64,000 nucleotides of DNA from Candidatus Omnitrophota bacterium (GTDB taxonomy: Bacteria > Omnitrophota > Gorgyraeia > Ghiorseimicrobiales > Ghiorseimicrobiaceae). Below are positions 1-64,000 of the stretch, one piece after another. The notes beneath the pieces were generated by a model, which worked only from the letters and a program-made list of their open reading frames with translations, had not been told where the DNA came from and did not search any database. The first letter of the stretch is position 1, and each line of letters starts with the position of its first letter. The stretch covers positions 133,708 to 197,707 of the forward strand of contig JAUXSB010000037.1 in the NCBI GenBank assembly GCA_030681595.1, read 5' to 3'. Both the position numbers and the translations under genes were made by a program.

Positions 1-96
1 AGAGTCAAAAAGCCTTAAGCTTTCCCGTAGGACAATCGCTAAATACCGAACCCAACTTAAGATTCTTCCCTCATATCTACGTAAAGAGTAATTTAA

Positions 97-177
97 CCAC
101 GTGCACCTCATCTAAATAACTTTACATTTTAAGCAATGCTTAAAATGTAAAGTTATGGATATTCGCGGTGCACGTGG
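97..177. repeat. REP-like composite palindrome. The inner 41-bp perfect palindrome ATAACTTTACATTTTAAGCA-A-TGCTTAAAATGTAAAGTTAT (116-156) is nested in an outer inverted repeat CCACGTGCACC...GGTGCACGTGG
   Basis: Read directly from the sequence. The same 41-bp palindrome recurs at 10591-10631 and 14055-14095. It lies just 3' of the MOSC gene. Confidence 0.7.
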
Positions 178-183
178 CCTGGC

Positions 184-657
184 TTAATCTGGAGTGATTG
201 GGTCGTTGACAGAGATTTGCCCGCCTTTTATTACCTTAGCGAAAATTCCTTCCTTAGGCATGATGCAAGAACCCACTTTTTTAAAAATCTCGCAATAATC
301 GTGGCATTCCTTACCGATTTGGCTTATTTCTAAGATAACGGAATTATTAATGGTTAGTTTGTCGCCTACCTTGAGATTGGCTAAGTTTATGCCACAAGTG
401 GTGATATTTTCGGCAAAATCTCCGGGTTTAAAGGCCGGGTTTTTTTTCTTATGTTTATGGCAGGTGTTTTGTTTTTCTATACTTTCCCATGAGAGTAAGC
501 TTATTTGCCGGTGAGTGTTGCCACTATGCACATCGCTTTCTATGCCGAAATTTTCGATTAGATTGGCTGTTTTGACCCCGGTTTTAGAAACTCCTTTTTT
601 CGCGCTGATATTTATGGAAAAAACCTGTCCTTTATTATTTTCGTTTAAATTTGCCAC
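184..657 (-). CDS. MOSC domain-containing protein
   Basis: 157-aa ORF with a MOSC-like beta-barrel signature. It sits immediately downstream of moaC and overlaps it by 23 nt, a conserved pairing. Confidence 0.55.
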   Translation of the reverse strand: MANLNENNKGQVFSINISAKKGVSKTGVKTANLIENFGIESDVHSGNTHRQISLLSWESIEKQNTCHKHKKKNPAFKPGDFAENITTCGINLANLKVGDKLTINNSVILEISQIGKECHDYCEIFKKVGSCIMPKEGIFAKVIKGGQISVNDPITPD

Positions 658-1078
658 TCTTGCCGCCTTCTTTTTCTAAAAGTTTTACTTCAATAGACAT
701 GCTTTTATCTAAATATTTACACATATCATAGACGTTGAGCGCGGCAACGGATGCGGCGGTAAGTGCCTCCATTTCAAATCCAGTACGTTGCGCTCCGCTA
801 ACTTCCGCGCGTATTAAAAGCAGATTTTTTTTAAAAGAAAACGAGATGTCTATATGGGAAAAATCGATTGGGTGGCATAGACAGATTAAGTCTTTGGTTT
901 TTTTTGCCGCCAGTATCCCTGCGAGCGTTGAGACGGCTAACACATCGCCTTTTTTAACTTTTCCCTGCATAATTATTCTCAGGGTTTCTGGTCGCATGGA
1001 AACTTCTGCCATAGCCACCGCTCGGCGTTGTGTTATAGGCTTATCAGAAACATTTACCATGGTTATATTTTTTTTCAT
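635..1078 (-). CDS. moaC: Cyclic pyranopterin monophosphate synthase MoaC
   Basis: 147 aa. Carries the typical MoaC segments (MVNVSDK...; GDVLAVSTLAGILAAKKT...; EMEALTAASVAALNVYDMCK). Confidence 0.8.
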   Translation of the reverse strand: MKKNITMVNVSDKPITQRRAVAMAEVSMRPETLRIIMQGKVKKGDVLAVSTLAGILAAKKTKDLICLCHPIDFSHIDISFSFKKNLLLIRAEVSGAQRTGFEMEALTAASVAALNVYDMCKYLDKSMSIEVKLLEKEGGKSGKFKRK

Positions 1079-1152
1079 CTCTCCTCTTTTCTAATCTATT
1101 CCACTTCCGCCAGAACGCTTGTCGGGCATGCCCGCGGTGTAATATGGTTTGT

Positions 1153-2064
1153 TTAGGATTTTAGGATTTTTTCTATATTAGCGCCTAAGATATTCGTTTT
1201 ATCTTCTTGGGAAATGGCTAAATTTTTTACTGCGTCTATTGAGCCGGTAATGTCTTTTTTTGCCGGCCAATCGCTACCCCATAACAGGTGGCTTGGGCCG
1301 AATAAATCTAGGGCGGCGAGAAAATTAGCCTTATTGGTATCGCCGCTAGTATCCACGTAGATATTTTTTAGGTAATCGCTAGGGTTACCTTTTAAATCTT
1401 TAACAAAATTTATCCCGCGCAGCATCTGGTAGGTAGCATCAAAGCGGTGTTTTAGGAATGGAATTACTCCTCCAAAATGAGCAAAGATAAATTTGATGTC
1501 GCTATAATCCCTTAGTATGTCTGCCATAAGGAGCTTACCGATGGAGATAGTTGTATCAAAGACATATTCAATTACCGGCGTAAGTAAAGGGTCTTGCACG
1601 CGTTCATAACCGATGGGGTTAACAATTTGGGAATGAATGAAAAGTGGGATATTTTTTCCCCTTGCTTCTTTGAAAACCGGAAGAAAGATTTTGTCATCTA
1701 AATATTTTCCGTTATAGCTCGAGGCTAAAGAAAGCGCTTTAAAGCCCATCTCTTGCGTCGTCCGCTTGATTTCATCGAGCATATCTTGGCCGTTATCTAT
1801 GGGCAGGATTGCCGCGCCTATAAAACGCCCGGGGTGGCGTTTTATTATCTTTCCGACATTGTCATTATAAATCCGCGCAACCCTGCTGATACTGCCCAAT
1901 TTTAAATGCGCATCCGAGGTAGGGTAACTTAAAACTGCTTTATTGATACCTGCCCCATCCATTATTTTTAGCTGCCCCTCAATATCTGACCAGCCTTTAT
2001 GGAAAAAATGCGCATTGTTGATAATTTCTTCCGGCAGCCAGTGGGAATGGGCGTCAATGATCAT
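1153..2064 (-). CDS. Amidohydrolase-2 family (PF04909-like) TIM-barrel metal-dependent hydrolase/decarboxylase
   Basis: 303 aa. N-terminal 'IDAHSHW' metal-binding motif and amidohydrolase-related fold signatures. Confidence 0.55.
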   Translation of the reverse strand: MIIDAHSHWLPEEIINNAHFFHKGWSDIEGQLKIMDGAGINKAVLSYPTSDAHLKLGSISRVARIYNDNVGKIIKRHPGRFIGAAILPIDNGQDMLDEIKRTTQEMGFKALSLASSYNGKYLDDKIFLPVFKEARGKNIPLFIHSQIVNPIGYERVQDPLLTPVIEYVFDTTISIGKLLMADILRDYSDIKFIFAHFGGVIPFLKHRFDATYQMLRGINFVKDLKGNPSDYLKNIYVDTSGDTNKANFLAALDLFGPSHLLWGSDWPAKKDITGSIDAVKNLAISQEDKTNILGANIEKILKS

Positions 2065-2065
2065 A

Positions 2066-2674
2066 TTATTTGTTGGTTAATTCTACTGTATCGATGTAAA
2101 TTACGCTTTTTGCTTCAGCCAGTGGCTCGAATTGAAAGCTTTTAATGGGAAAATCTAATACGGCATTTGCGTCTGCTGTCTGCGGTTGCCAGTCGCCCCG
2201 GGCGAAAAATTCATTGAATAGGCAAACAATCTGTTTCCAGCCCGTAAAATCATCCGTAATTATAAACCGCCACATTTCATTGCCGTTATCCTTAATATCA
2301 AAGGCGATTCTGGTTTTTGAATTACTACCGTAGGCATAAAAACTTATTGAGCTGTATTTTTCCCATGTTATTGCTTCCGGTGTAACCAACCAGGCGGTAT
2401 TTTTGGCATCTAAGCCGAATCCTTTGGCGATCCACATATAGCCGCCGGATACGGCGTCAAATGTAATTTTTAGGGATTGCGCGCCGGAATTTTTTATATT
2501 TGTATCAGCGGTTACCTCAACCGATGAGCCGCTGCCTGAGCCAAAGTCAACAGTACCATTTTCCCCGCCGCAAACAGGGTTTTCAAAATCTTCAATCAGC
2601 AAATTCTTTTCCTGTGCAAAAGAAGGTATCGCAAGCGAGAAAAATAAAATAAAAATAAGTTTTATAATTTTCAC
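2066..2674 (-). CDS. Secreted protein with CBM/CIA30-like beta-sandwich
   Basis: N-terminal signal peptide (MKIIKLIFILFFSLAIPSFA). The rest resembles a carbohydrate-binding module. Weak call. Confidence 0.3.
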   Translation of the reverse strand: MKIIKLIFILFFSLAIPSFAQEKNLLIEDFENPVCGGENGTVDFGSGSGSSVEVTADTNIKNSGAQSLKITFDAVSGGYMWIAKGFGLDAKNTAWLVTPEAITWEKYSSISFYAYGSNSKTRIAFDIKDNGNEMWRFIITDDFTGWKQIVCLFNEFFARGDWQPQTADANAVLDFPIKSFQFEPLAEAKSVIYIDTVELTNK

Positions 2675-2742
2675 TGTTCTCTCCTTTCTGTTTTTAAATT
2701 TGTCATTGGCCTGCCAGCAGGCAGGGATTTTGTCATTTGTCG

Positions 2743-3516
2743 TTATTTATTCGGATGCGCCTGTTTAAATGGGATCACCGGTGCAGTCCATGGCGTCTGC
2801 TGATTGATTATCGCGATTTCTAACGGGCAGACATTTGCCGGAACTGTCAGCGCGAATTTAACCGCGTTCTCTATTGCTTCGGTTGTCATCAGGCGCGATG
2901 TATCGGCGGTTATCTCTTTTAGTTTGCCTGTTAAGTCTGTATCGGTAACACCCGGAAGTATTGAGGTGATTTTTATGCCGTGGTCGCGTACTTCCCAGAA
3001 CAGCCCCTTTAGAAAAGCTTTTAAGCCGACCTTCAACGAACTATAGACGATAAAGCTTCGCGGAACCGGGTCGCATAAGGTTGAGCCGGAAACCATGTTG
3101 ATGATGCTGCCTGATTTTTGTTTAATCATGTCATTTATAACTAGCCTAATCAGACGCACATAACCTAAGTAGTTGGTGTGGGCTAGTCTTTCAAAATCTT
3201 CTATTGGTTGTTCATGAAATGGGTATTGACTGGAGACGCCGGCATTATTGATTAAAATGTCTATTTTACCGAATTTTTCTTTGGTTTTGTTGACTAAATT
3301 TTCCAAGTCTTCTAGCCTTGTTACGTCGCAAGCCACAGGCAAAACTTCTACCTTATATTTCTTGGCGATTTCAGCGGCAGTTTCCTTTAATGAGCCTTCG
3401 CCGCGTGCCGCAATAGTTAAGTTAACTCCTAAACTTGCGCAGGTTTGTGCAATGGCCTTACCAATGCCGCGGCTTGCGCCGGTAACAATTGCGGTTTTTC
3501 CTTTTAGTCCACTCAT
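2743..3516 (-). CDS. SDR-family oxidoreductase (FabG-like ketoreductase)
   Basis: TGASRGIGKAIA Rossmann motif, NNAG motif and a YxxxK-type catalytic region. 257 aa. Confidence 0.8.
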   Translation of the reverse strand: MSGLKGKTAIVTGASRGIGKAIAQTCASLGVNLTIAARGEGSLKETAAEIAKKYKVEVLPVACDVTRLEDLENLVNKTKEKFGKIDILINNAGVSSQYPFHEQPIEDFERLAHTNYLGYVRLIRLVINDMIKQKSGSIINMVSGSTLCDPVPRSFIVYSSLKVGLKAFLKGLFWEVRDHGIKITSILPGVTDTDLTGKLKEITADTSRLMTTEAIENAVKFALTVPANVCPLEIAIINQQTPWTAPVIPFKQAHPNK

Positions 3517-3528
3517 TTTATATGCCTC

Positions 3529-4650
3529 CTACTTTGAAAATAATAAAGCCCTGGCTGAAAACGCCAGCATAATTAAAGCCGCCCCAAAGACTATGAAATG
3601 CAAGTTAAAGCCTTTTTGTATGGTGATACTTCCTAAGGTAACGCCCAACCCGCCTGCCAAAAAACGCACGCTGCTGTTTAAGCTCGCCGCCTCATTTAAA
3701 AATTCTTTCGGTAAATCCGTAAGCCTTGTGGAAAGTCCTGCGTGGTTGAATGTCCACCCCAACCCCCAGATAAGCATAAGCAAGGCCAAAATGAAAACCG
3801 GAAATTTGAATATCAGTAAAAATACGCTAAAAATCATGCAGATTATTCCCCACTCTATTGTTTTGAACCTGCCTTTTGTGTCTGATAGGTGCCCGCCGAT
3901 GAATTCGCCGAATATTCCGCTAAGGCTGGTTAAAGTAATCAGCATGCTGATTAGAAATTGGCTGAAGTTAAATTCTAGAGAGAAGTAAACGCTTAGCCAT
4001 TGCTGGACTCCGTGGAAAAATATGCTTACAAAAAATATATAGGTAAATATGGAAAATACGGTTTTATTCTTTAAAGCAGGCAGATAGTTAATTTTAAAAC
4101 TCGCGGCTTCCCCCTTAAAGCTGGGCAGTTTTATGTAAATCGCGATCCATAATAAGAATCCGCATATTGCCGGAATAATAAAAATCAACCTCCAGTGGAT
4201 GATTCCGCTTAAAAATAAGCCCAGAAGCGAAGCGATAAAAGTGATGCTAAAGAAAGAGCCGACGCAACGGCCCCGGTTTTCTTCGGTTGTGTGATGGGCG
4301 ATTAGGATTAAGACAAGCGGCGTAACTGATGCCCCGAATATGCCCATAAGAAATCTGGCTAAAAAAAGAGTGTTAATATTTTGCGATAAGCCCGCCAATA
4401 AATTGCTTAAAGAAAAGAAAAGCAGAGCGATTAGTTCTATTTTTTTGACATCGAAAGTACGGGCAAGCGGGCCGTAAAAAAGCGCGGCAATGCCGTAAGG
4501 AAGCATATAAAGCCAGACAATACGGCCGGCAACGATTTGGCTGACGCTAAAATCCGCGGATATTGACGGGATTAATGCTGACGCCGCGGCAACATTAAAC
4601 GATAAAAGCGCGCCTTCCAGGCACAAGATAACAAAGGTTACCTTTTTCAT
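3529..4650 (-). CDS. MFS transporter
   Basis: 373 aa, about 12 predicted TM helices, MFS-type loop motifs. Confidence 0.7.
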   Translation of the reverse strand: MKKVTFVILCLEGALLSFNVAAASALIPSISADFSVSQIVAGRIVWLYMLPYGIAALFYGPLARTFDVKKIELIALLFFSLSNLLAGLSQNINTLFLARFLMGIFGASVTPLVLILIAHHTTEENRGRCVGSFFSITFIASLLGLFLSGIIHWRLIFIIPAICGFLLWIAIYIKLPSFKGEAASFKINYLPALKNKTVFSIFTYIFFVSIFFHGVQQWLSVYFSLEFNFSQFLISMLITLTSLSGIFGEFIGGHLSDTKGRFKTIEWGIICMIFSVFLLIFKFPVFILALLMLIWGLGWTFNHAGLSTRLTDLPKEFLNEAASLNSSVRFLAGGLGVTLGSITIQKGFNLHFIVFGAALIMLAFSARALLFSK

Positions 4651-4657
4651 GAATTTT

Positions 4658-4688
4658 AACCAGTAACACCTACGCGGTGTTACTGGTT
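4658..4688. repeat. REP-like palindrome AACCAGTAACACC-TACGC-GGTGTTACTGGTT
   Basis: Perfect 13-bp arms. The core GTAACACC-TACGC-GGTGTTAC is identical to the copy at 9294-9314. It lies about 7 nt upstream of the MFS start codon. Confidence 0.7.
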
Positions 4689-4693
4689 TTAAC

Positions 4694-5134
4694 TTAGGTT
4701 TTTGCTTCTTTTTCTATGACTTCTTTAAATATTTGTAAATTTTCCTTGGAATGCTTGTTAATGAAGCCTTCAACTTGCTCGTCGTTAAATTTGGCTTTTT
4801 CATCCATTTCGAAATGCTGGATCCAGGTCATCTCTATGCCGTTAAGCTTGGCTGTATAAAGCCAGATAATTTTCATATATTTAAAGGGAAATTTTGGCTC
4901 TTCCCGCTCGGAATAGGTAAAGAATTTATCTTTATGAAGCAGGCGCCAGGACTGCCAGGATTTGCCCTCATCATCAGTCAGGCGAAAAGTGATTTTATTG
5001 CCTTCTTTTTTCACTACTTCCGCCTTCTGGTATTCGCCGCCGAATAGCTCTGTCCAACGCGGTATGTCGTTTGAAATGTCAAAGACTAAATCATAAGGCG
5101 CATCAATAATTATAGAATTACACGTATGTCCCAT
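4694..5134 (-). CDS. SRPBCC-superfamily polyketide cyclase/dehydrase-like protein
   Basis: 146 aa, PF03364/PF10604-like helix-grip fold pattern. Clustered with KS/CLF/ACP. Confidence 0.5.
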   Translation of the reverse strand: MGHTCNSIIIDAPYDLVFDISNDIPRWTELFGGEYQKAEVVKKEGNKITFRLTDDEGKSWQSWRLLHKDKFFTYSEREEPKFPFKYMKIIWLYTAKLNGIEMTWIQHFEMDEKAKFNDEQVEGFINKHSKENLQIFKEVIEKEAKT

Positions 5135-5148
5135 TTATCCCTCATTTT

Positions 5149-5466
5149 TTATTGTTTGCCTGATAAACTCAAAAGTATTGCCAAATTTTCGCTAGCACTT
5201 AGTGAATGCGGCGCATTCTTGGGCATAAAAATAAATACCCCCGGCTTCATCTTAATTTTTTTGCCGTTTAAGATAAAGGTGCCTTTGCCTTTTAGGACGG
5301 TTACGGCCGCTTCGCGTGTAGATGTGTGTTCGGAAATATCGCTACCTTTAGCTAAGCACATTAGCGTGTGATTAGAAATATCGGTCTTAATTAAAACCTT
5401 ACTGAAAACCCCTTGCTTGGGAAATTCCATCATTTGTTCTAGGTTTTCAACTAGCGATTTAATCAT
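5149..5466 (-). CDS. Cupin-domain protein
   Basis: 105 aa small beta-barrel with a cupin_2-like G(x)5HxH...E...PxG..H pattern. Confidence 0.55.
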   Translation of the reverse strand: MIKSLVENLEQMMEFPKQGVFSKVLIKTDISNHTLMCLAKGSDISEHTSTREAAVTVLKGKGTFILNGKKIKMKPGVFIFMPKNAPHSLSASENLAILLSLSGKQ

Positions 5467-5472
5467 ATTTTC

Positions 5473-6267
5473 TTATTCTAAAATAGCCACTACCCTTGCC
5501 CAAGCGGCGCCGGTTTTTTTGATTTTTATGGGCAGGCAGTGGATTTTAAAACCGTAGTCGGGTAGTTTATCTAAATTTGCCAGCCGTTCTATGTGTATAA
5601 ATTCTCTTTTTCGGCCATAAAAATGCGTAGGATACAACGGTTTTTTCTGCTCTAAAAATTCCTTGAGCATAAATTTATACGGACGGTCAATGCCCATTGT
5701 ATCGACGCCGAATATTTTTATGCCTCTGTCTAACAGGTAATCTATAGCTGATATATCTATTCCGGGATAATCCGAGAAGTATTTTGGCCCCCCATATAGT
5801 TTATCCGCGCCGGTGCATAAAAGAACGATATCTAAAGGCTTAATCTGGTAGTTGATTTTTATAAGAGCTGCTTCTATATCTTCAGCGTTAATGGTTTCGT
5901 TTGGTTTTTTATGCGTCAGGTTAAGTCTTGCGCCGTTTTGCATACACCATTCCAGCGGGATTTCCTCCGCGGTTTTTGAGGCGCGGCCTTCCGAGCGTGA
6001 TCCGTAGTGATATGAATAATCAAGGTGCGTTCCGATATGCACTGGTGAATGCACGGTTTCTAGAGATAAAAATTCTTCATCCGGTAAGTCTTCTTTTTTA
6101 AGTATGCGCCTACCTAGTAGATATTTAATTCTACCCGTGATGGTTTTACCCATAATCACGCGGTTAAACTTCTCTACACCAGCCGCGTGGTTTACGCGTT
6201 CAATCTTAACCTTATGCACTTCGAATGCCGTATCATCAATCGGTAAACTCAAGTCAATTATCTGCAT
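5473..6267 (-). CDS. Cyclase-family protein (PF04199; kynurenine-formamidase-like fold)
   Basis: HIGTHLDYSYHYG matches the HxGTHxDxPxH signature of the putative cyclase family. Confidence 0.6.
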   Translation of the reverse strand: MQIIDLSLPIDDTAFEVHKVKIERVNHAAGVEKFNRVIMGKTITGRIKYLLGRRILKKEDLPDEEFLSLETVHSPVHIGTHLDYSYHYGSRSEGRASKTAEEIPLEWCMQNGARLNLTHKKPNETINAEDIEAALIKINYQIKPLDIVLLCTGADKLYGGPKYFSDYPGIDISAIDYLLDRGIKIFGVDTMGIDRPYKFMLKEFLEQKKPLYPTHFYGRKREFIHIERLANLDKLPDYGFKIHCLPIKIKKTGAAWARVVAILE

Positions 6268-6279
6268 TTTAGTTTTTAA

Positions 6280-6306
6280 CCATGTGCACTACCGCAGTGC
6301 ACATGG
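6280..6306. repeat. REP-like palindrome CCATGTGCACT-ACCGC-AGTGCACATGG
   Basis: Perfect 11-bp arms. Intergenic between the ACP and cyclase genes, about 12 nt upstream of the cyclase ATG. Confidence 0.65.
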
Positions 6307-6308
6307 GG

Positions 6309-6557
6309 TTATTTAAGTTTTGAATTAGTGAGTTTTGAATTAATGGTATTTGTGATTTGCTCTATAGTGTTGAATTTAGTTACTTCTTTGGCGCTTAGCT
6401 TTGTGCCAAATTCTTTTTCTAGGGCAATTACTGTTTCTACCATTTCGGTTGAATCAACGCCAATGCTATCTTGAAGCGAGATACCATCTTTTAATTCTTC
6501 AGGTTTAATTTTTAATAGTGTAACCAACACATTTTTTATTCTATTTTTTGTTTCCAT
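6309..6557 (-). CDS. Acyl carrier protein
   Basis: 82 aa. DSIGVDSTEMVE motif with the phosphopantetheine-attachment Ser. Confidence 0.75.
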   Translation of the reverse strand: METKNRIKNVLVTLLKIKPEELKDGISLQDSIGVDSTEMVETVIALEKEFGTKLSAKEVTKFNTIEQITNTINSKLTNSKLK

Positions 6558-6572
6558 TTTTTCTCCCTAAAC

Positions 6573-8033
6573 TTAAATATGTACTTCGCCTTTGGTAGCA
6601 CCTGCTTCCCAGCGGTCTACCCCTGCCATTACGTCCTTAAAGCAGAGCTTAGCTAATTGATCAAAGTCGCTTTCTAAGATACGGTGGATTCTTCCGGGCT
6701 TGGAGAAAAATTCGCGCATACACCAAGAGCCGAGTTCGCCTAATTGTTGGGTTGATAGGTGATCTGTAGGCATAACCGGGTGCAGGAAATCCCATTGCAA
6801 AAAGTTAATTGTTTTCGGGTTAATCCAGCTTTTCTTAAGGCCCATCCTCCACATCGGTGAATTTGGCGATGGTGTGACATAGCCAATCCACAAGATATCC
6901 GGGTCTACTTCGTCGGTAAATTCATATCTTTGCTTGATAATTGCTTCGTTGTCATAGTCAAATCCCATCATGATGTCGGCAACGACAGCTATATTCTGCC
7001 GGCGTAATATGTCTATGGTTTTCTTGATGTGGTCAATGGTAATGCCTTTAGCGATTTTCTTTAACTCTTCAGGGGTAGTGACTTCGATTCCGAATACGCC
7101 GATAAAAAGCCCTGTTTCTTTCATTAGGGGTAATATTGATTCACAGTTTACCCAGTCAATGGCGCGGCCTAAAGAAACCCACTTTATCGGGTTATTGGCG
7201 GCTTTTTTTAGCTCGCAGAACTTCTTTACTCTTTCCGGGTTGGTGTTAAAGTTATCGTCTTGCAAGACTACTACTTTTACCCCGTATTTTTTATGCAGGA
7301 GGTTTAATTCTTCAACTACTCTTTCCGGTGATTTTGCGCGCCATTTCAGGAAGTCACTAGGGCTGCGTGGATCATATTGGTCCCATTCATAACAGAATGT
7401 GCAGGCTGAAGGACATCCACGGGAAGTAACCATATCCACAAACGGTTTCCAGTAGGTATGGCCTACATATTTATCCATTGGGAACAAATCGTATGCCGGA
7501 AGCGGAAGCTTATCTAAGTCCATATTCAGCGGGCTATATGGCCCCATTACAGGTTTGCCGTCAACGCGGCTGGTGACACCAGCGACTTTCGCGATATCTT
7601 TTTTCTTATCTATTGCTTCAATTAAATCAGCGAATGATTCCTCTTCGCCCATTACGACGTAATCAACTGCCGGGTTTGCCTCAAGGGTTTCCGTAGGCAT
7701 TGCTGAATACCAAAGCCCGCCGAAAATAATCTTGGTTTTAGGCAGAACTTCTTTTATGCGTTTAGCTGCTTCGTTAAAATGCGCGACCACAGCGTATCCG
7801 CCGTAAGAATGTAATTGCTCGCCTAACACCACGATATCGGGATTTTTCTCTTTTACCTTGGCGGTCATTTCATCGGCTGGGATTTCAAGGGCCTTACAGT
7901 CTAAGACCTCAACATTGTCATAGCCCTTTTCCCTGACATACGCCGCCCAATGCGCGTATAGCTGGTTTGGTGCCACATGTTTTCCGTGCGTTGCCCAAGC
8001 GCCTACTTTAGGCATTACGAATAAAATTTTCAT
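6573..8033 (-). CDS. B12-binding domain-containing radical SAM protein
   Basis: VTSRGCPSACTFCYE (CxxxCxxC) radical-SAM core preceded by an N-terminal cobalamin-binding-like Rossmann domain. 486 aa. Confidence 0.75.
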   Translation of the reverse strand: MKILFVMPKVGAWATHGKHVAPNQLYAHWAAYVREKGYDNVEVLDCKALEIPADEMTAKVKEKNPDIVVLGEQLHSYGGYAVVAHFNEAAKRIKEVLPKTKIIFGGLWYSAMPTETLEANPAVDYVVMGEEESFADLIEAIDKKKDIAKVAGVTSRVDGKPVMGPYSPLNMDLDKLPLPAYDLFPMDKYVGHTYWKPFVDMVTSRGCPSACTFCYEWDQYDPRSPSDFLKWRAKSPERVVEELNLLHKKYGVKVVVLQDDNFNTNPERVKKFCELKKAANNPIKWVSLGRAIDWVNCESILPLMKETGLFIGVFGIEVTTPEELKKIAKGITIDHIKKTIDILRRQNIAVVADIMMGFDYDNEAIIKQRYEFTDEVDPDILWIGYVTPSPNSPMWRMGLKKSWINPKTINFLQWDFLHPVMPTDHLSTQQLGELGSWCMREFFSKPGRIHRILESDFDQLAKLCFKDVMAGVDRWEAGATKGEVHI

Positions 8034-8050
8034 TGTAACCCCTTTCTTTT

Positions 8051-9280
8051 TTAAGGTTTTTCTATAACCATCGCCGCGTTAATTCCGCCGCGGCCGCGGG
8101 AAATTATCAGTGCTTTGCTTATTTTATGCTCTCGCGCTTCTTTTGCCACGTAATTTAAGCCATTCGGATTTGGATTGTCTAGGTTTATTGTTGGAGGCAG
8201 TAGGCTGTGTTCCATAGCCAAAAGCGTAATGATTAAATCTAATGCTCCAGATGCGCCGAGTAAATTTCCAAACATTGATTTAGGGCAGCTTACCGGAATG
8301 TCTTTCGCTTTATTCCCGAATACTTCCTTAATTGCTTTTACTTCGCTATTATCCCATAAATCTAGCGCAAGGCCGTCTAAGCTGATATAGCCTATATCTT
8401 CCGGGTTAACCTTTGCGTCGGAGAGCGCTGATTTTATCGCGCGGGCTAGTTCTTTACCGTTAGTATCAGGCTGGATGCGGTCATATCCATCGCAGTTTGA
8501 GGCGTATCCGGAAATAACCGCGGATATATTGGCATTACGTTTCTTTGCGCGTATAATCCCTTCCATTACCATAATACCTGCGCCTTCGCCGATAACAAAG
8601 CCGGATTTATTTTTATCAAACGGGCGGTAAGCGGTTTCTGGATGTTCGTTATCCGTTGTAAGCCCGCCGTAGGTATTACAACATAAAAGCGCATAGGGTG
8701 TTACTGGTGCTTCCATCCCACCGGCTAAAATCATATTCAGTTTATTTTTACTCAAGGTTTTACGCGCATAGCCGATTGCTTCAAGAGAACTGGCGCGGTC
8801 GGCAACCACGGTTTTTGAAAATCCCTTTATGCCGTAATAAATAGAAACTTGGCCTTGGGGGGCTGCCGGAAACCATGCTGAAGCCATATAGGGAGAAACC
8901 CCTTCCCTGCCTTCCAGATATAAATCCCGAAGTTCTGTTTCGGCATAGAGCCAGCCGCCGATAGCATTGCCTAAAAATATCCCAATTAAATTAGGGTCTT
9001 CGTTTTTAATATTGATGCCTGCGTCTTGCAAAGCAAGTTCCGAGGCGATTAATGCCATATGGGAAAAGGCGTCTATTTTTTTAAGCAAGCGTTCAGAGAT
9101 ATGGGAATATTTTTCCAGCTCATCAATTTGGCCGGCAATATGCGAGGGGTATTTCGAAGCGTCAAAGCGGGTGATTTTTTTAACAAAGGATCTGCCCGCC
9201 TTAATATTTGCCCAGAATTGTCGTTTGCCTATTCCGCTGGGGGCGACCACGCCTATACCTGTAATTGCAATCTTTTCCAT
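8051..9280 (-). CDS. Beta-ketoacyl synthase family protein, chain-length-factor-like (catalytic Cys and first His absent)
   Basis: KS fold throughout. The active-site position reads VADRASS instead of TACSS (Cys to Arg). The HGTGT motif is replaced by SLDGLA. Confidence 0.7.
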   Translation of the reverse strand: MEKIAITGIGVVAPSGIGKRQFWANIKAGRSFVKKITRFDASKYPSHIAGQIDELEKYSHISERLLKKIDAFSHMALIASELALQDAGINIKNEDPNLIGIFLGNAIGGWLYAETELRDLYLEGREGVSPYMASAWFPAAPQGQVSIYYGIKGFSKTVVADRASSLEAIGYARKTLSKNKLNMILAGGMEAPVTPYALLCCNTYGGLTTDNEHPETAYRPFDKNKSGFVIGEGAGIMVMEGIIRAKKRNANISAVISGYASNCDGYDRIQPDTNGKELARAIKSALSDAKVNPEDIGYISLDGLALDLWDNSEVKAIKEVFGNKAKDIPVSCPKSMFGNLLGASGALDLIITLLAMEHSLLPPTINLDNPNPNGLNYVAKEAREHKISKALIISRGRGGINAAMVIEKP

Positions 9281-9293
9281 GATTTTTAAACCC

Positions 9294-9314
9294 GTAACAC
9301 CTACGCGGTGTTAC
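9294..9314. repeat. REP-like palindrome GTAACACC-TACGC-GGTGTTAC
   Basis: Same core as at 4658-4688. About 13 nt upstream of the KS-beta start, between the two KS genes. Confidence 0.65.
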
Positions 9315-9320
9315 TAATGG

Positions 9321-10592
9321 TTATGCTTTAAATCGTTTCATAATTAATGATGAGTGTATTCCTGAAAAACCACTGCTTGTTTTTAGCATGGTATTTACTT
9401 TTTTTTCGCGCGCGACATTAGGAATATAATCCAAGTCGCATAAAGGGTCTTTTTCTTCCTGATTTATTGTCGGCGGTAAAATATTATTTTGAAAAATCAT
9501 ACAACCAATAGTAAGCTCTATCGCGTTTGCCGCGGCCAAGGGGTGTCCGATCATTGACTTAAGCGAGCTGATCGGCAGTTTATAGGCATAATCGCCGAAA
9601 ACTATTTTATAGGCGCTGGTTTCAAAGATATCGTTCATGCGTGTGGATGAGCCGTGGGCGTTAATATAGTCAATATCAGTTGGTTTAGTCACAGCGTCTT
9701 TAAGCGCAAGAGTAATGCAACTTGCCATAGCGGTTCCATCAGCCGGCAGGTCAGTCATGTGAAAGGCATTGCAACTGGTGCCAAAGCCGATGACCTCGGC
9801 ATAGATATGGGCGTTACGCAAAAGTGCATGTTGTAATTCTTCCAGGATTAATATTCCCGCGCCTTCGGAAAGCACAAAACCGTCGCGCTTTTTATCAAAC
9901 GGGCGTGATGCCGCTTCAGGATTGTTATTGTGTACAGATAAGACATTTACTACGTCAAAGGCGCCGAAGGTTATCGGCGTAAGCGGGGCTTCAGCCGCAC
10001 CGCAAATCATGATATCATGTTCGCCGTCTTGGATAGTTTCTAAACCAAAGCCCAGCGAGTCGGTTCCGGCAGTGCATCCGGTAGAAATTGTATTACAGAC
10101 TCCTTTTAAGCCATACTTAGCCGAGATTTCGATGGATGGCGTATTAAACATTGCCGCGTCATAAAGATCAGGCCTAACTTTCGACGGGTCAATTTCGTGT
10201 TTTCCATTTTCGGTGACTAAAGCGAATTCTTCTTCCATATATTTTGTTCCGCAGATAGCATTGGCAAGGCAGACGCCGATACGCTCGGTATTTTCTTTTG
10301 AGAAGATAAGCCCAGAGTCATTTACCGCCATATAAGCCGCCGCTACTCCAAATTGGACATATCTATCCATGCGCATTGCTTCATCGTGGGTTAGGCCGAG
10401 CTTAAAAGGATTAAAATCCCGGACCTCCGCGGCAATTTTCGTGTTAAATACTGATACATCAAATCCGTCAACTAATCTTACGCCGGATTTACCGGAAATA
10501 AAAGCTTGATAAGCTTCTTCTTTGCCGATACCGTTAGGTGAAATTACGCCAATGCCTGTTATAGCTACTCTTCTTTTTTTCATGATATCCAT
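9321..10592 (-). CDS. Beta-ketoacyl-ACP synthase (KS-alpha-like, catalytically intact)
   Basis: Active-site Cys in STGCTAGTDS, plus the His motifs NAHGSST and MIGHPL. 423 aa. The likely start is the second Met (MKKRRVAITGIG). Confidence 0.8.
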   Translation of the reverse strand: MDIMKKRRVAITGIGVISPNGIGKEEAYQAFISGKSGVRLVDGFDVSVFNTKIAAEVRDFNPFKLGLTHDEAMRMDRYVQFGVAAAYMAVNDSGLIFSKENTERIGVCLANAICGTKYMEEEFALVTENGKHEIDPSKVRPDLYDAAMFNTPSIEISAKYGLKGVCNTISTGCTAGTDSLGFGLETIQDGEHDIMICGAAEAPLTPITFGAFDVVNVLSVHNNNPEAASRPFDKKRDGFVLSEGAGILILEELQHALLRNAHIYAEVIGFGTSCNAFHMTDLPADGTAMASCITLALKDAVTKPTDIDYINAHGSSTRMNDIFETSAYKIVFGDYAYKLPISSLKSMIGHPLAAANAIELTIGCMIFQNNILPPTINQEEKDPLCDLDYIPNVAREKKVNTMLKTSSGFSGIHSSLIMKRFKA

Positions 10593-10631
10593 AACTTTAC
10601 ATTTTAAGCATTGCTTAAAATGTAAAGTTAT
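10591..10631. repeat. 41-bp perfect palindrome (AACTTTACATTTTAAGCA arms), copy 2
   Basis: Identical to 116-156 except for the central base. Abuts the KS-alpha start codon. Confidence 0.7.
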
Positions 10632-11245
10632 TTGCTTGGTTCTCCTTCTTGTCCTTCGATCTGTGATACTTTAAATACGATATTCCCTCCATCCGGGCAG
10701 GTTACCGTATCAATAGAATCCGGATTAGGCATAAAGAAAAATTTTGCTCCGAAGTTAAGCGCAAAGAGCGCGGGAAACGCGGTATGAAATGCCGCGCCGC
10801 AGAACCCGGGGATACATTTAAGCCCGGTGGTTTCCCATTTGTCTCCTACCTTATATCCAAAGTGGCATTTACCGGTTGCTTTAACAACTTCGATAACCAT
10901 TTTTTTAGGTTTCGGGCCTTTATGAGTTTCATCCTTAGGTATGAATTGGACTTTATCGCTGCCCTTTTCAAAAATCTCTGCCTTAAATTCCAATTTTCCA
11001 CCGTCGGGGCAGGTTACTTTTAAAGAGCGTTGGTTATCCATAAACGGAAATTTTGCCCCAAAACTTAAGGCATAGATTATCGGAAATAAAACGTGGGCTA
11101 ATCCAAGGCAGAAAAACTCCGGCGGATGGGTAAAATCATCTAAGATTAGCTCATCGCCGATTTTATAGCCGTGATAGCAATGGCCGAAGACATTGGTTAC
11201 GGTGAGTTTTAGTCTTGGGAATGGGGAATCTATTTTTTTATCCAT
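10628..11245 (-). CDS. Tandem-duplicated TIGR04076-family protein
   Basis: Two repeats each carry a CxxGHxxGD-type motif (GHCYHGYKIGDE...CPDGG; GKCHFGYKVGDK...CPDGG) and the ALFP/ALNFGAKF segments typical of TIGR04076. Confidence 0.5.
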   Translation of the reverse strand: MDKKIDSPFPRLKLTVTNVFGHCYHGYKIGDELILDDFTHPPEFFCLGLAHVLFPIIYALSFGAKFPFMDNQRSLKVTCPDGGKLEFKAEIFEKGSDKVQFIPKDETHKGPKPKKMVIEVVKATGKCHFGYKVGDKWETTGLKCIPGFCGAAFHTAFPALFALNFGAKFFFMPNPDSIDTVTCPDGGNIVFKVSQIEGQEGEPSK

Positions 11246-12241
11246 TTAACTTTTGACAAGAGTTAATAATTCTTCTTTGCTAAAAAACTTTCCCGTTTTT
11301 TCAACCTGATGCACCATCTGGGTTAATTTTTCATTAAGCGGCGCGGAAATGCCGTTTTTTTTGGCTAAATTCACAAATTCTCCGTTGATATAGTCTATTT
11401 CAGATGCCTTGCCTCTTTTTATACTCTGTAAAATTGAGCCGTAAAGCGGCTCGCGGCTTAGATTAAACATAATATTAGAAAAAATCTTTGCTGCTTCATC
11501 GTGTGGCATATTGGCAAGCGCTACATATCGTTTAATGTCAAATTCCGGTAATGATACCGGTTTAATTCCGGCTTTAGCTGTGATATCAAAGGCCTCTTTA
11601 AGCAGTTGAATACTTATTGCGGCCATCTCTACTTCTTTAAATGTCTCTTGCATACTGAAGCCTACGACTGCAGGGATACAATTATTTAAGTTTATGAAGA
11701 GCTTTGTCCATTTCATCCCTTTTATTTGTTCGGAAATAGTAGTTTTAAAGGCGCGGTTTAAAACTTGCTCAACTTCTTTCAGTTTTTCGTCGATTTTTCC
11801 GTTTGATCTACCAATAATCCAGCCGCCCTCAAAGTTATGCGTGATATGGCCGTAATCTAAGTGGGTAGCACCGAACATTACGATACTGGAAATAATATCC
11901 GCGCCTTTAATAGATTGCGCGACAATTTCATCAGCACGTATCCCGTTTTGGGTAGTAAGGATAATGCTATTTTTTAAAAATTCCTCGTTTTGGGCTACTA
12001 CCTCATTTATGTCTTGAGTTTTGACTGCTAAAATTGCTAAGTCAGCAGGTGTATTCAACTTGGTGTCGGCGTCTATCTTAACGTTAATTTTTCCGCGTAC
12101 CCCATCTATCGCAAGCCCGCTTTTCTTGATAGCTTCAGCTTGTTCTTTTTTGGCAATCAGTGCGACATCACAGCCTTTATCTTTTAGATAAGCCGCAACT
12201 ACCCCCCCAATTGCTCCTGCGCCAATAACAATGATTCTCAT
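11246..12241 (-). CDS. 2-dehydropantoate 2-reductase family (ApbA/PanE-like) oxidoreductase
   Basis: N-terminal IVIGAGAIGG Rossmann and a KPR-like C-terminal domain. 331 aa. Confidence 0.65.
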   Translation of the reverse strand: MRIIVIGAGAIGGVVAAYLKDKGCDVALIAKKEQAEAIKKSGLAIDGVRGKINVKIDADTKLNTPADLAILAVKTQDINEVVAQNEEFLKNSIILTTQNGIRADEIVAQSIKGADIISSIVMFGATHLDYGHITHNFEGGWIIGRSNGKIDEKLKEVEQVLNRAFKTTISEQIKGMKWTKLFINLNNCIPAVVGFSMQETFKEVEMAAISIQLLKEAFDITAKAGIKPVSLPEFDIKRYVALANMPHDEAAKIFSNIMFNLSREPLYGSILQSIKRGKASEIDYINGEFVNLAKKNGISAPLNEKLTQMVHQVEKTGKFFSKEELLTLVKS

Positions 12242-12283
12242 ATAGTTATAAGTTATGAGTGATAAGTTATAAGTTCGCTGCTT

Positions 12284-12562
12284 TTATTTCGGATAACCGT
12301 ATTTTTTATAATCAAATCCGCTTTTTTCTAACAATCGCACCATCATACTATAAAACGGCGACGGCACGTCAGAGAAAAAGGCGAAGATTACGTCTTGCTC
12401 TTCAACTTGGCCGGCATTACGCCTAAAGGCATTTTCCTCTGCCCTTTTAGTGACGACGCTTTCGGTAATCCGACGGTGAAAAACCGGAATCTTTTCAATC
12501 ATTGCCTTAAATTTTTGCTGAATCTCGCTATCCCAGTTCATTTTATCTTTTACGCAAACCAC
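12284..12562 (-). CDS. Small PCP_red-like (PF08369) domain protein
   Basis: W..E....KIPVFHRR...V..AEENA pattern resembles the protochlorophyllide-reductase C-terminal domain. 92 aa. Weak call. Confidence 0.3.
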   Translation of the reverse strand: MVCVKDKMNWDSEIQQKFKAMIEKIPVFHRRITESVVTKRAEENAFRRNAGQVEEQDVIFAFFSDVPSPFYSMMVRLLEKSGFDYKKYGYPK

Positions 12563-14043
12563 GACGTAACCAAAGACCTGCCTGTGGGGTTTAGGTCAAT
12601 GTTTACGTGCTTGGTTTGGGTGTATTCTAGGAGTCCTTCTTTGCCGAGTTCGCGGCCAAAACCACTTTCCTTGTATCCGCCAAAGGGCGCTTCGTTATAA
12701 AAGCCGCCGTAGGTATTTATCCAGACGGTTCCGCAGCGAAGTTGCGCTGCCACCTGATTTGCCCGGTTTAAATCTTTGGTCCAGACCATAGCTGCTAAGC
12801 CAAATTTTGTGTCATTGGCGATCTTAATTGCCTGATCTTGTCCGGAAAACTTAATGATAGATAATACCGGCCCAAAAATCTCTTCCTGCGCAATCCGCGC
12901 GTTATTATCCACATCTATAAATATCGTCGGCTCCAAATAAAACCCTTTTTCTAACCGTTTCCCACCTCCGAGGTGGGCAAGGGGGATGATGCCGCCAGAG
13001 ATGAGTTTGGCTTCTTTTTTACCGATTTCGATATAATCTAAAACGGTTTGGCGATGTTCTCTTGAGATAAGCGGGCCAAAGTCGGTATCATAAGATATGG
13101 CATTTCCGATTTTAAGTTTTTTGGTTTTGGCAACCAATAATTCTATAAATTTATCGTAAATTTTATCTTCTAAAATTAGGCGCGATCCGGCTGTGCACAT
13201 CTGTCCTTGATTCATGAATATTGCCGACATTGCCCCGCCCACTGCCGCCTCTATATCACAGTCGGCAAATACAATATTCGGGCTTTTGCCGCCTAATTCA
13301 AGAGAGAGTTTTTTGGTGCTGCCCGAAGCCATTTTCATTATTTCTTTTCCCGCAGTATTTCCTCCGGTAAAAGAAATCATATCTACGAGTTTGCTTTCGG
13401 TTAAGGTCGCGCCTACTTCCTTGCCTGTGCCGGTAATAATATTTACTACACCATTGGGTAAGCCCGCCTCTTGTATTATTTTGGCTAATTCTAAGCAGCT
13501 TAAGGATGCAAGTTGTGAAGGCTTAAAAACAACCGTATTCCCTAAAATAATTGCCGGTGCTATTTTCCAAGCGGCCATTAAAAATGGGTAATTCCATGGG
13601 ATAATCTGGCCGATGACGCCTACTGGCTCTTTGAGGGTAAAGCTTAATGCCGGATTATGAATCGGAATTGTTTCGCCTTTTATTTCGGTTGCGGCCGCGG
13701 CAAAGTATTCAAATGCAGATGCGGCAGTAGGTATATCAATAAAAGTAGTCTGTTTTATGGTTTTTCCGGTATCAAGTGATTCTAATTTAGCCAATTCGTC
13801 AGCCTTTTCTCTTATGAGTTGCGCGATTTTTTGAAGGTAAGGTGCTCGTTCAATAAGCGGCATTTTAGGCCAGTCGCCGGAGTCAAAAGCGAGCCTTGCC
13901 GCTTTAATTGCGGTTTCTGTATCGCGAGCGTCTGCCGCGGGAAATTCCGCTAGAATTTCGCCGGTTGAGGGATTAATGCTTGCAATGGCCTTGCCTGCGT
14001 TAACCCAAGTGTTGTCTATGTACATGTTATATTGTTTAAGCAT
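12550..14043 (-). CDS. NAD(P)+-dependent aldehyde dehydrogenase
   Basis: ALDH family. Catalytic Cys in GQMCTAGSR and Glu in ELGGKSP. 497 aa. Confidence 0.85.
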   Translation of the reverse strand: MLKQYNMYIDNTWVNAGKAIASINPSTGEILAEFPAADARDTETAIKAARLAFDSGDWPKMPLIERAPYLQKIAQLIREKADELAKLESLDTGKTIKQTTFIDIPTAASAFEYFAAAATEIKGETIPIHNPALSFTLKEPVGVIGQIIPWNYPFLMAAWKIAPAIILGNTVVFKPSQLASLSCLELAKIIQEAGLPNGVVNIITGTGKEVGATLTESKLVDMISFTGGNTAGKEIMKMASGSTKKLSLELGGKSPNIVFADCDIEAAVGGAMSAIFMNQGQMCTAGSRLILEDKIYDKFIELLVAKTKKLKIGNAISYDTDFGPLISREHRQTVLDYIEIGKKEAKLISGGIIPLAHLGGGKRLEKGFYLEPTIFIDVDNNARIAQEEIFGPVLSIIKFSGQDQAIKIANDTKFGLAAMVWTKDLNRANQVAAQLRCGTVWINTYGGFYNEAPFGGYKESGFGRELGKEGLLEYTQTKHVNIDLNPTGRSLVTSWFA

Positions 14044-14054
14044 ATTTAATCTCC

Positions 14055-14095
14055 ATAACTTTACATTTTAAGCAATGCTTAAAATGTAAAGTTAT
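14055..14095. repeat. 41-bp perfect palindrome, copy 3
   Basis: Identical to 116-156. It fills the intergenic space, followed by GGAG (RBS) and the ALDH ATG. Confidence 0.7.
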
Positions 14096-15120
14096 TTAAC
14101 GGGAGCTAGCTTCCATAAATCGAAAATACGGTTAAAAGGAGCATACCAGCGCGAGAGTTTTGCCATATCGCCTTTTAATTTAAGCTTACGTTGGGTTGCC
14201 GCGGCAAAAGGATCAAGTCTTCTGTCAAAAACCATGCGCCAGACTGCCGCAGGCCCTGAAATTACGAACTCCGCGTCTTCGTCATTGGTTACGGTATCAA
14301 TCTTACCTTTATTAAAATGAAAATTATAGATTCTGTTTTCTTCGTCAACCTTGATAGCAAGTTTTGTGGTTAAATTAAGCGCCTCCCCCTTTTCCTTTAC
14401 TTCCTTATCCTCATTAACCAAAGAAACTATCTTTTTGATATGCTCTTGCGAAAACAAATCGTATTTTTCACCAATGTCCACCCCCGCCGGATTGAGCGCG
14501 CCCGAACAGCGTTCGGTCAGGCGGGAGTCGGGTTGGCCCGCGGTGGAATTTACTGTTGATGCCATTAAGGCGATGTTTACTTTACAGGCTTCTTCTAATG
14601 CTTCTGCCCAAGAGAATGCTTCTTTAAAATTTGAGCCTACTGAAATTATGCCATGTTTTTTTAAGACAACGATGTTGCTTAGGCTTAGCGCTTCTAAAAC
14701 CGGCAAAACATTTGTTACAACCGGGCCATCCTGTTCAATCACCGGTATATTCGATAGATAAAGGCGCGCTTCATAGCTGAATATATCCAATGTGTTAAAT
14801 TTAGCGTAAAAGGCAGTGGTGAAATTAGGATGGGCATGAATAACCGCGCCAACTTGTTCATTTTTATACGCGCCTAAATGCATAGCGATTTCTGAAGTCG
14901 GCTTATGTGTTGTTTCTTCAAGCGGCACACCGTTTTTATCTACCGGGATAATTTCATCTTTTTCTAAATACCCTAAATAGGCATTATGCGCGGTGACTAA
15001 AAATTTATCCTTATCTATGCGTAAAGAAATATTTCCGCAAGGCCCGTTGATAAAGGAACGATTATGCAGTTCTTTTGCCCAGAAAATTATTTCTTCTTTT
15101 TGTTCTAAAAAATATTTCAT
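14092..15120 (-). CDS. Class-II aldolase/adducin-domain protein fused to a C-terminal SCP2-like domain; candidate 5-deoxyribulose/methylthioribulose-1-P aldolase of a DHAP shunt
   Basis: N-terminal aldolase_II motifs (AVIHAHPNFTTAF). C-terminal SCP2-like region (FVISGPAAVWRMVFD...LKLKGDMAKL). The inter-domain linker carries an in-frame GC-rich repeat insert at 14496-14537. Confidence 0.6.
   Translation of the reverse strand: MKYFLEQKEEIIFWAKELHNRSFINGPCGNISLRIDKDKFLVTAHNAYLGYLEKDEIIPVDKNGVPLEETTHKPTSEIAMHLGAYKNEQVGAVIHAHPNFTTAFYAKFNTLDIFSYEARLYLSNIPVIEQDGPVVTNVLPVLEALSLSNIVVLKKHGIISVGSNFKEAFSWAEALEEACKVNIALMASTVNSTAGQPDSRLTERCSGALNPAGVDIGEKYDLFSQEHIKKIVSLVNEDKEVKEKGEALNLTTKLAIKVDEENRIYNFHFNKGKIDTVTNDEDAEFVISGPAAVWRMVFDRRLDPFAAATQRKLKLKGDMAKLSRWYAPFNRIFDLWKLAPVK
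14496..14537. repeat. GC-rich ~42-bp element (GCGCGCCCGAACAGCGTTCGGTCAGGCGGGAGTCGGGTTGGC) inside a CDS
   Basis: Near-identical copy at 45394-45435 in intergenic DNA, 38 of 42 bases matching. Contains the hairpin CCGAAC..GTTCGG. Strongly GC-rich against AT-rich flanks. Confidence 0.6.
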
Positions 15121-15542
15121 TGTAAGTTTTCGTTTTGCGGCGCAATAGTTCTTATTTTTTTAACAGTAACCTTTTTACCTAAAAATGTCTTCGCGTCTTT
15201 ATCCAAAAATTTGGTGTTTGCGTTTTCGCCTTTTAAGATTTCTACGGGGATCTTATGCCAGTCTGCGAGAATTTTTACGGTATGCGCGCCGCAGGGAAAT
15301 TTATTATCAGAGCCGAATAAATATACTTGTTTAATGCGCCCTGTAAAAAACATATGGCCTAAGGCGTTGTCCGATATGAGCGTAGAGTTGATTCCCGCTT
15401 TCTTAAGTTTGTTTATCAGTATTTTTGGCCCGATTAATTGAGGCCGCATTTCAGAGATAAGGATATTTTCTTTTTTATGTTCTCGGCAAAAATTGTCGCA
15501 AGGTATGCCGTATATTAACGAGTATGTATTTATTTTACCCAT
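15117..15542 (-). CDS. Small eIF-2B/MtnA-family fragment-like protein
   Basis: GKINTYSL and GINSTLISDNALG...FGSD segments resemble motifs of the eIF2B/MtnA fold but are short and permuted. Could be a degenerate paralog. Confidence 0.3.
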   Translation of the reverse strand: MGKINTYSLIYGIPCDNFCREHKKENILISEMRPQLIGPKILINKLKKAGINSTLISDNALGHMFFTGRIKQVYLFGSDNKFPCGAHTVKILADWHKIPVEILKGENANTKFLDKDAKTFLGKKVTVKKIRTIAPQNENLQ

Positions 15543-16537
15543 TTTTTTGCAAATTCCCCGGGGGTGTATATCTGGTCGAAAAAAATAAGGCCCGTGATCA
15601 GGCTTGACGGTACAACATCAAAAGAAGGGTATATCGCTTCCTGGCTTTTTGGGGCAAGACAGCTCTTTTCAAAAACAAGCATTTCTTCTTTTGGACGGTA
15701 TTCAATTTTGATATCTTTTATGCTTTTGGTGTCACCCGGTGGCTGCACAAAACAGTAAAACGGAACACCATAATGTTTTGCCAATATAGCCAGTTGGTAT
15801 GTGCCTAATTTATTTACGATGTCGCCTTTAAGCGTAACGCGGTCAGAGCCGACAAGCACCATATCTATCCGGCATCTTTTTAGAATATCCCCTGCTTGTA
15901 TATCACAGATAAGATATGTGTTGGCATTAGCGCGGTTGAGCTCCCAAGCTGTAAGGCGTGCCCCTTGAAAATATGGGCGGGTTTCTGTGGCAAAGAACTC
16001 AACGGATTTACCTAATTTTTCCGCTTCAGCAAACATTGTAACCAATTCGCCGGAAACGTTGCAATGCGTAAGGATTCTTGCGGATTGCGGCAGTATCCCC
16101 GCGGCCAGCCTGGCACGATGACGGCGGGCATTTTGTATGGAATCGATATAAGTAAGGATTATTATCTTAATCAGGGAAATAAAACTTCCCTCTTCTTTAT
16201 TATTTTTCAGCATGCTGAGGAGTTCATTGTTTAGCTGGCTAAAAGCAAAAGTCGGCCTTGTCTGTATAAATTTTTCTGTGATGGAGCGCGATAATTTGCT
16301 AAAACTTTTGAGGTTTGTTATTTCGTTTTTTTTTGCTTCTAATATCAACGTGTAATAGAACAAAAGCACTTGTCCGAACGCGCGCGTTTTCATTTGCCTA
16401 AGCACGTAAAGCGCACCGTTTAACCCGCTTACTTTAATGTATTCTTGCTTAAACGGAAGCAAGGTTTCGTCTAAAACGGCAATGTGGCCGCCTTTAAATA
16501 TGACTGGGTTAAAAAGAGGTGATTCCGGAATGTTCAT
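15530..16537 (-). CDS. eIF-2B alpha/beta/delta family sugar-1-phosphate isomerase (MtnA-like; methylthioribose- or 5-deoxyribose-1-P isomerase)
   Basis: ETRPYFQGARLTAWEL and VGSDRV..GDIVNKLGTYQLAILAKHYGVPFY motifs typical of MtnA. 335 aa. Confidence 0.7.
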   Translation of the reverse strand: MNIPESPLFNPVIFKGGHIAVLDETLLPFKQEYIKVSGLNGALYVLRQMKTRAFGQVLLFYYTLILEAKKNEITNLKSFSKLSRSITEKFIQTRPTFAFSQLNNELLSMLKNNKEEGSFISLIKIIILTYIDSIQNARRHRARLAAGILPQSARILTHCNVSGELVTMFAEAEKLGKSVEFFATETRPYFQGARLTAWELNRANANTYLICDIQAGDILKRCRIDMVLVGSDRVTLKGDIVNKLGTYQLAILAKHYGVPFYCFVQPPGDTKSIKDIKIEYRPKEEMLVFEKSCLAPKSQEAIYPSFDVVPSSLITGLIFFDQIYTPGEFAKKWVK

Positions 16538-17283
16538 TTATTTTCTAATAATTTAATTGCCTCAAGCGATACTTTTATGATGTTTTGTTCAGCTTCGTAA
16601 TAATTCATATTGGTAAAACCCATCTCTCCAGTGATAACATTATCGGATACCGCGGTAATGGCAGCGCCTTTGCAATTAGATAGCTGAGCAATGGTTAAGA
16701 AGCTGGATGAGACCATGTCTACCGCAATCGCACCCAATGAAGCATATTTTTCTACAATTTCGCGTGTTTCACGAAGCAGCGCGTCTGTTGTCCAAATGGG
16801 CCCTTTATGGTAGCGAAGCCCTAATTTTTCCGCAGCAGATGCTAAAGCATTAGTTAGTTTCGGGTCAGCAACGGTTTTAAAATCGTCTTTAACGTAATAC
16901 GGCGTTACCCCTTCTCCCCTTATTACACTTGTTACAATTATTAGGTCGCCGACCTGTATATCTTCTTTGAGCGCACCACTCGAGCCGCACCTGATTAAAT
17001 TTTCTACACCGCCGTTACATAAGATTTCTGCGCTTATGGCGCTGTCTGCGGAGTACCTTCCGCCATTTCCTGTTGTGACTTTAGTCCCGTTGAAATCTCC
17101 CGAATAAAAAGTATATTCCATAAACGAAAAATTACGCACAGGGTTTTTTATATGTTTTAAGACTGCGTCGCGCCTGTCTGCCGGGCCGGGGACTATTGCA
17201 TATTTTCCGAAATCTCCCGGTTTAATTTGAAGCATATATAACAGTTCTTTCGCGGTTAGGTGGATATCCTTTTTCATTCTCAC
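16534..17283 (-). CDS. PNP/UDP-1 family nucleoside phosphorylase (MTA/5'-dAdo phosphorylase candidate)
   Basis: PNP_UDP_1 fold with a phosphate-binding N-terminal region (VPGPADRRD). 249 aa. Confidence 0.6.
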   Translation of the reverse strand: MRMKKDIHLTAKELLYMLQIKPGDFGKYAIVPGPADRRDAVLKHIKNPVRNFSFMEYTFYSGDFNGTKVTTGNGGRYSADSAISAEILCNGGVENLIRCGSSGALKEDIQVGDLIIVTSVIRGEGVTPYYVKDDFKTVADPKLTNALASAAEKLGLRYHKGPIWTTDALLRETREIVEKYASLGAIAVDMVSSSFLTIAQLSNCKGAAITAVSDNVITGEMGFTNMNYYEAEQNIIKVSLEAIKLLENK

Positions 17284-18794
17284 TTGGAACTCCTTTTTAG
17301 TAATTCCTTATCTATTTTTCCTGTTCGATTTTTAGGAAGCGAATCAATAAATTCAATAGCATGCGGCACCTTAAAATGCGCAAGGTGTTGTTCACAAAAA
17401 ACACGGAGATCTTTTTCGGTTAACGCGCTTTGGTTGCTTTTGACTACAAACGCTTTGACTATCTCTCCGCGGAGTTTATCCGGCATGCCTATTACCGCTG
17501 TCTCGATTATATCTTGATGTTTCTGGATTACGGATTCAACTTCAGGCGCATAAACAAGCTGGCCCGCCGCTTTAATCATTTCTTTTTTTCTCCCGGCAAT
17601 GTAGAGAAAACCGTCTTCATCAAATCTGCCTAAGTCTCCGGTGTGGAACCATCCGTTTTTTAACACGCGGTTTGTTTCTTCCGTGTTTTTGTAATAACCT
17701 TTCATTACTACCCAGCTTTTTATGGCGATTTCACCTATTTCTCCGGGCGCCACAGGTTCGCTAAATTCATCAATGACCGCAATTTGAACCCATGGGGCAG
17801 GTTTTCCTACGCTGGCAATATTTTTGCTGCCTAACGGGATAACGGTATTTGGCGGGCAGGTCTCGGTAAGCCCCCAGCCATTTAATAGATGCGTATTTGG
17901 GCAGTGTTGGTTAAAGCGCGCCAATACTTCAGGCGCGCTTGGCGCGCCAAACACCACCATCCAGCGTAAGCTTGATAAGTCATGTTTCTCAAATTCCTTT
18001 AACTGTAAAATAGCGTAATACATTGATGGTACGATATGAAAACAACTAACCCTGTACTTTTCGATAAGTTTTAAGAATTCAAGCGGAGAAAATCTCTCCA
18101 TCAGGATAAGCGTTATGCCGAAAATAAGAGAATTTTGCAAATATATAAGCCCGCCGCTATGCGAAAGCGGAAGGCAGCAAAGCTTAATGTCCGTGTCTGT
18201 TAAGTCCACAAAATATCTCATTGCTTCGGGAGAGCCATCTAAGTGCCTGTAGTTTAATAGCACCCCTTTGGGTAAACCGCTTGTGCCGGAAGTATACATT
18301 ATTAACGCGTCATCGTCCGGCGATATTTCATTTTCGGTAATTTTTGTTTTTGCTTCGTTTAAGATCTTATCAAAGTCTATACTTGTTTTTATTTCTTCGC
18401 TTGATTCTCCTTTAATGATAACTTTTTGCAAGGGCTCTGCCTCATTTTTTATTTTTGCCAGAGAAATGCCGTGCCGCGGCTGGGCGATTAAGGCTTTGGC
18501 TTCTGAATGCCTAAGGTATAGGATTATTTCCTCTTCCTTGAGCATAAAATCAAGAGGAATAACGACTGCCCCTAAAGAGAATAAGGCAAGATAGCTATAG
18601 ATATATTCCGGCGAGTTTGCCAGGTATATTGCCACCTTATCCTGCTTTTTTATTCCGACTATACTTAAGGCACAGGCGAGTTTAAAGACAATATCTTTTA
18701 GCTGGCTAAAGGATATTGTCTTATCGTTGAAGATTAAAGCAGGTTTGTCCGGGTATTTTTGCGCGTTTTTAATGAGAAAAGATTTTGTATCCAT
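17280..18794 (-). CDS. AMP-dependent acyl-CoA synthetase/ligase
   Basis: AMP-binding motif MYTSGTSGLPKGV and a C-terminal ANL domain. 504 aa. Confidence 0.8.
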   Translation of the reverse strand: MDTKSFLIKNAQKYPDKPALIFNDKTISFSQLKDIVFKLACALSIVGIKKQDKVAIYLANSPEYIYSYLALFSLGAVVIPLDFMLKEEEIILYLRHSEAKALIAQPRHGISLAKIKNEAEPLQKVIIKGESSEEIKTSIDFDKILNEAKTKITENEISPDDDALIMYTSGTSGLPKGVLLNYRHLDGSPEAMRYFVDLTDTDIKLCCLPLSHSGGLIYLQNSLIFGITLILMERFSPLEFLKLIEKYRVSCFHIVPSMYYAILQLKEFEKHDLSSLRWMVVFGAPSAPEVLARFNQHCPNTHLLNGWGLTETCPPNTVIPLGSKNIASVGKPAPWVQIAVIDEFSEPVAPGEIGEIAIKSWVVMKGYYKNTEETNRVLKNGWFHTGDLGRFDEDGFLYIAGRKKEMIKAAGQLVYAPEVESVIQKHQDIIETAVIGMPDKLRGEIVKAFVVKSNQSALTEKDLRVFCEQHLAHFKVPHAIEFIDSLPKNRTGKIDKELLKRSSK

Positions 18795-18840
18795 AGTAAA
18801 ATTTGACTATCAAATTAATAGTAAAATTTTACTATTAATT
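18795..18840. promoter_or_regulatory. Palindromic operator-like site AATAGTAAAATTTTACTATT with an upstream TAGTAAAATTT half-site
   Basis: 20-bp perfect palindrome at 18817-18836, immediately 5' of the acyl-CoA ligase start. A PadR regulator is encoded about 0.7 kb upstream. Confidence 0.35.
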
Positions 18841-18919
18841 ATGACAAATGTCAATAAAATTTAAGTTGAAGTTTAATATGTATAATTAGCTATCGAGTTA
18901 GTATAAAGTATGCGATATT

Positions 18920-19492
18920 TTATTGCGGGGGTATACTAGAGGGTTCTTCCTCGCTTGCGCCTTTTATTCCGGAGATTTTGTTGCCGCCTTCCTTCCATTC
19001 TTTCATTCCTCCTTGATAGATGAGAATGCTCTTATAGCCTAATTTTACCAATTTTTCTGCGGCTTCAGTGCTGACATGGCAGTTGTAATCTTTGCAGTAA
19101 AGCACTATCTTAGCTTCGGGCTTTATAATTTTCGGCGTAATAGATTCTATATCTTCGGTAGGGATATTAATAGAATTGATAATATGCTCTTTTCTGTAAA
19201 AATACGGGGGGAGAGTATTTATAGCGATAAAGGCTTCGTTACTTTTCTGTAATTTTTTAAATTCCTCTAATGAGATTTCACGGTAGCCTTTTTCCATCAG
19301 GAGCTTAATGTTACATATTGGGCAGGCTGCTTGCTCGGAGTGGTTTGCATGGCGATGGTCTTTTGCGGTATTGCTGCTAGTTTCTTGCGTTTTTTCATGT
19401 TTGCCCGACTCTTTTCCTTTAGGGCCGCAGGAAAAAACACACACCAAAGAAAATAATGCTATCGAGAATATAACTATTTTTTTTGTCAGCAT
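18920..19492 (-). CDS. Rhodanese-domain lipoprotein/secreted protein
   Basis: Signal peptide with Cys (lipobox-like FSLVCVFSCG). Rhodanese fold with an active-site loop Cys (LYCKDYNCH). Confidence 0.5.
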   Translation of the reverse strand: MLTKKIVIFSIALFSLVCVFSCGPKGKESGKHEKTQETSSNTAKDHRHANHSEQAACPICNIKLLMEKGYREISLEEFKKLQKSNEAFIAINTLPPYFYRKEHIINSINIPTEDIESITPKIIKPEAKIVLYCKDYNCHVSTEAAEKLVKLGYKSILIYQGGMKEWKEGGNKISGIKGASEEEPSSIPPQ

Positions 19493-20004
19493 ATACTTTT
19501 AATTAAATAATGGCTAAATTTTATTTCAGTATTAATAAGCTCAAGGTTATGCCGGATGATCAGGAAAAGCGGTTCTTTTTTCTTTGCTTTAGCAAGATTA
19601 GATTCGGTTTCGCGAAGCCATTTTTCGATCCGTCCTAGCCAGCTAAGGCGCTGTCTTAGGCGCCGCGCGACCATTTCCTTGTTTGTAAATTTCAAGAAGT
19701 AAAGCGAAATATCAGTATTGATAAAAGGGCGCTCAAGCATAAGAAAATTTTTATAAAGCATTTTTTTGAATGCGGCTTTACCTTTTTTAGTAATATGGTA
19801 GACGAATCTTTCAAGGCGGCCTTTGGTTTTTATGTGTTTCTCTGTAAGCAAGCCTTCTTTCTGCATTCGCTTTAAGGGATAATAAATGGATGTGCTATCT
19901 ATTGAGGCGTATTTTGCCGCTATTTCGCGGATAAGTTTTTTTATTTGATAGCCGTGTTTAGGCCCATCCATTAATAATCCGAGGATAATTAAGTCTTGTA
20001 TCAT
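19486..20004 (-). CDS. PadR-family transcriptional regulator
   Basis: N-terminal winged-HTH (ILGLLMDGPKHGYQIKKLI...YPLKRMQKEGLL) typical of PadR. Confidence 0.75.
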   Translation of the reverse strand: MIQDLIILGLLMDGPKHGYQIKKLIREIAAKYASIDSTSIYYPLKRMQKEGLLTEKHIKTKGRLERFVYHITKKGKAAFKKMLYKNFLMLERPFINTDISLYFLKFTNKEMVARRLRQRLSWLGRIEKWLRETESNLAKAKKKEPLFLIIRHNLELINTEIKFSHYLIKSIC

Positions 20005-20007
20005 GGT

Positions 20008-20081
20008 ATGGAGCGGGTGAACGGAATCGAACCGTCATATATAGCTTGGAAGGCTATTGTTCTACCATTGAACTACACCCG
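20008..20081 (-). tRNA. tRNA-Gly (anticodon UCC), CCA encoded
   Basis: The reverse complement folds as a canonical cloverleaf (GCGGGTG...AATAGC-CTTCCAA-GCTAT...GGTTCGATTCC...CACCCGC-T-CCA). It closely resembles known tRNA-Gly(UCC). Confidence 0.85.
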
Positions 20082-20094
20082 CAAAATTCATATT

Positions 20095-20138
20095 AGGCAG
20101 CGGGAGAAGGCTACTGCACTACCATTGTGCTACGCTCG
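20095..20138 (-). pseudogene. Degenerate tRNA-Gly-like fragment (5' half with an internal deletion)
   Basis: GCGAGCGTAGCACAATGGTAGTGCAGTAGCCTTC matches the 5' 34 nt of the adjacent tRNA-Gly, with compensatory D-stem changes. It then jumps to a 3'-end-like TCCCGCTGCC and has no anticodon or T arm. Confidence 0.4.
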
Positions 20139-20897
20139 CGTCACTTTTAATTCTTCGCGATCAAATTTATTGGTACGAATTTTGGCTAATTCCCAGCTAT
20201 AATCGTATAGATGCAGGCCTTTGCTGACGGCAATGATTTCGCCGTCTTCTACGCCAATTTCGTCGGCCATATAATTTTTGACTAATTGTAAACCTCCGCA
20301 ATTAGAAGGAAACCCGCCCCAGAGGTCCCATGACCTAAAATACAAGATAAAATGCAGTTTGCCGTACCTGATGCGCGTGTCAATCAAGCGCAGGCACGGC
20401 GGGTCTGTTAATTTAATGTCGTTTGGCATCCCGATTTCCATTACCGCCTGATTTGTGCCGTGCCCCTGTGTCTTGTACATATTTATTACTTCCTCGATTT
20501 GGTTGCAATTCAGAGGGATTTCTTCGCAGAGTTCAGAGGAACCTTTACTTTTTACCCTTACTTTAGGGTCGACCAATCTTTCTCCGTACGTATAATCCTC
20601 CGTATTGGTCTTTTGGCCGGTTAAGAGGTAACTCAGGTATGAATTTATATAGTCCATATCGGTCGGTGGAGGAATGTTCATTCCTTCCGGGATAATCGGG
20701 ATTATCTGGCGGGATGGTTTTTTGACGCGGATAGTTACAAAATCAAATTCAAGGCGTTTTTGCCCTTGATAGCTTCCGCGGTCTATGGTATAGATGTGGC
20801 CTTTATCAAGGATTTGGTAGAGGCATTGAAACCATGCGTCATCTAAATCAAAGGCATCGATGTAAACGGGCGTAAGAAAAATCTCTTTTTCCAGCAT
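20130..20897 (-). CDS. Thymidylate-synthase superfamily (ThyA-like) protein, short archaeal/phage-like form
   Basis: DPPCLRLID (PPC catalytic-Cys motif) and RSWDLWGGFPSNCGGLQLVKNYMA align with ThyA's LPPCH and RSxDxxLGxPFNIASYALL. The N-terminal RTG phosphate-binding motif is not evident. Confidence 0.5.
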   Translation of the reverse strand: MLEKEIFLTPVYIDAFDLDDAWFQCLYQILDKGHIYTIDRGSYQGQKRLEFDFVTIRVKKPSRQIIPIIPEGMNIPPPTDMDYINSYLSYLLTGQKTNTEDYTYGERLVDPKVRVKSKGSSELCEEIPLNCNQIEEVINMYKTQGHGTNQAVMEIGMPNDIKLTDPPCLRLIDTRIRYGKLHFILYFRSWDLWGGFPSNCGGLQLVKNYMADEIGVEDGEIIAVSKGLHLYDYSWELAKIRTNKFDREELKVTRA

Positions 20898-20901
20898 AAT
20901 G

Positions 20902-21129
20902 TTATTTTTTAAAGAATCTTACGGCTAATTTTATAGCTACTATTAGTGCAGTTCCAATAATTAACCAAGATATAATAGCGAATAACGTACTACCGATAAA
21001 TACTTTCGCAGAACTAAGGTACGGTGTTCCGCCTTCTCTTTTTGAAAGGGCGGCTATTATTTGCTGTGCTAAAAAAATAGCAATTATCAAAATAGTGCCT
21101 ATGGCAACGAAAGTTTTAGTTTTTTTCAT
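20902..21129 (-). CDS. Small membrane protein (2 TM)
   Basis: 75-aa ORF with two hydrophobic helices. No homology recognised. Confidence 0.3.
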   Translation of the reverse strand: MKKTKTFVAIGTILIIAIFLAQQIIAALSKREGGTPYLSSAKVFIGSTLFAIISWLIIGTALIVAIKLAVRFFKK

Positions 21130-21145
21130 CTTTTTATAGAATTAA

Positions 21146-21249
21146 TGGGCAGGAGAGGGTTCGAACCTCTGAAGCATTGCGCAGCAGATTTCAAGTGTCC
21201 GCCACTACTTCTTTGGCGGACAGTCGCCAACGCTTTGTGGCGACTGCCC
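21146..21249 (-). ncRNA. 104-nt tRNA-like structured RNA of unknown class
   Basis: Minus-strand RNA with a 5' GGGCAGU pairing a 3' CCUGCCC-A, and a perfect T-arm AGAGG-UUCGAAC-CCUCU. Two long internal hairpins (6-bp and 7-bp stems) fit no canonical D or anticodon arm. No CCA is encoded. Confidence 0.3.
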
Positions 21250-21387
21250 TTAAGTTACCTCAAGGCTTGGACTATCTCATCACCATAGCTTTATGTTTCT
21301 TAGCTTTAGGCGGTAGGCGCTTAGTCTCTGCACCTTCACCCCTTCTTGTTTTCACAAGAAAGCAGGGGCGCTTGGCTCAGGATTGCC

Positions 21388-22092
21388 CTAAGATTTTAGG
21401 GTTTCCCTGAATTCACCTACTTTTTCATCTAACCTTTCGGTAAGATGCTGCATTTTATACAGTCTGCCCCCTTTGGCCGCTTGGGTACCTGCCCAATCTT
21501 TTATAAATTTATCTGTCCAACTTTTAATTAATCCAAGTAATCGCTTATCATTATAGCGGATATGCACTAATCCATAAAGTAATTTTCTTTTGCTTAAATT
21601 AAGATTACCTATTCGTATATAAGGTTTTGTAAATTGGTTTAATGGTATTTGTGTTATTTTGTGCCAGTAGATTTTTAACTGATCAATGTTTTGATATGAA
21701 TAAGCATATAAATAAATTCGCAATCGTTCTTCTTGAACGCCGCAAATCTCGCGTAAGAATCGCAGGAAAACTTTTATCATTTCTGGATTGCTGTTAGCAA
21801 AGTCTACTGTATTACCGTGGAATGTCCCTTCTGCCCAATAGAGCATTAATCCAGATATTTTTAGGTTTTGTTCTAAAATACTAAGTTTTTCTTTGGTTTT
21901 AAATTGCGGTTTATGTTTATTGTTGAGATAGTTTGCCTCTGATAATGACCGCCTAGGTATTTTATTTTTATTCATAAAGTTATATAAGGACCAAACGGAA
22001 ATGCCTAACCTATGCGAAACTTCTTCAAGATTAAATTGATTATTCCAGTATAGGTTTTTAATTTTCGCTATGTTGGGGTTTTTGTTTGGCAT
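21388..22092 (-). CDS. HTH plus LAGLIDADG-like putative homing-endonuclease-like protein
   Basis: N-terminal HTH (LEEVSHRLGISVWSLYNFM). The segment GLMLYWAEGTF...KVFLRFLREI resembles a LAGLIDADG motif with its following helix. Located between tRNA genes. Weak call. Confidence 0.35.
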   Translation of the reverse strand: MPNKNPNIAKIKNLYWNNQFNLEEVSHRLGISVWSLYNFMNKNKIPRRSLSEANYLNNKHKPQFKTKEKLSILEQNLKISGLMLYWAEGTFHGNTVDFANSNPEMIKVFLRFLREICGVQEERLRIYLYAYSYQNIDQLKIYWHKITQIPLNQFTKPYIRIGNLNLSKRKLLYGLVHIRYNDKRLLGLIKSWTDKFIKDWAGTQAAKGGRLYKMQHLTERLDEKVGEFRETLKS

Positions 22093-22099
22093 ACTTTTA

Positions 22100-22175
22100 T
22101 GGAGCTGGCGAGAGGATTTGAACCTCCGGCCTGAGGTTTACAAAACCCCTGCTCTACCAACTGAGCTACGCCAGC
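22100..22175 (-). tRNA. tRNA-Thr (anticodon UGU), CCA encoded
   Basis: The reverse complement GCTGGCGTAGCTCAGTTGGTAGAGCAGGGGTTTTGTAAACCTCAGGCCGGAGGTTCAAATCCTCTCGCCAGCTCCA gives a canonical cloverleaf. Confidence 0.85.
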
Positions 22176-22176
22176 G

Positions 22177-23040
22177 TCAACTACATTTTTTAATTGCCGC
22201 GGGGATTTTGCTTACAATATCCGAGGCAATTAAACCCATTTGTGTTTTTTCTTCTGTAGCTAAATCTCCGGCTTTACCGTGGATGTAAACCGCGTATTTT
22301 GCGGCGCTAAACGCGTCAAGCCCTTGCGCTAAAAACGCGCCGATGATTCCGCTTAATACATCGCCCGAGCCGGCTGTGGCCATCCCGGGATTACCGGTTT
22401 TATTTATATAGGTATTTTTTTTATCCGCGACAATCGTATTGTGTCCTTTTAGCACAACCGTAATATTATAATCAGAAGCTACTCTTTTTGCAATAGTTTT
22501 ACGGTTTTTGTTTATTTTGGCTATGCTTAGGCCTGTTAGCCTTGACATTTCCCCTACATGCGGCGTAATTATTTTCGTAACCCATGACCCATGACCCATG
22601 ACCTGTAATATATCTAAATGGCCGACTAAAGCATTAATGGCGTCGGCATCGATAACCATAGGTTTTGAGCAATTTTTTATAATTTTTCGGATTAATTCTT
22701 GCGTAGGATTATTCTGCGAAAGGCCCGGCCCGATAATCAAGAGGTCCGTTTTTTCATCAATAAATTTTATAATTTCCGGATACGCATTTATGCTTAAAGC
22801 CTTATCTTTAGTTTCGGCTAAAGGTTTTAGCATTAGTTCCTTTATTCTCCGGGCAAAGGCGTTATGTAATGAGCGCGGGATGCCCAAGGTAACTAATCCG
22901 GCGCCCGAGCGCAAAGTAGATTCTCCCGTAAGGATTGCCGCGCCCGTTAAGCCGCAGGAGCCGGCTAAAATAAATACGCGCCCAAAATCTCCTTTATGAG
23001 CGCTAGCCTTTCTTCGTAATAATTGCGCTGGCAACTGCAT
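22177..23040 (-). CDS. ADP-dependent NAD(P)H-hydrate dehydratase (YjeF C-terminal/Nnr family)
   Basis: Carbohydrate-kinase-like fold with GPGL, HxGE and GSGDVLSG motifs. 287 aa. Confidence 0.75.
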   Translation of the reverse strand: MQLPAQLLRRKASAHKGDFGRVFILAGSCGLTGAAILTGESTLRSGAGLVTLGIPRSLHNAFARRIKELMLKPLAETKDKALSINAYPEIIKFIDEKTDLLIIGPGLSQNNPTQELIRKIIKNCSKPMVIDADAINALVGHLDILQVMGHGSWVTKIITPHVGEMSRLTGLSIAKINKNRKTIAKRVASDYNITVVLKGHNTIVADKKNTYINKTGNPGMATAGSGDVLSGIIGAFLAQGLDAFSAAKYAVYIHGKAGDLATEEKTQMGLIASDIVSKIPAAIKKCS

Positions 23041-23416
23041 AATCTTTAATGTGTGAAATAGATACCGAAATCTTATATTTTTTATTATTTTTAGCTAAGC
23101 TTATCAAAGGTTTACCTGTTTGGTTATTTGCTACTTCTATATCCTTAAAAGCAAATTTACCTCCGCCAGCAGCTTTAATTACCGCTTCTTTTGCGGCAAA
23201 CCTGCCGGCTAAATGCTCATAAACAAAGCGTTTACTCTTGGCATAGGCGATTTCTTTGTCGGTAAAGACGCGGTTTAAAAAAAGGTCGCCCCATTTTTTG
23301 ATTGATTGCTTTAGCCGCTTTACTTCTACGATATCTATTCCGGTACCGATTATTTCCATTCTAAATACGATTACACCGATCAATAAGCCGGTAAGGCAAT
23401 GGTTTTGGTTTTCCAC
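23003..23416 (-). CDS. acpS: Holo-[ACP] synthase (4'-phosphopantetheinyl transferase AcpS)
   Basis: IIGTGIDIVEV...GRFAAKEAVIKA motifs. The true start is probably the internal Met near 23359 (MEIIGTGID). Confidence 0.75.
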   Translation of the reverse strand: MENQNHCLTGLLIGVIVFRMEIIGTGIDIVEVKRLKQSIKKWGDLFLNRVFTDKEIAYAKSKRFVYEHLAGRFAAKEAVIKAAGGGKFAFKDIEVANNQTGKPLISLAKNNKKYKISVSISHIKDYAVASAIITKKG

Positions 23417-23519
23417 TTAGCCAAAGCCATAAGCCGGTAAGGCAATGGTTTGGTTTTCCACTTAGCCAAAGCCATAAGCCGGTAAGGCAATGGTTTTGGT
23501 TTTCCACTTAGCCAAAGCC
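23383..23519. repeat. Tandem direct repeat, 3 copies of a 45-46-bp unit (ATAAGCCGGTAAGGCAATGGTTTTGGTTTTCCACTTAGCCAAAGCC)
   Basis: Three head-to-tail copies between pdxJ and acpS. They differ only by one T in the T-run. Confidence 0.85.
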
Positions 23520-23528
23520 ATAAATAGG

Positions 23529-24254
23529 TTATACAGATTTGATTAATTCCAGCATTTCTTTGACCGCATTTTCTAAACCCACGAATACCGCTTTAGTGAT
23601 TATCGAATAGCCTATGTTTAATTCTTCGATTTCGGGAATACCGGCTATAAGCTTTGCATTCTTATAATCAAGGCCATGGCCGGCAAAAACCGAGAGCCCG
23701 ATTTTTTTTGCATGTTGCGCGGCTTTGATTATTTGAATCAGCTCTTTACCTTTTTCGTCATTGGTGGCTTGCGCATATTTGCCTGTATGTAATTCTACGG
23801 CATCAGCGTTAATGGATTTGGCGGTTTCAACCTGGTAGATATTCGGTTCGATAAAAAGGCTCACCATGATGCCGTTTGATTTTAGCTTATTTACGGTGTT
23901 TTTAACGCGCGATTTCAGCGAAACTATATCTAAGCCGCCTTCGGTAGTCAGCTCTTCTCTTTTTTCCGGAACCAAAGTAGCCTGGTCAGGCTTGGTTTTT
24001 AAGGCTATAGATACAATCTGCGGATTTATTGACATTTCCAGATTTAGATGCGTGGTTATGTTTTTTCTTAAATCTCTTAAGTCTTCGTCATTAATATGGC
24101 GCCGGTCTTCGCGTAAATGTACCACAATTCCGTCTGCGCCAGCGCCTTCTACTATGCGCGCGGCCTCTAGCAAGTCAGGGTAATTGCCTTTGCGCAGCTG
24201 TCTCAGGCTTGCAATATGGTCAATGTTAACACCTAAACGTTTTTTTTCCGGCAT
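23529..24254 (-). CDS. pdxJ: Pyridoxine 5'-phosphate synthase
   Basis: LGVNIDHIASLRQ N-terminus and PdxJ TIM-barrel motifs. 241 aa. Confidence 0.85.
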   Translation of the reverse strand: MPEKKRLGVNIDHIASLRQLRKGNYPDLLEAARIVEGAGADGIVVHLREDRRHINDEDLRDLRKNITTHLNLEMSINPQIVSIALKTKPDQATLVPEKREELTTEGGLDIVSLKSRVKNTVNKLKSNGIMVSLFIEPNIYQVETAKSINADAVELHTGKYAQATNDEKGKELIQIIKAAQHAKKIGLSVFAGHGLDYKNAKLIAGIPEIEELNIGYSIITKAVFVGLENAVKEMLELIKSV

Positions 24255-24262
24255 AATAAAAA

Positions 24263-25159
24263 TTAGAAGTTATGAATTATTATTTTACGCGTTATCGCGT
24301 CAATAATCTTAACAACATCATGCATTTCTCTGACATCGTGAACGCGGACGATATCAGCACCGTTAGCTATAGATAAAGCAATAGACGCGGCGGTCCCCAT
24401 CAGCCGGCCTTGCGGCTCTTTATTAAGAATTTGACCGATAAAAGATTTACGTGATGTACCGATTAAAACAGGAAATCCCATTTTTTTAAATTCAGCGAGC
24501 CGGCGAATAATCTCCATGTTATGCTCTAAGGTTTTGCCAAAGCCTATACCCGGGTCTATTATTATTTTATCCGAACTTATGCCGGAATCAACAGCAATTT
24601 TTATTCTTTTTTGCAAATAGCCGGTGATTTCCGTAATTAATGACCGGTAGTGCGGGTTATTTTGCATATCTAGCGGTTTTCCCCGCATGTGCATGAGCAC
24701 TACCGCCGCATTATATCTTTTAATTGTTTTCGGCATGTTGTTATCGCCGAAGGCTGTTATATCATTTACAATAGAGGCGCCGTTATCTAGCGCCAACTCG
24801 GCGATTTTTGACTTATATGTATCGATAGAAATCGGGATTTTTATTCTTTTAGCCAAAATCTTTATTGGCGGGATAACCCGTTTTATTTCTTCTTTTTCGG
24901 ATATAGGCTTTGCCCCCGGCCGCGTAGATTCCCCTCCTATGTCCAGAATATCCGCTCCATCCCTAACCATCTGTTCTGCTTTCTTGATGATTTTATCAGT
25001 CGATAGCCGGTAAAGCCCATCTCCGGTAAAAGAGTCCGGGGTTAAATTTAATATCCCCATTATTTGCGTGCGTTTACCTAACTTTAAGGTAAATTTTCGA
25101 GCCTTCAGGATAAACCTATCTTGAGGAAGGGCTTTACTGTTGTTGCAGAGCGGCTTCAT
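24263..25159 (-). CDS. folP: Dihydropteroate synthase
   Basis: GILNLTPDSFTGDG and DIGGESTRPG pterin-binding motifs. Confidence 0.85.
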   Translation of the reverse strand: MKPLCNNSKALPQDRFILKARKFTLKLGKRTQIMGILNLTPDSFTGDGLYRLSTDKIIKKAEQMVRDGADILDIGGESTRPGAKPISEKEEIKRVIPPIKILAKRIKIPISIDTYKSKIAELALDNGASIVNDITAFGDNNMPKTIKRYNAAVVLMHMRGKPLDMQNNPHYRSLITEITGYLQKRIKIAVDSGISSDKIIIDPGIGFGKTLEHNMEIIRRLAEFKKMGFPVLIGTSRKSFIGQILNKEPQGRLMGTAASIALSIANGADIVRVHDVREMHDVVKIIDAITRKIIIHNF

Positions 25160-25215
25160 AGAAAGAATTTTATGCCCGTTCTTTTAAGGAATAGGCAAGG
25201 CCTATCTTTGCAGGA

Positions 25216-27123
25216 TTAGGAAGCGGTTGCTTCAGGGGCTTTATCTTTATCGGTATTAGCGCTTAAGCCGGTGATCTTTCTAACTTCTTCCACATCTAAA
25301 ACTTCTTTTTCCAAGAGAGCATTGGCTAGAGCTGTAAGGCTTTCTTTATTCTGACCTATAATGGTTTTGGCGCGTTCGTAAGCGTGGTAAATTATTTTTC
25401 TTACTTCCTCATCGATAATTTTTGCGGTTTCCTCGCTGTAGTCCCTTTCTGCCATGATATCCCGGCCTAGAAATAATGGGCCATGGTGTGAACCAAGAGT
25501 GATGTTACCAAGCTTTTCGCTCATTCCGAATTCGCATACCATTTTTCGGGCAAGCTTACTTGTGCGCTGCAAATCATCTTGGGCTCCGGTAGTAATTTCA
25601 CCCAATATCGTCTGCTCGGCCACTCTTCCGCCTAAAGATACAGTCAGCATAGCAATTAATTCCTCTTTCGAGTAATTATGCTTATCTTCCTGCGGCGGCA
25701 TGATAGTATAGCCTCCGGCCATACCGCGGGGTATAATTGACACTTTTGTCAGCGGGTTAGCCTCCGGTGTTAAAAGCGATAATAAGGCATGGCCTGCTTC
25801 ATGGTATGCAGTAATCTCCTTTTCCTTCTTAGAGATTATCCTGCTTTTTTTCTCCGGGCCCATGAGTACTCTTTCTATCGCCGCTTCCAGTTCTTTTATG
25901 GTTACCGCTTCTTTATTAAAACGCGCGGCCAATAGTGCTGCTTCATTACAAAGGTTAGCTAAATCTGCTCCTGAGAATCCTGAAGTCTGCTTGGCTATCG
26001 TTTTCAGGTCTACATCGGGAGCAAGTTTGATGTTGCGTATGTGCACCTTTAATATTGCTTCTCTGCCTAAAATATCCGGTAAGTTAACAACGATATGGCG
26101 GTCGAACCTTCCGGGGCGCAACAATGCCGTGTCTAAAGTATCCGGACGGTTGGTTGCGGCAATGATAATCAGGCCTTCAGTGGTATCAAAGCCGTCCATT
26201 TCGGATAAAAGCTGGTTTAAGGTTTGTTCTCTTTCGTCGTGCCCTCCGCCGATACCGGCAAAACGCTGCCTGCCGACAGCGTCAATTTCGTCAATAAATA
26301 CAATACAGCCCTTACCGGAAATTTTTCCCGCACGCCGCCCTTGCTCAAACAGGTCGCGTACCCGGCTAGCGCCTACACCAACAAACATTTCTACGAAATC
26401 AGACCCGCTGATTGAGAAAAACGGTACATCTGCTTCGCCAGCGACAGCTTTAGCCAAGAGGGTTTTACCGCATCCCGGCGGGCCGACCAGTAAAACTCCT
26501 CTGGGGATCTTGCCGCCTAATCTTTGGAATTTTTTAGGGTCTTTTAAAAATTCAATTACTTCCTGCAGTTCTTCCTTGGCTTCTTCTATGCCGGCGACAT
26601 CCTGAAAGGTTATTTTTTTAGCGGATAAGTCTTCTTGTGGTTTAGAGCGTATTTTTCCGAATGACCAGATTTTATTGCCGAGCTGGTTGCCGCGATAGCT
26701 AAAATACCAGAGGAACCCGATGAAAAGAATCATTGGGCCTAAAGAATAAAATAAGCTCGCCCAGAAAGTTCTCAATGGTTTTATTTCAAATTGCGGGATA
26801 TTGTTGCGTAAGAGCGGGATTAATTCCGGGTCAGAATCAGGGATATTAACAATAAATTTTTCTCCATTAAGATATTCCCCTTGAAGCAGGCTTTCGGTTT
26901 TAAAAACCGACTTTATTTTAGGGCTGGTAGGATTTTCTTTGACTAACCGATAAAATTCGCCGTAACCTATCTCTTTGGTGGAGACCCTCATTCCCGCGTT
27001 TGGCAGTTCAAAAATATAAACTATTGTTAATAGTATTATGAAGCTAAAGATGAGCCTTCTTAATAAGTTATTATTTTTAGCAGGTTTTTTATTCTTTTTG
27101 TTGCTGATTTTGTGGTTATTCAT
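25216..27123 (-). CDS. ftsH: ATP-dependent zinc metalloprotease FtsH
   Basis: N-terminal TM region, AAA+ Walker A GPPGCGKT, second region of homology, and the HEAGHA zinc motif. Confidence 0.9.
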   Translation of the reverse strand: MNNHKISNKKNKKPAKNNNLLRRLIFSFIILLTIVYIFELPNAGMRVSTKEIGYGEFYRLVKENPTSPKIKSVFKTESLLQGEYLNGEKFIVNIPDSDPELIPLLRNNIPQFEIKPLRTFWASLFYSLGPMILFIGFLWYFSYRGNQLGNKIWSFGKIRSKPQEDLSAKKITFQDVAGIEEAKEELQEVIEFLKDPKKFQRLGGKIPRGVLLVGPPGCGKTLLAKAVAGEADVPFFSISGSDFVEMFVGVGASRVRDLFEQGRRAGKISGKGCIVFIDEIDAVGRQRFAGIGGGHDEREQTLNQLLSEMDGFDTTEGLIIIAATNRPDTLDTALLRPGRFDRHIVVNLPDILGREAILKVHIRNIKLAPDVDLKTIAKQTSGFSGADLANLCNEAALLAARFNKEAVTIKELEAAIERVLMGPEKKSRIISKKEKEITAYHEAGHALLSLLTPEANPLTKVSIIPRGMAGGYTIMPPQEDKHNYSKEELIAMLTVSLGGRVAEQTILGEITTGAQDDLQRTSKLARKMVCEFGMSEKLGNITLGSHHGPLFLGRDIMAERDYSEETAKIIDEEVRKIIYHAYERAKTIIGQNKESLTALANALLEKEVLDVEEVRKITGLSANTDKDKAPEATAS

Positions 27124-27191
27124 AATGATAGAGTTTTCTCCCGTTCTCGTTATTATTTATGCAAACAAATAGTATATTACATTTTGCTTAT

Positions 27192-28196
27192 TTAAGCAAG
27201 GTTTTTATGACGAAAGTATAATTTGATTAATCCGGCAGTTTTTAAAACAGAAATACCTCCCGGCAGGTCAACAATTGATCCGGTTTTTCTATTTTCTATT
27301 AAATCTTCCAATTCGTATACGTGCCGGTAATCAATGCCTCTTAGGTCACCCTTAATTTTTTCAATACTTAAGCGCAATGCTATGCGCCGTAAGGCCGCGT
27401 GTAATTTTAAAAATTCTTTTGTTTCTAAGTTGATCGGCCCGGAATTTCGCGAAGTTATTATTCTATTCAGGCGATTCTGAGCCATATTTTTTATGTATTC
27501 ATAGTCCAGGCTTATGCTTTGGGCGGTACTGGCTAAAATATCAACGATATTTTTATTGTATTTGATTAGCTCGGGAATAAGCCGGTTGCGGATGCGGTTT
27601 CGAAAATAAGAGTCTTCTTTATTGGTATGGTCGATCCGGTAAGGAATTTTTTTTGTTTTTAAGTACCTTAGGATCTCTATTTTATTTGCTTCAATAACCG
27701 GCCTTATCAGGATGTATTTAGATATCTTTCTTTTAGGCAGTATCGCCGAAAGCCCGTACAATCCTGCGCCTCTTAAGAGGCGCATTAAGATAGTTTCCGC
27801 TTGGTCGTCTTTAGTATGCCCCAGGGCAATTTTTGAAGATTTGGTTTTAGCGGCTACTTTAAATAAAAAATCCTGCCGCGCTTTACGCGCTGTTTCTTCG
27901 AGGGACGCATTGACTTTAATCTTTTTTACATCTATCTGTTTATAGTAAAACGGAATTTTTAATTTTTCCGACAGCCTTTGCGCAAACAATAAATCTCGCA
28001 GGGAATCTTTGCCTCTTAACATATGGTCGAGGTGCGCGCAGGTAAGCCTGAGACGGAACTCTTTTTTAAAAAAATTCAATAAATACAAGAGGCAAACTGA
28101 ATCAGGCCCGCCGGAAAGCGCTATTACTATAGAGTCGTTTTTATCTATTAGCCTGTATTTTTTAATAGTTAGCAGTACTTTGTCGGTAAGTTTCAT
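27192..28196 (-). CDS. tilS: tRNA(Ile)-lysidine synthase
   Basis: SGGPDS PP-loop and TilS N- and C-terminal domains. 334 aa. Confidence 0.8.
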   Translation of the reverse strand: MKLTDKVLLTIKKYRLIDKNDSIVIALSGGPDSVCLLYLLNFFKKEFRLRLTCAHLDHMLRGKDSLRDLLFAQRLSEKLKIPFYYKQIDVKKIKVNASLEETARKARQDFLFKVAAKTKSSKIALGHTKDDQAETILMRLLRGAGLYGLSAILPKRKISKYILIRPVIEANKIEILRYLKTKKIPYRIDHTNKEDSYFRNRIRNRLIPELIKYNKNIVDILASTAQSISLDYEYIKNMAQNRLNRIITSRNSGPINLETKEFLKLHAALRRIALRLSIEKIKGDLRGIDYRHVYELEDLIENRKTGSIVDLPGGISVLKTAGLIKLYFRHKNLA

Positions 28197-28221
28197 TGCG
28201 TGGGAAAACGCTATTGATAAT

Positions 28222-29133
28222 TTATTCGAGGAAAAATACCTCTTTTGCTTCTCCGGTTTTTTCGTTTACCTTGACTACGTGGAATATTTTTGTCTTTTTC
28301 TCTTCAAAGCCAACTTCCCAGAAGCCTTTTTCTGCGTTATCGCTCACAGATAAAAATTCCATTTCTTTTTTACGGTAATCGTTGTGGTTTTTGAAATAGT
28401 ATTCAGCTACAAAAATCGCCTCTTCCTTGCCTATGAGCGGTTCCTGTGGCTCTGTGGCTAGAGAGCTTTCCGCGTCTTCTTTTTTGATGGTCAGCTTTTC
28501 TATGGCACTTTGTTTTATGCTTATTCCTTTCGGCGTTATTTCCGGGCCTTCTCTTAAAGAAACGATATTTATCTTTATCGAGTCAGCTGTAAATGTTCCG
28601 GTGAGAGCTTTGTCTAAAAACGGCGACAGGTCTTGGTAAGAACAGCTTATTTCATAAGCGCCTTTTTTCCAAAATGGCTGATAGCCAGCGACAGGCTTGT
28701 TCTTTATATTATAGCCTTCGGATTTTACTTTTAACCGCGCATATTCTATTTCGTTTCCCGGTAACACCGCGGAATAATCCGTTGGATAAAACGGCCCCTT
28801 GTCATCTTCTAGGAAAAATTTTTCTCCCGAAGGGTTTGTGATTACCAATTTCGTATTTAGGAGCGGGCGTAGTGTCTGGATGTAGCATACGCGCCCGGAA
28901 AGGTTTTCTGCGGATACGGTAATGATAATCTCTTCGCCGATCCTGTATATCGGTTTATCGGTTTTTATGCTGAACCTGACGATTGGCTTTTCTGTTTTAG
29001 AGAAACCGTCAGAGGGAGAAAAAAAGGATAAGGACATACCCGTTAATACACATACCGCTATTCTTTTATACGCCTTTTTTCTATTTATTGTCATTCGCCG
29101 GCCCCTTTTCGTTAATAAATTTCTGTTCTTCAT
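28222..29133 (-). CDS. Hypothetical secreted/lipoprotein
   Basis: Signal peptide. No confident homology. Confidence 0.3.
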   Translation of the reverse strand: MKNRNLLTKRGRRMTINRKKAYKRIAVCVLTGMSLSFFSPSDGFSKTEKPIVRFSIKTDKPIYRIGEEIIITVSAENLSGRVCYIQTLRPLLNTKLVITNPSGEKFFLEDDKGPFYPTDYSAVLPGNEIEYARLKVKSEGYNIKNKPVAGYQPFWKKGAYEISCSYQDLSPFLDKALTGTFTADSIKINIVSLREGPEITPKGISIKQSAIEKLTIKKEDAESSLATEPQEPLIGKEEAIFVAEYYFKNHNDYRKKEMEFLSVSDNAEKGFWEVGFEEKKTKIFHVVKVNEKTGEAKEVFFLE

Positions 29134-29572
29134 ATACCTGTTCCGGAAACATCCTTTCTTCGGAAATCGTATCTTCTAAGGCGGAAACCTTTTCTAATTG
29201 AAACAAGTAGTCCGAGTATTCCTGCGGATTATAATTTGTGCTTCTTAATTCTTCTTTTTGCGCATTTTCGATTTCTAACAATTCATCATCTTTGTCTTTG
29301 TCTAGGCGCTCCCTGATTTTATCTTCTTTGTCGGGATTGCTTAATAAGCTATCTTTAACTTCTTCGGCAATGTCGCCCCGGCCTGATATTTCATCTATCG
29401 TCAGGCGTTCGGATATCCTTTCTAAAATAGTTTTTCTTAATTTTAGAAGCCTGATTTTAGATTCCTGTTTAAAAATCCACATGGCTTCTAACTTTTTCCG
29501 CTCTTGATAATATAGTTGTTTAAGCAGTTCGATATACATATAAATAAGTGACGGCGAGTGGATTTGAACCAC
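29081..29572 (-). CDS. Hypothetical charged coiled-coil protein
   Basis: Highly charged E/K-rich ORF. The annotated 5' end overlaps tRNA-Met, so the true start is probably the internal Met (MYIELLKQ). Confidence 0.3.
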   Translation of the reverse strand: MVQIHSPSLIYMYIELLKQLYYQERKKLEAMWIFKQESKIRLLKLRKTILERISERLTIDEISGRGDIAEEVKDSLLSNPDKEDKIRERLDKDKDDELLEIENAQKEELRSTNYNPQEYSDYLFQLEKVSALEDTISEERMFPEQVYEEQKFINEKGPANDNK

Positions 29573-29622
29573 TGGCCGAGCGGGTATGAGCCGCTTGCTC
29601 TACCAGGCTGAGCTACGCCGCC
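29549..29622 (-). tRNA. tRNA-Met/Ile2 (anticodon CAU; elongator type, 1-72 paired), no CCA encoded
   Basis: The reverse complement GGCGGCGTAGCTCAGCCTGGTAGAGCAAGCGGCTCATACCCGCTCGGCCAGTGGTTCAAATCCACTCGCCGTCA forms a cloverleaf. tilS is nearby, so a lysidine-modified tRNA-Ile2 is possible. Confidence 0.8.
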
Positions 29623-29769
29623 AAAATTTAGTTATTAATTCAAAAAACAGCACCGCTTGTTAATGACGGCACAACTTATGGAGTTGTAAAACGACATAAG
29701 TTGTTTAGCCGGAATTAATCTCGACAACTGCAAGAAGCATTTGGGACAAATTTTCGTAGCGTATTGTTG

Positions 29770-29799
29770 TCGAGCTCTACCAGACTGAGCTATCCCGCC
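29770..29799 (-). pseudogene. tRNA-Met-like 5'-half fragment (acceptor plus D arm only)
   Basis: GGCGGGATAGCTCAGTCTGGTAGAGC is near-identical to the 5' 26 nt of the adjacent tRNA-Met. No anticodon or T arm follows. Hairpins fill the 150 nt between it and the tRNA. Confidence 0.35.
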
Positions 29800-29836
29800 A
29801 TAAATTTTCTAACGGGGTAAACCGCTTTGTTCAATC

Positions 29837-30076
29837 TCAATTTCGAAATAATTTATAGAAAAATTCAAATTTATCGCAGAAATTAGCCAACAATATAAAA
29901 AGTGTTACAGTCGATATTATGGCAAAAAAACTAAAAAATAGCAAGGCTCTTCTGCTTGCATAGATAAGGATAGCTATAACCAATAAAATAGGTATACCGA
30001 TGGTAAAGGCAATCGGCAGGTGCAAGCTTACCCACCATTCGGGTATTTTAATAAGAATATTTTTAAAGTTATCCAT
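29837..30076 (-). CDS. Small membrane protein (2 TM)
   Basis: 79-aa hydrophobic ORF. Confidence 0.3.
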   Translation of the reverse strand: MDNFKNILIKIPEWWVSLHLPIAFTIGIPILLVIAILIYASRRALLFFSFFAIISTVTLFILLANFCDKFEFFYKLFRN

Positions 30077-30149
30077 ATCTGTAGCGGTTAGCGTTTAGCG
30101 GATAGCGGATAGTTTTATTTCCTAAGCGCTACACGCTCTACGCTATGCG

Positions 30150-30935
30150 CTATTTTCTATATGCGTTCAAAAACGAATCGCAATATATCTGCTTATTCAG
30201 AATTAGCTCCGCGGCAATAAGCGCATCCATTAAATCATTATCTAAAGGGTCTAATATCGCGCTGTCTAAGCCGCATCCTTGAGCCATGACCAAGAAAGTA
30301 CGGTTAATTAAGCTCCTCTGATTTGTACCCTGCGAAACATTGCTTAGGCCTACCACGGTTTTGGGCGCTGGATCAGACAAAATTTTAAATTCCCTTATTG
30401 TCTCAAGCACCTCTTGGCCTTGTGATTGCGCGACATTTACCGGAAGGACAATTGGATCAAGGTAGAGATTGTTAACGGGAAAACCATTGTCCTGACAGTA
30501 GGTTATAATCTGTACTGCGAGTTCCAAGCGCTGTAATTTATCCTGCGGCACGCCCTTCTTGCTCATCGCAAGGCCGATTAAGGCGCTATTATATTTTAAT
30601 GCCATAGGGACTAATGTATCGAGTTTCTCCTGGTCGGCATAGGCCGAATTGATTACAGTTTTATTTTTGGCAATAGACAGCCCTGCTTCTATTACGTCCG
30701 GCCTTGTGCTGTCTAAACAAAGAGGGGTATCTACGACTTCCTGAATAGCCTCAACTAGCCATTTCATCGTGTCTTTAGGGTTGGCTGATGCCGGGCCGCA
30801 GTTCACATCGAGTGCCGATGAACCGGCTTTTGTCTGCGCGATAGCTATTTCCTGAATCGCCTTTTTATCTTTATTTTTTATTGCTTCCTGAACATTTTTG
30901 TACATCCCGTTGATGAGTTCGCCGATGATAAACAT
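30150..30935 (-). CDS. acsE: 5-methyltetrahydrofolate:corrinoid/iron-sulfur protein methyltransferase (MeTr)
   Basis: DHPS-like pterin-binding TIM barrel. Strong resemblance to Moorella MeTr (IIGE.INGM...LD.N.GPA...LCLDST...NRTFL.MA..CGLD). 261 aa. Confidence 0.8.
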   Translation of the reverse strand: MFIIGELINGMYKNVQEAIKNKDKKAIQEIAIAQTKAGSSALDVNCGPASANPKDTMKWLVEAIQEVVDTPLCLDSTRPDVIEAGLSIAKNKTVINSAYADQEKLDTLVPMALKYNSALIGLAMSKKGVPQDKLQRLELAVQIITYCQDNGFPVNNLYLDPIVLPVNVAQSQGQEVLETIREFKILSDPAPKTVVGLSNVSQGTNQRSLINRTFLVMAQGCGLDSAILDPLDNDLMDALIAAELILNKQIYCDSFLNAYRK

Positions 30936-31022
30936 CCCTTCGTTCTCCTTATTTTTAAGTAACCAGATGACAGTTGTACCCTTTCGGGCACAGGCCAGAT
31001 ACCAGAAAATTCTGGTTACTGG

Positions 31023-32003
31023 TTACTGGTTGCTGGTTATTGGTTGCATTAATTCATCGATATTTTTCTTAACTATTTCTATGGCTTTTGGGTGGCGCAT
31101 TAAAATGATATCCGCCCCGGCCTGTAAAAACGCGTTTGCAGTGAGAGCTTCCCAGAGGATACCGCGTTCGAGTTCCTTGCCCCAATCCGGGAATTCGGTT
31201 ATACTCGCCTTGGCTTCTTTAGTGCGCCAAGCCTCCTGCCCTACAAAACAGATAAACGGCTGAGAAAGCATTTTATCTCCGCCGAGAGCGGCAATACGCG
31301 CGCGCTCCATTATAGAATAAGCGTATTCTAATCCGTATCCCAAGGCACCCACCGTAGGGTTAATCACTGTCCTGTTTGAGGGCATGCCCATTTCGCTGAT
31401 TAATATATTCAACTGCTTGGCAATATTTATATCTATGGGAGATTCCGCGATAATGTTATGTCCGTAGGCAAGGCAGGCAGCAGCCAGCGTCTTATAATTT
31501 TTCTGTACTGCGTCGCCGATTAAACAGCGCTCGCCTTTCGCTGCTTCCGCGCATTGGGGCAGGATAAGGTTATCCTTCGTCTCATCGTTTGAGCCTAAGA
31601 TAATCAAGGGAATTTTTACCGCGGATAAAATATCTTTTATTAACTTTACCGCATCGGTATCGGATTTATTGCCGTTATCGGGATGCGTCCCGGCAAGCCG
31701 TATCGCGATAAGCTCAGCTTTAAATTCCTTTTCGCATTTGACTGCCCACTCGACCGGATCTTTTAGCGTTTTACCATAGGGTTCTTTTAGGGTATTCGGC
31801 CAGTCTAGGGGTTCAATATCGGAAATCTCAAAAGCGACTACGGGTTTATTGGGTATGTCTGATTCTTCAAAGAGATAAGGTAAACCAGTCTGCCCGCCTA
31901 CCTTAACTGCCCTATCGCGGCTGCCCCCTTCAGCTTTTGTTGCGCCGATACTGATAATATCTACTGTGTTTGACCATTTTTCTTTTAATGCTTCTAACGG
32001 CAT
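31023..32003 (-). CDS. acsD: Corrinoid iron-sulfur protein small (delta) subunit
   Basis: About 325-aa TIM-barrel CFeSP small subunit. Positioned between cooC-like and acsE. The 3' end carries CTGGTTA heptamer repeats. Confidence 0.75.
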   Translation of the reverse strand: MPLEALKEKWSNTVDIISIGATKAEGGSRDRAVKVGGQTGLPYLFEESDIPNKPVVAFEISDIEPLDWPNTLKEPYGKTLKDPVEWAVKCEKEFKAELIAIRLAGTHPDNGNKSDTDAVKLIKDILSAVKIPLIILGSNDETKDNLILPQCAEAAKGERCLIGDAVQKNYKTLAAACLAYGHNIIAESPIDINIAKQLNILISEMGMPSNRTVINPTVGALGYGLEYAYSIMERARIAALGGDKMLSQPFICFVGQEAWRTKEAKASITEFPDWGKELERGILWEALTANAFLQAGADIILMRHPKAIEIVKKNIDELMQPITSNQ

Positions 32004-32800
32004 ACGGCCTCCATTATGCTTGTTATCGCTTCTAAAGCGACAGAACCTTTTTCAAGTTCCATCAGCGGTTTTCCTTCAAGAGAAAGCTTTAATACCTCTT
32101 CATCGTTAGGTACAAATTTTAAATCATCAATTTTTATCTTGGAAAATTCTTTTTTTATTCCTTCTTTGTCTTGGCTATCCTTTGTGCGGTTGACTAAAAC
32201 GATAAATTTTTTTATTTCAATGTTTAACTCTTTTACTAAATCATAAATTCTCTTAGCGGATTTTATGCCCACTGGCGTAGGGTCAGAAATAATCAGGAGG
32301 CAGTCTGCTTTTCTGGTTGTGCGGCGCGAAAGGTGCTCAAGGCCTGCTTCATTATCAATCACCACAAACTTATAGTCTGAAGCAATTTTTGAATTGATGT
32401 TACGCAGGGTATTATTTGCGTAGCAATAACATCCGGGGCCTTCCGGCCTTCCCATAGCTAAGAGGTCTAAAGAGCTGGATTCTTCAATCGCAGATTGTAC
32501 CCGGTATTCAATATACCTGTCTTTGGTCATCCCCGCCGGAATTTTATCAATATTTTTGCTAATTTCGTCAATAATCGCGCCGATATTCTCTTTAGGGGTA
32601 ATTCCTAATACATCACCAAGGTTACTATTCGGGTCGGCATCAATAGCTAAAATGGGGGTTTTTTTATTTTCTGCTAGATACCTTATGACCAGGCCTGCGA
32701 TAGTGGTTTTGCCCGTTCCGCCTTTTCCTGCAACTGCGATAGTATATGACATGTAACCCTTAACTGTTTCCACACCGCGGGGGTGTGTAACCACGTACAC
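31994..32800 (-). CDS. cooC: CooC/AcsF-type nickel-insertion ATPase (MinD/ParA family)
   Basis: Deviant Walker A AVAGKGGTGKTT. The likely true start is MSYTIAVAGKGG near 32752, as the upstream residues overlap a GC-rich palindrome. Confidence 0.7.
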   Translation of the reverse strand: MYVVTHPRGVETVKGYMSYTIAVAGKGGTGKTTIAGLVIRYLAENKKTPILAIDADPNSNLGDVLGITPKENIGAIIDEISKNIDKIPAGMTKDRYIEYRVQSAIEESSSLDLLAMGRPEGPGCYCYANNTLRNINSKIASDYKFVVIDNEAGLEHLSRRTTRKADCLLIISDPTPVGIKSAKRIYDLVKELNIEIKKFIVLVNRTKDSQDKEGIKKEFSKIKIDDLKFVPNDEEVLKLSLEGKPLMELEKGSVALEAITSIMEAVCR

Positions 32801-32811
32801 CCCCGCGGTGT
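32772..32811. repeat. GC-rich perfect palindrome ACACCGCGGGGGTGT-GTAACCACGT-ACACCCCCGCGGTGT
   Basis: 15-bp perfect arms, intergenic between RACo and the cooC-like gene. Shares CACGT/GTAAC motifs with the other REP-like elements. Confidence 0.65.
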
Positions 32812-32817
32812 ATATGG

Positions 32818-34725
32818 TTAAAATTTTATTGATGGAAACTTATCTAAGTCTGTATGCGGGAAAAAAAGTGCCGCGATATATTCATCCATATATTTGGCAT
32901 CCGTAGAAAGCTCAAAATAAGTAATCTTACGGGCTATATCTTCTGCTTTGTGTATGGCGTCGGCAGATAAAAGTATTTCTTTTGCTCCGGCGAGCGAGCT
33001 GTTACCCACAAATCTAAAGCGGCTGCGTTCAATATCGGGGAGAAGCCCTATGGTGATAGCGTTTTCCATATCCACATATGTGCCGAAGCCACCGCATAAG
33101 AATATCTTTTTTACGTCTTTAAAATCCAACCCCATATGTTTTATTAAGATTGACGCGGCGGCATAGATTGCTCCCTTCGCTCGTTTTAAATTGTCAATAT
33201 CAACTTCGTTTATATGGATGTTATCGGTTAAGACGAATTCTCTGCCAAATTCACCGTTTTGTATGCGTTCGCTTTTTATATCGTTTATTTTTCCATTTTT
33301 ATCCATTATGCCTATCTTGAGCATCTCTGCCAGAATATCAATATAACCCGAGCCGCAGATGCCCCGCGGCGGCTCATCGGCAATGGTGGTAAAGCTTGCG
33401 CTAAGGTTTTTTTTGTCAATTTTAACTTTTTGTATCGCGCCTTTTGAGGCGCGCATGCCGCAGCTGACCCCTGAGCCTTCAAATGCCGGCCCGGCGCTAG
33501 CGGCGGCAGATATCATCCATTCGCGGTTACCGAGGGCAATTTCGCCGTTTGTGCCGACATCAATTAAGAGGCATAAGTCTTCTTCTCTGTCCATTCCGCA
33601 GGCAAGGACCCCAGCGGTAATATCGCCTCCGACATAACTGGATATGCCCGGAACACAGGACAATAGCCCCCGTGGGTTAATTTTTATTCCTGTTTCCTGC
33701 GCGCGGATTACAGGCACAAAGTTAGCGGTTGGTACATATGGGTCGCGCCTGATGTAGGTAGGGTCAACGCGCAATAATAAATGTATCATCGTGGTATTTC
33801 CCGCGCACATACAGCAGGTCACGTTATTCAAATCAATGTTATTTTCTCTGATTAAGTCTTGAATGATATCATTCATCCCATCGATAACTGCATGATGCAA
33901 GCGTTCCAATCCCTCTTCTTTTTGGGCGTAGACAATACGAGTTATGACATCGCTGCCGAATGTTGCCTGTTGGTTAAAGCTGGCTTTGGTGCCGAGGACT
34001 TTTTTAGTGTTTAAATCTATGAGTTGCCCGGAAATAGTGGTTGTGCCGATATCAAAGGCAATACCGTAATTATTTTTAGCGGTATTGCCTTGTTCAATGA
34101 GGATGATTTCTGTCGTATCGTTCCTGTTGCCCAGCATAACAGTAACCTTAAAATCAGCAGAACGCAGCATGCTGCCTAAGCGGCGGATATTGGCCAAGCC
34201 TGTCTGCATTATGGGGACATCTTTAATTTTGCGGATTTCCCGGTAGAGGCGTTCTAAGTCGCTAATTTTATCTTCTGTAGTCGGCTTAGGCAGTTTCAGG
34301 TATAGTTTTGTGGCCAGCGGCGAATGAAGAAAAATATCTTTTTTAATTAATGCTTCGCTTTTTTCTATGGATTCCGGAGTGGAATATACGCCTTTTAAGC
34401 GGGACAAATAAGCTTCTTCTTCGCTTATTTTACTTAAATCCAGGCGGGAGGTTTCAGGGATTTCTACTTCAATATCTGATAACGCCGTCGTCAGGCAGGC
34501 TAAGTATAACCCTTGCCTGCGTTCTTCAGCGGTAATTCTACCTGTGGGCAGGGTACTAACCTGGCCTTTTTTTATCAGGACTTTGCATCTTCCGCAGACA
34601 CCGTCACCGGCGCAGCTGGAGTTAAGGTTTAAGCCTAAAGAAATAGCCGCGGATAAAAGGGTTTTGCCCTTATCTATGGCGACTGTTTTGTTATCCGGAT
34701 GAAAAGTAACTTTAAATTTTTCCAT
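32818..34725 (-). CDS. Corrinoid activation/regeneration protein (RACo/AcsV-like: [2Fe-2S] ferredoxin domain plus ASKHA ATPase)
   Basis: N-terminal plant-type ferredoxin Cys pattern (CAGDGVCGRCKV). C-terminal actin-like ATPase region. About 635 aa, typical for RACo. Confidence 0.7.
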   Translation of the reverse strand: MEKFKVTFHPDNKTVAIDKGKTLLSAAISLGLNLNSSCAGDGVCGRCKVLIKKGQVSTLPTGRITAEERRQGLYLACLTTALSDIEVEIPETSRLDLSKISEEEAYLSRLKGVYSTPESIEKSEALIKKDIFLHSPLATKLYLKLPKPTTEDKISDLERLYREIRKIKDVPIMQTGLANIRRLGSMLRSADFKVTVMLGNRNDTTEIILIEQGNTAKNNYGIAFDIGTTTISGQLIDLNTKKVLGTKASFNQQATFGSDVITRIVYAQKEEGLERLHHAVIDGMNDIIQDLIRENNIDLNNVTCCMCAGNTTMIHLLLRVDPTYIRRDPYVPTANFVPVIRAQETGIKINPRGLLSCVPGISSYVGGDITAGVLACGMDREEDLCLLIDVGTNGEIALGNREWMISAAASAGPAFEGSGVSCGMRASKGAIQKVKIDKKNLSASFTTIADEPPRGICGSGYIDILAEMLKIGIMDKNGKINDIKSERIQNGEFGREFVLTDNIHINEVDIDNLKRAKGAIYAAASILIKHMGLDFKDVKKIFLCGGFGTYVDMENAITIGLLPDIERSRFRFVGNSSLAGAKEILLSADAIHKAEDIARKITYFELSTDAKYMDEYIAALFFPHTDLDKFPSIKF

Positions 34726-34797
34726 TAAATGAGCGCATAATCCCGAAGCTTCGGGATTATTTGCGCGAATTTATCCCGTATTGTACGAAACGGGGGC

Positions 34798-36129
34798 TTA
34801 TAGATTTCTTAAAAAGCTTGGGATACCAGCAGCCTCTTTTGGCCCGACCACTACTTTAAATCCGCTTTTTTCTTCTAAATCCCCGCTCATTACCGCAACA
34901 TAGCCGGGAATAATAATCTGTTTATGGTTTACTTTTTGCGGAATTTCAAATTTATTTATGGATTCGCTGATTTTTTCCGGAGTAAATTTTTCCGCTGCCC
35001 AGGCTGTCAAAACCGACATCCCCTCCGTGTCAACGCTTACTAAGTAAGACGGGATTTTGCTTGCTTCTAGTTCACTTAGGACAGTATAATAAGTAAGGGA
35101 AAAATTAGTTGTAATTAGAACCGGTGAATTAACGCTTACTTGCCCTATCGGGTATGCCTTGGGTTCAACTTGCAGCGGTTTCTGCGGGTCGGTATAGATA
35201 TTTTGACGTAATGTAAGAAGCGGAAGTATCTCTTCCGGCGCAAAACCTTCCAATAGAACTATTGCCGAATATTTTAACACATAAATACCCGCTTCAATTA
35301 TCTGTTCGTAATTATCCTTATTTTTCACTACGCTAATAGCCGGATATCCAAAGGGGCGAAAGTTTTTCTTCAGCGCAAGCCGCCTGATTTGAGTTAAGTC
35401 CCAGATTTTTTCATTTATAGGCTTATCGGATGTATCCAGGAGGAGCTCGCTCGCTCCTTCGGAACTAACCGCGCCAGAGAGCTCTGAAAGTTTTTCCAGG
35501 TTTTCTTCTTTTATGGCTAAGGGCAAAGAGAATTCTTTAGCGATTTTAGCTAATTCTTTATAGTTATTTTTATCAGCGGCATAGACGAGAGGCTTGCGGT
35601 TTGCGGTAAGTTGCGCGGCAGGCCTGATGCTTTCGGCGTCGCTTGAATACAAAACCAAACCCAGCTTAGTTAATTCGGAAACTTTTTTTACCGCGTTTAT
35701 GAATTTGGCCTTATCTGCGGATACCTGTTTTATGGCGATAAGGTTAACCGAAATATTCTGCCCGATGCGTTCAAAATGCAGCTTATTTATTTGAGAGATA
35801 CGGTTTGAAAGCTCCGCGTCCGAAAGACTATCCTCTAAAATAATGCCGATACCCGCCGGCCGGAAGAATTTTTCTTCGTGCCTAAAAAGCACGTTCTCAT
35901 TACCGATTTCTAATTTGTTCTCTCCAGCGCCTACGGTAACAAGTTTTATCGGCGGCTGGGCTGAGCTTTCCAGGAGAACCTTGGCTTCTTTGGTAATCTC
36001 AAGGCACTTAGTGAGCTCCACGGCTTTTTTGGCTAATTGCATCGCGAAAGCAAGGCAAGTGGGGAACCCGCATTTACGGCAATTGGTTTTGGGCAAAAGT
36101 TTATAAATATCCAATCCGGAAAGCGCCAT
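34798..36129 (-). CDS. acsC: Corrinoid iron-sulfur protein large (gamma) subunit
   Basis: N-terminal [4Fe-4S] motif CRKCGFPTCLAFA, a TIM barrel and a C-terminal corrinoid-binding Rossmann domain. 443 aa. Confidence 0.8.
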   Translation of the reverse strand: MALSGLDIYKLLPKTNCRKCGFPTCLAFAMQLAKKAVELTKCLEITKEAKVLLESSAQPPIKLVTVGAGENKLEIGNENVLFRHEEKFFRPAGIGIILEDSLSDAELSNRISQINKLHFERIGQNISVNLIAIKQVSADKAKFINAVKKVSELTKLGLVLYSSDAESIRPAAQLTANRKPLVYAADKNNYKELAKIAKEFSLPLAIKEENLEKLSELSGAVSSEGASELLLDTSDKPINEKIWDLTQIRRLALKKNFRPFGYPAISVVKNKDNYEQIIEAGIYVLKYSAIVLLEGFAPEEILPLLTLRQNIYTDPQKPLQVEPKAYPIGQVSVNSPVLITTNFSLTYYTVLSELEASKIPSYLVSVDTEGMSVLTAWAAEKFTPEKISESINKFEIPQKVNHKQIIIPGYVAVMSGDLEEKSGFKVVVGPKEAAGIPSFLRNL

Positions 36130-36212
36130 GTAAAAATCCTCCTCTGATTATATTACAAGAAACTTCGTCCCGCCAAAGGCGGGATTCAGAACTTTCCTTA
36201 CGAAGTTTCAGT

Positions 36213-36243
36213 GGTTGGGAAAGTATTTTATACTTTCCCAACC
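36213..36243. repeat. Perfect 14-bp inverted repeat GGTTGGGAAAGTAT-TTT-ATACTTTCCCAACC
   Basis: Overlaps the stop codon of the FwdE-like gene, about 85 nt upstream of the acsC start. No T-tract on either strand. Confidence 0.6.
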
Positions 36244-36644
36244 ATAAAAAATTTATCGGGTTGTTGTCGGTATATTTTTTTAGCTAATTTTTCGCAGGCC
36301 GAATGCCCGTCAGTTGATTCCAGCGTTTTAAGTATCTCATCGCGTAAGCGTACTCTAATTTTTTTATTGGTTTTACTACTTATAAAATTAACGAAAATAT
36401 CTTTTGATTTTAAAATCTTGATGTTACCTTTCCCTAAAGTGCAGCCTGTGGATAATTGCAGGCCGTCGATAAGGCAGGAGCGCGGCTTTTTGTGTAGGCC
36501 GCTTATTTCGGCCTCTAAGCCAAAGTATTTATCAGCGCTTATCTTTTTTAAGCCGTATTCCCCCATTAATAAGCCTAACACCAGCCATGGTCCCAGATGG
36601 CCGTGAAATCGTATTCCTTCTGTTAAGCTTATTTTGTTCTTCAT
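36228..36644 (-). CDS. FmdE/FwdE-family protein
   Basis: FHGHLGPWLVLG matches the FwdE-domain signature. 138 aa. Confidence 0.55.
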   Translation of the reverse strand: MKNKISLTEGIRFHGHLGPWLVLGLLMGEYGLKKISADKYFGLEAEISGLHKKPRSCLIDGLQLSTGCTLGKGNIKILKSKDIFVNFISSKTNKKIRVRLRDEILKTLESTDGHSACEKLAKKIYRQQPDKFFMVGKV

Positions 36645-37321
36645 TAGCGGTTAATCAGGTTAGCAAGGTACCCTGCGCCGAATCCATTGTCAATATTTAC
36701 TACTGCTATACCCGGAGAGCAGCTGTTTAACATGGTTAAGAGGGCCGAAATTCCTTTAAAACTTGCTCCGTAACCAACGCTGGTAGGGACGGCGATTACC
36801 GGGCATTTAACCATACCGCTGACAATACTCGCCAGCGCCCCTTCCATCCCCGCTACAACTACAATTACCGAAGCTTGCCCTAAGAGTTTATTGTGATACA
36901 GCAGGCGGTGTATTCCGGCAACGCCGGCATCGTAAATGCGCGTGACCGGGCTGCCTAAGATTTCGCAGGTTAAAGCGGCTTCTTCGGCAACACCTAAATC
37001 GGCCGTGCCCGCGCTAGCGACTAAAACCAACCCTTTTTTTAATATTTTTTCTTTATCTTGGCAGAGATATGCGAGCTTTGCCGGAGGGCTGTATTTAAGC
37101 CTGGGGTAGGATTTTTTAAGATATGAGTATATATCTTTTTCTATGCGGGTTAAAATCAGGTCATGTTTTTGGCCTAAGATAACCCGCGCAATATCCTTAA
37201 TTTGTTTTTTTGTTTTCCCGGGGCAATATACGGCTTCAGGGTAACCGCGCCTCTTTTTCCTGTCTATATCAACTTTTGCAAACCCCAGCTCACGGTATCC
37301 TTTATTATACTTCATTCTCAA
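36644..37321 (-). CDS. larB: LarB-like (PurE-like AIR-carboxylase fold; nickel-pincer cofactor biosynthesis) protein
   Basis: N-terminal DIDRKKRRGYPEAVYCPGKT matches the LarB N-domain. C-terminal PurE-like domain (VAGMEGALASIVSG...VIAVPTSVGYG). Confidence 0.55.
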   Translation of the reverse strand: MRMKYNKGYRELGFAKVDIDRKKRRGYPEAVYCPGKTKKQIKDIARVILGQKHDLILTRIEKDIYSYLKKSYPRLKYSPPAKLAYLCQDKEKILKKGLVLVASAGTADLGVAEEAALTCEILGSPVTRIYDAGVAGIHRLLYHNKLLGQASVIVVVAGMEGALASIVSGMVKCPVIAVPTSVGYGASFKGISALLTMLNSCSPGIAVVNIDNGFGAGYLANLINR

Positions 37322-37343
37322 TGAACATATAAAAAAACAATAT

Positions 37344-37646
37344 TTATTTTAAAATTAACCAAAGCATAAAAGCAATCAAGGCAAAAGAAGCTATATAGAA
37401 ATCATTAAAGTATATAAAATCGGCTATTCTTTCGGGAAACGAATATTTTATATGCTTAACCCGGGTTTTGAATTCAATATGTTCCAGTTGTTTTATATGG
37501 TTAATCTGGTCTCTTCTAAATCTTAGGTGGGTACCGGCAATTTTATAGGCGGGTATTGCTCCCTGTTCGGCAAGTTCAATTAGTTCTTGCTCGGAAACAT
37601 CTAAAATTTGCGCTACTTCCCTTACGGTTAAAAGCTTATGCGTCAC
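37344..37646 (-). CDS. HTH_17 (excisionase/MerR-like) DNA-binding protein with C-terminal TM helix
   Basis: LTVREVAQILDVSEQELIELAEQGAIPAYKIAGTHLRFRRDQI is an HTH_17 motif. Hydrophobic C-terminus. Confidence 0.5.
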   Translation of the reverse strand: MTHKLLTVREVAQILDVSEQELIELAEQGAIPAYKIAGTHLRFRRDQINHIKQLEHIEFKTRVKHIKYSFPERIADFIYFNDFYIASFALIAFMLWLILK

Positions 37647-37658
37647 TCTTTAGCCTCT

Positions 37659-38168
37659 TTATTTTATAGCTCCGCTGGCGACCCATTCATCAATTTTAGT
37701 ACGCTCAAATTTCCATCGCTCGCCGTCTTTATAGGCGGGAACTTTACCGGAATTTGCCCAGTCTACAACAGAATTAATGTCAACTTCTAAATACCGGGCT
37801 AAATCTTCTACGCTTAAGATGTCTTCAAGCATATGGCAGTTCCCTTCAAATTTAGCGCCTTCGGATATTGAAAGTTTTGGAGTTTTAATCGTACCTTCAA
37901 CGAGCGCTGGAGCAAGAAGGGTAATTTTTTCTTTTGCTAGGATTTCGCCTTTTACATGGCCGGAAATGGTAATAGAGTCGCCGATGATGCGGGCATTGAC
38001 TGAGGCGGTATCGCTAATCGTCAGGCTCCCCCTTGTTTCAAGCACGCCTTCAAACTTTCCATTAATACGCAGGTTAACCGGGTCTTTAAAGCAAAGAGAG
38101 CCTTGCATACTTGCGTCTACATCAAGGACTTTTTCTTCCGTGCCGTGCCTCTTGTCTCTTAGTGCCAT
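37659..38168 (-). CDS. Bactofilin-domain protein fused to a C-terminal HTH_17 domain
   Basis: Beta-helical bactofilin repeats (GSLTISDTASVNARIIGDSITISGHVKGEIL...) followed by DLARYLEVDINSVVDWANSGKVPAYKDGERWKF. The ORF track starts at a GTG at 38177. The ATG at 38168 has a GGGAGG RBS 8 nt upstream. Confidence 0.55.
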   Translation of the reverse strand: MALRDKRHGTEEKVLDVDASMQGSLCFKDPVNLRINGKFEGVLETRGSLTISDTASVNARIIGDSITISGHVKGEILAKEKITLLAPALVEGTIKTPKLSISEGAKFEGNCHMLEDILSVEDLARYLEVDINSVVDWANSGKVPAYKDGERWKFERTKIDEWVASGAIK

Positions 38169-38231
38169 AAAGTTCACCTCCCTTTAATGACGGTGCAACT
38201 TAGACGTACTACGTATCCACAGGTTAAATAT

Positions 38232-38666
38232 TTATTTATTTTTGGTAATCAAATGCTCTACACGGCGCAGAATAAGTAACACCATCAATACTAATATGGT
38301 AGTTACATATCCGGCATACAAAAAGCCGCACCCTATGCATAAGCCTATAGCCGAAACTATCCAAATACTGGCAGCCGTAGTTAAGCCTTTAATCCCCTCG
38401 TTATCTTTTATGATTGCCCCTGCTCCGATAAATCCGATTCCCGTCACAACGCCCGCGGCAATACGGCCCGGATCAAGGTTACCTATAGCTTTATATATAT
38501 CAAAAATATATATGGATGTCAACATAATCAATGTCGAACCAAGACAGACTAGTATGTGCGTACGCAAGCCGGCTACCCTGCGCTGGATTTCTCTTTCTAG
38601 GCCGATTAATCCGCCTAAAACTACAGAGGTCAATAGACGAAGAAGCACATCACTTTGTGATAGCAT
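38232..38666 (-). CDS. MgtC/SapB-family membrane protein
   Basis: 144 aa, 4-5 TM helices, MgtC-family N-terminal motif (LGGLIGLEREI). Confidence 0.7.
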   Translation of the reverse strand: MLSQSDVLLRLLTSVVLGGLIGLEREIQRRVAGLRTHILVCLGSTLIMLTSIYIFDIYKAIGNLDPGRIAAGVVTGIGFIGAGAIIKDNEGIKGLTTAASIWIVSAIGLCIGCGFLYAGYVTTILVLMVLLILRRVEHLITKNK

Positions 38667-38819
38667 ACACCCTCCTTAATGAGCCCACAACTTACAGAAG
38701 CGAAGTTGATGTAAGTTGTTTGGGCGAATTGATCCCGCCGAATGTATGGAAATTATCGTAGAAAATTTCCATACATATTATGAGGCGAGATAGATAAAAA
38801 TTACAGTCAAATATGCGAT

Positions 38820-39851
38820 TTAGCTTGGCTTTGTATTTAAGGTTAAATTAGAAATAGCCCCTTTTTTATACAGCTGATAACCTAAGCCGGCAACCATAGC
38901 GGCATTATCCAAACAATATTTTGCTTCTGCTAAATAAACATTTATGCCGTATTCTGAAGATGCGTTATTTAATTTTTGCCTGAGCCGTTTATTGCAGGCA
39001 ACCCCTCCGCCTACAACCAGCGATTTTACCTTTTTCATTAAACAGGCAAGCATTGATTTTTTGGCGATATCGTCAAAAACCGCTTCCTGAAAAGCATAAG
39101 CGATGTTTGCTTTTTCTTGATACTTGATACTTGCCTGTCCCGAAACATTCGGGGATACTTGATACTTAACTTTATACATGACCGCTGTCTTTATGCCGCT
39201 GAAACTGAAATTTAATTTTTTTTCTAAATTCCCGCAGAGAAACTTTATTTTACTCGGCTCACCGAATGCGGCAAGCCGCTCAATTAACGGCCCTCCGGGG
39301 TAACCTAAGCCTAAAATTTTTGCCACTTTATCAAATGCTTCGCCTGCGGCATCGTCTACAGTCCGGCCCAAAAGGGTAAAATTAGCAAAATTTTTGACTA
39401 AAAATAAACTCGTATGCCCACCGGAGACAACCAGCCCAATAAAAGGAAAAGGTATTTTTTGTAAAAATAAGGGCGCATAAAGATGGGCTTTAATATGATC
39501 AACGCCTATTAAAGGTAAATTATGCGCAAAACTTATGGCTTTGGCAAATGACAAGCCTACCAAAAGGGATCCATTTAGCCCCGGGCCATAAATAACTGAA
39601 ATTACGCCGAGATCGGATATTTTAACCTTTGCTTTTTTAAGCGCTTCCTTGGCTAGAGGATAAATAAACTCTAGATGTGCCCGTGAGGCTATTTCAGGGA
39701 TAACCCCGCCATATTTTCTATGCAATGAAAGGCTTGAAGAAACCAGATTAGAAAGAACGTTTTTGCCGTTTTCGACTATCGCTATCGAAGTTTCGTCACA
39801 GGATGTTTCAACGCCTAATACTAACATATTAATCAGCCAATTCTGAAACAA
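38820..39851 (-). CDS. tsaD: tRNA N6-threonylcarbamoyladenosine synthase TsaD
   Basis: LGVETSCDETSIAIV N-terminus and Kae1/TsaD ASKHA fold. Confidence 0.85.
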   Translation of the reverse strand: MFQNWLINMLVLGVETSCDETSIAIVENGKNVLSNLVSSSLSLHRKYGGVIPEIASRAHLEFIYPLAKEALKKAKVKISDLGVISVIYGPGLNGSLLVGLSFAKAISFAHNLPLIGVDHIKAHLYAPLFLQKIPFPFIGLVVSGGHTSLFLVKNFANFTLLGRTVDDAAGEAFDKVAKILGLGYPGGPLIERLAAFGEPSKIKFLCGNLEKKLNFSFSGIKTAVMYKVKYQVSPNVSGQASIKYQEKANIAYAFQEAVFDDIAKKSMLACLMKKVKSLVVGGGVACNKRLRQKLNNASSEYGINVYLAEAKYCLDNAAMVAGLGYQLYKKGAISNLTLNTKPS

Positions 39852-40638
39852 AAACGAATTTTACGCCTTCGGCCTTCTCGATTTCGGGCATTAACCTTTT
39901 TAAGGCCGCTAAAGTCGGCCTGCGGTCGTGCCCTATCCCTATAGCAGAACCACTTAGCTTTGCTTTGCGAACTAATAGGCGTATTTGTTGTTCAATATAT
40001 GCTTCATCAAGGATATTATCTATGAATACGGAGCGCCAAGCAAAGTTGACTCCTATAGTTTTCGCTATAGTTTTGCATACAGATTTACTGGTCATGCTGT
40101 CTAAAAAAAACAGCTTTTTCTTTTTAATCTCCTCGAAGATTATCCTTATCGCGGCCTCATCTTGTGTTAATTTTGACCCCATGTGGTTAGAGACGCCGGA
40201 GGCATAAGATAAATTTATCAAGCCCTTATTTAAAATAGCAATAATTTTGTCCTTGCTCATTCCCGACATAACCGTATCCTGCTCTAAGCGGACTTTTTCT
40301 GATGCCTGCGGCTCCATTGGTAAATGCAGTATGATTTCTTTATTTAACCGATGCGCCTCAACGGATACTTCGTTAGAGTAGGTTAGGTTAGGCAGTACGG
40401 CTACAGTCAGAGGGTAACTTATCTCTTTAAGTATGCTTAAGTTATTAAGGTTATATCCCCAGTCATCCAAGACAATGGCAATTCTAGCTAAGCGAACAGG
40501 CACTTTAGTTTTTTCGGTTGTTTTTATTTTAGGCTTAGGGAGGGGGGCGTGGGCGCGTTCCTTTTTTATGAAACTGAGTATTATCAGGAATTGGGTAATT
40601 ATAATAAGGCAAAACAGGAAAATAACCTTGTTCTTCAT
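39829..40638 (-). CDS. Divergent polysaccharide deacetylase (YibQ-like, PF04748)
   Basis: N-terminal TM anchor. IAIVLDDWGYN...HLPMEP motifs typical of the family. Confidence 0.55.
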   Translation of the reverse strand: MKNKVIFLFCLIIITQFLIILSFIKKERAHAPLPKPKIKTTEKTKVPVRLARIAIVLDDWGYNLNNLSILKEISYPLTVAVLPNLTYSNEVSVEAHRLNKEIILHLPMEPQASEKVRLEQDTVMSGMSKDKIIAILNKGLINLSYASGVSNHMGSKLTQDEAAIRIIFEEIKKKKLFFLDSMTSKSVCKTIAKTIGVNFAWRSVFIDNILDEAYIEQQIRLLVRKAKLSGSAIGIGHDRRPTLAALKRLMPEIEKAEGVKFVFVSELAD

Positions 40639-40640
40639 AT

Positions 40641-41927
40641 CTATTTTTTCGCCTGCCCGTAGGCAAGGATTCCTTTTAGAATGCTTACCGCAGATACAAT
40701 TTGAAAGTCTTTTTTATAGGTTTCATCTTTTTTAGGCTCGCCCTTAGGCTCGGAATCTATCTTTTCAAAAACCTCATCGGTAATAACCGCCTCTTCTTTT
40801 TTCTTTTCTAACTCACCCGGCGCGCCGGGTATATCTATTTGTTCTATCGTAACATCAGGCACAATGCCGGAATTATGTATTGAGCGGCCGGAAGGCGTAA
40901 AATATTTGCTGGTAGTAAGCTTGATCGCTGAGCCGTCAGAAAGAGGTATTAGTGTCTGAACGGAACCTTTACCGAATGATTTTGTGCCGACCAGCAAGGC
41001 GCGCTTGTAATCCTGGAGGCAGCCTGCTAGAATCTCGCTGCCGGAAGCGCTGCCTTCATTTATCAGAACCACTATCGGTATATCCAAAATCGGAGAATTA
41101 TCTTTGGATTTAAATTCTATTTTATTTTTAGCATCCCTTCCTTGGGTCCAAACAACAATTTTGTTTTTCTCAATAAATTTTTCGCTAACATCTACGGCCA
41201 CGGTAAGAAGCCCTCCGGGGTTATTGCGCAAGTCAATAATCAGCGCTTGCATTTTTTCTTTCTTTAGATTTTCCAGCGTTTTAGCCAGTTCGCTTTTGGT
41301 GTCTTCCCTAAATTCTGACAGGCGGATATAGGCAATGCCGTCCTCTAATATCCGCGCTTCTTTTATGTCTTTTATTTTAATGATATCGCGCTTAATGGTG
41401 AAATCTAATAATTTGCTTTCTTTTTCACGTAAAACCGTGATTGTGACTTCAGTCCCGGGTTTTCCGCGCATTTTTTTGACAGCATCGGTGAGCGAGAAAT
41501 TACGGGTAACTTCATTGTTTATTTTAACGATCCTGTCCTGGCTTTTTATGCCGGCCTTCCAAGCCGGCGTATCTTCAATGGGGGTTACTACCGTAATCAG
41601 GCCGTCTTTTAAGGTAATTTCTATGCCTAAACCGCCGAATTTTCCCTGGGTATCAACTTTCAGTTCATTGTAAGTTTCGGGGTCTAAAAACTGGCTGTGC
41701 GCGTCCAGGGAAGATAACATGCCTTTAAGGGCGCCGTAAACTAAATCCTTGTTTTGGATTTCTTCCGCGTAGTCATTTTTAATATACGTGAAAACATCGG
41801 CGAATATATCCAGCTGGTTATATACGTCGTCCCTATCTTTTTTCTCTTCTACGCCTTGAATATAACTGCTAAAACACAATAATCCAAACACCAAAATGAA
41901 AAAAACCGCAAAAACTTTTTTACGCAT
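40641..41927 (-). CDS. ctpA: Carboxyl-terminal processing protease (S41, PDZ-containing)
   Basis: Signal/TM N-terminus, PDZ domain, and S41 catalytic region (GSASGSEILAG...K). Confidence 0.85.
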   Translation of the reverse strand: MRKKVFAVFFILVFGLLCFSSYIQGVEEKKDRDDVYNQLDIFADVFTYIKNDYAEEIQNKDLVYGALKGMLSSLDAHSQFLDPETYNELKVDTQGKFGGLGIEITLKDGLITVVTPIEDTPAWKAGIKSQDRIVKINNEVTRNFSLTDAVKKMRGKPGTEVTITVLREKESKLLDFTIKRDIIKIKDIKEARILEDGIAYIRLSEFREDTKSELAKTLENLKKEKMQALIIDLRNNPGGLLTVAVDVSEKFIEKNKIVVWTQGRDAKNKIEFKSKDNSPILDIPIVVLINEGSASGSEILAGCLQDYKRALLVGTKSFGKGSVQTLIPLSDGSAIKLTTSKYFTPSGRSIHNSGIVPDVTIEQIDIPGAPGELEKKKEEAVITDEVFEKIDSEPKGEPKKDETYKKDFQIVSAVSILKGILAYGQAKK

Positions 41928-43353
41928 TTTTAATCCTTTCCTTGAGCATCTCCGTTACCATATTCGGATTAGCTTTTCCTTTAGTTTGTTTCATGGCTTG
42001 GCCGATTAAAAACATAAGCGCGTTGGCCTTTCCGTTTTTATAGTCCGTAACGCTTTTTTCGTTAACGTTGATTATTTGCGTGATTATTTGTTCTAATTCT
42101 CCGGAGTCTGAAATCTGGGATAAATTTTTTTCGCTAATGATTAGGTCAGGGGATTTTTGGGTTTCAAACATTTCGCTCAAGACGGTTTTTGCCGTCAGGC
42201 TATTAATCTTTCCCGTATCCGCCAGATTTAATAAAAGCGTAAATTTCTCAGGGGTAATTGGAATGTCTTTCGGTTCTATGCTCCTATTGTTTATTTCGGA
42301 AAGAAACGCCCCGATTATCCAGTTGGACAGATTTTTATAGTTTTTATATCCCCGGGAGCATTTTTCAAAAAAATCCGCGAGGGATTTATCCGAGGTTAAA
42401 ATATTTGCTTCGTAGGGAGCTAAGCTAAATTCTTTAACGAAGCGTAAAAGCTTCTCCTGAGGCAGTTCGGGGATGGTTTCTTTTATTATTTTTATATCTG
42501 CGCTTTTAAAAATAAAAGGAACCAGGTCGGGCTCCGGAAAATAGCGGTAGTCATGCGCCTCTTCTTTGCTGCGCATAACGGCGGTTTTCTGTTTTTTTTC
42601 ATCCCAGAGCAGGGTTTGTTGCGTGACCTTGCCGCCCGCTTCTAAAATAGCGAGCTGCCTTTTTATTTCATATTCAAGGCCGGATTTTACCGCTTTAAAG
42701 GAATTCATGTTTTTTAATTCGGTTTTTACTCCCAGTTTTTTTTCGCCGCATGGACGCAGAGATATATTAGCATCGCACCGTAAGCTTCCTTTTTCCATAT
42801 CGCAGTCGGAAACATCCAGATACCTGATTATTGATTTTAGTGTAGTAAGGTATTGATATGCTTCGTCAGGTGAATTTAGTTCGGGTTCGCTTACAATTTC
42901 TAAAAGCGGAATCCCGGCGCGGTTATAGTCAACATAGCTGGCACTACTATCAGTTCCTTCATGTATCAATTTACCGGCGTCTTCTTCTAAATGGACGCGT
43001 TTAATGGTTATTCTTTTTGTGCCGTTTTCTATCGCGATATCTAAGTAGCCGGACTGTGCCAATGGTTGGTCATATTGAGAAATCTGATAATTTTTTGGCA
43101 GGTCCGGGTAGAAATAATTCTTACGGTCAAATTTTGTATATTCCGGTATTTTACAGTTTAAGGCAACTCCGACTTTGATCCCGTATTCCAAAACAGTTTT
43201 ATTTAAAACCGGCAGGCTTCCCGGAAAGCCAAGGCATACCGGGCAGACTTGGGAATTTGGCAGGCGCCCGAATTCAGTAGAACATCCGCAGAATGCCTTG
43301 GTTTTTGTTTTTAATTGTACGTGGACTTCTAATCCGATTACTGTTTCAAGCAT
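41920..43353 (-). CDS. gatB: Asp/Glu-tRNA amidotransferase subunit B
   Basis: GatB N-terminal (GLEVHVQL) and C-terminal YqeY-like domains. 477 aa. Confidence 0.9.
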   Translation of the reverse strand: MLETVIGLEVHVQLKTKTKAFCGCSTEFGRLPNSQVCPVCLGFPGSLPVLNKTVLEYGIKVGVALNCKIPEYTKFDRKNYFYPDLPKNYQISQYDQPLAQSGYLDIAIENGTKRITIKRVHLEEDAGKLIHEGTDSSASYVDYNRAGIPLLEIVSEPELNSPDEAYQYLTTLKSIIRYLDVSDCDMEKGSLRCDANISLRPCGEKKLGVKTELKNMNSFKAVKSGLEYEIKRQLAILEAGGKVTQQTLLWDEKKQKTAVMRSKEEAHDYRYFPEPDLVPFIFKSADIKIIKETIPELPQEKLLRFVKEFSLAPYEANILTSDKSLADFFEKCSRGYKNYKNLSNWIIGAFLSEINNRSIEPKDIPITPEKFTLLLNLADTGKINSLTAKTVLSEMFETQKSPDLIISEKNLSQISDSGELEQIITQIINVNEKSVTDYKNGKANALMFLIGQAMKQTKGKANPNMVTEMLKERIKNA

Positions 43354-43358
43354 ATTAT

Positions 43359-43402
43359 ATTGAGAAATGTAAAACTAACGGAACTTCTTCGCATACGAAA
43401 TT
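43359..43402. repeat. 44-nt repeated intergenic element ATTGAGAAATGTAAAACTAACGGAACTTCTTCGCATACGAAATT (copy 1, gatA-gatB spacer)
   Basis: A second copy at 45252-45295 matches about 39 of 44 bases. It contains the internal inverted repeat GTAAAACTA/TAGTTTTAC. The adjacent GCGTACCTCTATAA segment also recurs, at 45558-45571. Confidence 0.6.
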
Positions 43403-43421
43403 CCAGTAGTTTTACGTACCT

Positions 43422-44894
43422 CTATAATTTGGGTTTTATTTTTCTCCAATTTGTTTGGCTTTCATAAGCAAATGCTGCTTTAAATAGCATTTCTTCGTCA
43501 AATGGCTTGGCAATTATCTGCAGTCCTACGGGTAATTTCTCTTTTGTAAAGCCGCAGGGAATAGAAATCGCCGGAACGCCCGCTAAATTTACCGAAATCG
43601 TATATATATCCGAAAGGTACATTTTTAGAGGGTCGGTGGCCTTTTCTCCTATTTTAAAGGCCGGTGTGGGAGAAGTCGGGGTAATAATACAGTCAATTTC
43701 TTTAAAGGCCGTATCGAAATCACGTTTTATTAAAGTGCGCACCTTTTGCGCCCGAAGATAATAGGCGTCATAGTAGCCGCTGGATAAGACATACGTTCCT
43801 AATATAATACGCCGCTTTGCTTCGTTTCCGAAACCTTCACCGCGGCTGTTCTTATACATATCGATTAATCCGGAGCTGTTCATTTGGCGAAAGCCATATT
43901 GAACTCCGTCAAAACGCGCCAGGTTTGAACTTGCTTCGGCGGTGGCGACAATGTAATAAACCGCGACCGCATATTCGGTATGCGGCAGCGATATTTCGAT
44001 GAATTTAGCACCTTTGGTTTTTAAGGTTGCTATCGCTTCATCCATAGCAGCCTTAACTTCATTATCCATGCCGTGCGTAAAATACTCTTTAGGTAAGCCC
44101 ACGCGTAGATTCTTTATTTCTCCGTTTAGGGATTTCGTAAAGTCCGGAACTTCAATGTTGGCGGAGGTGGAATCTTTAGGGTCGTAGCCGGAAATAATAT
44201 TCATCATCACGGCGCAATCACGCACATCCTTAGTGATAGGGCCGATTTGGTCAAGGCTTGAGGCAAAGGCAATCAATCCGTAGCGCGAAACCCTGCCGTA
44301 GGTCGGCTTAAGCCCAACTACCCCGCAGAATGCCGCCGGCTGCCGGATTGAACCGCCGGTGTCTGAACCAAGGCTTATTATTGTTTCATCCGCCGCTACT
44401 GCCGCGGCAGACCCTCCGCTTGATCCGCCGGGAACGCATTCGAGATTATGCGGGTTTCTCGTTGGGCCATAAGATGAATTTTCCGTTGATGAGCCAAAGG
44501 CAAATTCGTCCATATTGGTCTTACCCCAAAGGATTGCCCCGGCATCCTTTAGCCGCCGTATTACTTCAGCATCATATGGCGGTTTAAACCCGGAGAGGAT
44601 TTTAGAAGCACAGGTCGTTTCGTCATCTTTTACGCAGATATTATCTTTAATAGAAACCGGTATTCCCGAAAGGGGCCCGGAGCGGATAGTAAGGTTACAG
44701 TTTTCTGTTTGCGGCTTTGGCCAATGGAAGCCAAACCACTGCCCTCTGGCTTGCGGCTTCTTAGCAAAGGCATGGACTTTTTTCTCTACTGCTTCAACGC
44801 GTTTGGCTAAAGAGCTAACGAGCTCTTCTGTGCCATGCTTTTGCCCGGTAATTTCGCCGGCGGTGAGGGAAAAAAGGTCTTTTTTGTTATCCAT
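43422..44894 (-). CDS. gatA: Glutamyl-tRNA(Gln) amidotransferase subunit A
   Basis: Amidase signature family ([12 protein letters not shown]). 490 aa. Confidence 0.9.
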
Positions 44895-44909
44895 CTATAA
44901 AAATATTCC

Positions 44910-45197
44910 TTAGTCAATTACCTTGGGGACTTTAAAAAAGTTCCCTTCTTTTGAAGGAGCGTTTTTAAGCGTATCTTCCGTTTTGAGTGAAGGAGTTAAT
45001 TCGTCCTGCCTAAAAACATTATGCAGGGGCAGTACATGGCTGGTCGGTTCAATCCCGCTGATATCTAACGCCTTTAGCTTATCAATAAAATCAACAATTT
45101 TTTGAAGCTGAATAGCAAGGATTTCCAGTTCTTCGTCGTTTAGTTTTATTCTCGCCAAATCCGCGGTATATTTTACTTCACTTTTCGATATGGGCAT
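44910..45197 (-). CDS. gatC: Asp/Glu-tRNA amidotransferase subunit C
   Basis: 95-aa GatC-like ORF, positioned 5' of gatA in the conserved gatCAB order. Confidence 0.75.
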   Translation of the reverse strand: MPISKSEVKYTADLARIKLNDEELEILAIQLQKIVDFIDKLKALDISGIEPTSHVLPLHNVFRQDELTPSLKTEDTLKNAPSKEGNFFKVPKVID

Positions 45198-45221
45198 TTT
45201 CTCCTCGCAATATATCTAACT

Positions 45222-45249
45222 AATATATCACTAATCCCTAAAAAGTCAA
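45222..45249 (-). promoter_or_regulatory. Candidate sigma70 promoter for gatCAB (TTGACT-16-TATATT on the minus strand)
   Basis: Hexamers read from the sequence about 25-50 nt upstream of the gatC ATG. Confidence 0.3.
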
Positions 45250-45251
45250 CT

Positions 45252-45295
45252 ATTGAGAAACGTAAAACTAATGGGATTTCTTCGCACACGAAATT
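45252..45295. repeat. 44-nt repeated intergenic element, copy 2
   Basis: ATTGAGAAACGTAAAACTAATGGGATTTCTTCGCACACGAAATT, matching 43359-43402. Confidence 0.6.
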
Positions 45296-45393
45296 TTTTG
45301 CCGTCTATTTCATCTTACGTCTTTAGGTGTTACGCTCCATAGAAGATTGTCGCTACACCTCCGCCGTAATTCCTCATAGACCCGCCAGACCGA

Positions 45394-45435
45394 CCGCGCC
45401 CGAACGACGTTCGGTCGGGCGGGAGTCGGGCTGGC
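45394..45435. repeat. GC-rich ~42-bp element, copy 2 (CCGCGCCCGAACGACGTTCGGTCGGGCGGGAGTCGGGCTGGC)
   Basis: Matches 14496-14537. Embedded in a roughly 190-bp GC-rich island in the gatC-upstream intergenic region. Followed by the inverted repeat CCAATGGT...ACCATTGG. Confidence 0.6.
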
Positions 45436-45661
45436 TTTTGCCAATGGTTCGACTACGCTCACCATTGGCACTGAGCGGAGTCCTGAGCTTGTCGAAGGAC
45501 GAAGTCGAAGTGCCAAAAAATTTCTTATTGTGCGCTTTCATAAATTCCATTATTTTTGCGTACCTCTATAAGATGCGGGTATTTTTTAGTTCTTGTCCTT
45601 ACGCCGCAGAAGTAGTTTTTGAAAGCGCTTTCAGAAATAATGGGATTTTTGTCCTTAGCCA

Positions 45662-45690
45662 TTGAAATTACTTATGGCGTGTGCTATATT
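45662..45690 (+). promoter_or_regulatory. Candidate sigma70 promoter TTGAAA-17-TATATT
   Basis: Consensus-like hexamers with 17-nt spacing, about 35 nt upstream of the riboswitch-like element. Confidence 0.35.
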
Positions 45691-45724
45691 TATTAAAGAT
45701 ACGAAAAACGTTCTTTAAAAATCA

Positions 45725-45830
45725 ATCAGCAAAGGTAAACTATCTGAAAGGGTAGGGCGCAAAGCCGCGAGTCTAACTCTCTATAAATAATGGAGATACG
45801 ATTGTCGGGCTGCCGTATTCCAGCGTTCGT
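45725..45830 (+). ncRNA. Candidate c-di-GMP-I (GEMM) riboswitch aptamer
   Basis: AAAGGUAAACUAUCUGAAAGGGUAGGGCGCAAAGCCGCGAGUCUAA parallels the Vibrio Vc2 aptamer segment AGGGCAAACCAUUCGAAAGAGUGGGACGCAAAGCCUCCGGCCUAA. Shared elements: GNRA-loop hairpin, GCAAAGCC junction, CUAA. A second hairpin and an intrinsic terminator follow. Confidence 0.45.
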
Positions 45831-45847
45831 GGAATCCGTAAAGCGTA

Positions 45848-45873
45848 GCCCATTCTTTCGAGTGGGCTTTTTT
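45848..45873 (+). terminator. Intrinsic terminator/attenuator hairpin GCCCATTC-TTTC-GAGTGGGC plus T6
   Basis: 8-bp stem (one G-U) followed by TTTTTT, lying between the aptamer-like region and the downstream ORF start. Confidence 0.5.
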
Positions 45874-45947
45874 CGTTTGTCCGCCGCATATCGCGGCGGA
45901 TGCCTTTGCTGGTCATTTTCTTAGAAATGAGCTAGGTGGAGGCAAAA

Positions 45948-46241
45948 ATGAAAAGAATAACGTTAACTGGGGTGTTACTGGTAACGATACTGATTATTAG
46001 CAGTGGATTAGTTTATGCGGGCGATAGCCAGACAATCGGCATTTCCTGCACTATTCCTTTAATTCCCGGTGTAAATGCCCCGCTTAATACGACAGAAGTA
46101 CCGGCTATAGTAGAAGAAGATATTAGTTTTCAGGCCGAAGCAGCAGCTGTGGAAACAGCCAATGAAGGCAAGCAGTTGCAGATAGTAGAAAAACAAAAAG
46201 GTTCGGATAATTTAGAGCTTTATACTTATTATCAAAAATAA
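45948..46241 (+). CDS. Small secreted protein (signal peptide)
   Basis: AGGTGGAGG RBS 7 nt before the ATG. MKRITLTGVLLVTILIISSGLVYAGDS looks like a signal peptide. 97 aa. Confidence 0.45.
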   Translation: MKRITLTGVLLVTILIISSGLVYAGDSQTIGISCTIPLIPGVNAPLNTTEVPAIVEEDISFQAEAAAVETANEGKQLQIVEKQKGSDNLELYTYYQK

Positions 46242-46283
46242 TTCTTAAAAAATTCCCACCTGCCACGGAAGGGATTAAAATAG

Positions 46284-46316
46284 AAAACGCACGGGTTAAA
46301 AACCGTGCGTTTTTTT
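46284..46316. terminator. Bidirectional rho-independent terminator AAAACGCACGG-GTTAAAAA-CCGTGCGTTTTTTT
   Basis: Perfect 11-bp stem flanked by an A-run on one side and a T-run on the other. Sits between convergent genes. Confidence 0.7.
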
Positions 46317-46336
46317 ATGCCCATCATTATTGCTAA

Positions 46337-49147
46337 TTATTTTATTTTCTTAAGCGGAATATTATAACTAACACTAACCCCCTCACCCAGTTCAATCTCT
46401 TTTGAAATTGCCGCCTGCGGCAGGTACTCTATCGGCAGGGTATTTATATCCATATTAAAATTGTGTTTTCCGGGTGAAATTCTTCTAAAGAAATAACGCC
46501 CGGAATCATCAGTAGATATTTCTATGTTGTCATCAAGGGTTATTTTTACTTTACCTACCCCCTTATCTTTAGGGCTTAATTTTCCGTCACCGTCGTTATC
46601 TAAGAATATTACGCCGATAATTTCAGAATTAGCGCTGATTCCGAAATTAACCTCACTCGCCCTGCCATGACGCAGAGGCACAGATTGCGCTGCCGGGACC
46701 GTCAAGATGTAACCGCTTGGTATGGTCGTTGTATCAACGGAAATATCTACCTGTTTAGCTTTTATTTTATTGAAACGGAAACGGCCAAAGATATCGGTAG
46801 TTGCCGACTTCTCAGGGCCAAGATAAACCTTAACTCCTTCAACCGGCGGTTCGTCATTCTGCCTTAGGCCGTCGGAATTTAAATCTTTATAGATTATCCC
46901 CTCTATATTTCCAATTGTAGGCCATTTTATTCCTGTATCCCAGAGATAGCGCATTCCGGCGCGGAAATCCACCTCGTTTCTTTTAAGCACATCGGCTTTA
47001 TCCGCCCAGACATTTCGCATCCTGCCGGAAATATATGCCTCGGTACCCGGGCTGGGCCTGTAATTTAGCTCCGAGTAACCCTCTAGGTAATCTTCGCCTG
47101 AGAGAAAACTTAAAGTTGCTTCGGCGTCTTGTTCGTCGCGGTAGCTTAGCCTGATATTCCCGGTAAATTTAGAGTCAAGAAATTGCCTTGACCAGTCAAT
47201 TCCGGTTTCCCATGCGTGCGGCTTGGCGAGCTTTCCGGTCATTTTTTCTCTGGTCCAGTTCATTTCTTTACTGATACGGTAATATAGGCCGGCGACAAGC
47301 GGTAAACTAAAGCCGGAAATCAATTTATTTGCCTGATAACTTAAGCTTGTGGCGCTAAAGTTACTTGCGTCGGTAAATTGATAGGTAAAATAAGACGAAA
47401 GTTTTCTTAATTTTTCAAAAGTATGCGAGAATGATATCAAACCGTTATGGCTGCGGAATTCAGAGATACCACCCAGCTCATTTTGCAGCGAGTAATCGAA
47501 CTGCAAGGTGGTAAAATCATCAAATTTATAATTATTCTTAAAGTCAAAATCTTCGTTAAAACGCGTGGGATTATCTTCACTGGGAAATAACCTGTTACGG
47601 AAGATGTCTAAGCGCAGTGCGCTTTTTAGCTTAGGTGTGATATCGCTTTCAAGATTAAAGAGGCCGCCTAATTCTCCCGCGCGTGAAGCAAGCCCGACAA
47701 TAGTGTAAAAGTCCTGATCAATATCTCTTAATTCGCTTGAAAACCTTAAATGCGGCTGGAGGTATTTTACGGTTAATAGCTGGGCATAGTAGTCAGTATC
47801 ATTAGCGAATTCATATTCATAACCCCAGTCTTTGAAACCTTTAGTTAATTGAAAATCGTAAGTATAATCCGGGAGATATCCTTCGCGGTCATTACCCCAG
47901 CCGTGGAATACTGATATTCCATAGAAGTCTTTCTTGCCGGGCTTAAAGGAGACGCTTGCTCCGGAAAGAAACCTGTCTCGTAAATCTGATAGCCCCGGTG
48001 AGAGGTTTCCGAATCTGCCGCCCCCTTCTCTTCCCCAGAATACTTCATAATTTAGATTATCACCTAAGATCGGATTATCAATAATGCCTAAAGGCGACCC
48101 AAGGTTAACTCCCCTTAGGGCGTTTGAGCCTGAAGCAAGATTCCGGACAGTCGGAGCAAAATCAAAGGCACGCAGGGAAAAATCTTTAAAATTAAGCCAT
48201 TCGCCGTCGTCTAACCCAACAGTAAAATAAGTAAGGTCCGTAGTTTCTCGTAATGACCTGACAATAAGCGAAGAATCCAGCTTACCGTAAGGGATAGCAC
48301 CGGTAAGCCCCAAAGAATGGCCATACGAATATGACTGACGATCTAACTTATCGAAACTTGGGCCCTGTTCAAAGGATGACCAATCAATGCTATAACGCAG
48401 CTTGAAATTTTTCTCCCTCGCTTCTTCGGCGAGCATTTCTTCTTCGTAGGTGGGGCCTTCGGGTTTGGGTTGCACTCCTAAAACTTGTAAGGTCCAACGA
48501 CCGTTATCATCCCAGACATGCAGGTAGGTATAGCCGATATTTTTGCCGGTAACTGAAAGTTCATCGGTATTTTTTTTCTCTAAAGTTAGAATCTCCGGCT
48601 GGGTTGCCAAAAACCTCCTGATATTCTTACCCGAAACAATAATGCTTTTGCCTTGTTCTATTTCGAAAGGCTGAATTAGATCAGCGAAATTTTCGTCAAG
48701 GTATAGTATTTTGGGCGCGGCTGGTATTTGTGGCAGCGTGGATTTTACTTTTTTAACAAGAGCCGGTGCGGTAGATGAGGCCGCCTTTTCCTTAAGGCGG
48801 AAATCCGCTTCCTTTTCTAATTTTTCTATTTCCAAGAGCTCCAAGGTGTCGCTTACCTCGACTAGGCGCGAGCTTTTTTCTTCTTCGGGGGTTATTTCTT
48901 GTCGGTGTAGGTCTAGCGACAATTCTCCCTTTTCAATTATGCGGATATATTTAATAGCAGGCTGGTAGCCCGGCTCAACAAGCAGGGCTTTTTTAAATTC
49001 ATGCAGGGCCTCGTCGTATCTGCCGGCGTTATATAATTGTATGCCGATTTCGCATAAAAAAGCGGGAGCTTCTCTAAAAGCGTAAAGGGTTATATGAGAC
49101 GAGGTTAAAAGTACGGATATAGCCAGCGTTATAAATATTTTTTTCAT
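46337..49147 (-). CDS. Large outer-membrane-type protein: signal peptide, TPR-like region, pilus/secretin-N-like domain, beta-barrel-like core, two C-terminal SdrD-B/Cna-B-like domains
   Basis: PEILTLEKKNTDELSVTGKNIGYTYLHVWDDNGRWTLQV matches the pilus-formation/secretin N-domain pattern. Alternating aromatic beta-strands in the core. Two DxDGDG...TTD..G.Y.F repeats near the C-terminus. 936 aa. Confidence 0.45.
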   Translation of the reverse strand: MKKIFITLAISVLLTSSHITLYAFREAPAFLCEIGIQLYNAGRYDEALHEFKKALLVEPGYQPAIKYIRIIEKGELSLDLHRQEITPEEEKSSRLVEVSDTLELLEIEKLEKEADFRLKEKAASSTAPALVKKVKSTLPQIPAAPKILYLDENFADLIQPFEIEQGKSIIVSGKNIRRFLATQPEILTLEKKNTDELSVTGKNIGYTYLHVWDDNGRWTLQVLGVQPKPEGPTYEEEMLAEEAREKNFKLRYSIDWSSFEQGPSFDKLDRQSYSYGHSLGLTGAIPYGKLDSSLIVRSLRETTDLTYFTVGLDDGEWLNFKDFSLRAFDFAPTVRNLASGSNALRGVNLGSPLGIIDNPILGDNLNYEVFWGREGGGRFGNLSPGLSDLRDRFLSGASVSFKPGKKDFYGISVFHGWGNDREGYLPDYTYDFQLTKGFKDWGYEYEFANDTDYYAQLLTVKYLQPHLRFSSELRDIDQDFYTIVGLASRAGELGGLFNLESDITPKLKSALRLDIFRNRLFPSEDNPTRFNEDFDFKNNYKFDDFTTLQFDYSLQNELGGISEFRSHNGLISFSHTFEKLRKLSSYFTYQFTDASNFSATSLSYQANKLISGFSLPLVAGLYYRISKEMNWTREKMTGKLAKPHAWETGIDWSRQFLDSKFTGNIRLSYRDEQDAEATLSFLSGEDYLEGYSELNYRPSPGTEAYISGRMRNVWADKADVLKRNEVDFRAGMRYLWDTGIKWPTIGNIEGIIYKDLNSDGLRQNDEPPVEGVKVYLGPEKSATTDIFGRFRFNKIKAKQVDISVDTTTIPSGYILTVPAAQSVPLRHGRASEVNFGISANSEIIGVIFLDNDGDGKLSPKDKGVGKVKITLDDNIEISTDDSGRYFFRRISPGKHNFNMDINTLPIEYLPQAAISKEIELGEGVSVSYNIPLKKIK

Positions 49148-49150
49148 CGT

Positions 49151-52100
49151 TTAATATTTATTTCCGCCAAAAATAACTTTTTTATCTGCCGTAACAAACC
49201 ATATCTGATTTGCGATCCTGACCCTCCAAAAAGGCTTATACGGAGAATCCGAGACCTTCCCCGGCTGCCAGACGAGTTCGGCGGAAACTTTATTATAACC
49301 TATTTTCTTATAGCGCCTTGCTTTACGCTGCGCAAGCTGTATCGCCTCAGATTTTTTAAGTATGCGATAAGGTGCGGGCTTTTTTACCCAAGAAGCCTCC
49401 TTAAAAGATAAGTACTTGCCCTCAAGGATTAAAGCTACTGATGCCAACTGGCGCTTACCCCATATTTTATCAAAAGGAATCAAATAATAAAAGCTATTTT
49501 TTGAATTAAGTATTCTTACTTTATAAGGCCGGCGCATACGCGTATCGTTAAAGGCGGCGTTAAATTCATCGTCTTTTAAGAGTACCGGGTCAATAATTGC
49601 TTTCCAGTCAAAATTTTCAAGTTGCCTTAAGATGGCCGGATCCAATTCTTTGTCGGGCGATACTTCAGCGCTTTTTCTTGCTAAAGAGCATAATTTTCTA
49701 TTTAATTTTTTAAGCGGTATCCGGCGGATGCTTGTCTTTGCGCGGGTCTCTTCTTCGGGAGGCTCAGCCACAGCGATGTATTTCGCGTTCCAGTTATCAT
49801 TTGTTGCCATGGGTAGATAATAGGTATTTTGTAATTCCGCGGCAGTCTTATAGGAATTCTCCCCTATCCCGGAAACAGCCGGATCATTCAGCCAGAAACC
49901 ATAGACACTGAAATTCGCGGGTTGAAAAAGATTCTGGTTCGCGTTGGGGTCTTGGCTTGCGGCAGCACCTTTTACGACCATCCAGTTATCATATCTGCCG
50001 AAGGTAGGAATAACTACCGGGATATTTTTTATTAAAGCCCCGGGAACTTCATAATCCATCCAATGGGCAATATCGCGCAGGGCATTAGCGATATTTGTTC
50101 CGGAAATAATCTCAAAATTATAAACTTGGGGTTTAAAATAATTTAAGGTACTTTTTACTTGCTCGGCGGTTAAGTCGTTTACCCCGATTGAAGTGTAGCC
50201 ATATAATTGGTTTTGGGTTAGGGTCGCGTCTTGGCTTAGGTAATCTAAAACCATCTTACAGGAGGCAGGAGCGCTGTAATAACTTTTTTCCTCTTGATAC
50301 CATGGTATCGGTAAAACAAGTACCCATTCAGGGTTTACCGGGTCAAGCGGAATAGAGTCTATGCTATCTAATTTTCCGTCATCGTCGGTATCCTTGTCCA
50401 AGGGGTCGGTGTTTTGAGCTAATTCGTTTATATCTGTTAGGCCGTCGTTATCGCGGTCAATATCGATATTATCGGCAATGCCGTCTTTGTCTAGGTCTAA
50501 AACGATGGTTAAATTAGCTTCTATTTGTGTTGGTACCAACTCGCCCAAATTATCAGAATTATAGCCTTCGGCTAAATTTCCCGGCCTGCCCTTTATGCTG
50601 ATCATTGCCCATGTATCATTATCGTTAACGATTCGAATAAGATTACTGCCCAGTGATTCTATGGCTTGATAAGCCGCTTCTCTATATAAAGAAGGCACGC
50701 CTAACCCCGCATCAAGGGCAACCGAGGCAAGGATAATTTTTTCGCTTGCGATATTTAGAATAAAGTTTTTTAAATAAAGCAGGGCGTCAGAATCGGAAGA
50801 TGAGTCAAAATTGTGTACTTCCTCAACTAAACCGGTTTTTGGATCAATAATGGCAAAATTAAAACCCCTGCCGCTAGCATAACCGATTTTATCGTAAAAC
50901 CGTTCACCGTTTTTAAAAAACTGGGCATTTATGTAGGAAACCGCCGTTAAGGTAAGGTTTACGGGTAGATTTACGTATTGGCCCTGTTTTTTGTACCTGT
51001 CGCCGACGGTAAAGTATGCCTGGCGTTTTGTACGGTTTATATCCAAAAGGCCATAGTATTCTTCATTGCTGATATTGTCCGGGTTGGCATAGGGGTTGTA
51101 ATTTCCGCTTGCGTCATGGGTGAATGGCGAAGACATTTTCCACCACTCATCGTTTAATTCAAAAAAACTCACCCCTAAACACGGCTCATTGGGCCTGTCT
51201 GCTGAAAAATGGAAATATACCTCATCAAAAAGGCCGGCGGCAAAGTCTGCCTGCATTTGGGGGTTCTCGTTAGATATGCGGCTGTCATAGGCGTCGGTCC
51301 CTGCTTCTGAAATAAACATCGGTTTAGGGGAAATTTGCCCCCATTCATAAAAAAGGCCGCCGAAACTACCGGAGCGGTAAACATTCAACCCCCAGATATC
51401 TATTGAAGGGCATCGCTTGGCGACAAAATACTCAATTACCGTATTACCGTAGTCTTCTCCTTCTTTTGGGATGGTAAAATATATTGAATCAGCCAAAATA
51501 GAAGTAACCGGATGATAGGGGTCTAATTGCTTAATCTTTTGCGCCGCCTGTTCGGTAAAGTTTAAAACATCTTCAAAATTAATAAAACTAAGATAATAAA
51601 AATTAAGATTCCATTCATTGCCGATCTGCCAGGCAAGTATTGCCGGATGGTTTTTAAAATTGGAAACAACCTGATCAATGTTGGCTGAATTAGCAATAGA
51701 ATCATCCACACACATAATTACCATAATGCCGTTTCTGTAGAGTTCGTCTAAAATTTCGCTGAAAGTTAGTAAATCCGTTCCAAAATCAAGATAGGTCCTT
51801 ACGGTATTTACCCCCATATCTTTCATCAGGGCAATATCCTGTTTGTACCAATTTTTAAATTCTATTTCGCGGCTGACAATGTCGCCGGCACCCGGGTTAC
51901 CGATTGAAGCCGGCGACCAGCATATGCCTTTAATCTTATAGGGAATAGGCCCGCTATTAGAAGAAGGCCTTTGCATTAAAAGCTGCCTTCCCTTTACTTC
52001 AATAGAGCTTATACCTTGGGGAGGAGTTTGGGTAGTGTAATATATAGAATCAACGGCAGGACGGTTTAAGCTACCCATTATGTAGCCCGCGCTATTTTTA

Positions 52101-52447
52101 AAACGTACAAAGACAGTTTTTAAGCCTTCAGTGTTACTTAATAGCCAGTTTTTACTCGCCTGATACGGCTCCCAGAGGGACCAATTTTGCCCGTCATTTG
52201 AGAAAGACGTTTCCGTAACAGCATATTGCGGGTCAAATGCCGCAAGATTTAGGATAACGCTCTGTGAGGAGGTAACCAGCGCGCCATTATTAATATTGAT
52301 ATTGCCGCGAAGGTAGTTATTATCGTAAGAAAAGGCTGTTGTCGTAAAGGCAGTAGTAATAAAGAAGGATAAAAAAACGGCCAAAAACAATAAAAAAAGA
52401 GGCGCCCTGTTTTCCGCGGCCCTCTTCCTTAAAAATATTTTTTCCAT
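49151..52447 (-). CDS. Large secreted multidomain protein: GH-like TIM barrel, thrombospondin-type-3 Ca-binding repeats, degenerate peptidase-C39-like domain, PepSY-like tail
   Basis: Signal/TM N-terminus. MGVNTVRTY...NEP motifs look glycoside-hydrolase-like. DLDKDGIADNIDIDRDNDGLTDINE...DKDTDDDGKLDSIDS are TSP3-like repeats. YYSAPASCKMVLDY...NWMVVKG resembles C39_2 with the Cys shifted and His changed to Asn. 1098 aa. Confidence 0.45.
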   Translation of the reverse strand: MEKIFLRKRAAENRAPLFLLFLAVFLSFFITTAFTTTAFSYDNNYLRGNININNGALVTSSQSVILNLAAFDPQYAVTETSFSNDGQNWSLWEPYQASKNWLLSNTEGLKTVFVRFKNSAGYIMGSLNRPAVDSIYYTTQTPPQGISSIEVKGRQLLMQRPSSNSGPIPYKIKGICWSPASIGNPGAGDIVSREIEFKNWYKQDIALMKDMGVNTVRTYLDFGTDLLTFSEILDELYRNGIMVIMCVDDSIANSANIDQVVSNFKNHPAILAWQIGNEWNLNFYYLSFINFEDVLNFTEQAAQKIKQLDPYHPVTSILADSIYFTIPKEGEDYGNTVIEYFVAKRCPSIDIWGLNVYRSGSFGGLFYEWGQISPKPMFISEAGTDAYDSRISNENPQMQADFAAGLFDEVYFHFSADRPNEPCLGVSFFELNDEWWKMSSPFTHDASGNYNPYANPDNISNEEYYGLLDINRTKRQAYFTVGDRYKKQGQYVNLPVNLTLTAVSYINAQFFKNGERFYDKIGYASGRGFNFAIIDPKTGLVEEVHNFDSSSDSDALLYLKNFILNIASEKIILASVALDAGLGVPSLYREAAYQAIESLGSNLIRIVNDNDTWAMISIKGRPGNLAEGYNSDNLGELVPTQIEANLTIVLDLDKDGIADNIDIDRDNDGLTDINELAQNTDPLDKDTDDDGKLDSIDSIPLDPVNPEWVLVLPIPWYQEEKSYYSAPASCKMVLDYLSQDATLTQNQLYGYTSIGVNDLTAEQVKSTLNYFKPQVYNFEIISGTNIANALRDIAHWMDYEVPGALIKNIPVVIPTFGRYDNWMVVKGAAASQDPNANQNLFQPANFSVYGFWLNDPAVSGIGENSYKTAAELQNTYYLPMATNDNWNAKYIAVAEPPEEETRAKTSIRRIPLKKLNRKLCSLARKSAEVSPDKELDPAILRQLENFDWKAIIDPVLLKDDEFNAAFNDTRMRRPYKVRILNSKNSFYYLIPFDKIWGKRQLASVALILEGKYLSFKEASWVKKPAPYRILKKSEAIQLAQRKARRYKKIGYNKVSAELVWQPGKVSDSPYKPFWRVRIANQIWFVTADKKVIFGGNKY

Positions 52448-52479
52448 TACTTGGTAATTTTTTTCTAGCGCTATTTTTT

Positions 52480-53358
52480 CTATTTTAGCTCTCCCACACT
52501 TAAAATCCTTCCTCCTGTGCCAATTTCAATCTGGGCTTCTTTGGTAACTACTGGGCCGCCTTTACCTATTTTTAATTCCGCCAAAGCCAAGCCGAAATCT
52601 AAGGTAATCACTAAATCATACTTACCCGGCGCTAAATTTTCTTTCCATATGCCGGTTAACTGTGCCTTATCATTAGGAAAGGTGTAAATTTTATCAAATT
52701 CCCCGCGGGCGACAACCATACCCTGCCTATCCATAAGATTAAATGTGCCTCCGGCAGTAATATCTACGTTGCCGGTATTGGCAAAATCTAACTTTATGGA
52801 AAGCGGCGCATCTTTGCCGGCATTTTCTACCTTAAAATTATCTAAAACCCCGGTGCGTTTTATAGTCCCCTCTGCTTCAACATAAAATAAAGTAGCGATT
52901 CTTACATTTAAACCTATGCCTGCGGCAGTCCCTTCCGCGGTTTCCTCTAATTTGCTTAGCGCGATTTCAAAAAATAGCGCGGCATAATAACCGCCAAGGG
53001 ATCCTTCCGGCATTCTGATGGTATAACTTATTCTCTGGCGGCTATGCGGCCTAAGGATAAAATCTGCCGGGCTAAAGCTTATCCAAGGGCTTGCGGAATT
53101 ATTCAGGCTCGCCGCAGGCAGGAATTCCTTTGTGCCGTCTTGCGACGGAACATAATGCCAGTCTTCTAAGTATAACTGTATATGACGTTCCTCGTCTGAA
53201 GGGTTTTCCAAGGTTATTTCTCCAGAGTTTTGCTTCCCTGGAACAATGGAAACTCTCACTTTTGGCTTATCCATAAAAGGAAGGCTTATTGCCAAGCAAG
53301 AGTTGGCAAATGAAAGAAAAAAACTCAAAAAAAGAATTATTTTTTTAAAATGCCGCAT
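52480..53358 (-). CDS. Secreted protein, possibly a pilus-chaperone-like Ig-fold protein
   Basis: Signal peptide. Beta-rich pattern (VSIVPGKQNSGEITLENPSD...LFFEIA) loosely resembles PapD-like chaperones. Weak call. Confidence 0.25.
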   Translation of the reverse strand: MRHFKKIILFLSFFLSFANSCLAISLPFMDKPKVRVSIVPGKQNSGEITLENPSDEERHIQLYLEDWHYVPSQDGTKEFLPAASLNNSASPWISFSPADFILRPHSRQRISYTIRMPEGSLGGYYAALFFEIALSKLEETAEGTAAGIGLNVRIATLFYVEAEGTIKRTGVLDNFKVENAGKDAPLSIKLDFANTGNVDITAGGTFNLMDRQGMVVARGEFDKIYTFPNDKAQLTGIWKENLAPGKYDLVITLDFGLALAELKIGKGGPVVTKEAQIEIGTGGRILSVGELK

Positions 53359-53456
53359 TTACTTCCTTTTTTAGAGAATGGGGATAGCGTTACATTAAAT
53401 ACACGCTACCCCCATTTATGTGTAAAAGCGTTATTTTTACATTCTTCTCTTTAGAA

Positions 53457-54095
53457 TTACGGTGTAAGCGTAATCGTTACCACGCCGCTGTAAAGACCAG
53501 CTTGTTTATCCGCACCAACAGGAACAACTCCCGTGTTATCCGGTTTTAAAGGATTACCGGTGCCAATCCCGTAATAGATTCTCATCCAACCCGGAGAAAT
53601 AGCGGTCTTGGTATATGCTTTACCAGTCATCGCAGCAGCGTAGCTTACCGCGCCGCCTGTTAACGGAGTATCGGTTGTGCTAGTTCCGCTTCCCGTTACT
53701 TTCACAAAAGTAGCATTGATGTTATTGTTTAGGTTGTTAATTCCATTGGCAATGCTTGTTCCGGTCTGCGTGAGCGTCCAAACTGTTCCGGTATTATCGG
53801 TAACTCCGATATCCACGGCGTAGTAAATCGCAGGTGACGGGACAAAGATTTTATTTACAGTGTCGTAAACTAAAGTGCCAAAGGCCATCGGTGAAAGAGC
53901 TGGCAAGGCTAGCCACGTATCTGCTGCGCCGCCAGTACCTACAGTAACTTTAGAAATACCTACGCTCAACGAACTGGAAACCGATTGAACGGTAGCAGTT
54001 ACATTGATGGTCTGTGAAACTGCGGCAAAAGAAACCGCGCACAGTGTTAATACCATAACTACAGCCATAATCGTTGTAAATAGCTTAGTTTTCAT
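53457..54095 (-). CDS. SCPU-domain/Csu-type fimbrial-subunit-like secreted protein
   Basis: Signal peptide, T/G/V-rich beta strands, and a C-terminal ...AGLYSGVVTITLTP motif like the SCPU (spore-coat-U/Csu pilin) terminus. 212 aa. Confidence 0.4.
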   Translation of the reverse strand: MKTKLFTTIMAVVMVLTLCAVSFAAVSQTINVTATVQSVSSSLSVGISKVTVGTGGAADTWLALPALSPMAFGTLVYDTVNKIFVPSPAIYYAVDIGVTDNTGTVWTLTQTGTSIANGINNLNNNINATFVKVTGSGTSTTDTPLTGGAVSYAAAMTGKAYTKTAISPGWMRIYYGIGTGNPLKPDNTGVVPVGADKQAGLYSGVVTITLTP

Positions 54096-54136
54096 TATGA
54101 TTCACCCCCTTTCCTATGAATTTTTGAAATTTTTCC

Positions 54137-54177
54137 GTGTTTAATCTGTGTAATCTGCTTTTAACTTAGTGTAATCG
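54137..54177 (-). promoter_or_regulatory. GATTACAC direct-repeat boxes (minus strand: GATTACAC-N14-GATTACACAGATTAAACAC)
   Basis: Lies 40-80 nt upstream of the SCPU-like gene. The same GATTACACAGATTAAA core recurs at 58405-58420. Confidence 0.4.
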
Positions 54178-54180
54178 TTT

Positions 54181-55605
54181 TTATATCTCCAATAAAGAAT
54201 AAGTAATCCGCGTAGAGTAATCCCCGGCCTTTAAATCTTTAGGACATTCTAATTCATAAATAATCTTAAATTTGTCAGGGGAGCCTTGATTGTCAGAGCT
54301 GAAGAGAATAGCGTCTCCTTTTTTGACAACTCCTTTATCGGAAAACCTCAAGTTTCCTTTTGTATTGATACTTTCTGTGCGTAGGTGAAAATAATCATTA
54401 GGTATAGTATTGCCCTGTTTGTCGGTTAAGTCGGAAAGCACGTTCTGGGTTATCTGGTATGGCTTGGCTAAATTTGTCTTTACCTCTATGGTTACCTCAT
54501 TTATCCGGGGAGGAGTCTCGGCTTTTAAATCCGTAAAAGCTATGCCCCAGCCTGTTTCCGAGGTAATTTCTAAGTCAAAGATTTTATCGTTCTCAACTTG
54601 AAGATGTAATGTTTCAAGCAGGCCGCTTTCGATATTACCTGTGCCCTCAAGGATATATTTTATTTTTGTAGCATATTTTCCGGGTTTTTCTGATGAGATA
54701 TCGCTAAGTACATAGCTAACCACGAAATTATCGCTTGCTCCATCCGGGCTTGAGCTATAAATTAGCTGTTCTTTCTTTGTCAGCACCGTCGGCTCAAGTA
54801 CAGCAACACCTTTTTTGTTTTCGCTAACCGCAAAACTCACTACTTCTAACGGCAACTCTATTCCTTCGTTGGACATAAGCGCTTCAGAAATGACTTGGGC
54901 AATTTTAAATTGCCTACCTAAACCGCCGATTATCTGAAAAGAAACTTCAAAACTGTGCTTTTGCGCATCTGCCTGTTTTAAGAAAACATTTTTTGAGCTA
55001 TCCTGAGTCTGGATTTTTATCGCTCCCTCTTGGGAGATTTCTACGAAGATATTTAGAATTAACGTACTTGATGATACTCCTGATTCTATCGGCTCTAAAG
55101 TGTAACTTATCCTTCCACGGTAGGAGCCGGCAGCTATATTTTCCGGAATAAGGCGGTATGCCAACTGGAATGAGTCTTGAGCGCCTTGTGGGTTAGATGT
55201 GTAGATAACGGTTCTGTTAGGACTTATGGGTATTTCATTAATAACTGAAAGGGTTCCATAGGTATTTGTTCCGCGGATAGCATAGACAAGCAGGTCTCCG
55301 TAAGGGATTTCCGCGCCGGTTTCATCGGCAAGCGGTTCTAATATTTGCTGGATAACTCTGTATTGCTTAGCAATGTCAGTAGTAGCTCTAACCGTAACTT
55401 CTTTATTCAGCGGGGGTTGGTTTTTTGCGGAAATGTTGCCGAATCGTATATCTTGTCCGCCCTCAAAAGGAGTAACAGATATACTAAAAGCGGCAAAAGA
55501 TTTACCGGCAGTTATAGTTAAAATAACCAGGAGAAAGGTTAAAAAAGGATAAATTTTTGTAGGTAGGGTATTTTTCTCTTTCATCTCGGGATGCCTTTCA
55601 AACAT
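54181..55605 (-). CDS. Secreted protein with three internal ~95-aa repeats
   Basis: Three paralogous segments (AKQYRVIQQILEPL...; LGRQFKIAQVISEAL...; LAKPYQITQNVLSDL...), each ending in a (S/T)Y.L motif. The first ATG overlaps a -10-like hexamer, so the likely start is the second Met at 55584 (MKEKNTLPTKIYPFLTFLLVIL). Confidence 0.45.
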   Translation of the reverse strand: MFERHPEMKEKNTLPTKIYPFLTFLLVILTITAGKSFAAFSISVTPFEGGQDIRFGNISAKNQPPLNKEVTVRATTDIAKQYRVIQQILEPLADETGAEIPYGDLLVYAIRGTNTYGTLSVINEIPISPNRTVIYTSNPQGAQDSFQLAYRLIPENIAAGSYRGRISYTLEPIESGVSSSTLILNIFVEISQEGAIKIQTQDSSKNVFLKQADAQKHSFEVSFQIIGGLGRQFKIAQVISEALMSNEGIELPLEVVSFAVSENKKGVAVLEPTVLTKKEQLIYSSSPDGASDNFVVSYVLSDISSEKPGKYATKIKYILEGTGNIESGLLETLHLQVENDKIFDLEITSETGWGIAFTDLKAETPPRINEVTIEVKTNLAKPYQITQNVLSDLTDKQGNTIPNDYFHLRTESINTKGNLRFSDKGVVKKGDAILFSSDNQGSPDKFKIIYELECPKDLKAGDYSTRITYSLLEI

Positions 55606-55632
55606 GATAATCCTTTTTCAAGGATTTGTCAA
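55604..55632 (-). promoter_or_regulatory. Candidate sigma70 promoter TTGACA-17-TATCAT (minus strand), flanked by the inverted repeat CGGGATGC/GCATCCCG
   Basis: Perfect -35 with 17-nt spacer. The -10 overlaps the first in-frame ATG of the downstream ORF. Confidence 0.35.
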
Positions 55633-55856
55633 TGGATTTGTGTTTCTCAACACATCTCCCGCATCCCGTTAACTTCGGAATCCGTGGCGCGGATTTTATT
55701 TGATTGCTCTGACCCTTTGAGCAAATAAAGTATAACATACTAATTTATAATGTCAATATATTTTTTACTACCTAAAGAAAACGCTTTCTTTTATAACTTA
55801 GGACTATAACTTAATGCATTCCAACAGGTTTTAGCTAAACACTTTACTATTTATTC

Positions 55857-57611
55857 TTATTGTCCAAAACAATAGAGACTGCTATTTTCACAAACATAAA
55901 CATTACCATTGTAAATGAACGGCTCACCAAAACCAAAAGTACTAAAATAAGTGTAATTCCATTTTAGAGCGCCAGTTTTAGCATCAAGAACAGTAAAATA
56001 TGATCCTGAAACAAAAGCAAGCCCGTTCGATATACCTATGCCGGCATAGCTTGGGGTAGACCATTTAATAGCACCGGTATTAGCGTCAAAAGCTTGTAAA
56101 CCCCGGCCTCCATTGTTAACATTAGCATAGACTATCCCATCAGCAACTGCAACCATATTTACATCGATGTGGTTTGTGTTTTTCCACTTTAGCGATCCGG
56201 TATTGGCATCTAAGGCACATAATGCTCCATCCCGTGTACCGTTCCCTTCGGTGCCAAAATAAACCATCCCATTAGCTATGGAAATCCCACTCACATGTTT
56301 ATTAACTTCAGGAATGATGTATCTCCATTTTAATACCCCAGTTACGGCGTCCAAAGCACATACATTATAATTACCAAGGGAGCTTGACCAGCCGTCTCCT
56401 ACATAAACCACGCCGTTGGATATTGCGCAATGTGTGGTAAATCCAAACTGAGAAGGGCTAGCGTAAACCCATTTCAGTGTGCCGGTAATAGCGTCTAGAG
56501 CATAGAGTTTTGTTCCTATGGGGACGTAAGCAACGTTGTTAAAAACAGCCACATTGCTATAATCAGCCGAAGTTCGATTTTTGGTGTCGTATTTCCATTT
56601 TAAAACACCTGTATTGGCATCAAAAGCAAACAATACATTTGGATATGTCGCTCCGTTATCTACACTAGCGACTCCAGTCACATATAAGACTCCCCCTGCA
56701 ACAGTGGGAGTCTTATCATCAAGATATTCGTAGGTGGCTTGAGAATAGCTCCATTTCAGAAGTCCTGTAGTTGCATTTATGGCAAGAAGTTTACCATTGC
56801 CGTAGCCATAGATATAAGCAACATTATTCGCTATAATTGGCGGTTGACTCAAATATGTGCCTGTATTATACGTCCATTTTAGTTTTAGTGGAAAGATCGT
56901 CGGACCATTAGGATAGCTTCCTGTCCTTCCTAAATCATATTTCCACATTGTTCCGTCTGACGAGGCAAGTACGGGAAGGGTAAAATTCTTAGCATTGCTT
57001 GTAATCCCCGCTACATAGACGCTAATGGAAAGTGTTCCGCCGGCTACTCCCGAAGGAACATAGACCTTAATCTGGGTATTGGTCCATGAATAGTAACTGG
57101 TTACTTGCGTATTTCCAAATTTGACATAGCTACTGCCGCGGCTCGCTCCAAAGCCAAAACCATTGATGGTAACTAAAGTGGTTAAATTACCCGAGGCAGG
57201 CGATATGCTTGCAACATAAGGAGCGGAAATTACCTAAATGGTATAATTTGTAGAGGGGCTTAAAGCGCCGTATGCGGCAATGTGCAAGGGGTTAGAAACA
57301 GCTTGCCCGTACCAGATTTTGTCTAATGACAGGCCGGTATTTTTGCTGCTCGCCTTAAGGCTGAAATTATTATCCAAAAGATATAGGTCGCTATTCCCTG
57401 TAAGCGGTGCCAAAATCGCGCAATAACCTTTACCGGCAATCGCGCTAAATCCATACCATTGTGTTTGTTGATAGGGAACGTTACCGGTACTAGGCGAAAC
57501 ATCCGTTAATAATGCTGTCTCGATAGCCGAATAAGCGGGTATTACAATGAAAAAACTTAATACGAGTATTAAGATAACTAAAGCCGGTTTCAGGAATTGT
57601 TTTTTAAACAT
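55857..57611 (-). pseudogene. Signal-peptide / IPT-TIG / PQQ beta-propeller protein interrupted by an in-frame TAG (57234-57236)
   Basis: ORF 57234-57611 (signal peptide plus N-domain) and ORF 55857-56948 (PQQ repeats) share one frame. The 285 nt between them translate without stops into an IPT/TIG-like domain (VISAPYVASISPASGNLTTLVTINGFGFGASRGSSYVKFGNTQV...). No RBS or start precedes the second part. Confidence 0.45.
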
Positions 57612-57642
57612 AGCCGCCTCCCTTTTTTTGCGCTCCTTTAAT

Positions 57643-58260
57643 CTAATTTAAATTGACTGGATACTCTAACTTTTTCTTTACGGTTGTGACAAATTCACTA
57701 ATCGCGAAAGGCTTATAGATGCAGTCTGTAATATTTAACCGGTCAGCTTTTTCTTCGGCTGTCGTATCCATATATCCGGTGATAAGGATTTCTTGCGGCA
57801 AGGCTTGTTGAGATTTACAATAAAAGTCCCTGATTTTTTCTATGGTATCAACACCATCCATTCCGGGCATTCTAATATCCATGATAATCAAGTCAAAGGC
57901 CGATCGTTTTACTTTTTCCAACGCCTCTTCGCCGCTTTTGGCTGATTCACTATCATAGCCGAAGGCTTTTAACAGTTTTGTAATTGACTTTAGCACAAGC
58001 TGGTCATCGTCAACAATCAAGATATGTTTAAGGTCAGGCTCGGTTTCTTTACCTTCTGTTAACGGCTCATCCGGAGACGGATTAATAAATCCCGATTCTT
58101 TCATGGTAAGCCATTTATCTAAACTGGATTTACGAAATCGTAGTTGTTTACCGATTTTTACTGAAGGAATTTTTCCTGTTTCGGAAAGTTTATAGAGCGT
58201 GCTTTTAGAGATGTTTAGATGCGCGGAAACTTCATTTAACGTGAAAAACTCATTTTCCAT
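57643..58260 (-). CDS. Response regulator with reversed architecture: N-terminal HTH_17 DNA-binding domain plus C-terminal receiver domain
   Basis: LNEVSAHLNISKSTLYKLSETGKIPSVKIGKQLRFRKSSLDKWL is the HTH. Then ILIVDDDQLVLKSI...DLIIMDIRMPGMDG is the REC domain with its phospho-Asp. 205 aa. Confidence 0.65.
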   Translation of the reverse strand: MENEFFTLNEVSAHLNISKSTLYKLSETGKIPSVKIGKQLRFRKSSLDKWLTMKESGFINPSPDEPLTEGKETEPDLKHILIVDDDQLVLKSITKLLKAFGYDSESAKSGEEALEKVKRSAFDLIIMDIRMPGMDGVDTIEKIRDFYCKSQQALPQEILITGYMDTTAEEKADRLNITDCIYKPFAISEFVTTVKKKLEYPVNLN

Positions 58261-58384
58261 ATCGTGCGGATTTATAGCAGTTTTTATCCACTTTTTACAG
58301 ATTTTAGTTTAACTAAAATATAGTGGTTTGTCAAGCAAAAATTTTGAAGCTTTCCCGAATTTACGCAAGAATCGGCAAGCTTCT

Positions 58385-58432
58385 GATTACGCCGATTAAA
58401 ATTTGATTACACAGATTAAATCTACGGCGTAA
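58385..58432 (+). promoter_or_regulatory. GATTA(C/A) box cluster (GATTAC-GCC-GATTAAAA-TTT-GATTACACAGATTAAATC) bracketed by the inverted repeat TTACGCCG/CGGCGTAA
   Basis: Sits in the divergent intergenic region between the HTH-REC regulator gene and the + strand ORF at 58609. Shares the 16-nt core with 54137-54177. Confidence 0.4.
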
Positions 58433-58608
58433 AATCGGTGCAATCTTCTTAAAGTCTATGTAATCAAGTTCTTTCCGTTTTACGATAAATCTGGGAAAGA
58501 ACTTAAAATTTTCCTTGACCCGCCACAAAGATTGGCGAGGTCTGTGGAAAATTGTGAAAACAATTTTCCTTGACTTATCTATCAGCTCGCATATAATAAA
58601 CTAGTATT

Positions 58609-59067
58609 ATGGATAATCAAACCCAAGAAAAAAATCCCGGCACTCTTTCGGCAATAGATAAGCCGCCGAGGAAACCTTTTAAGGTGGTTAAATACGCCAT
58701 CATCCTTCTCCTCGGGGTTTTCGCGGCGAAGTTTTTATTCTCTTTTTTAGATGCTAGGTTATCGGAACAAAAAAAAGCGCAAAAACCTCGCCAGAAAAGT
58801 ACTATAAACACGGCCGAGAAAGTTATCGCGCCGCCACCTCCTTTAAAGAAGGTGATCGTCGAGCGTATAAAACCCACGGAAAAGACAATCCCTCCGGAAT
58901 TGGTATTAAACGGCATTGCTGCCAGCGGCTCTGACGGTTGGGCGATTATTGATGATAGAGTCGTTAAGGCGGGTGATACGATTAAAGGAGCCGAAGTTGT
59001 GGGGATTTACGCTGACCGCGTAGACTTAAAGTTTGAAGGCGGAACCTTTTCTCTTTCAATTAAGTAA
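58609..59067 (+). CDS. Membrane-anchored protein with C-terminal GspC-HR/PilP-like beta domain
   Basis: One TM helix, a Pro-rich linker, then LVLNGIAASGSDGWAIIDDRVVKAGDTIKGAEVVGIYADRVDLKFEGGTFSL. 152 aa. Weak call. Confidence 0.3.
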   Translation: MDNQTQEKNPGTLSAIDKPPRKPFKVVKYAIILLLGVFAAKFLFSFLDARLSEQKKAQKPRQKSTINTAEKVIAPPPPLKKVIVERIKPTEKTIPPELVLNGIAASGSDGWAIIDDRVVKAGDTIKGAEVVGIYADRVDLKFEGGTFSLSIK

Positions 59068-59084
59068 TTATCTCACCGGAAATC

Positions 59085-60179
59085 TTAGACTAACTTTCTA
59101 ACAGCACTCGTAATTAACCCTGAAGGTATATTTTGTTTGATTAGCGTTTGGCCAATTTGTTTCATTAAGACAAACCTATTTCTGCCCTGGATAAATTTCT
59201 TATCAAAAGTGTGGGCTTTGATTATTTTTTCCAGGTTTAACCCCTTTATCTTTACCGGTAAGCCGATATTGCGCAATAAATTTTTTATTCTGTCTAAAGT
59301 TTTTTCCGGGTTATAAAGCAGGCCTAAAGATGAGGAAATTTCAGCGGCCGCTAACATCCCCAGCCCGACTGCCTGCCCATGGCTATAAGCCTTAAACCCC
59401 CCCGCCGCTTCAATGGCATGCCCTATGGTGTGGCCGAAATTAAGAATCGTCCTTATGCTTTTTGTTTCTTTTTCATCTTGCCCTACTATTTTTGCCTTAA
59501 TTAAAACGCATTTATTAATGATGTACTCAAGGCAGTTTTCATCTAAGCCCAGCGCTTTTTGATAGTTTTTCTCAAGATATTCAAATAGAGCTTTATCTTT
59601 TATCAGGCCGTATTTAATTGCTTCGGCTAAGCCGCAACGTATCTCATTCTTAGGCAGAGTTTGAAGAAAAGATATATCACTAAATACTAACCTTGGCTGA
59701 TAGAAAGCGCCTACAAGGTTTTTTCCGCAGGTTAAATCAATTCCTACTTTTCCCCCTATGCTTGAGTCAATCTGCGCAAGCAGTGTTGTGGGTAGCTGAA
59801 TATACGGGATACCACGTTTGTAGACGCTGGCGACAAAACCCGCCAAGTCCCCTACTACGCCTCCCCCTAAGGCGATGATAAACGGCTGTTTTAGCCTTGC
59901 GTAACGCGAGATCTTATCTATAAGCCTAAAGGCTATGCCTTGAGATTTACTTTTTTCCGAATCAGGCACTGTTTGAAACACGCAGGATATATTGGATTTT
60001 TTTAACGCGCTTATCAATTGGGGGCCGGCTATTTTTTTTACTCGCGGGTTAGTAATAATAATCGCGTCATTTCCAAGCCCAAGCTTTTTAATATGTTTGG
60101 CTAAAGAAGTGGTGATTTTATTGCCGATAATTATTTGATAGCTTCTTTTTCCTAAGTTGACACTTATTGTTTTTGTCAT
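59085..60179 (-). CDS. aroB: 3-dehydroquinate synthase
   Basis: GGGVVGDLAGFVA glycine-rich NAD motif and DHQS metal-binding region. 364 aa. Confidence 0.85.
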   Translation of the reverse strand: MTKTISVNLGKRSYQIIIGNKITTSLAKHIKKLGLGNDAIIITNPRVKKIAGPQLISALKKSNISCVFQTVPDSEKSKSQGIAFRLIDKISRYARLKQPFIIALGGGVVGDLAGFVASVYKRGIPYIQLPTTLLAQIDSSIGGKVGIDLTCGKNLVGAFYQPRLVFSDISFLQTLPKNEIRCGLAEAIKYGLIKDKALFEYLEKNYQKALGLDENCLEYIINKCVLIKAKIVGQDEKETKSIRTILNFGHTIGHAIEAAGGFKAYSHGQAVGLGMLAAAEISSSLGLLYNPEKTLDRIKNLLRNIGLPVKIKGLNLEKIIKAHTFDKKFIQGRNRFVLMKQIGQTLIKQNIPSGLITSAVRKLV

Positions 60180-60769
60180 AGCAAGAGCGCCTTAATTAGA
60201 ATGTTAACGATTGGCCAGACAATAGAGTCAAGTAACCCCAGCCAGATAAGCACGATTAAAATCAGCATTCCGAATTGTTCTAATCTCGCGATTACAAAAG
60301 TCAAATTTCTCGGCAGTAACCCTACAAGTACCCGGGAACCGTCCAGCGGCGGGATAGGGATTAAATTAAAAACAGCAAGAAATAGATTAATAACAACAAA
60401 CAGTTCCAACACCTGCCTAATAAATGGAGAAAATAGCGTCATTTTAAGGATTAAGCTGACTAAGAAGGCTAAAAGAATATTGGATAACGGGCCGGATAAG
60501 CCGACTAATATCATATCCCTTCGGGGGTGTTTAAAATTCCAGAAATTAATCGGAACCGGCTTTGCCCAACCGAAGATGATTGGAGCGCGCATAACCGTAA
60601 GCAGTAAAGGTAATAATACGGTGCCTACAGGGTCGATATGTGCCAGAGGGTTTAAGGTAAGGCGTCCGGCATATTTGGCGGTTGGGTCCCCTAGCTTATA
60701 GGCGCACCAGCCATGGGCGAACTCATGAATTACTACCGCCATAAAAAATATCGCCAGAGATAGGATCAT
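60176..60769 (-). CDS. Site-2 protease family (M50) membrane metalloprotease
   Basis: HEFAHGW (HExxH) in the first TM region. Multi-TM. Confidence 0.7.
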   Translation of the reverse strand: MILSLAIFFMAVVIHEFAHGWCAYKLGDPTAKYAGRLTLNPLAHIDPVGTVLLPLLLTVMRAPIIFGWAKPVPINFWNFKHPRRDMILVGLSGPLSNILLAFLVSLILKMTLFSPFIRQVLELFVVINLFLAVFNLIPIPPLDGSRVLVGLLPRNLTFVIARLEQFGMLILIVLIWLGLLDSIVWPIVNILIKALLL

Positions 60770-61512
60770 TTTACCGGCTCTACTCTATCAACCGCAATAA
60801 GGGAGATTTTTTGGCCGGGGAGTTCAAGGATATTACCGAAAACATTAACGCTGTATCCGGAATAATTATTTAGGAGCTCTTTCTTTTCTGACTTAAGATA
60901 ATAAATGATTTTTCCGTCTTTGATTAATTTATGGCTTCCTCTTCTTTTAAAGAATATGCCCATCGGCTTAAGTATGCCGCTTGCTAAAGGAGTACCCTCT
61001 TTAAGTTCTTTGTCATTTTGAGCAGATTCTTCTATTTTTTCCGGCTCAGGGTTTACCTGCGAATAATAGCCGACAAATTTTTTATGCACCCAGCCAAAAG
61101 TATGCCCTTGGGGCGCTGATATTCCGTACCATCCAGGTTCAGTTTTTATAATTTCGACTTCTAAGCCTTTAGATGCCTGCCCGAGTATATCTGCTTCTTG
61201 CGAAGGAGAAGAGCGCAAATTTACCCTCTCAGCCGCAACAATGCCGTTTTTAACATATTTACGGTTAATAAAACATAAGACGGTTTTGGGCAAGTAGACT
61301 TTATACCAGTCGAACCTTTCGCCGGATACCGTTATTTTAGTTTCCTTTTTAAGCCTTGCCAGAGATTCACTGTTTGTGCTTGCTTGTGAGCGTAAATTAA
61401 TATTATCTGCATTAATATTGCCGATAAACGGGAAGTCTGCCGCATAGGCATTTACAAAGATAGCGCATGCTAAAGAGAGCAAACAGAGAATATTTTTTTC
61501 CAGCTTTGTCAT
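60766..61512 (-). CDS. Secreted protein with two bacterial SH3 (SH3b)-like domains
   Basis: Signal peptide. Two repeats of the ...VNLRS.PS.....LG.A.KG..V.I... pattern. Confidence 0.45.
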   Translation of the reverse strand: MTKLEKNILCLLSLACAIFVNAYAADFPFIGNINADNINLRSQASTNSESLARLKKETKITVSGERFDWYKVYLPKTVLCFINRKYVKNGIVAAERVNLRSSPSQEADILGQASKGLEVEIIKTEPGWYGISAPQGHTFGWVHKKFVGYYSQVNPEPEKIEESAQNDKELKEGTPLASGILKPMGIFFKRRGSHKLIKDGKIIYYLKSEKKELLNNYSGYSVNVFGNILELPGQKISLIAVDRVEPVK

Positions 61513-61790
61513 TTTTTCGCTCCGGCGGTAGACTTGGCTCCCGCAGCTGGCTTGGCTCCCGCAGATGGCGTAGCAGCGGCTCCTGCAGCACCTTCGGCGA
61601 CTGGCGTTACTTTTGCCTTCTCTTTTTTAAATTTGATTCTTATAGTCTTGATTTTAGGCAGGCCGACAACAGAGTCGCCTTCTTTCCATAGGTTTTTATC
61701 CATAAGGTACTTGATTCTTTCAATGCGTTTTAATACTGTTCTTTGTTTTCTTGTTTTTCCTAATGACTTTAACGATGGATGCAGAGACAT
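61509..61790 (-). CDS. Small basic protein-like (Ala/Gly/Lys-rich tail)
   Basis: MSLHPSLKSLGKTRKQRTVLKRIERI... N-terminus is reminiscent of the 'small basic protein' family. C-terminal low-complexity AGAK repeats. Weak call. Confidence 0.3.
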   Translation of the reverse strand: MSLHPSLKSLGKTRKQRTVLKRIERIKYLMDKNLWKEGDSVVGLPKIKTIRIKFKKEKAKVTPVAEGAAGAAATPSAGAKPAAGAKSTAGAKK

Positions 61791-61822
61791 TTTTATTCCT
61801 TTCTTATTTTTTTATTTTGTTT

Positions 61823-62392
61823 TTAAAGTTTACGGATAAGACAATCGCCGTAGATCCGTTTTAATTGCTTAAGGCTTAACTGGGCAGTATCCTTATTTTC
61901 AAATGAACCGACACAAACAATTACAAATTTATTTTTCGCTAATAAATATGCCTGAAAACCTTTCTTTCCCAAGGTTGTTTTTTCCTTTTCGGCAAGCGCC
62001 CTGTTTTTAAAAGAAGCTACCTGTACAGTATAGGCATTTTCCACATCCAACTTTTCATCTCGGCCTAAATCCTGCGGAGCGTTTTTCCCTTCTTTTTTAT
62101 CGACGGGCGTAGCGATTATCTTAACCGTAGGCTCCGGTAAGGCATTAGCGTGGCTTAGGGGGGCTTTAAGCGTTATATTTTTATTTTCGCCCAGGTTTAT
62201 TTTCTTGCCTTTTTCTATGCCTAAGGCGTAAGAAGCGATAAAAATAACAATGAAACAAATGCCTAAAATTATATTTTTTTCGTAAGCAGCGATTTTTTCA
62301 AAAAAAGCTCCCGAAGGATTCCTTACTGCGGTCTTTTCATTATCAGCCGCGGAAAAAAGCTCTAATTGCGCAGGTTTTGCTTTCGTAAACAT
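61823..62392 (-). CDS. SPOR-domain protein
   Basis: TM helix plus C-terminal SPOR-like YTVQVASFKNRALAEKEKTTLGKKGFQAYL. Confidence 0.6.
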   Translation of the reverse strand: MFTKAKPAQLELFSAADNEKTAVRNPSGAFFEKIAAYEKNIILGICFIVIFIASYALGIEKGKKINLGENKNITLKAPLSHANALPEPTVKIIATPVDKKEGKNAPQDLGRDEKLDVENAYTVQVASFKNRALAEKEKTTLGKKGFQAYLLAKNKFVIVCVGSFENKDTAQLSLKQLKRIYGDCLIRKL

Positions 62393-62412
62393 ATATGTAT
62401 TATATTTACTAA

Positions 62413-63468
62413 CTATTTTAACTGCAAGTATTTTTTTGATTTTTTAGCCAACCTTAAAAAGGAGTCTACAACTTCCGGGTCAAACTGCGTACCTTTATAT
62501 TTTTCTATTTCCCCAATCGCCTCCTTTATGCTGATTCGTTCCCTGTAGGGCCGGCCGTAAACCATTGCTTCAAAAGCATCTGCCACTGCCATAATACGGG
62601 CGCCGATAGGAATCTGGCCTTTTTTTAATCCGGAAGGATATCCTGTGCCGTCATATTTTTCATGGTGATGCATAATTATCGGTAATGCCGGGCGGAGTAC
62701 CTGTAAATGCTTGATAATTTCAACGCCCTTTAATGGATGATCTTTAATAATATTGAACTCTTGGCAGGTTAGTTTTTCCGGTTTAGCGAGTATCTCAGAA
62801 GGGATATTAATCTTTCCGGCATCATGTAAAAGAGTCGCATATTCTAAGCTGCATATTTCTTCTTCGCCTAAATGCATTTCTCGGGCGAGTGAAAGGACAA
62901 GGCGTAAAAAATTAGAAGTATGGGTGTAGCCGCGGGCGGAGCGGATATCCAAAAGCGTAACCAAAGACTTAATGCTTCCCATGATTGTCCTTTGCTGTTC
63001 TTCATACAGCTGCAGGTTCCTTATCGCCATTATCGCTTGAGATGAAATATTAAGGAGTATCTCCTGGTCAAATTGTTCAAAAGGCTCGGTTTTTTTACTC
63101 CGCCGCATGATTATAATACCCATGAGGTCTTCTCCGATCAAAGGAATACCAATAATGTTTCCATTATATGTAGCGCTTCCGGAGCGGATAATTTTTAGCT
63201 CAAGGCGGTTGGTAATTGAAATACGTTTATTAATTACGCATCTTTTTCTCGGAGTAACTACCGCTCTTAGGTAAGAATATTTTTTTATAGGGTCAAGCAG
63301 GGCAATGGAACAATAATCTACAGACATAATCTGGCTGGTTAGGCGCGCAAGGCGTAAAAGCAGGTTTTTTAAATCAAAGGTGGAGTTAATAAGGCGATAG
63401 ACAGCATGCATTGCCGCAAAAGCCGTCTTATACTTTTTCATAAGGATCGAATAATTTTTTATACTCAT
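62413..63468 (-). CDS. GAF-domain plus HD-GYP phosphodiesterase
   Basis: HD motif (LLHDAGKI) and HHEKYDGTGYPSGL (GYP motif), preceded by a GAF-like domain. 351 aa. Confidence 0.75.
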   Translation of the reverse strand: MSIKNYSILMKKYKTAFAAMHAVYRLINSTFDLKNLLLRLARLTSQIMSVDYCSIALLDPIKKYSYLRAVVTPRKRCVINKRISITNRLELKIIRSGSATYNGNIIGIPLIGEDLMGIIIMRRSKKTEPFEQFDQEILLNISSQAIMAIRNLQLYEEQQRTIMGSIKSLVTLLDIRSARGYTHTSNFLRLVLSLAREMHLGEEEICSLEYATLLHDAGKINIPSEILAKPEKLTCQEFNIIKDHPLKGVEIIKHLQVLRPALPIIMHHHEKYDGTGYPSGLKKGQIPIGARIMAVADAFEAMVYGRPYRERISIKEAIGEIEKYKGTQFDPEVVDSFLRLAKKSKKYLQLK

Positions 63469-64000
63469 CTAATGCCTGCCTGTCTGTCATTCCGGCGATA
63501 TGGTCGCAAATCAACCTCCTTAACGAATCTTTCTGGATATCCTGCTCTAGCAGATAAGGCAATTGCTCCGGCTTTGCTAAATATACATTAAACAATTCCT
63601 GGATAAAGCGCTTTGCCTTATAAGACATGCGGATAACACGGTGGTGCCGGTAGAGCTTTTCCATAAGAAACTTCCTTAAAGGCGCTCTTTCCTGCTCTAG
63701 GCTTTCACTAAAGGAAATAACTTGGGATTTAAGCTGCTTTGCGTCAAGTGCTGAGCTTAAGCTTAGCACTTTAAGCCGGCGTTCCGACTCTGCTATTATA
63801 TCTGTTACTTGAAGATCAATCAAGGATTTTATAACTTGGTATTTGCGCCTTGCTTCATCAAGTTCGCCGTATTTTTTATTTATCTGGCGCAGCATTCTTG
63901 CCCAAAGGCCCACGTTTTCCAGGTCTTTTTCCGAAATTAACCGTGATGTTATCCCGTCGTCTAAATCATGGTTGTCGTATGCGATTTCGTCGGCGAGGTC
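63428..64000 (-). CDS. dGTP triphosphohydrolase-like protein, C-terminal part (5' end beyond the window)
   Basis: ICDHIAGMTDRQALDEYKKL matches the dGTPase C-terminal signature. The ORF stays open to the window edge. Confidence 0.5.
   Translation of the reverse strand, partial: DLADEIAYDNHDLDDGITSRLISEKDLENVGLWARMLRQINKKYGELDEARRKYQVIKSLIDLQVTDIIAESERRLKVLSLSSALDAKQLKSQVISFSESLEQERAPLRKFLMEKLYRHHRVIRMSYKAKRFIQELFNVYLAKPEQLPYLLEQDIQKDSLRRLICDHIAGMTDRQALDEYKKLFDPYEKV

Follow-up and report, generated by a model that had tools for sequence, protein, structure and literature searches.

The window, the 64,000-nucleotide stretch of DNA that was analysed, comes from a contig of a Candidatus Omnitrophota MAG and contains a gene for a 97-aa secreted protein behind a GEMM-I aptamer. 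Immediately downstream of this gene, on the opposite strand, lies a surface-type locus (46337–55605). The cis-regulatory elements are arranged in the order promoter, aptamer, terminator, Shine-Dalgarno (SD) sequence and ORF. The features of the region are as follows.

45662–45690, + strand: sigma-70-type promoter (TTGAAA, 17 nt, TATATT, extended −10 TG; 10 of 12 consensus matches)
45724–45817, + strand: c-di-GMP-I (GEMM-I) aptamer, type 1, assigned by RF01051 score, position mapping and covariation
45725–45736, + strand: 5' flank of the aptamer, AUCAGCAAAGGU, containing G20; proposed anti-anti-SD strand
45746–45760, + strand: proposed antiterminator strand A (tetraloop, P1 3' strand and junction, GAAAGGGUAGGGCGC)
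45807–45813, + strand: proposed antiterminator strand B (P2 3' strand plus C92, GGGCUGC)
45818–45834, + strand: intervening hairpin UUCCAGCGUUCGUGGAA, enclosed by antiterminator B (folding)
45847–45873, + strand: intrinsic terminator, stem AGCCCAUUC/GAGUGGGCU, loop UUUC, U6
45880–45900, + strand: second GC-rich hairpin, UCCGCCGC-AUAUC-GCGGCGGA, lacking an adjacent U tract
45901–45914, + strand: anti-SD segment UGCCUUUGCUGGUC, complementary to the 5' flank and to the SD region
45930–45945, + strand: SD region, with GGAGG at 45938–45942
45948–46241, + strand: gene for the 97-aa secreted protein (ATG at 45948, stop at 46241)
46255–46273, + strand: conserved motif CCCACCUGCCACGGAAGGG
46284–46313, no strand assigned: bidirectional terminator hairpin, common to the small gene and the convergent 936-aa gene
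46337–49147, − strand: 936-aa secreted protein with TPR, T2SS-T3SS_pil_N and SdrD_B/CarboxypepD_reg-like beta-sandwich matches (Pfam)
49151–52447, − strand: 1098-aa protein with an ILEI domain and a GH2-like TIM barrel fragment
52480–53358, − strand: 292-aa periplasmic two-Ig-domain protein with a PapD/WxLIP-like chaperone fold (AF2 pLDDT 89.6)
53457–54095, − strand: 212-aa secreted beta-sandwich protein with an unstructured N-terminal extension, a candidate fibre subunit (AF2 pLDDT 90.1)
54181–55605, − strand: 474-aa secreted protein with three repeats (by eye) and a weak CPR_Pam_pilin_C match
62413–63468, − strand: HD-GYP-type phosphodiesterase (HD_5, 147.7 bits; HHE and GYP motifs)

A cmscan search of the whole window against Rfam 15 gave a match to RF01051 (c-di-GMP-I/GEMM-I) at 45724–45817 (+) with 70.2 bits (E = 9.9e-12), and no match to c-di-GMP-II anywhere in the window. 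The match spans model positions 1–87 of 87 and has no non-canonical pairs flagged. Alignment to the model placed the equivalents of G20, A47 and C92 at G45734, A45761 and C45813, respectively, and the GAAA tetraloop lies at 45746–45749. A47 is the intercalating ligand-contact base in GEMM-I aptamers. G20 pairs with G-alpha of the ligand and C92 with G-beta (PMC6140456). In the type-1 tertiary contact, a GNRA tetraloop of P1 docks into a P2 receptor; in the window, a receptor-like UCUAAC...AUACGA, recognized by eye, aligns to the model columns CUAA...UAUGA. In addition, compensatory two-sided changes were seen at 10 of the 19 predicted pairs (RNAalifold, 17 related aptamers). The preliminary description had proposed a candidate GEMM-I aptamer and named an Infernal search with RF01051 as a check; the proposal is borne out by a score twice the gathering score of 35 bits, by the full-length match and canonical contact bases, and by covariation over 17 leaders. 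The window aptamer is a canonical GEMM-I type 1 aptamer by identity and contact bases, and as such would be expected to bind c-di-GMP. This riboswitch class is well known and a routine Rfam scan would find the window copy, so that the RNA itself is no discovery.

The consensus-like promoter, the hairpin directly after the aptamer (45818–45834) and the intrinsic terminator, all pointed out in the preliminary description, were likewise found at the positions listed above. By eye, an CCTTGAAA-N17-TATAnT arrangement also precedes the aptamer in the related leaders L001, L005, L014, L144, L145, L147 and L148. The intervening hairpin recurs in differing sequence in L007, L144, L145 and L147. The terminator stem occupies 45847–45868 and its U tract runs to 45873. 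Each related locus has a terminator 3' of its aptamer, starting 0–30 nt beyond it and never using aptamer nucleotides (19/19 leaders). L007 retains the second GC-rich hairpin with changed base pairs (by eye). Two terminators stand in tandem in many Omnitrophota leaders.

The ORF claimed earlier for a signal-peptide protein was present, and its N-terminus, MKRITLTGVLLVTILIISSGLVYA followed by GD, resembles a signal peptide by eye. The protein belongs to a family of secreted proteins ~100 aa long that forms 313 clusters at 50% identity; its motif is SCTIPAIPGVNAP and its C-terminus KTIYSR. Members of the family start with a signal peptide, followed by AGDSxTxxVSCTIP(A/L)IPGVNAPL and then by an acidic/polar linker; a C-terminal strand finishing in YSR or YQK closes the protein. 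No credible Pfam or NCBIfam match was obtained for the family, including in a Pfam scan of 80 members. A profile match of the small protein to the 212-aa protein reached 97% with the signal peptides, and the mature N-termini alone gave P = 0.0015 and 17% probability. Since the likeness comes mostly from the signal peptides, it was kept only as a lead. An antisense effect of the small gene on the 936-aa gene was considered and rejected, because the bidirectional terminator stands between the two genes.

Related loci were found with a 35-sequence alignment of the family, which gave 17 loci in reference genomes, and further leaders of the window's lineage were gathered via contigs encoding family members with similar C-termini. 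A GEMM-I-clan match of Rfam lies upstream on the same strand at 16 of the 17 family-member loci; the 17th, L014, has an aptamer with inserted hairpins (by eye). A GEMM-I aptamer and a terminator are thus found upstream in 17/17 reference-genome loci, and L001–L006, L144, L145, L147 and L148 likewise carry a GEMM-I aptamer. All 17 loci share the same convergent genes, including that for the PapD/WxLIP-like chaperone-fold protein. Tblastn synteny over 18 loci puts the 936-aa gene next to the small gene and convergent with it in all of them, and the 1098-aa protein at its position in the window only. In other loci, a conserved protein of ~75–90 aa follows the riboswitch, and no homologue of it is encoded in the window; its assignment by eye as a ribbon-helix-helix protein was dropped, as it had neither Pfam nor PDB sequence matches. 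Scanning metagenomes with the pattern AAAGGTAAACN{14,18}GGGCRCAAAGC returned 120 GEMM-I loci, none of which encodes a member of the small-protein family, indicating that this pattern was too generic. These results demonstrate a phylum-wide linkage between riboswitch, small gene and convergent cluster. The phylum-wide link of GEMM-I to this family appears to be undescribed, and the main genomic survey of Omnitrophota (PMC10066038) mentions neither c-di-GMP, riboswitches nor the small-gene locus.

In folding predictions, the alternative pairings of the expression platform involve aptamer strands. Strand A forms ~12 bp with the 5' arm and loop of the terminator in six type-1 leaders (dG −13 to −17 kcal/mol), and the GAAAGGRUAGGGC × GCCC(A)UUCUUUC duplex has one common register in 6/6 of them. 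Shuffled controls equalled the antiterminator duplex in 19/300 cases for the window and 13/300 for L148, so that its advantage is only modest in some leaders. In minimum free energy (MFE) structures of transcripts that stop short of the terminator 3' arm, aptamer strands bind the terminator 5' arm, and strand B pairs with 45845–45851. For the window transcript cut at this point, the MFE was −38.5 kcal/mol, compared with −25.2 kcal/mol when the aptamer was enforced. In several type-2 leaders, the only alternatives to the terminator that were found comprise 3–4 bp. When the full leader is folded thermodynamically, the terminator is present with the aptamer constrained or unconstrained; the switch must therefore act kinetically.

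Further complementarities surround the SD sequence. The 5' flank of the window aptamer forms a 12-bp duplex with 45902–45913 (dG −18.1 kcal/mol) that was matched by 0/300 shuffles, and the anti-SD segment pairs with the SD region at −15.2 kcal/mol. In six of the seven type-1 leaders, the flank:anti-SD duplex has a dG between −14 and −19 kcal/mol and is equalled by 0–1 of 300 shuffles, and the anti-SD:SD pairing in type-1 leaders ranges from −9.5 to −17.8 kcal/mol. Compensatory changes in the former were C:G to A:U in L007 and L145 and C:G to G:C in L147. The full-length MFE structure alternates between the two pairings with the choice of sequence ends. The computed SD accessibility in the window was unaffected by blocking the aptamer bases, being 0.18 both ways.

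The terminator and the complementarities are present and conserved. It is probable that the window contains a canonical GEMM-I type-1 riboswitch in the leader of the monocistronic gene for the 97-aa secreted protein, acting as a two-level OFF switch; the direction and the ligand binding are those suggested by the sequence and the folding models. In the absence of c-di-GMP, either 45746–45760 or 45807–45813 would base-pair with the terminator's 5' arm (45843–45859), allowing RNA polymerase to read through, and the 5' flank (45725–45736) would pair with the anti-SD segment (45901–45914), leaving the SD sequence free. Upon c-di-GMP binding, the switching strands would be locked in the folded aptamer, the terminator (45847–45873) would form, and the anti-SD segment would mask the SD sequence in any read-through RNA.

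The same aptamer could act as an ON switch: bound c-di-GMP would prevent termination, so that at high c-di-GMP the cell would produce the small protein along with adhesive structures. Adhesion is usually promoted by high c-di-GMP, and the small gene adjoins a surface-type locus; furthermore, the terminator is the default in unconstrained full-length folds, as would be expected for an ON switch at rest. However, the terminator and the aptamer have no common nucleotides in any of the 19 leaders, and therefore a ligand-bound aptamer cannot directly block the terminator. Moreover, when the terminator 5' arm pairs elsewhere, it does so with strands needed for the aptamer fold, and the competition among flank, anti-SD and SD also points to an OFF switch. 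An ON switch is accordingly regarded as unlikely.

It is quite unlikely that the aptamer binds c-di-GMP in a leader that is effectively a constitutive attenuator, with strong or tandem terminators masking the ligand effect and another factor, such as a protein on the conserved CCACCUGCCACGG motif, exerting the regulation. There is a precedent in Bc1 of Bacillus thuringiensis, which has two terminators and shows no in vivo response to c-di-GMP (PMC11218506), and the tandem terminators noted above, the conserved motif accompanying the small gene and the extra gene for a small conserved protein between riboswitch and small gene in many loci fit such a reading. Against it, the second hairpin of the window has no adjacent U tract, and the aptamer, its contact bases and the gene linkage have been kept, with compensatory changes, between lineages that share just ~25–40% protein identity, which argues for selection on a working sensor.

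A different ligand is highly improbable, be it 3'3'-cGAMP as in GEMM-Ib or that of the altered-specificity variants c-di-GMP-I-GGC and c-di-GMP-I-UAU. The GGC variant model RF03167 is the best-scoring model for many related loci, but that for the window aptamer is RF01051, and G at 20, A at 47 and C at 92 are found in 19/19 aptamers (AAAGGY..., GCAAAR and UGCC/UACC). The hallmark of GEMM-Ib, A at position 20 (PMC6140456), is absent, since the window has G45734 and all 19 related aptamers have G. The consensus of the GGC model is GCGAAgC as against GCAAAG in these aptamers, and its hallmark, G for A at 47, is likewise absent from the window and all related aptamers, which have GCAAAG or GCAAAA. 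A variant ligand suggested by the best RF03167 matches was rejected because position 47 is A in all; the higher RF03167 scores probably reflect the inclusion of P1 and a short P2 in that model.

With regard to the surroundings of the predicted OFF switch, the adhesin-like locus named in the preliminary description is present and adjoins the small gene, but it is convergent and lies outside the riboswitch transcript. Being on the opposite strand, it is not co-transcribed, which leaves the monocistronic 97-aa gene as the sole target of the riboswitch. The GAF–HD-GYP gene described as nearby exists as an HD-GYP gene but is ~16 kb away, and its GAF match of 17.6 bits is below the Pfam cut-off of 22.4 bits; it is therefore evidence of c-di-GMP turnover in the organism and of nothing more. 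When the model of the 292-aa protein was compared with the PDB using Foldseek, WxLIP was the top match (3e-10), followed by CfaA, CsuC, FimC and Caf1M (~1e-8 to 1e-7). Target-normalised TM-scores to chaperones were up to 0.63, and the AF2 model has the two domains of a PapD-like chaperone. The 212-aa protein, whose residues 19–41 are coil in the AF2 model, provides the locus with one secreted beta-sandwich protein bearing a free N-terminal extension. It had no significant PDB structural match, and the name pilin was withheld for want of a significant structural relative. No Usher domain (PF00577) was found by Pfam in the proteins encoded by 46337–55605.

Our working guess is that the small protein modulates the adjoining chaperone-type surface-fibre system and is made at low c-di-GMP; it may share an N-terminal strand with the putative 212-aa subunit. 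A fuller proposal is speculative and, in our estimate, rather unlikely: the riboswitch and the small protein would be the c-di-GMP input to an undescribed, phylum-wide surface-fibre system of Omnitrophota, with the small protein as a chain terminator, cap or competitor made only at low c-di-GMP and the leader as a coherent two-level riboswitch. The system would comprise the PapD/WxLIP-like chaperone, the beta-sandwich subunit with its free N-terminal strand, the three-repeat protein and the large TPR/secretin-N/SdrD_B protein, and the small protein would be little beyond a subunit-like N-terminal strand and a C-terminal strand. If this is true, high c-di-GMP would lengthen or stabilise the fibres, termination and SD masking would act coherently, and the ligand-binding 5' flank would double as the anti-anti-SD strand. 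The preliminary description named no direction of regulation; the anatomy of the leader favours an OFF switch, which alters the simple reading that c-di-GMP switches surface structures on.

Omnitrophota are uncultured, often ultra-small and suspected of living attached to other cells or of preying on them. The novelty lies in the target, namely an unannotated secreted-protein family behind a c-di-GMP riboswitch and beside the same secreted-protein cluster in every Omnitrophota locus examined. This provides c-di-GMP signalling in Omnitrophota with a concrete output that can be tested, together with a candidate attachment system, and the leader is a compact natural example that seems to join termination and translational control.

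Like the window, chaperone-usher pilus loci and Gram-positive WxL loci have a two-Ig chaperone fold beside secreted beta-sandwich proteins; they differ in that the window has no Usher or WxL domain by Pfam and its large partner carries TPR, secretin-N-like and SdrD_B regions. The two-hairpin aptamer, GAAA tetraloop, GCAAAGC junction and G20/A47/C92 are common to the window, Vc2 of Vibrio cholerae and other type-1 GEMM-I riboswitches, whereas the host (Omnitrophota), the target gene and the platform, an intrinsic terminator plus an anti-SD segment, are different. The GEMM-Ib 3'3'-cGAMP riboswitches of Geobacter share the fold and the Rfam clan, but have A at position 20, where the window aptamer and its relatives have G. 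Cd1 of Clostridioides difficile, a GEMM-I riboswitch upstream of the flagellar operon, is a transcription-terminating OFF switch. As in Cd1, a separate intrinsic terminator comes after the aptamer of the window, and premature termination in response to c-di-GMP is the prediction; the window differs in its predicted target, a single small secreted protein, and in a predicted SD-sequestration layer added in its lineage. Bc1 of the Bacillus cereus group resembles the window in its long leader with two or more hairpins or terminators 3' of the aptamer, and in combining control of transcription and translation. The dual regulation by Bc1 has been described as incoherent and unresponsive in vivo (PMC11218506), whereas in the window the second hairpin is without a U tract and both predicted layers would act in one direction (OFF).

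An Rfam 15 scan of the whole 64-kb window detected a single riboswitch, at 45724-45817 (+), with 70.2 bits to RF01051 against a gathering score of 35 (E=9.9e-12). This confirms the riboswitch, which the preliminary description had proposed as a c-di-GMP-I (GEMM) aptamer. The match spanned all 87 model positions, no non-canonical pair was flagged, and the match was also seen with permissive filters. No match to c-di-GMP-II was found in the window by the same scan. The contact bases (Vc2 numbering) and tetraloop, located by model-to-sequence mapping, and the other features of the locus are listed below.

45662-45690, +, promoter-like site (TTGAAA, 17 nt, TATATT) with an upstream TG
G45734, +, equivalent of G20
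45746-45749, +, GAAA tetraloop
A45761, +, equivalent of A47
C45813, +, equivalent of C92
45847-45873, +, terminator-like hairpin and U tract
45948, +, ATG of a 97-residue ORF, nine bases downstream of GGAGG
46284-46313, second hairpin with T runs on both sides, ending the small gene and the convergent opposite-strand gene

The promoter, the terminator and the 97-aa signal-peptide ORF claimed earlier within 45662-46316 were thus all found; the N-terminus, MKRITLTGVLLVTILIISSGLVYA|GD, was read by eye as a putative signal peptide. The intergenic spacer that separates gatC from the riboswitch promoter (45198-45660) is about 350 nt longer than that of the related locus L007 and contains GC-rich inverted repeats. 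Short repeats that it shares with 14483-14537 and 43358-43427 (30-55 nt, 85-90% identical) suggest a small repeat dispersed among intergenic regions.

It is known that the two guanines of c-di-GMP are read by G20 and C92, and that position 20 is A in the GEMM-Ib RNAs, which sense cGAMP (PMC6140456). Since the contact bases in the window are G20, A47 and C92, the aptamer is predicted to be a canonical c-di-GMP reader. It does not fit a GEMM-Ib or "GGC" variant.

The 97-aa protein is identical to the hypothetical protein Q8L26_06615 of a Candidatus Omnitrophota MAG (300-kb contig). Only four relatives were obtained by a word-indexed search; an exhaustive profile search gave 313 clusters at 50% identity, all of about 80-130 aa. 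Members consist of a signal peptide, a mature N-terminus of AGDSxTxxVSCTIP(A/L)IPGVNAPL, a variable acidic or polar linker, and a C-terminal strand usually ending in (V/I)YSR. The window protein had no match in Pfam or NCBIfam, and no credible Pfam match was found among 80 family members scanned.

Seventeen small-protein loci, labelled Omnitrophota in nearly all cases, were found in a sample of one genome per species. In 16 of them, a GEMM-I-clan match above the gathering score was located upstream of the small gene on the same strand. The close relatives L001-L004 have the same aptamer as the window, and the more distant L005 and L006 (about 32-46% identity, varying by alignment) have a GEMM-I-clan aptamer of different architecture. 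In the 17th locus, L014, an aptamer with two additional hairpins inserted at the junction is visible by eye; because of these hairpins, it scores below the Rfam gathering score. In both L014 (5400-5528) and L021 (3146-3292; only 36.6 bits), 50-70 nt that form additional hairpins are inserted in the aptamer, after the P1 3' strand and before the GCAAAG junction. RF03167 was the best-scoring model for many related loci, yet all have A47, G20 and C92; we attribute this preference to the P1 and short P2 of that model, not to an altered binding site. Furthermore, 10 of 19 predicted pairs were maintained through double changes across 17 aptamers.

The loci come in two arrangements. In one, seen in the window and some other loci, no gene separates the leader from the small gene; in the other, shared by about a dozen loci, a conserved gene (QRVVTFLNREEVDFLDKLGKDALFSTG...) stands between them, and it has no counterpart in the window.

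L005 995-1222; L017 361-636; L019 5612-5878; L023 479-706; others: gene for a protein of about 75-90 aa

Its product is without a signal peptide, has the consensus QRVVTFLNREEVDFLDKLGKDALFSTGxKLSRAKLIAW... and, by eye, looks like a ribbon-helix-helix protein; no sequence match was found in Pfam or PDB. The motif CCACC(U/A/G)GCCACGG(A/U)AGG, which can fold into a CCC/GGG hairpin whose loop holds the conserved bases, accompanies the small gene in the window (46255-46273, +), L001, L002, L005-L008, L010, L013-L015 and L017-L023, and is absent from L009, L011, L012 and L016. In most loci, 1-3 copies lie 30-250 nt upstream of the small-gene start codon; in the window's lineage, the motif lies directly past the stop codon.

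A strong intrinsic terminator begins 0-30 nt past the aptamer in all 19 leaders examined, often followed by a second one, and no terminator stem among them includes nucleotides of the aptamer. Therefore, the folded, ligand-bound aptamer is compatible with termination. Blocking termination would need some other strand to pair with a terminator arm, and the aptamer itself contains such strands. In window prefix transcripts ending just before the terminator 3' arm, GGGCUGC (45807-45813; the P2 3' strand and C92) pairs with GUAGCCC (45845-45851), and this conformer had -38.5 kcal/mol compared with -25.2 kcal/mol with the aptamer enforced. In a second option, GAAAGGGUAGGGC (tetraloop, P1 3' strand and junction) pairs with GCCCAUUCUUUC (terminator 5' arm and loop). 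This pairing occurs in the same register in 6/6 type-1 (window-like, GAAA tetraloop) leaders at -13 to -17 kcal/mol, and was equalled by 0-19 of 300 shuffles. In type-2 leaders, of the other architecture, comparable alternatives exist but are weaker; some of them show compensating differences (by eye, GUUGCC:GGCAAC in L005 versus UACC:GGUA in L023), and an 8-bp alternative pairing appears in the prefix MFE of L008. Because the terminator avoids the aptamer and the alternative partners of its arm sit inside the aptamer, c-di-GMP most likely promotes termination, as judged from sequence and folding. Most type-2 leaders (L005, L008, L009, L015, L016, L018 and L020-L023) have two tandem intrinsic terminators after the aptamer, AAACCCUAAAG...CUUUAGGGUUUUUU and then GCCCCGGC...GCCGGGGCUUUUUU, the first being conserved in sequence across lineages.

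In addition, we infer an SD-masking layer in the window's lineage. The aptamer 5' flank AUCAGCAAAGGU (45725-45736, including G20) has GCCUUUGCUGGU, in the anti-SD segment 45901-45914, as its perfect complement (-18.1 kcal/mol; 0/300 shuffles as good), and this segment is also complementary to the SD region 45930-45945 (-15.2 kcal/mol). Six of seven type-1 leaders share this arrangement, which is weaker in L144; compensatory changes between flank and anti-SD replace C:G by A:U (L007, L145) or by G:C (L147). In such a three-way competition, a free flank would take the anti-SD and expose the SD; with the flank locked by ligand, the anti-SD would be free to pair with the SD and hide it. At high c-di-GMP, the small gene would then be switched off by both layers. 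The full-length leader MFE varied with the 3' end chosen, and the SD accessibility computed for the window did not change on blocking the aptamer bases.

In every locus, the gene convergent with the small gene encodes a 936-aa protein homologue (TPR, T2SS-T3SS_pil_N and SdrD_B-like domains), and beyond it lie homologues of the 292-, 212- and 474-aa proteins; gatCA is often upstream of the riboswitch. All cluster proteins are hypothetical proteins found in Omnitrophota. The 292-aa model (pLDDT 89.6) has two Ig-like domains; its structural matches are to Enterococcus faecium WxLIP (E=3e-10) and, at about 1e-8 to 1e-7, to CfaA, CsuC, FimC and Caf1M, chaperones of the PapD family. The 212-aa model is a beta-sandwich (pLDDT 90.1) with the first ~20 mature residues unstructured, and had no significant structural relative. 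The models point to a putative chaperone-assisted surface-fibre system, which is not placed in a known family because no usher or WxL domain is present in the cluster. By profile comparison, the small protein resembles the 212-aa protein at 97% probability (P=0.0015 for the mature N-termini alone); most of this similarity comes from the signal peptides, so it is only a lead. In the window only, the gene of the 1098-aa protein (49151-52447, -; ILEI domain, GH2-like TIM-barrel fragment and TSP3 repeat) lies between the 936- and 292-aa genes, which are adjacent in all other loci. Just past the cluster are genes for a response regulator with an HTH_17 domain (57643-58260, -) and for a small protein whose T2SS C/B-like matches are weak (58609-59067, +). 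As for the GAF–HD-GYP phosphodiesterase said to be nearby, the HD-GYP gene is real, but it lies at a distance of 16 kb, and its match to GAF falls below the threshold.

Elsewhere in the window, a type-II tRNA gene (21192-21494, -; acceptor stem GGGCAGG/CCTGCCC, long variable arm) is interrupted by RF00028 (103 bits, 21248-21469), a group I intron, and an ORF (21388-22092, -) overlaps the 5' exon of the tRNA gene. In silico splicing after ...GCAGACUGU and before AAAUCUGC gave the anticodon loop CUGUAAA; ARAGORN identified the spliced form as tRNA-Tyr(GUA) and did not detect the unspliced gene.

Bc1 of the B. cereus group is among the closest functional analogues, as a leader that has several hairpins and combines control of transcription with control of translation; its lack of response to c-di-GMP in vivo (PMC11218506) is a caution for the functional reading of the window leader. 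A full-text literature search, with subscription journals outside its coverage, returned nothing relevant on Omnitrophota or Omnitrophica with riboswitch or c-di-GMP, and the main genomic survey of Omnitrophota mentions neither (PMC10066038). Within the GEMM-I class, the window RNA is a standard member and unsurprising to a specialist; its conserved, uncharacterised target would be useful to one, and the added value lies in a regulon that is conserved and in the OFF logic predicted for it. Cd1 of C. difficile is a terminator-type OFF switch and, as such, is among the closest functional analogues of the window leader.
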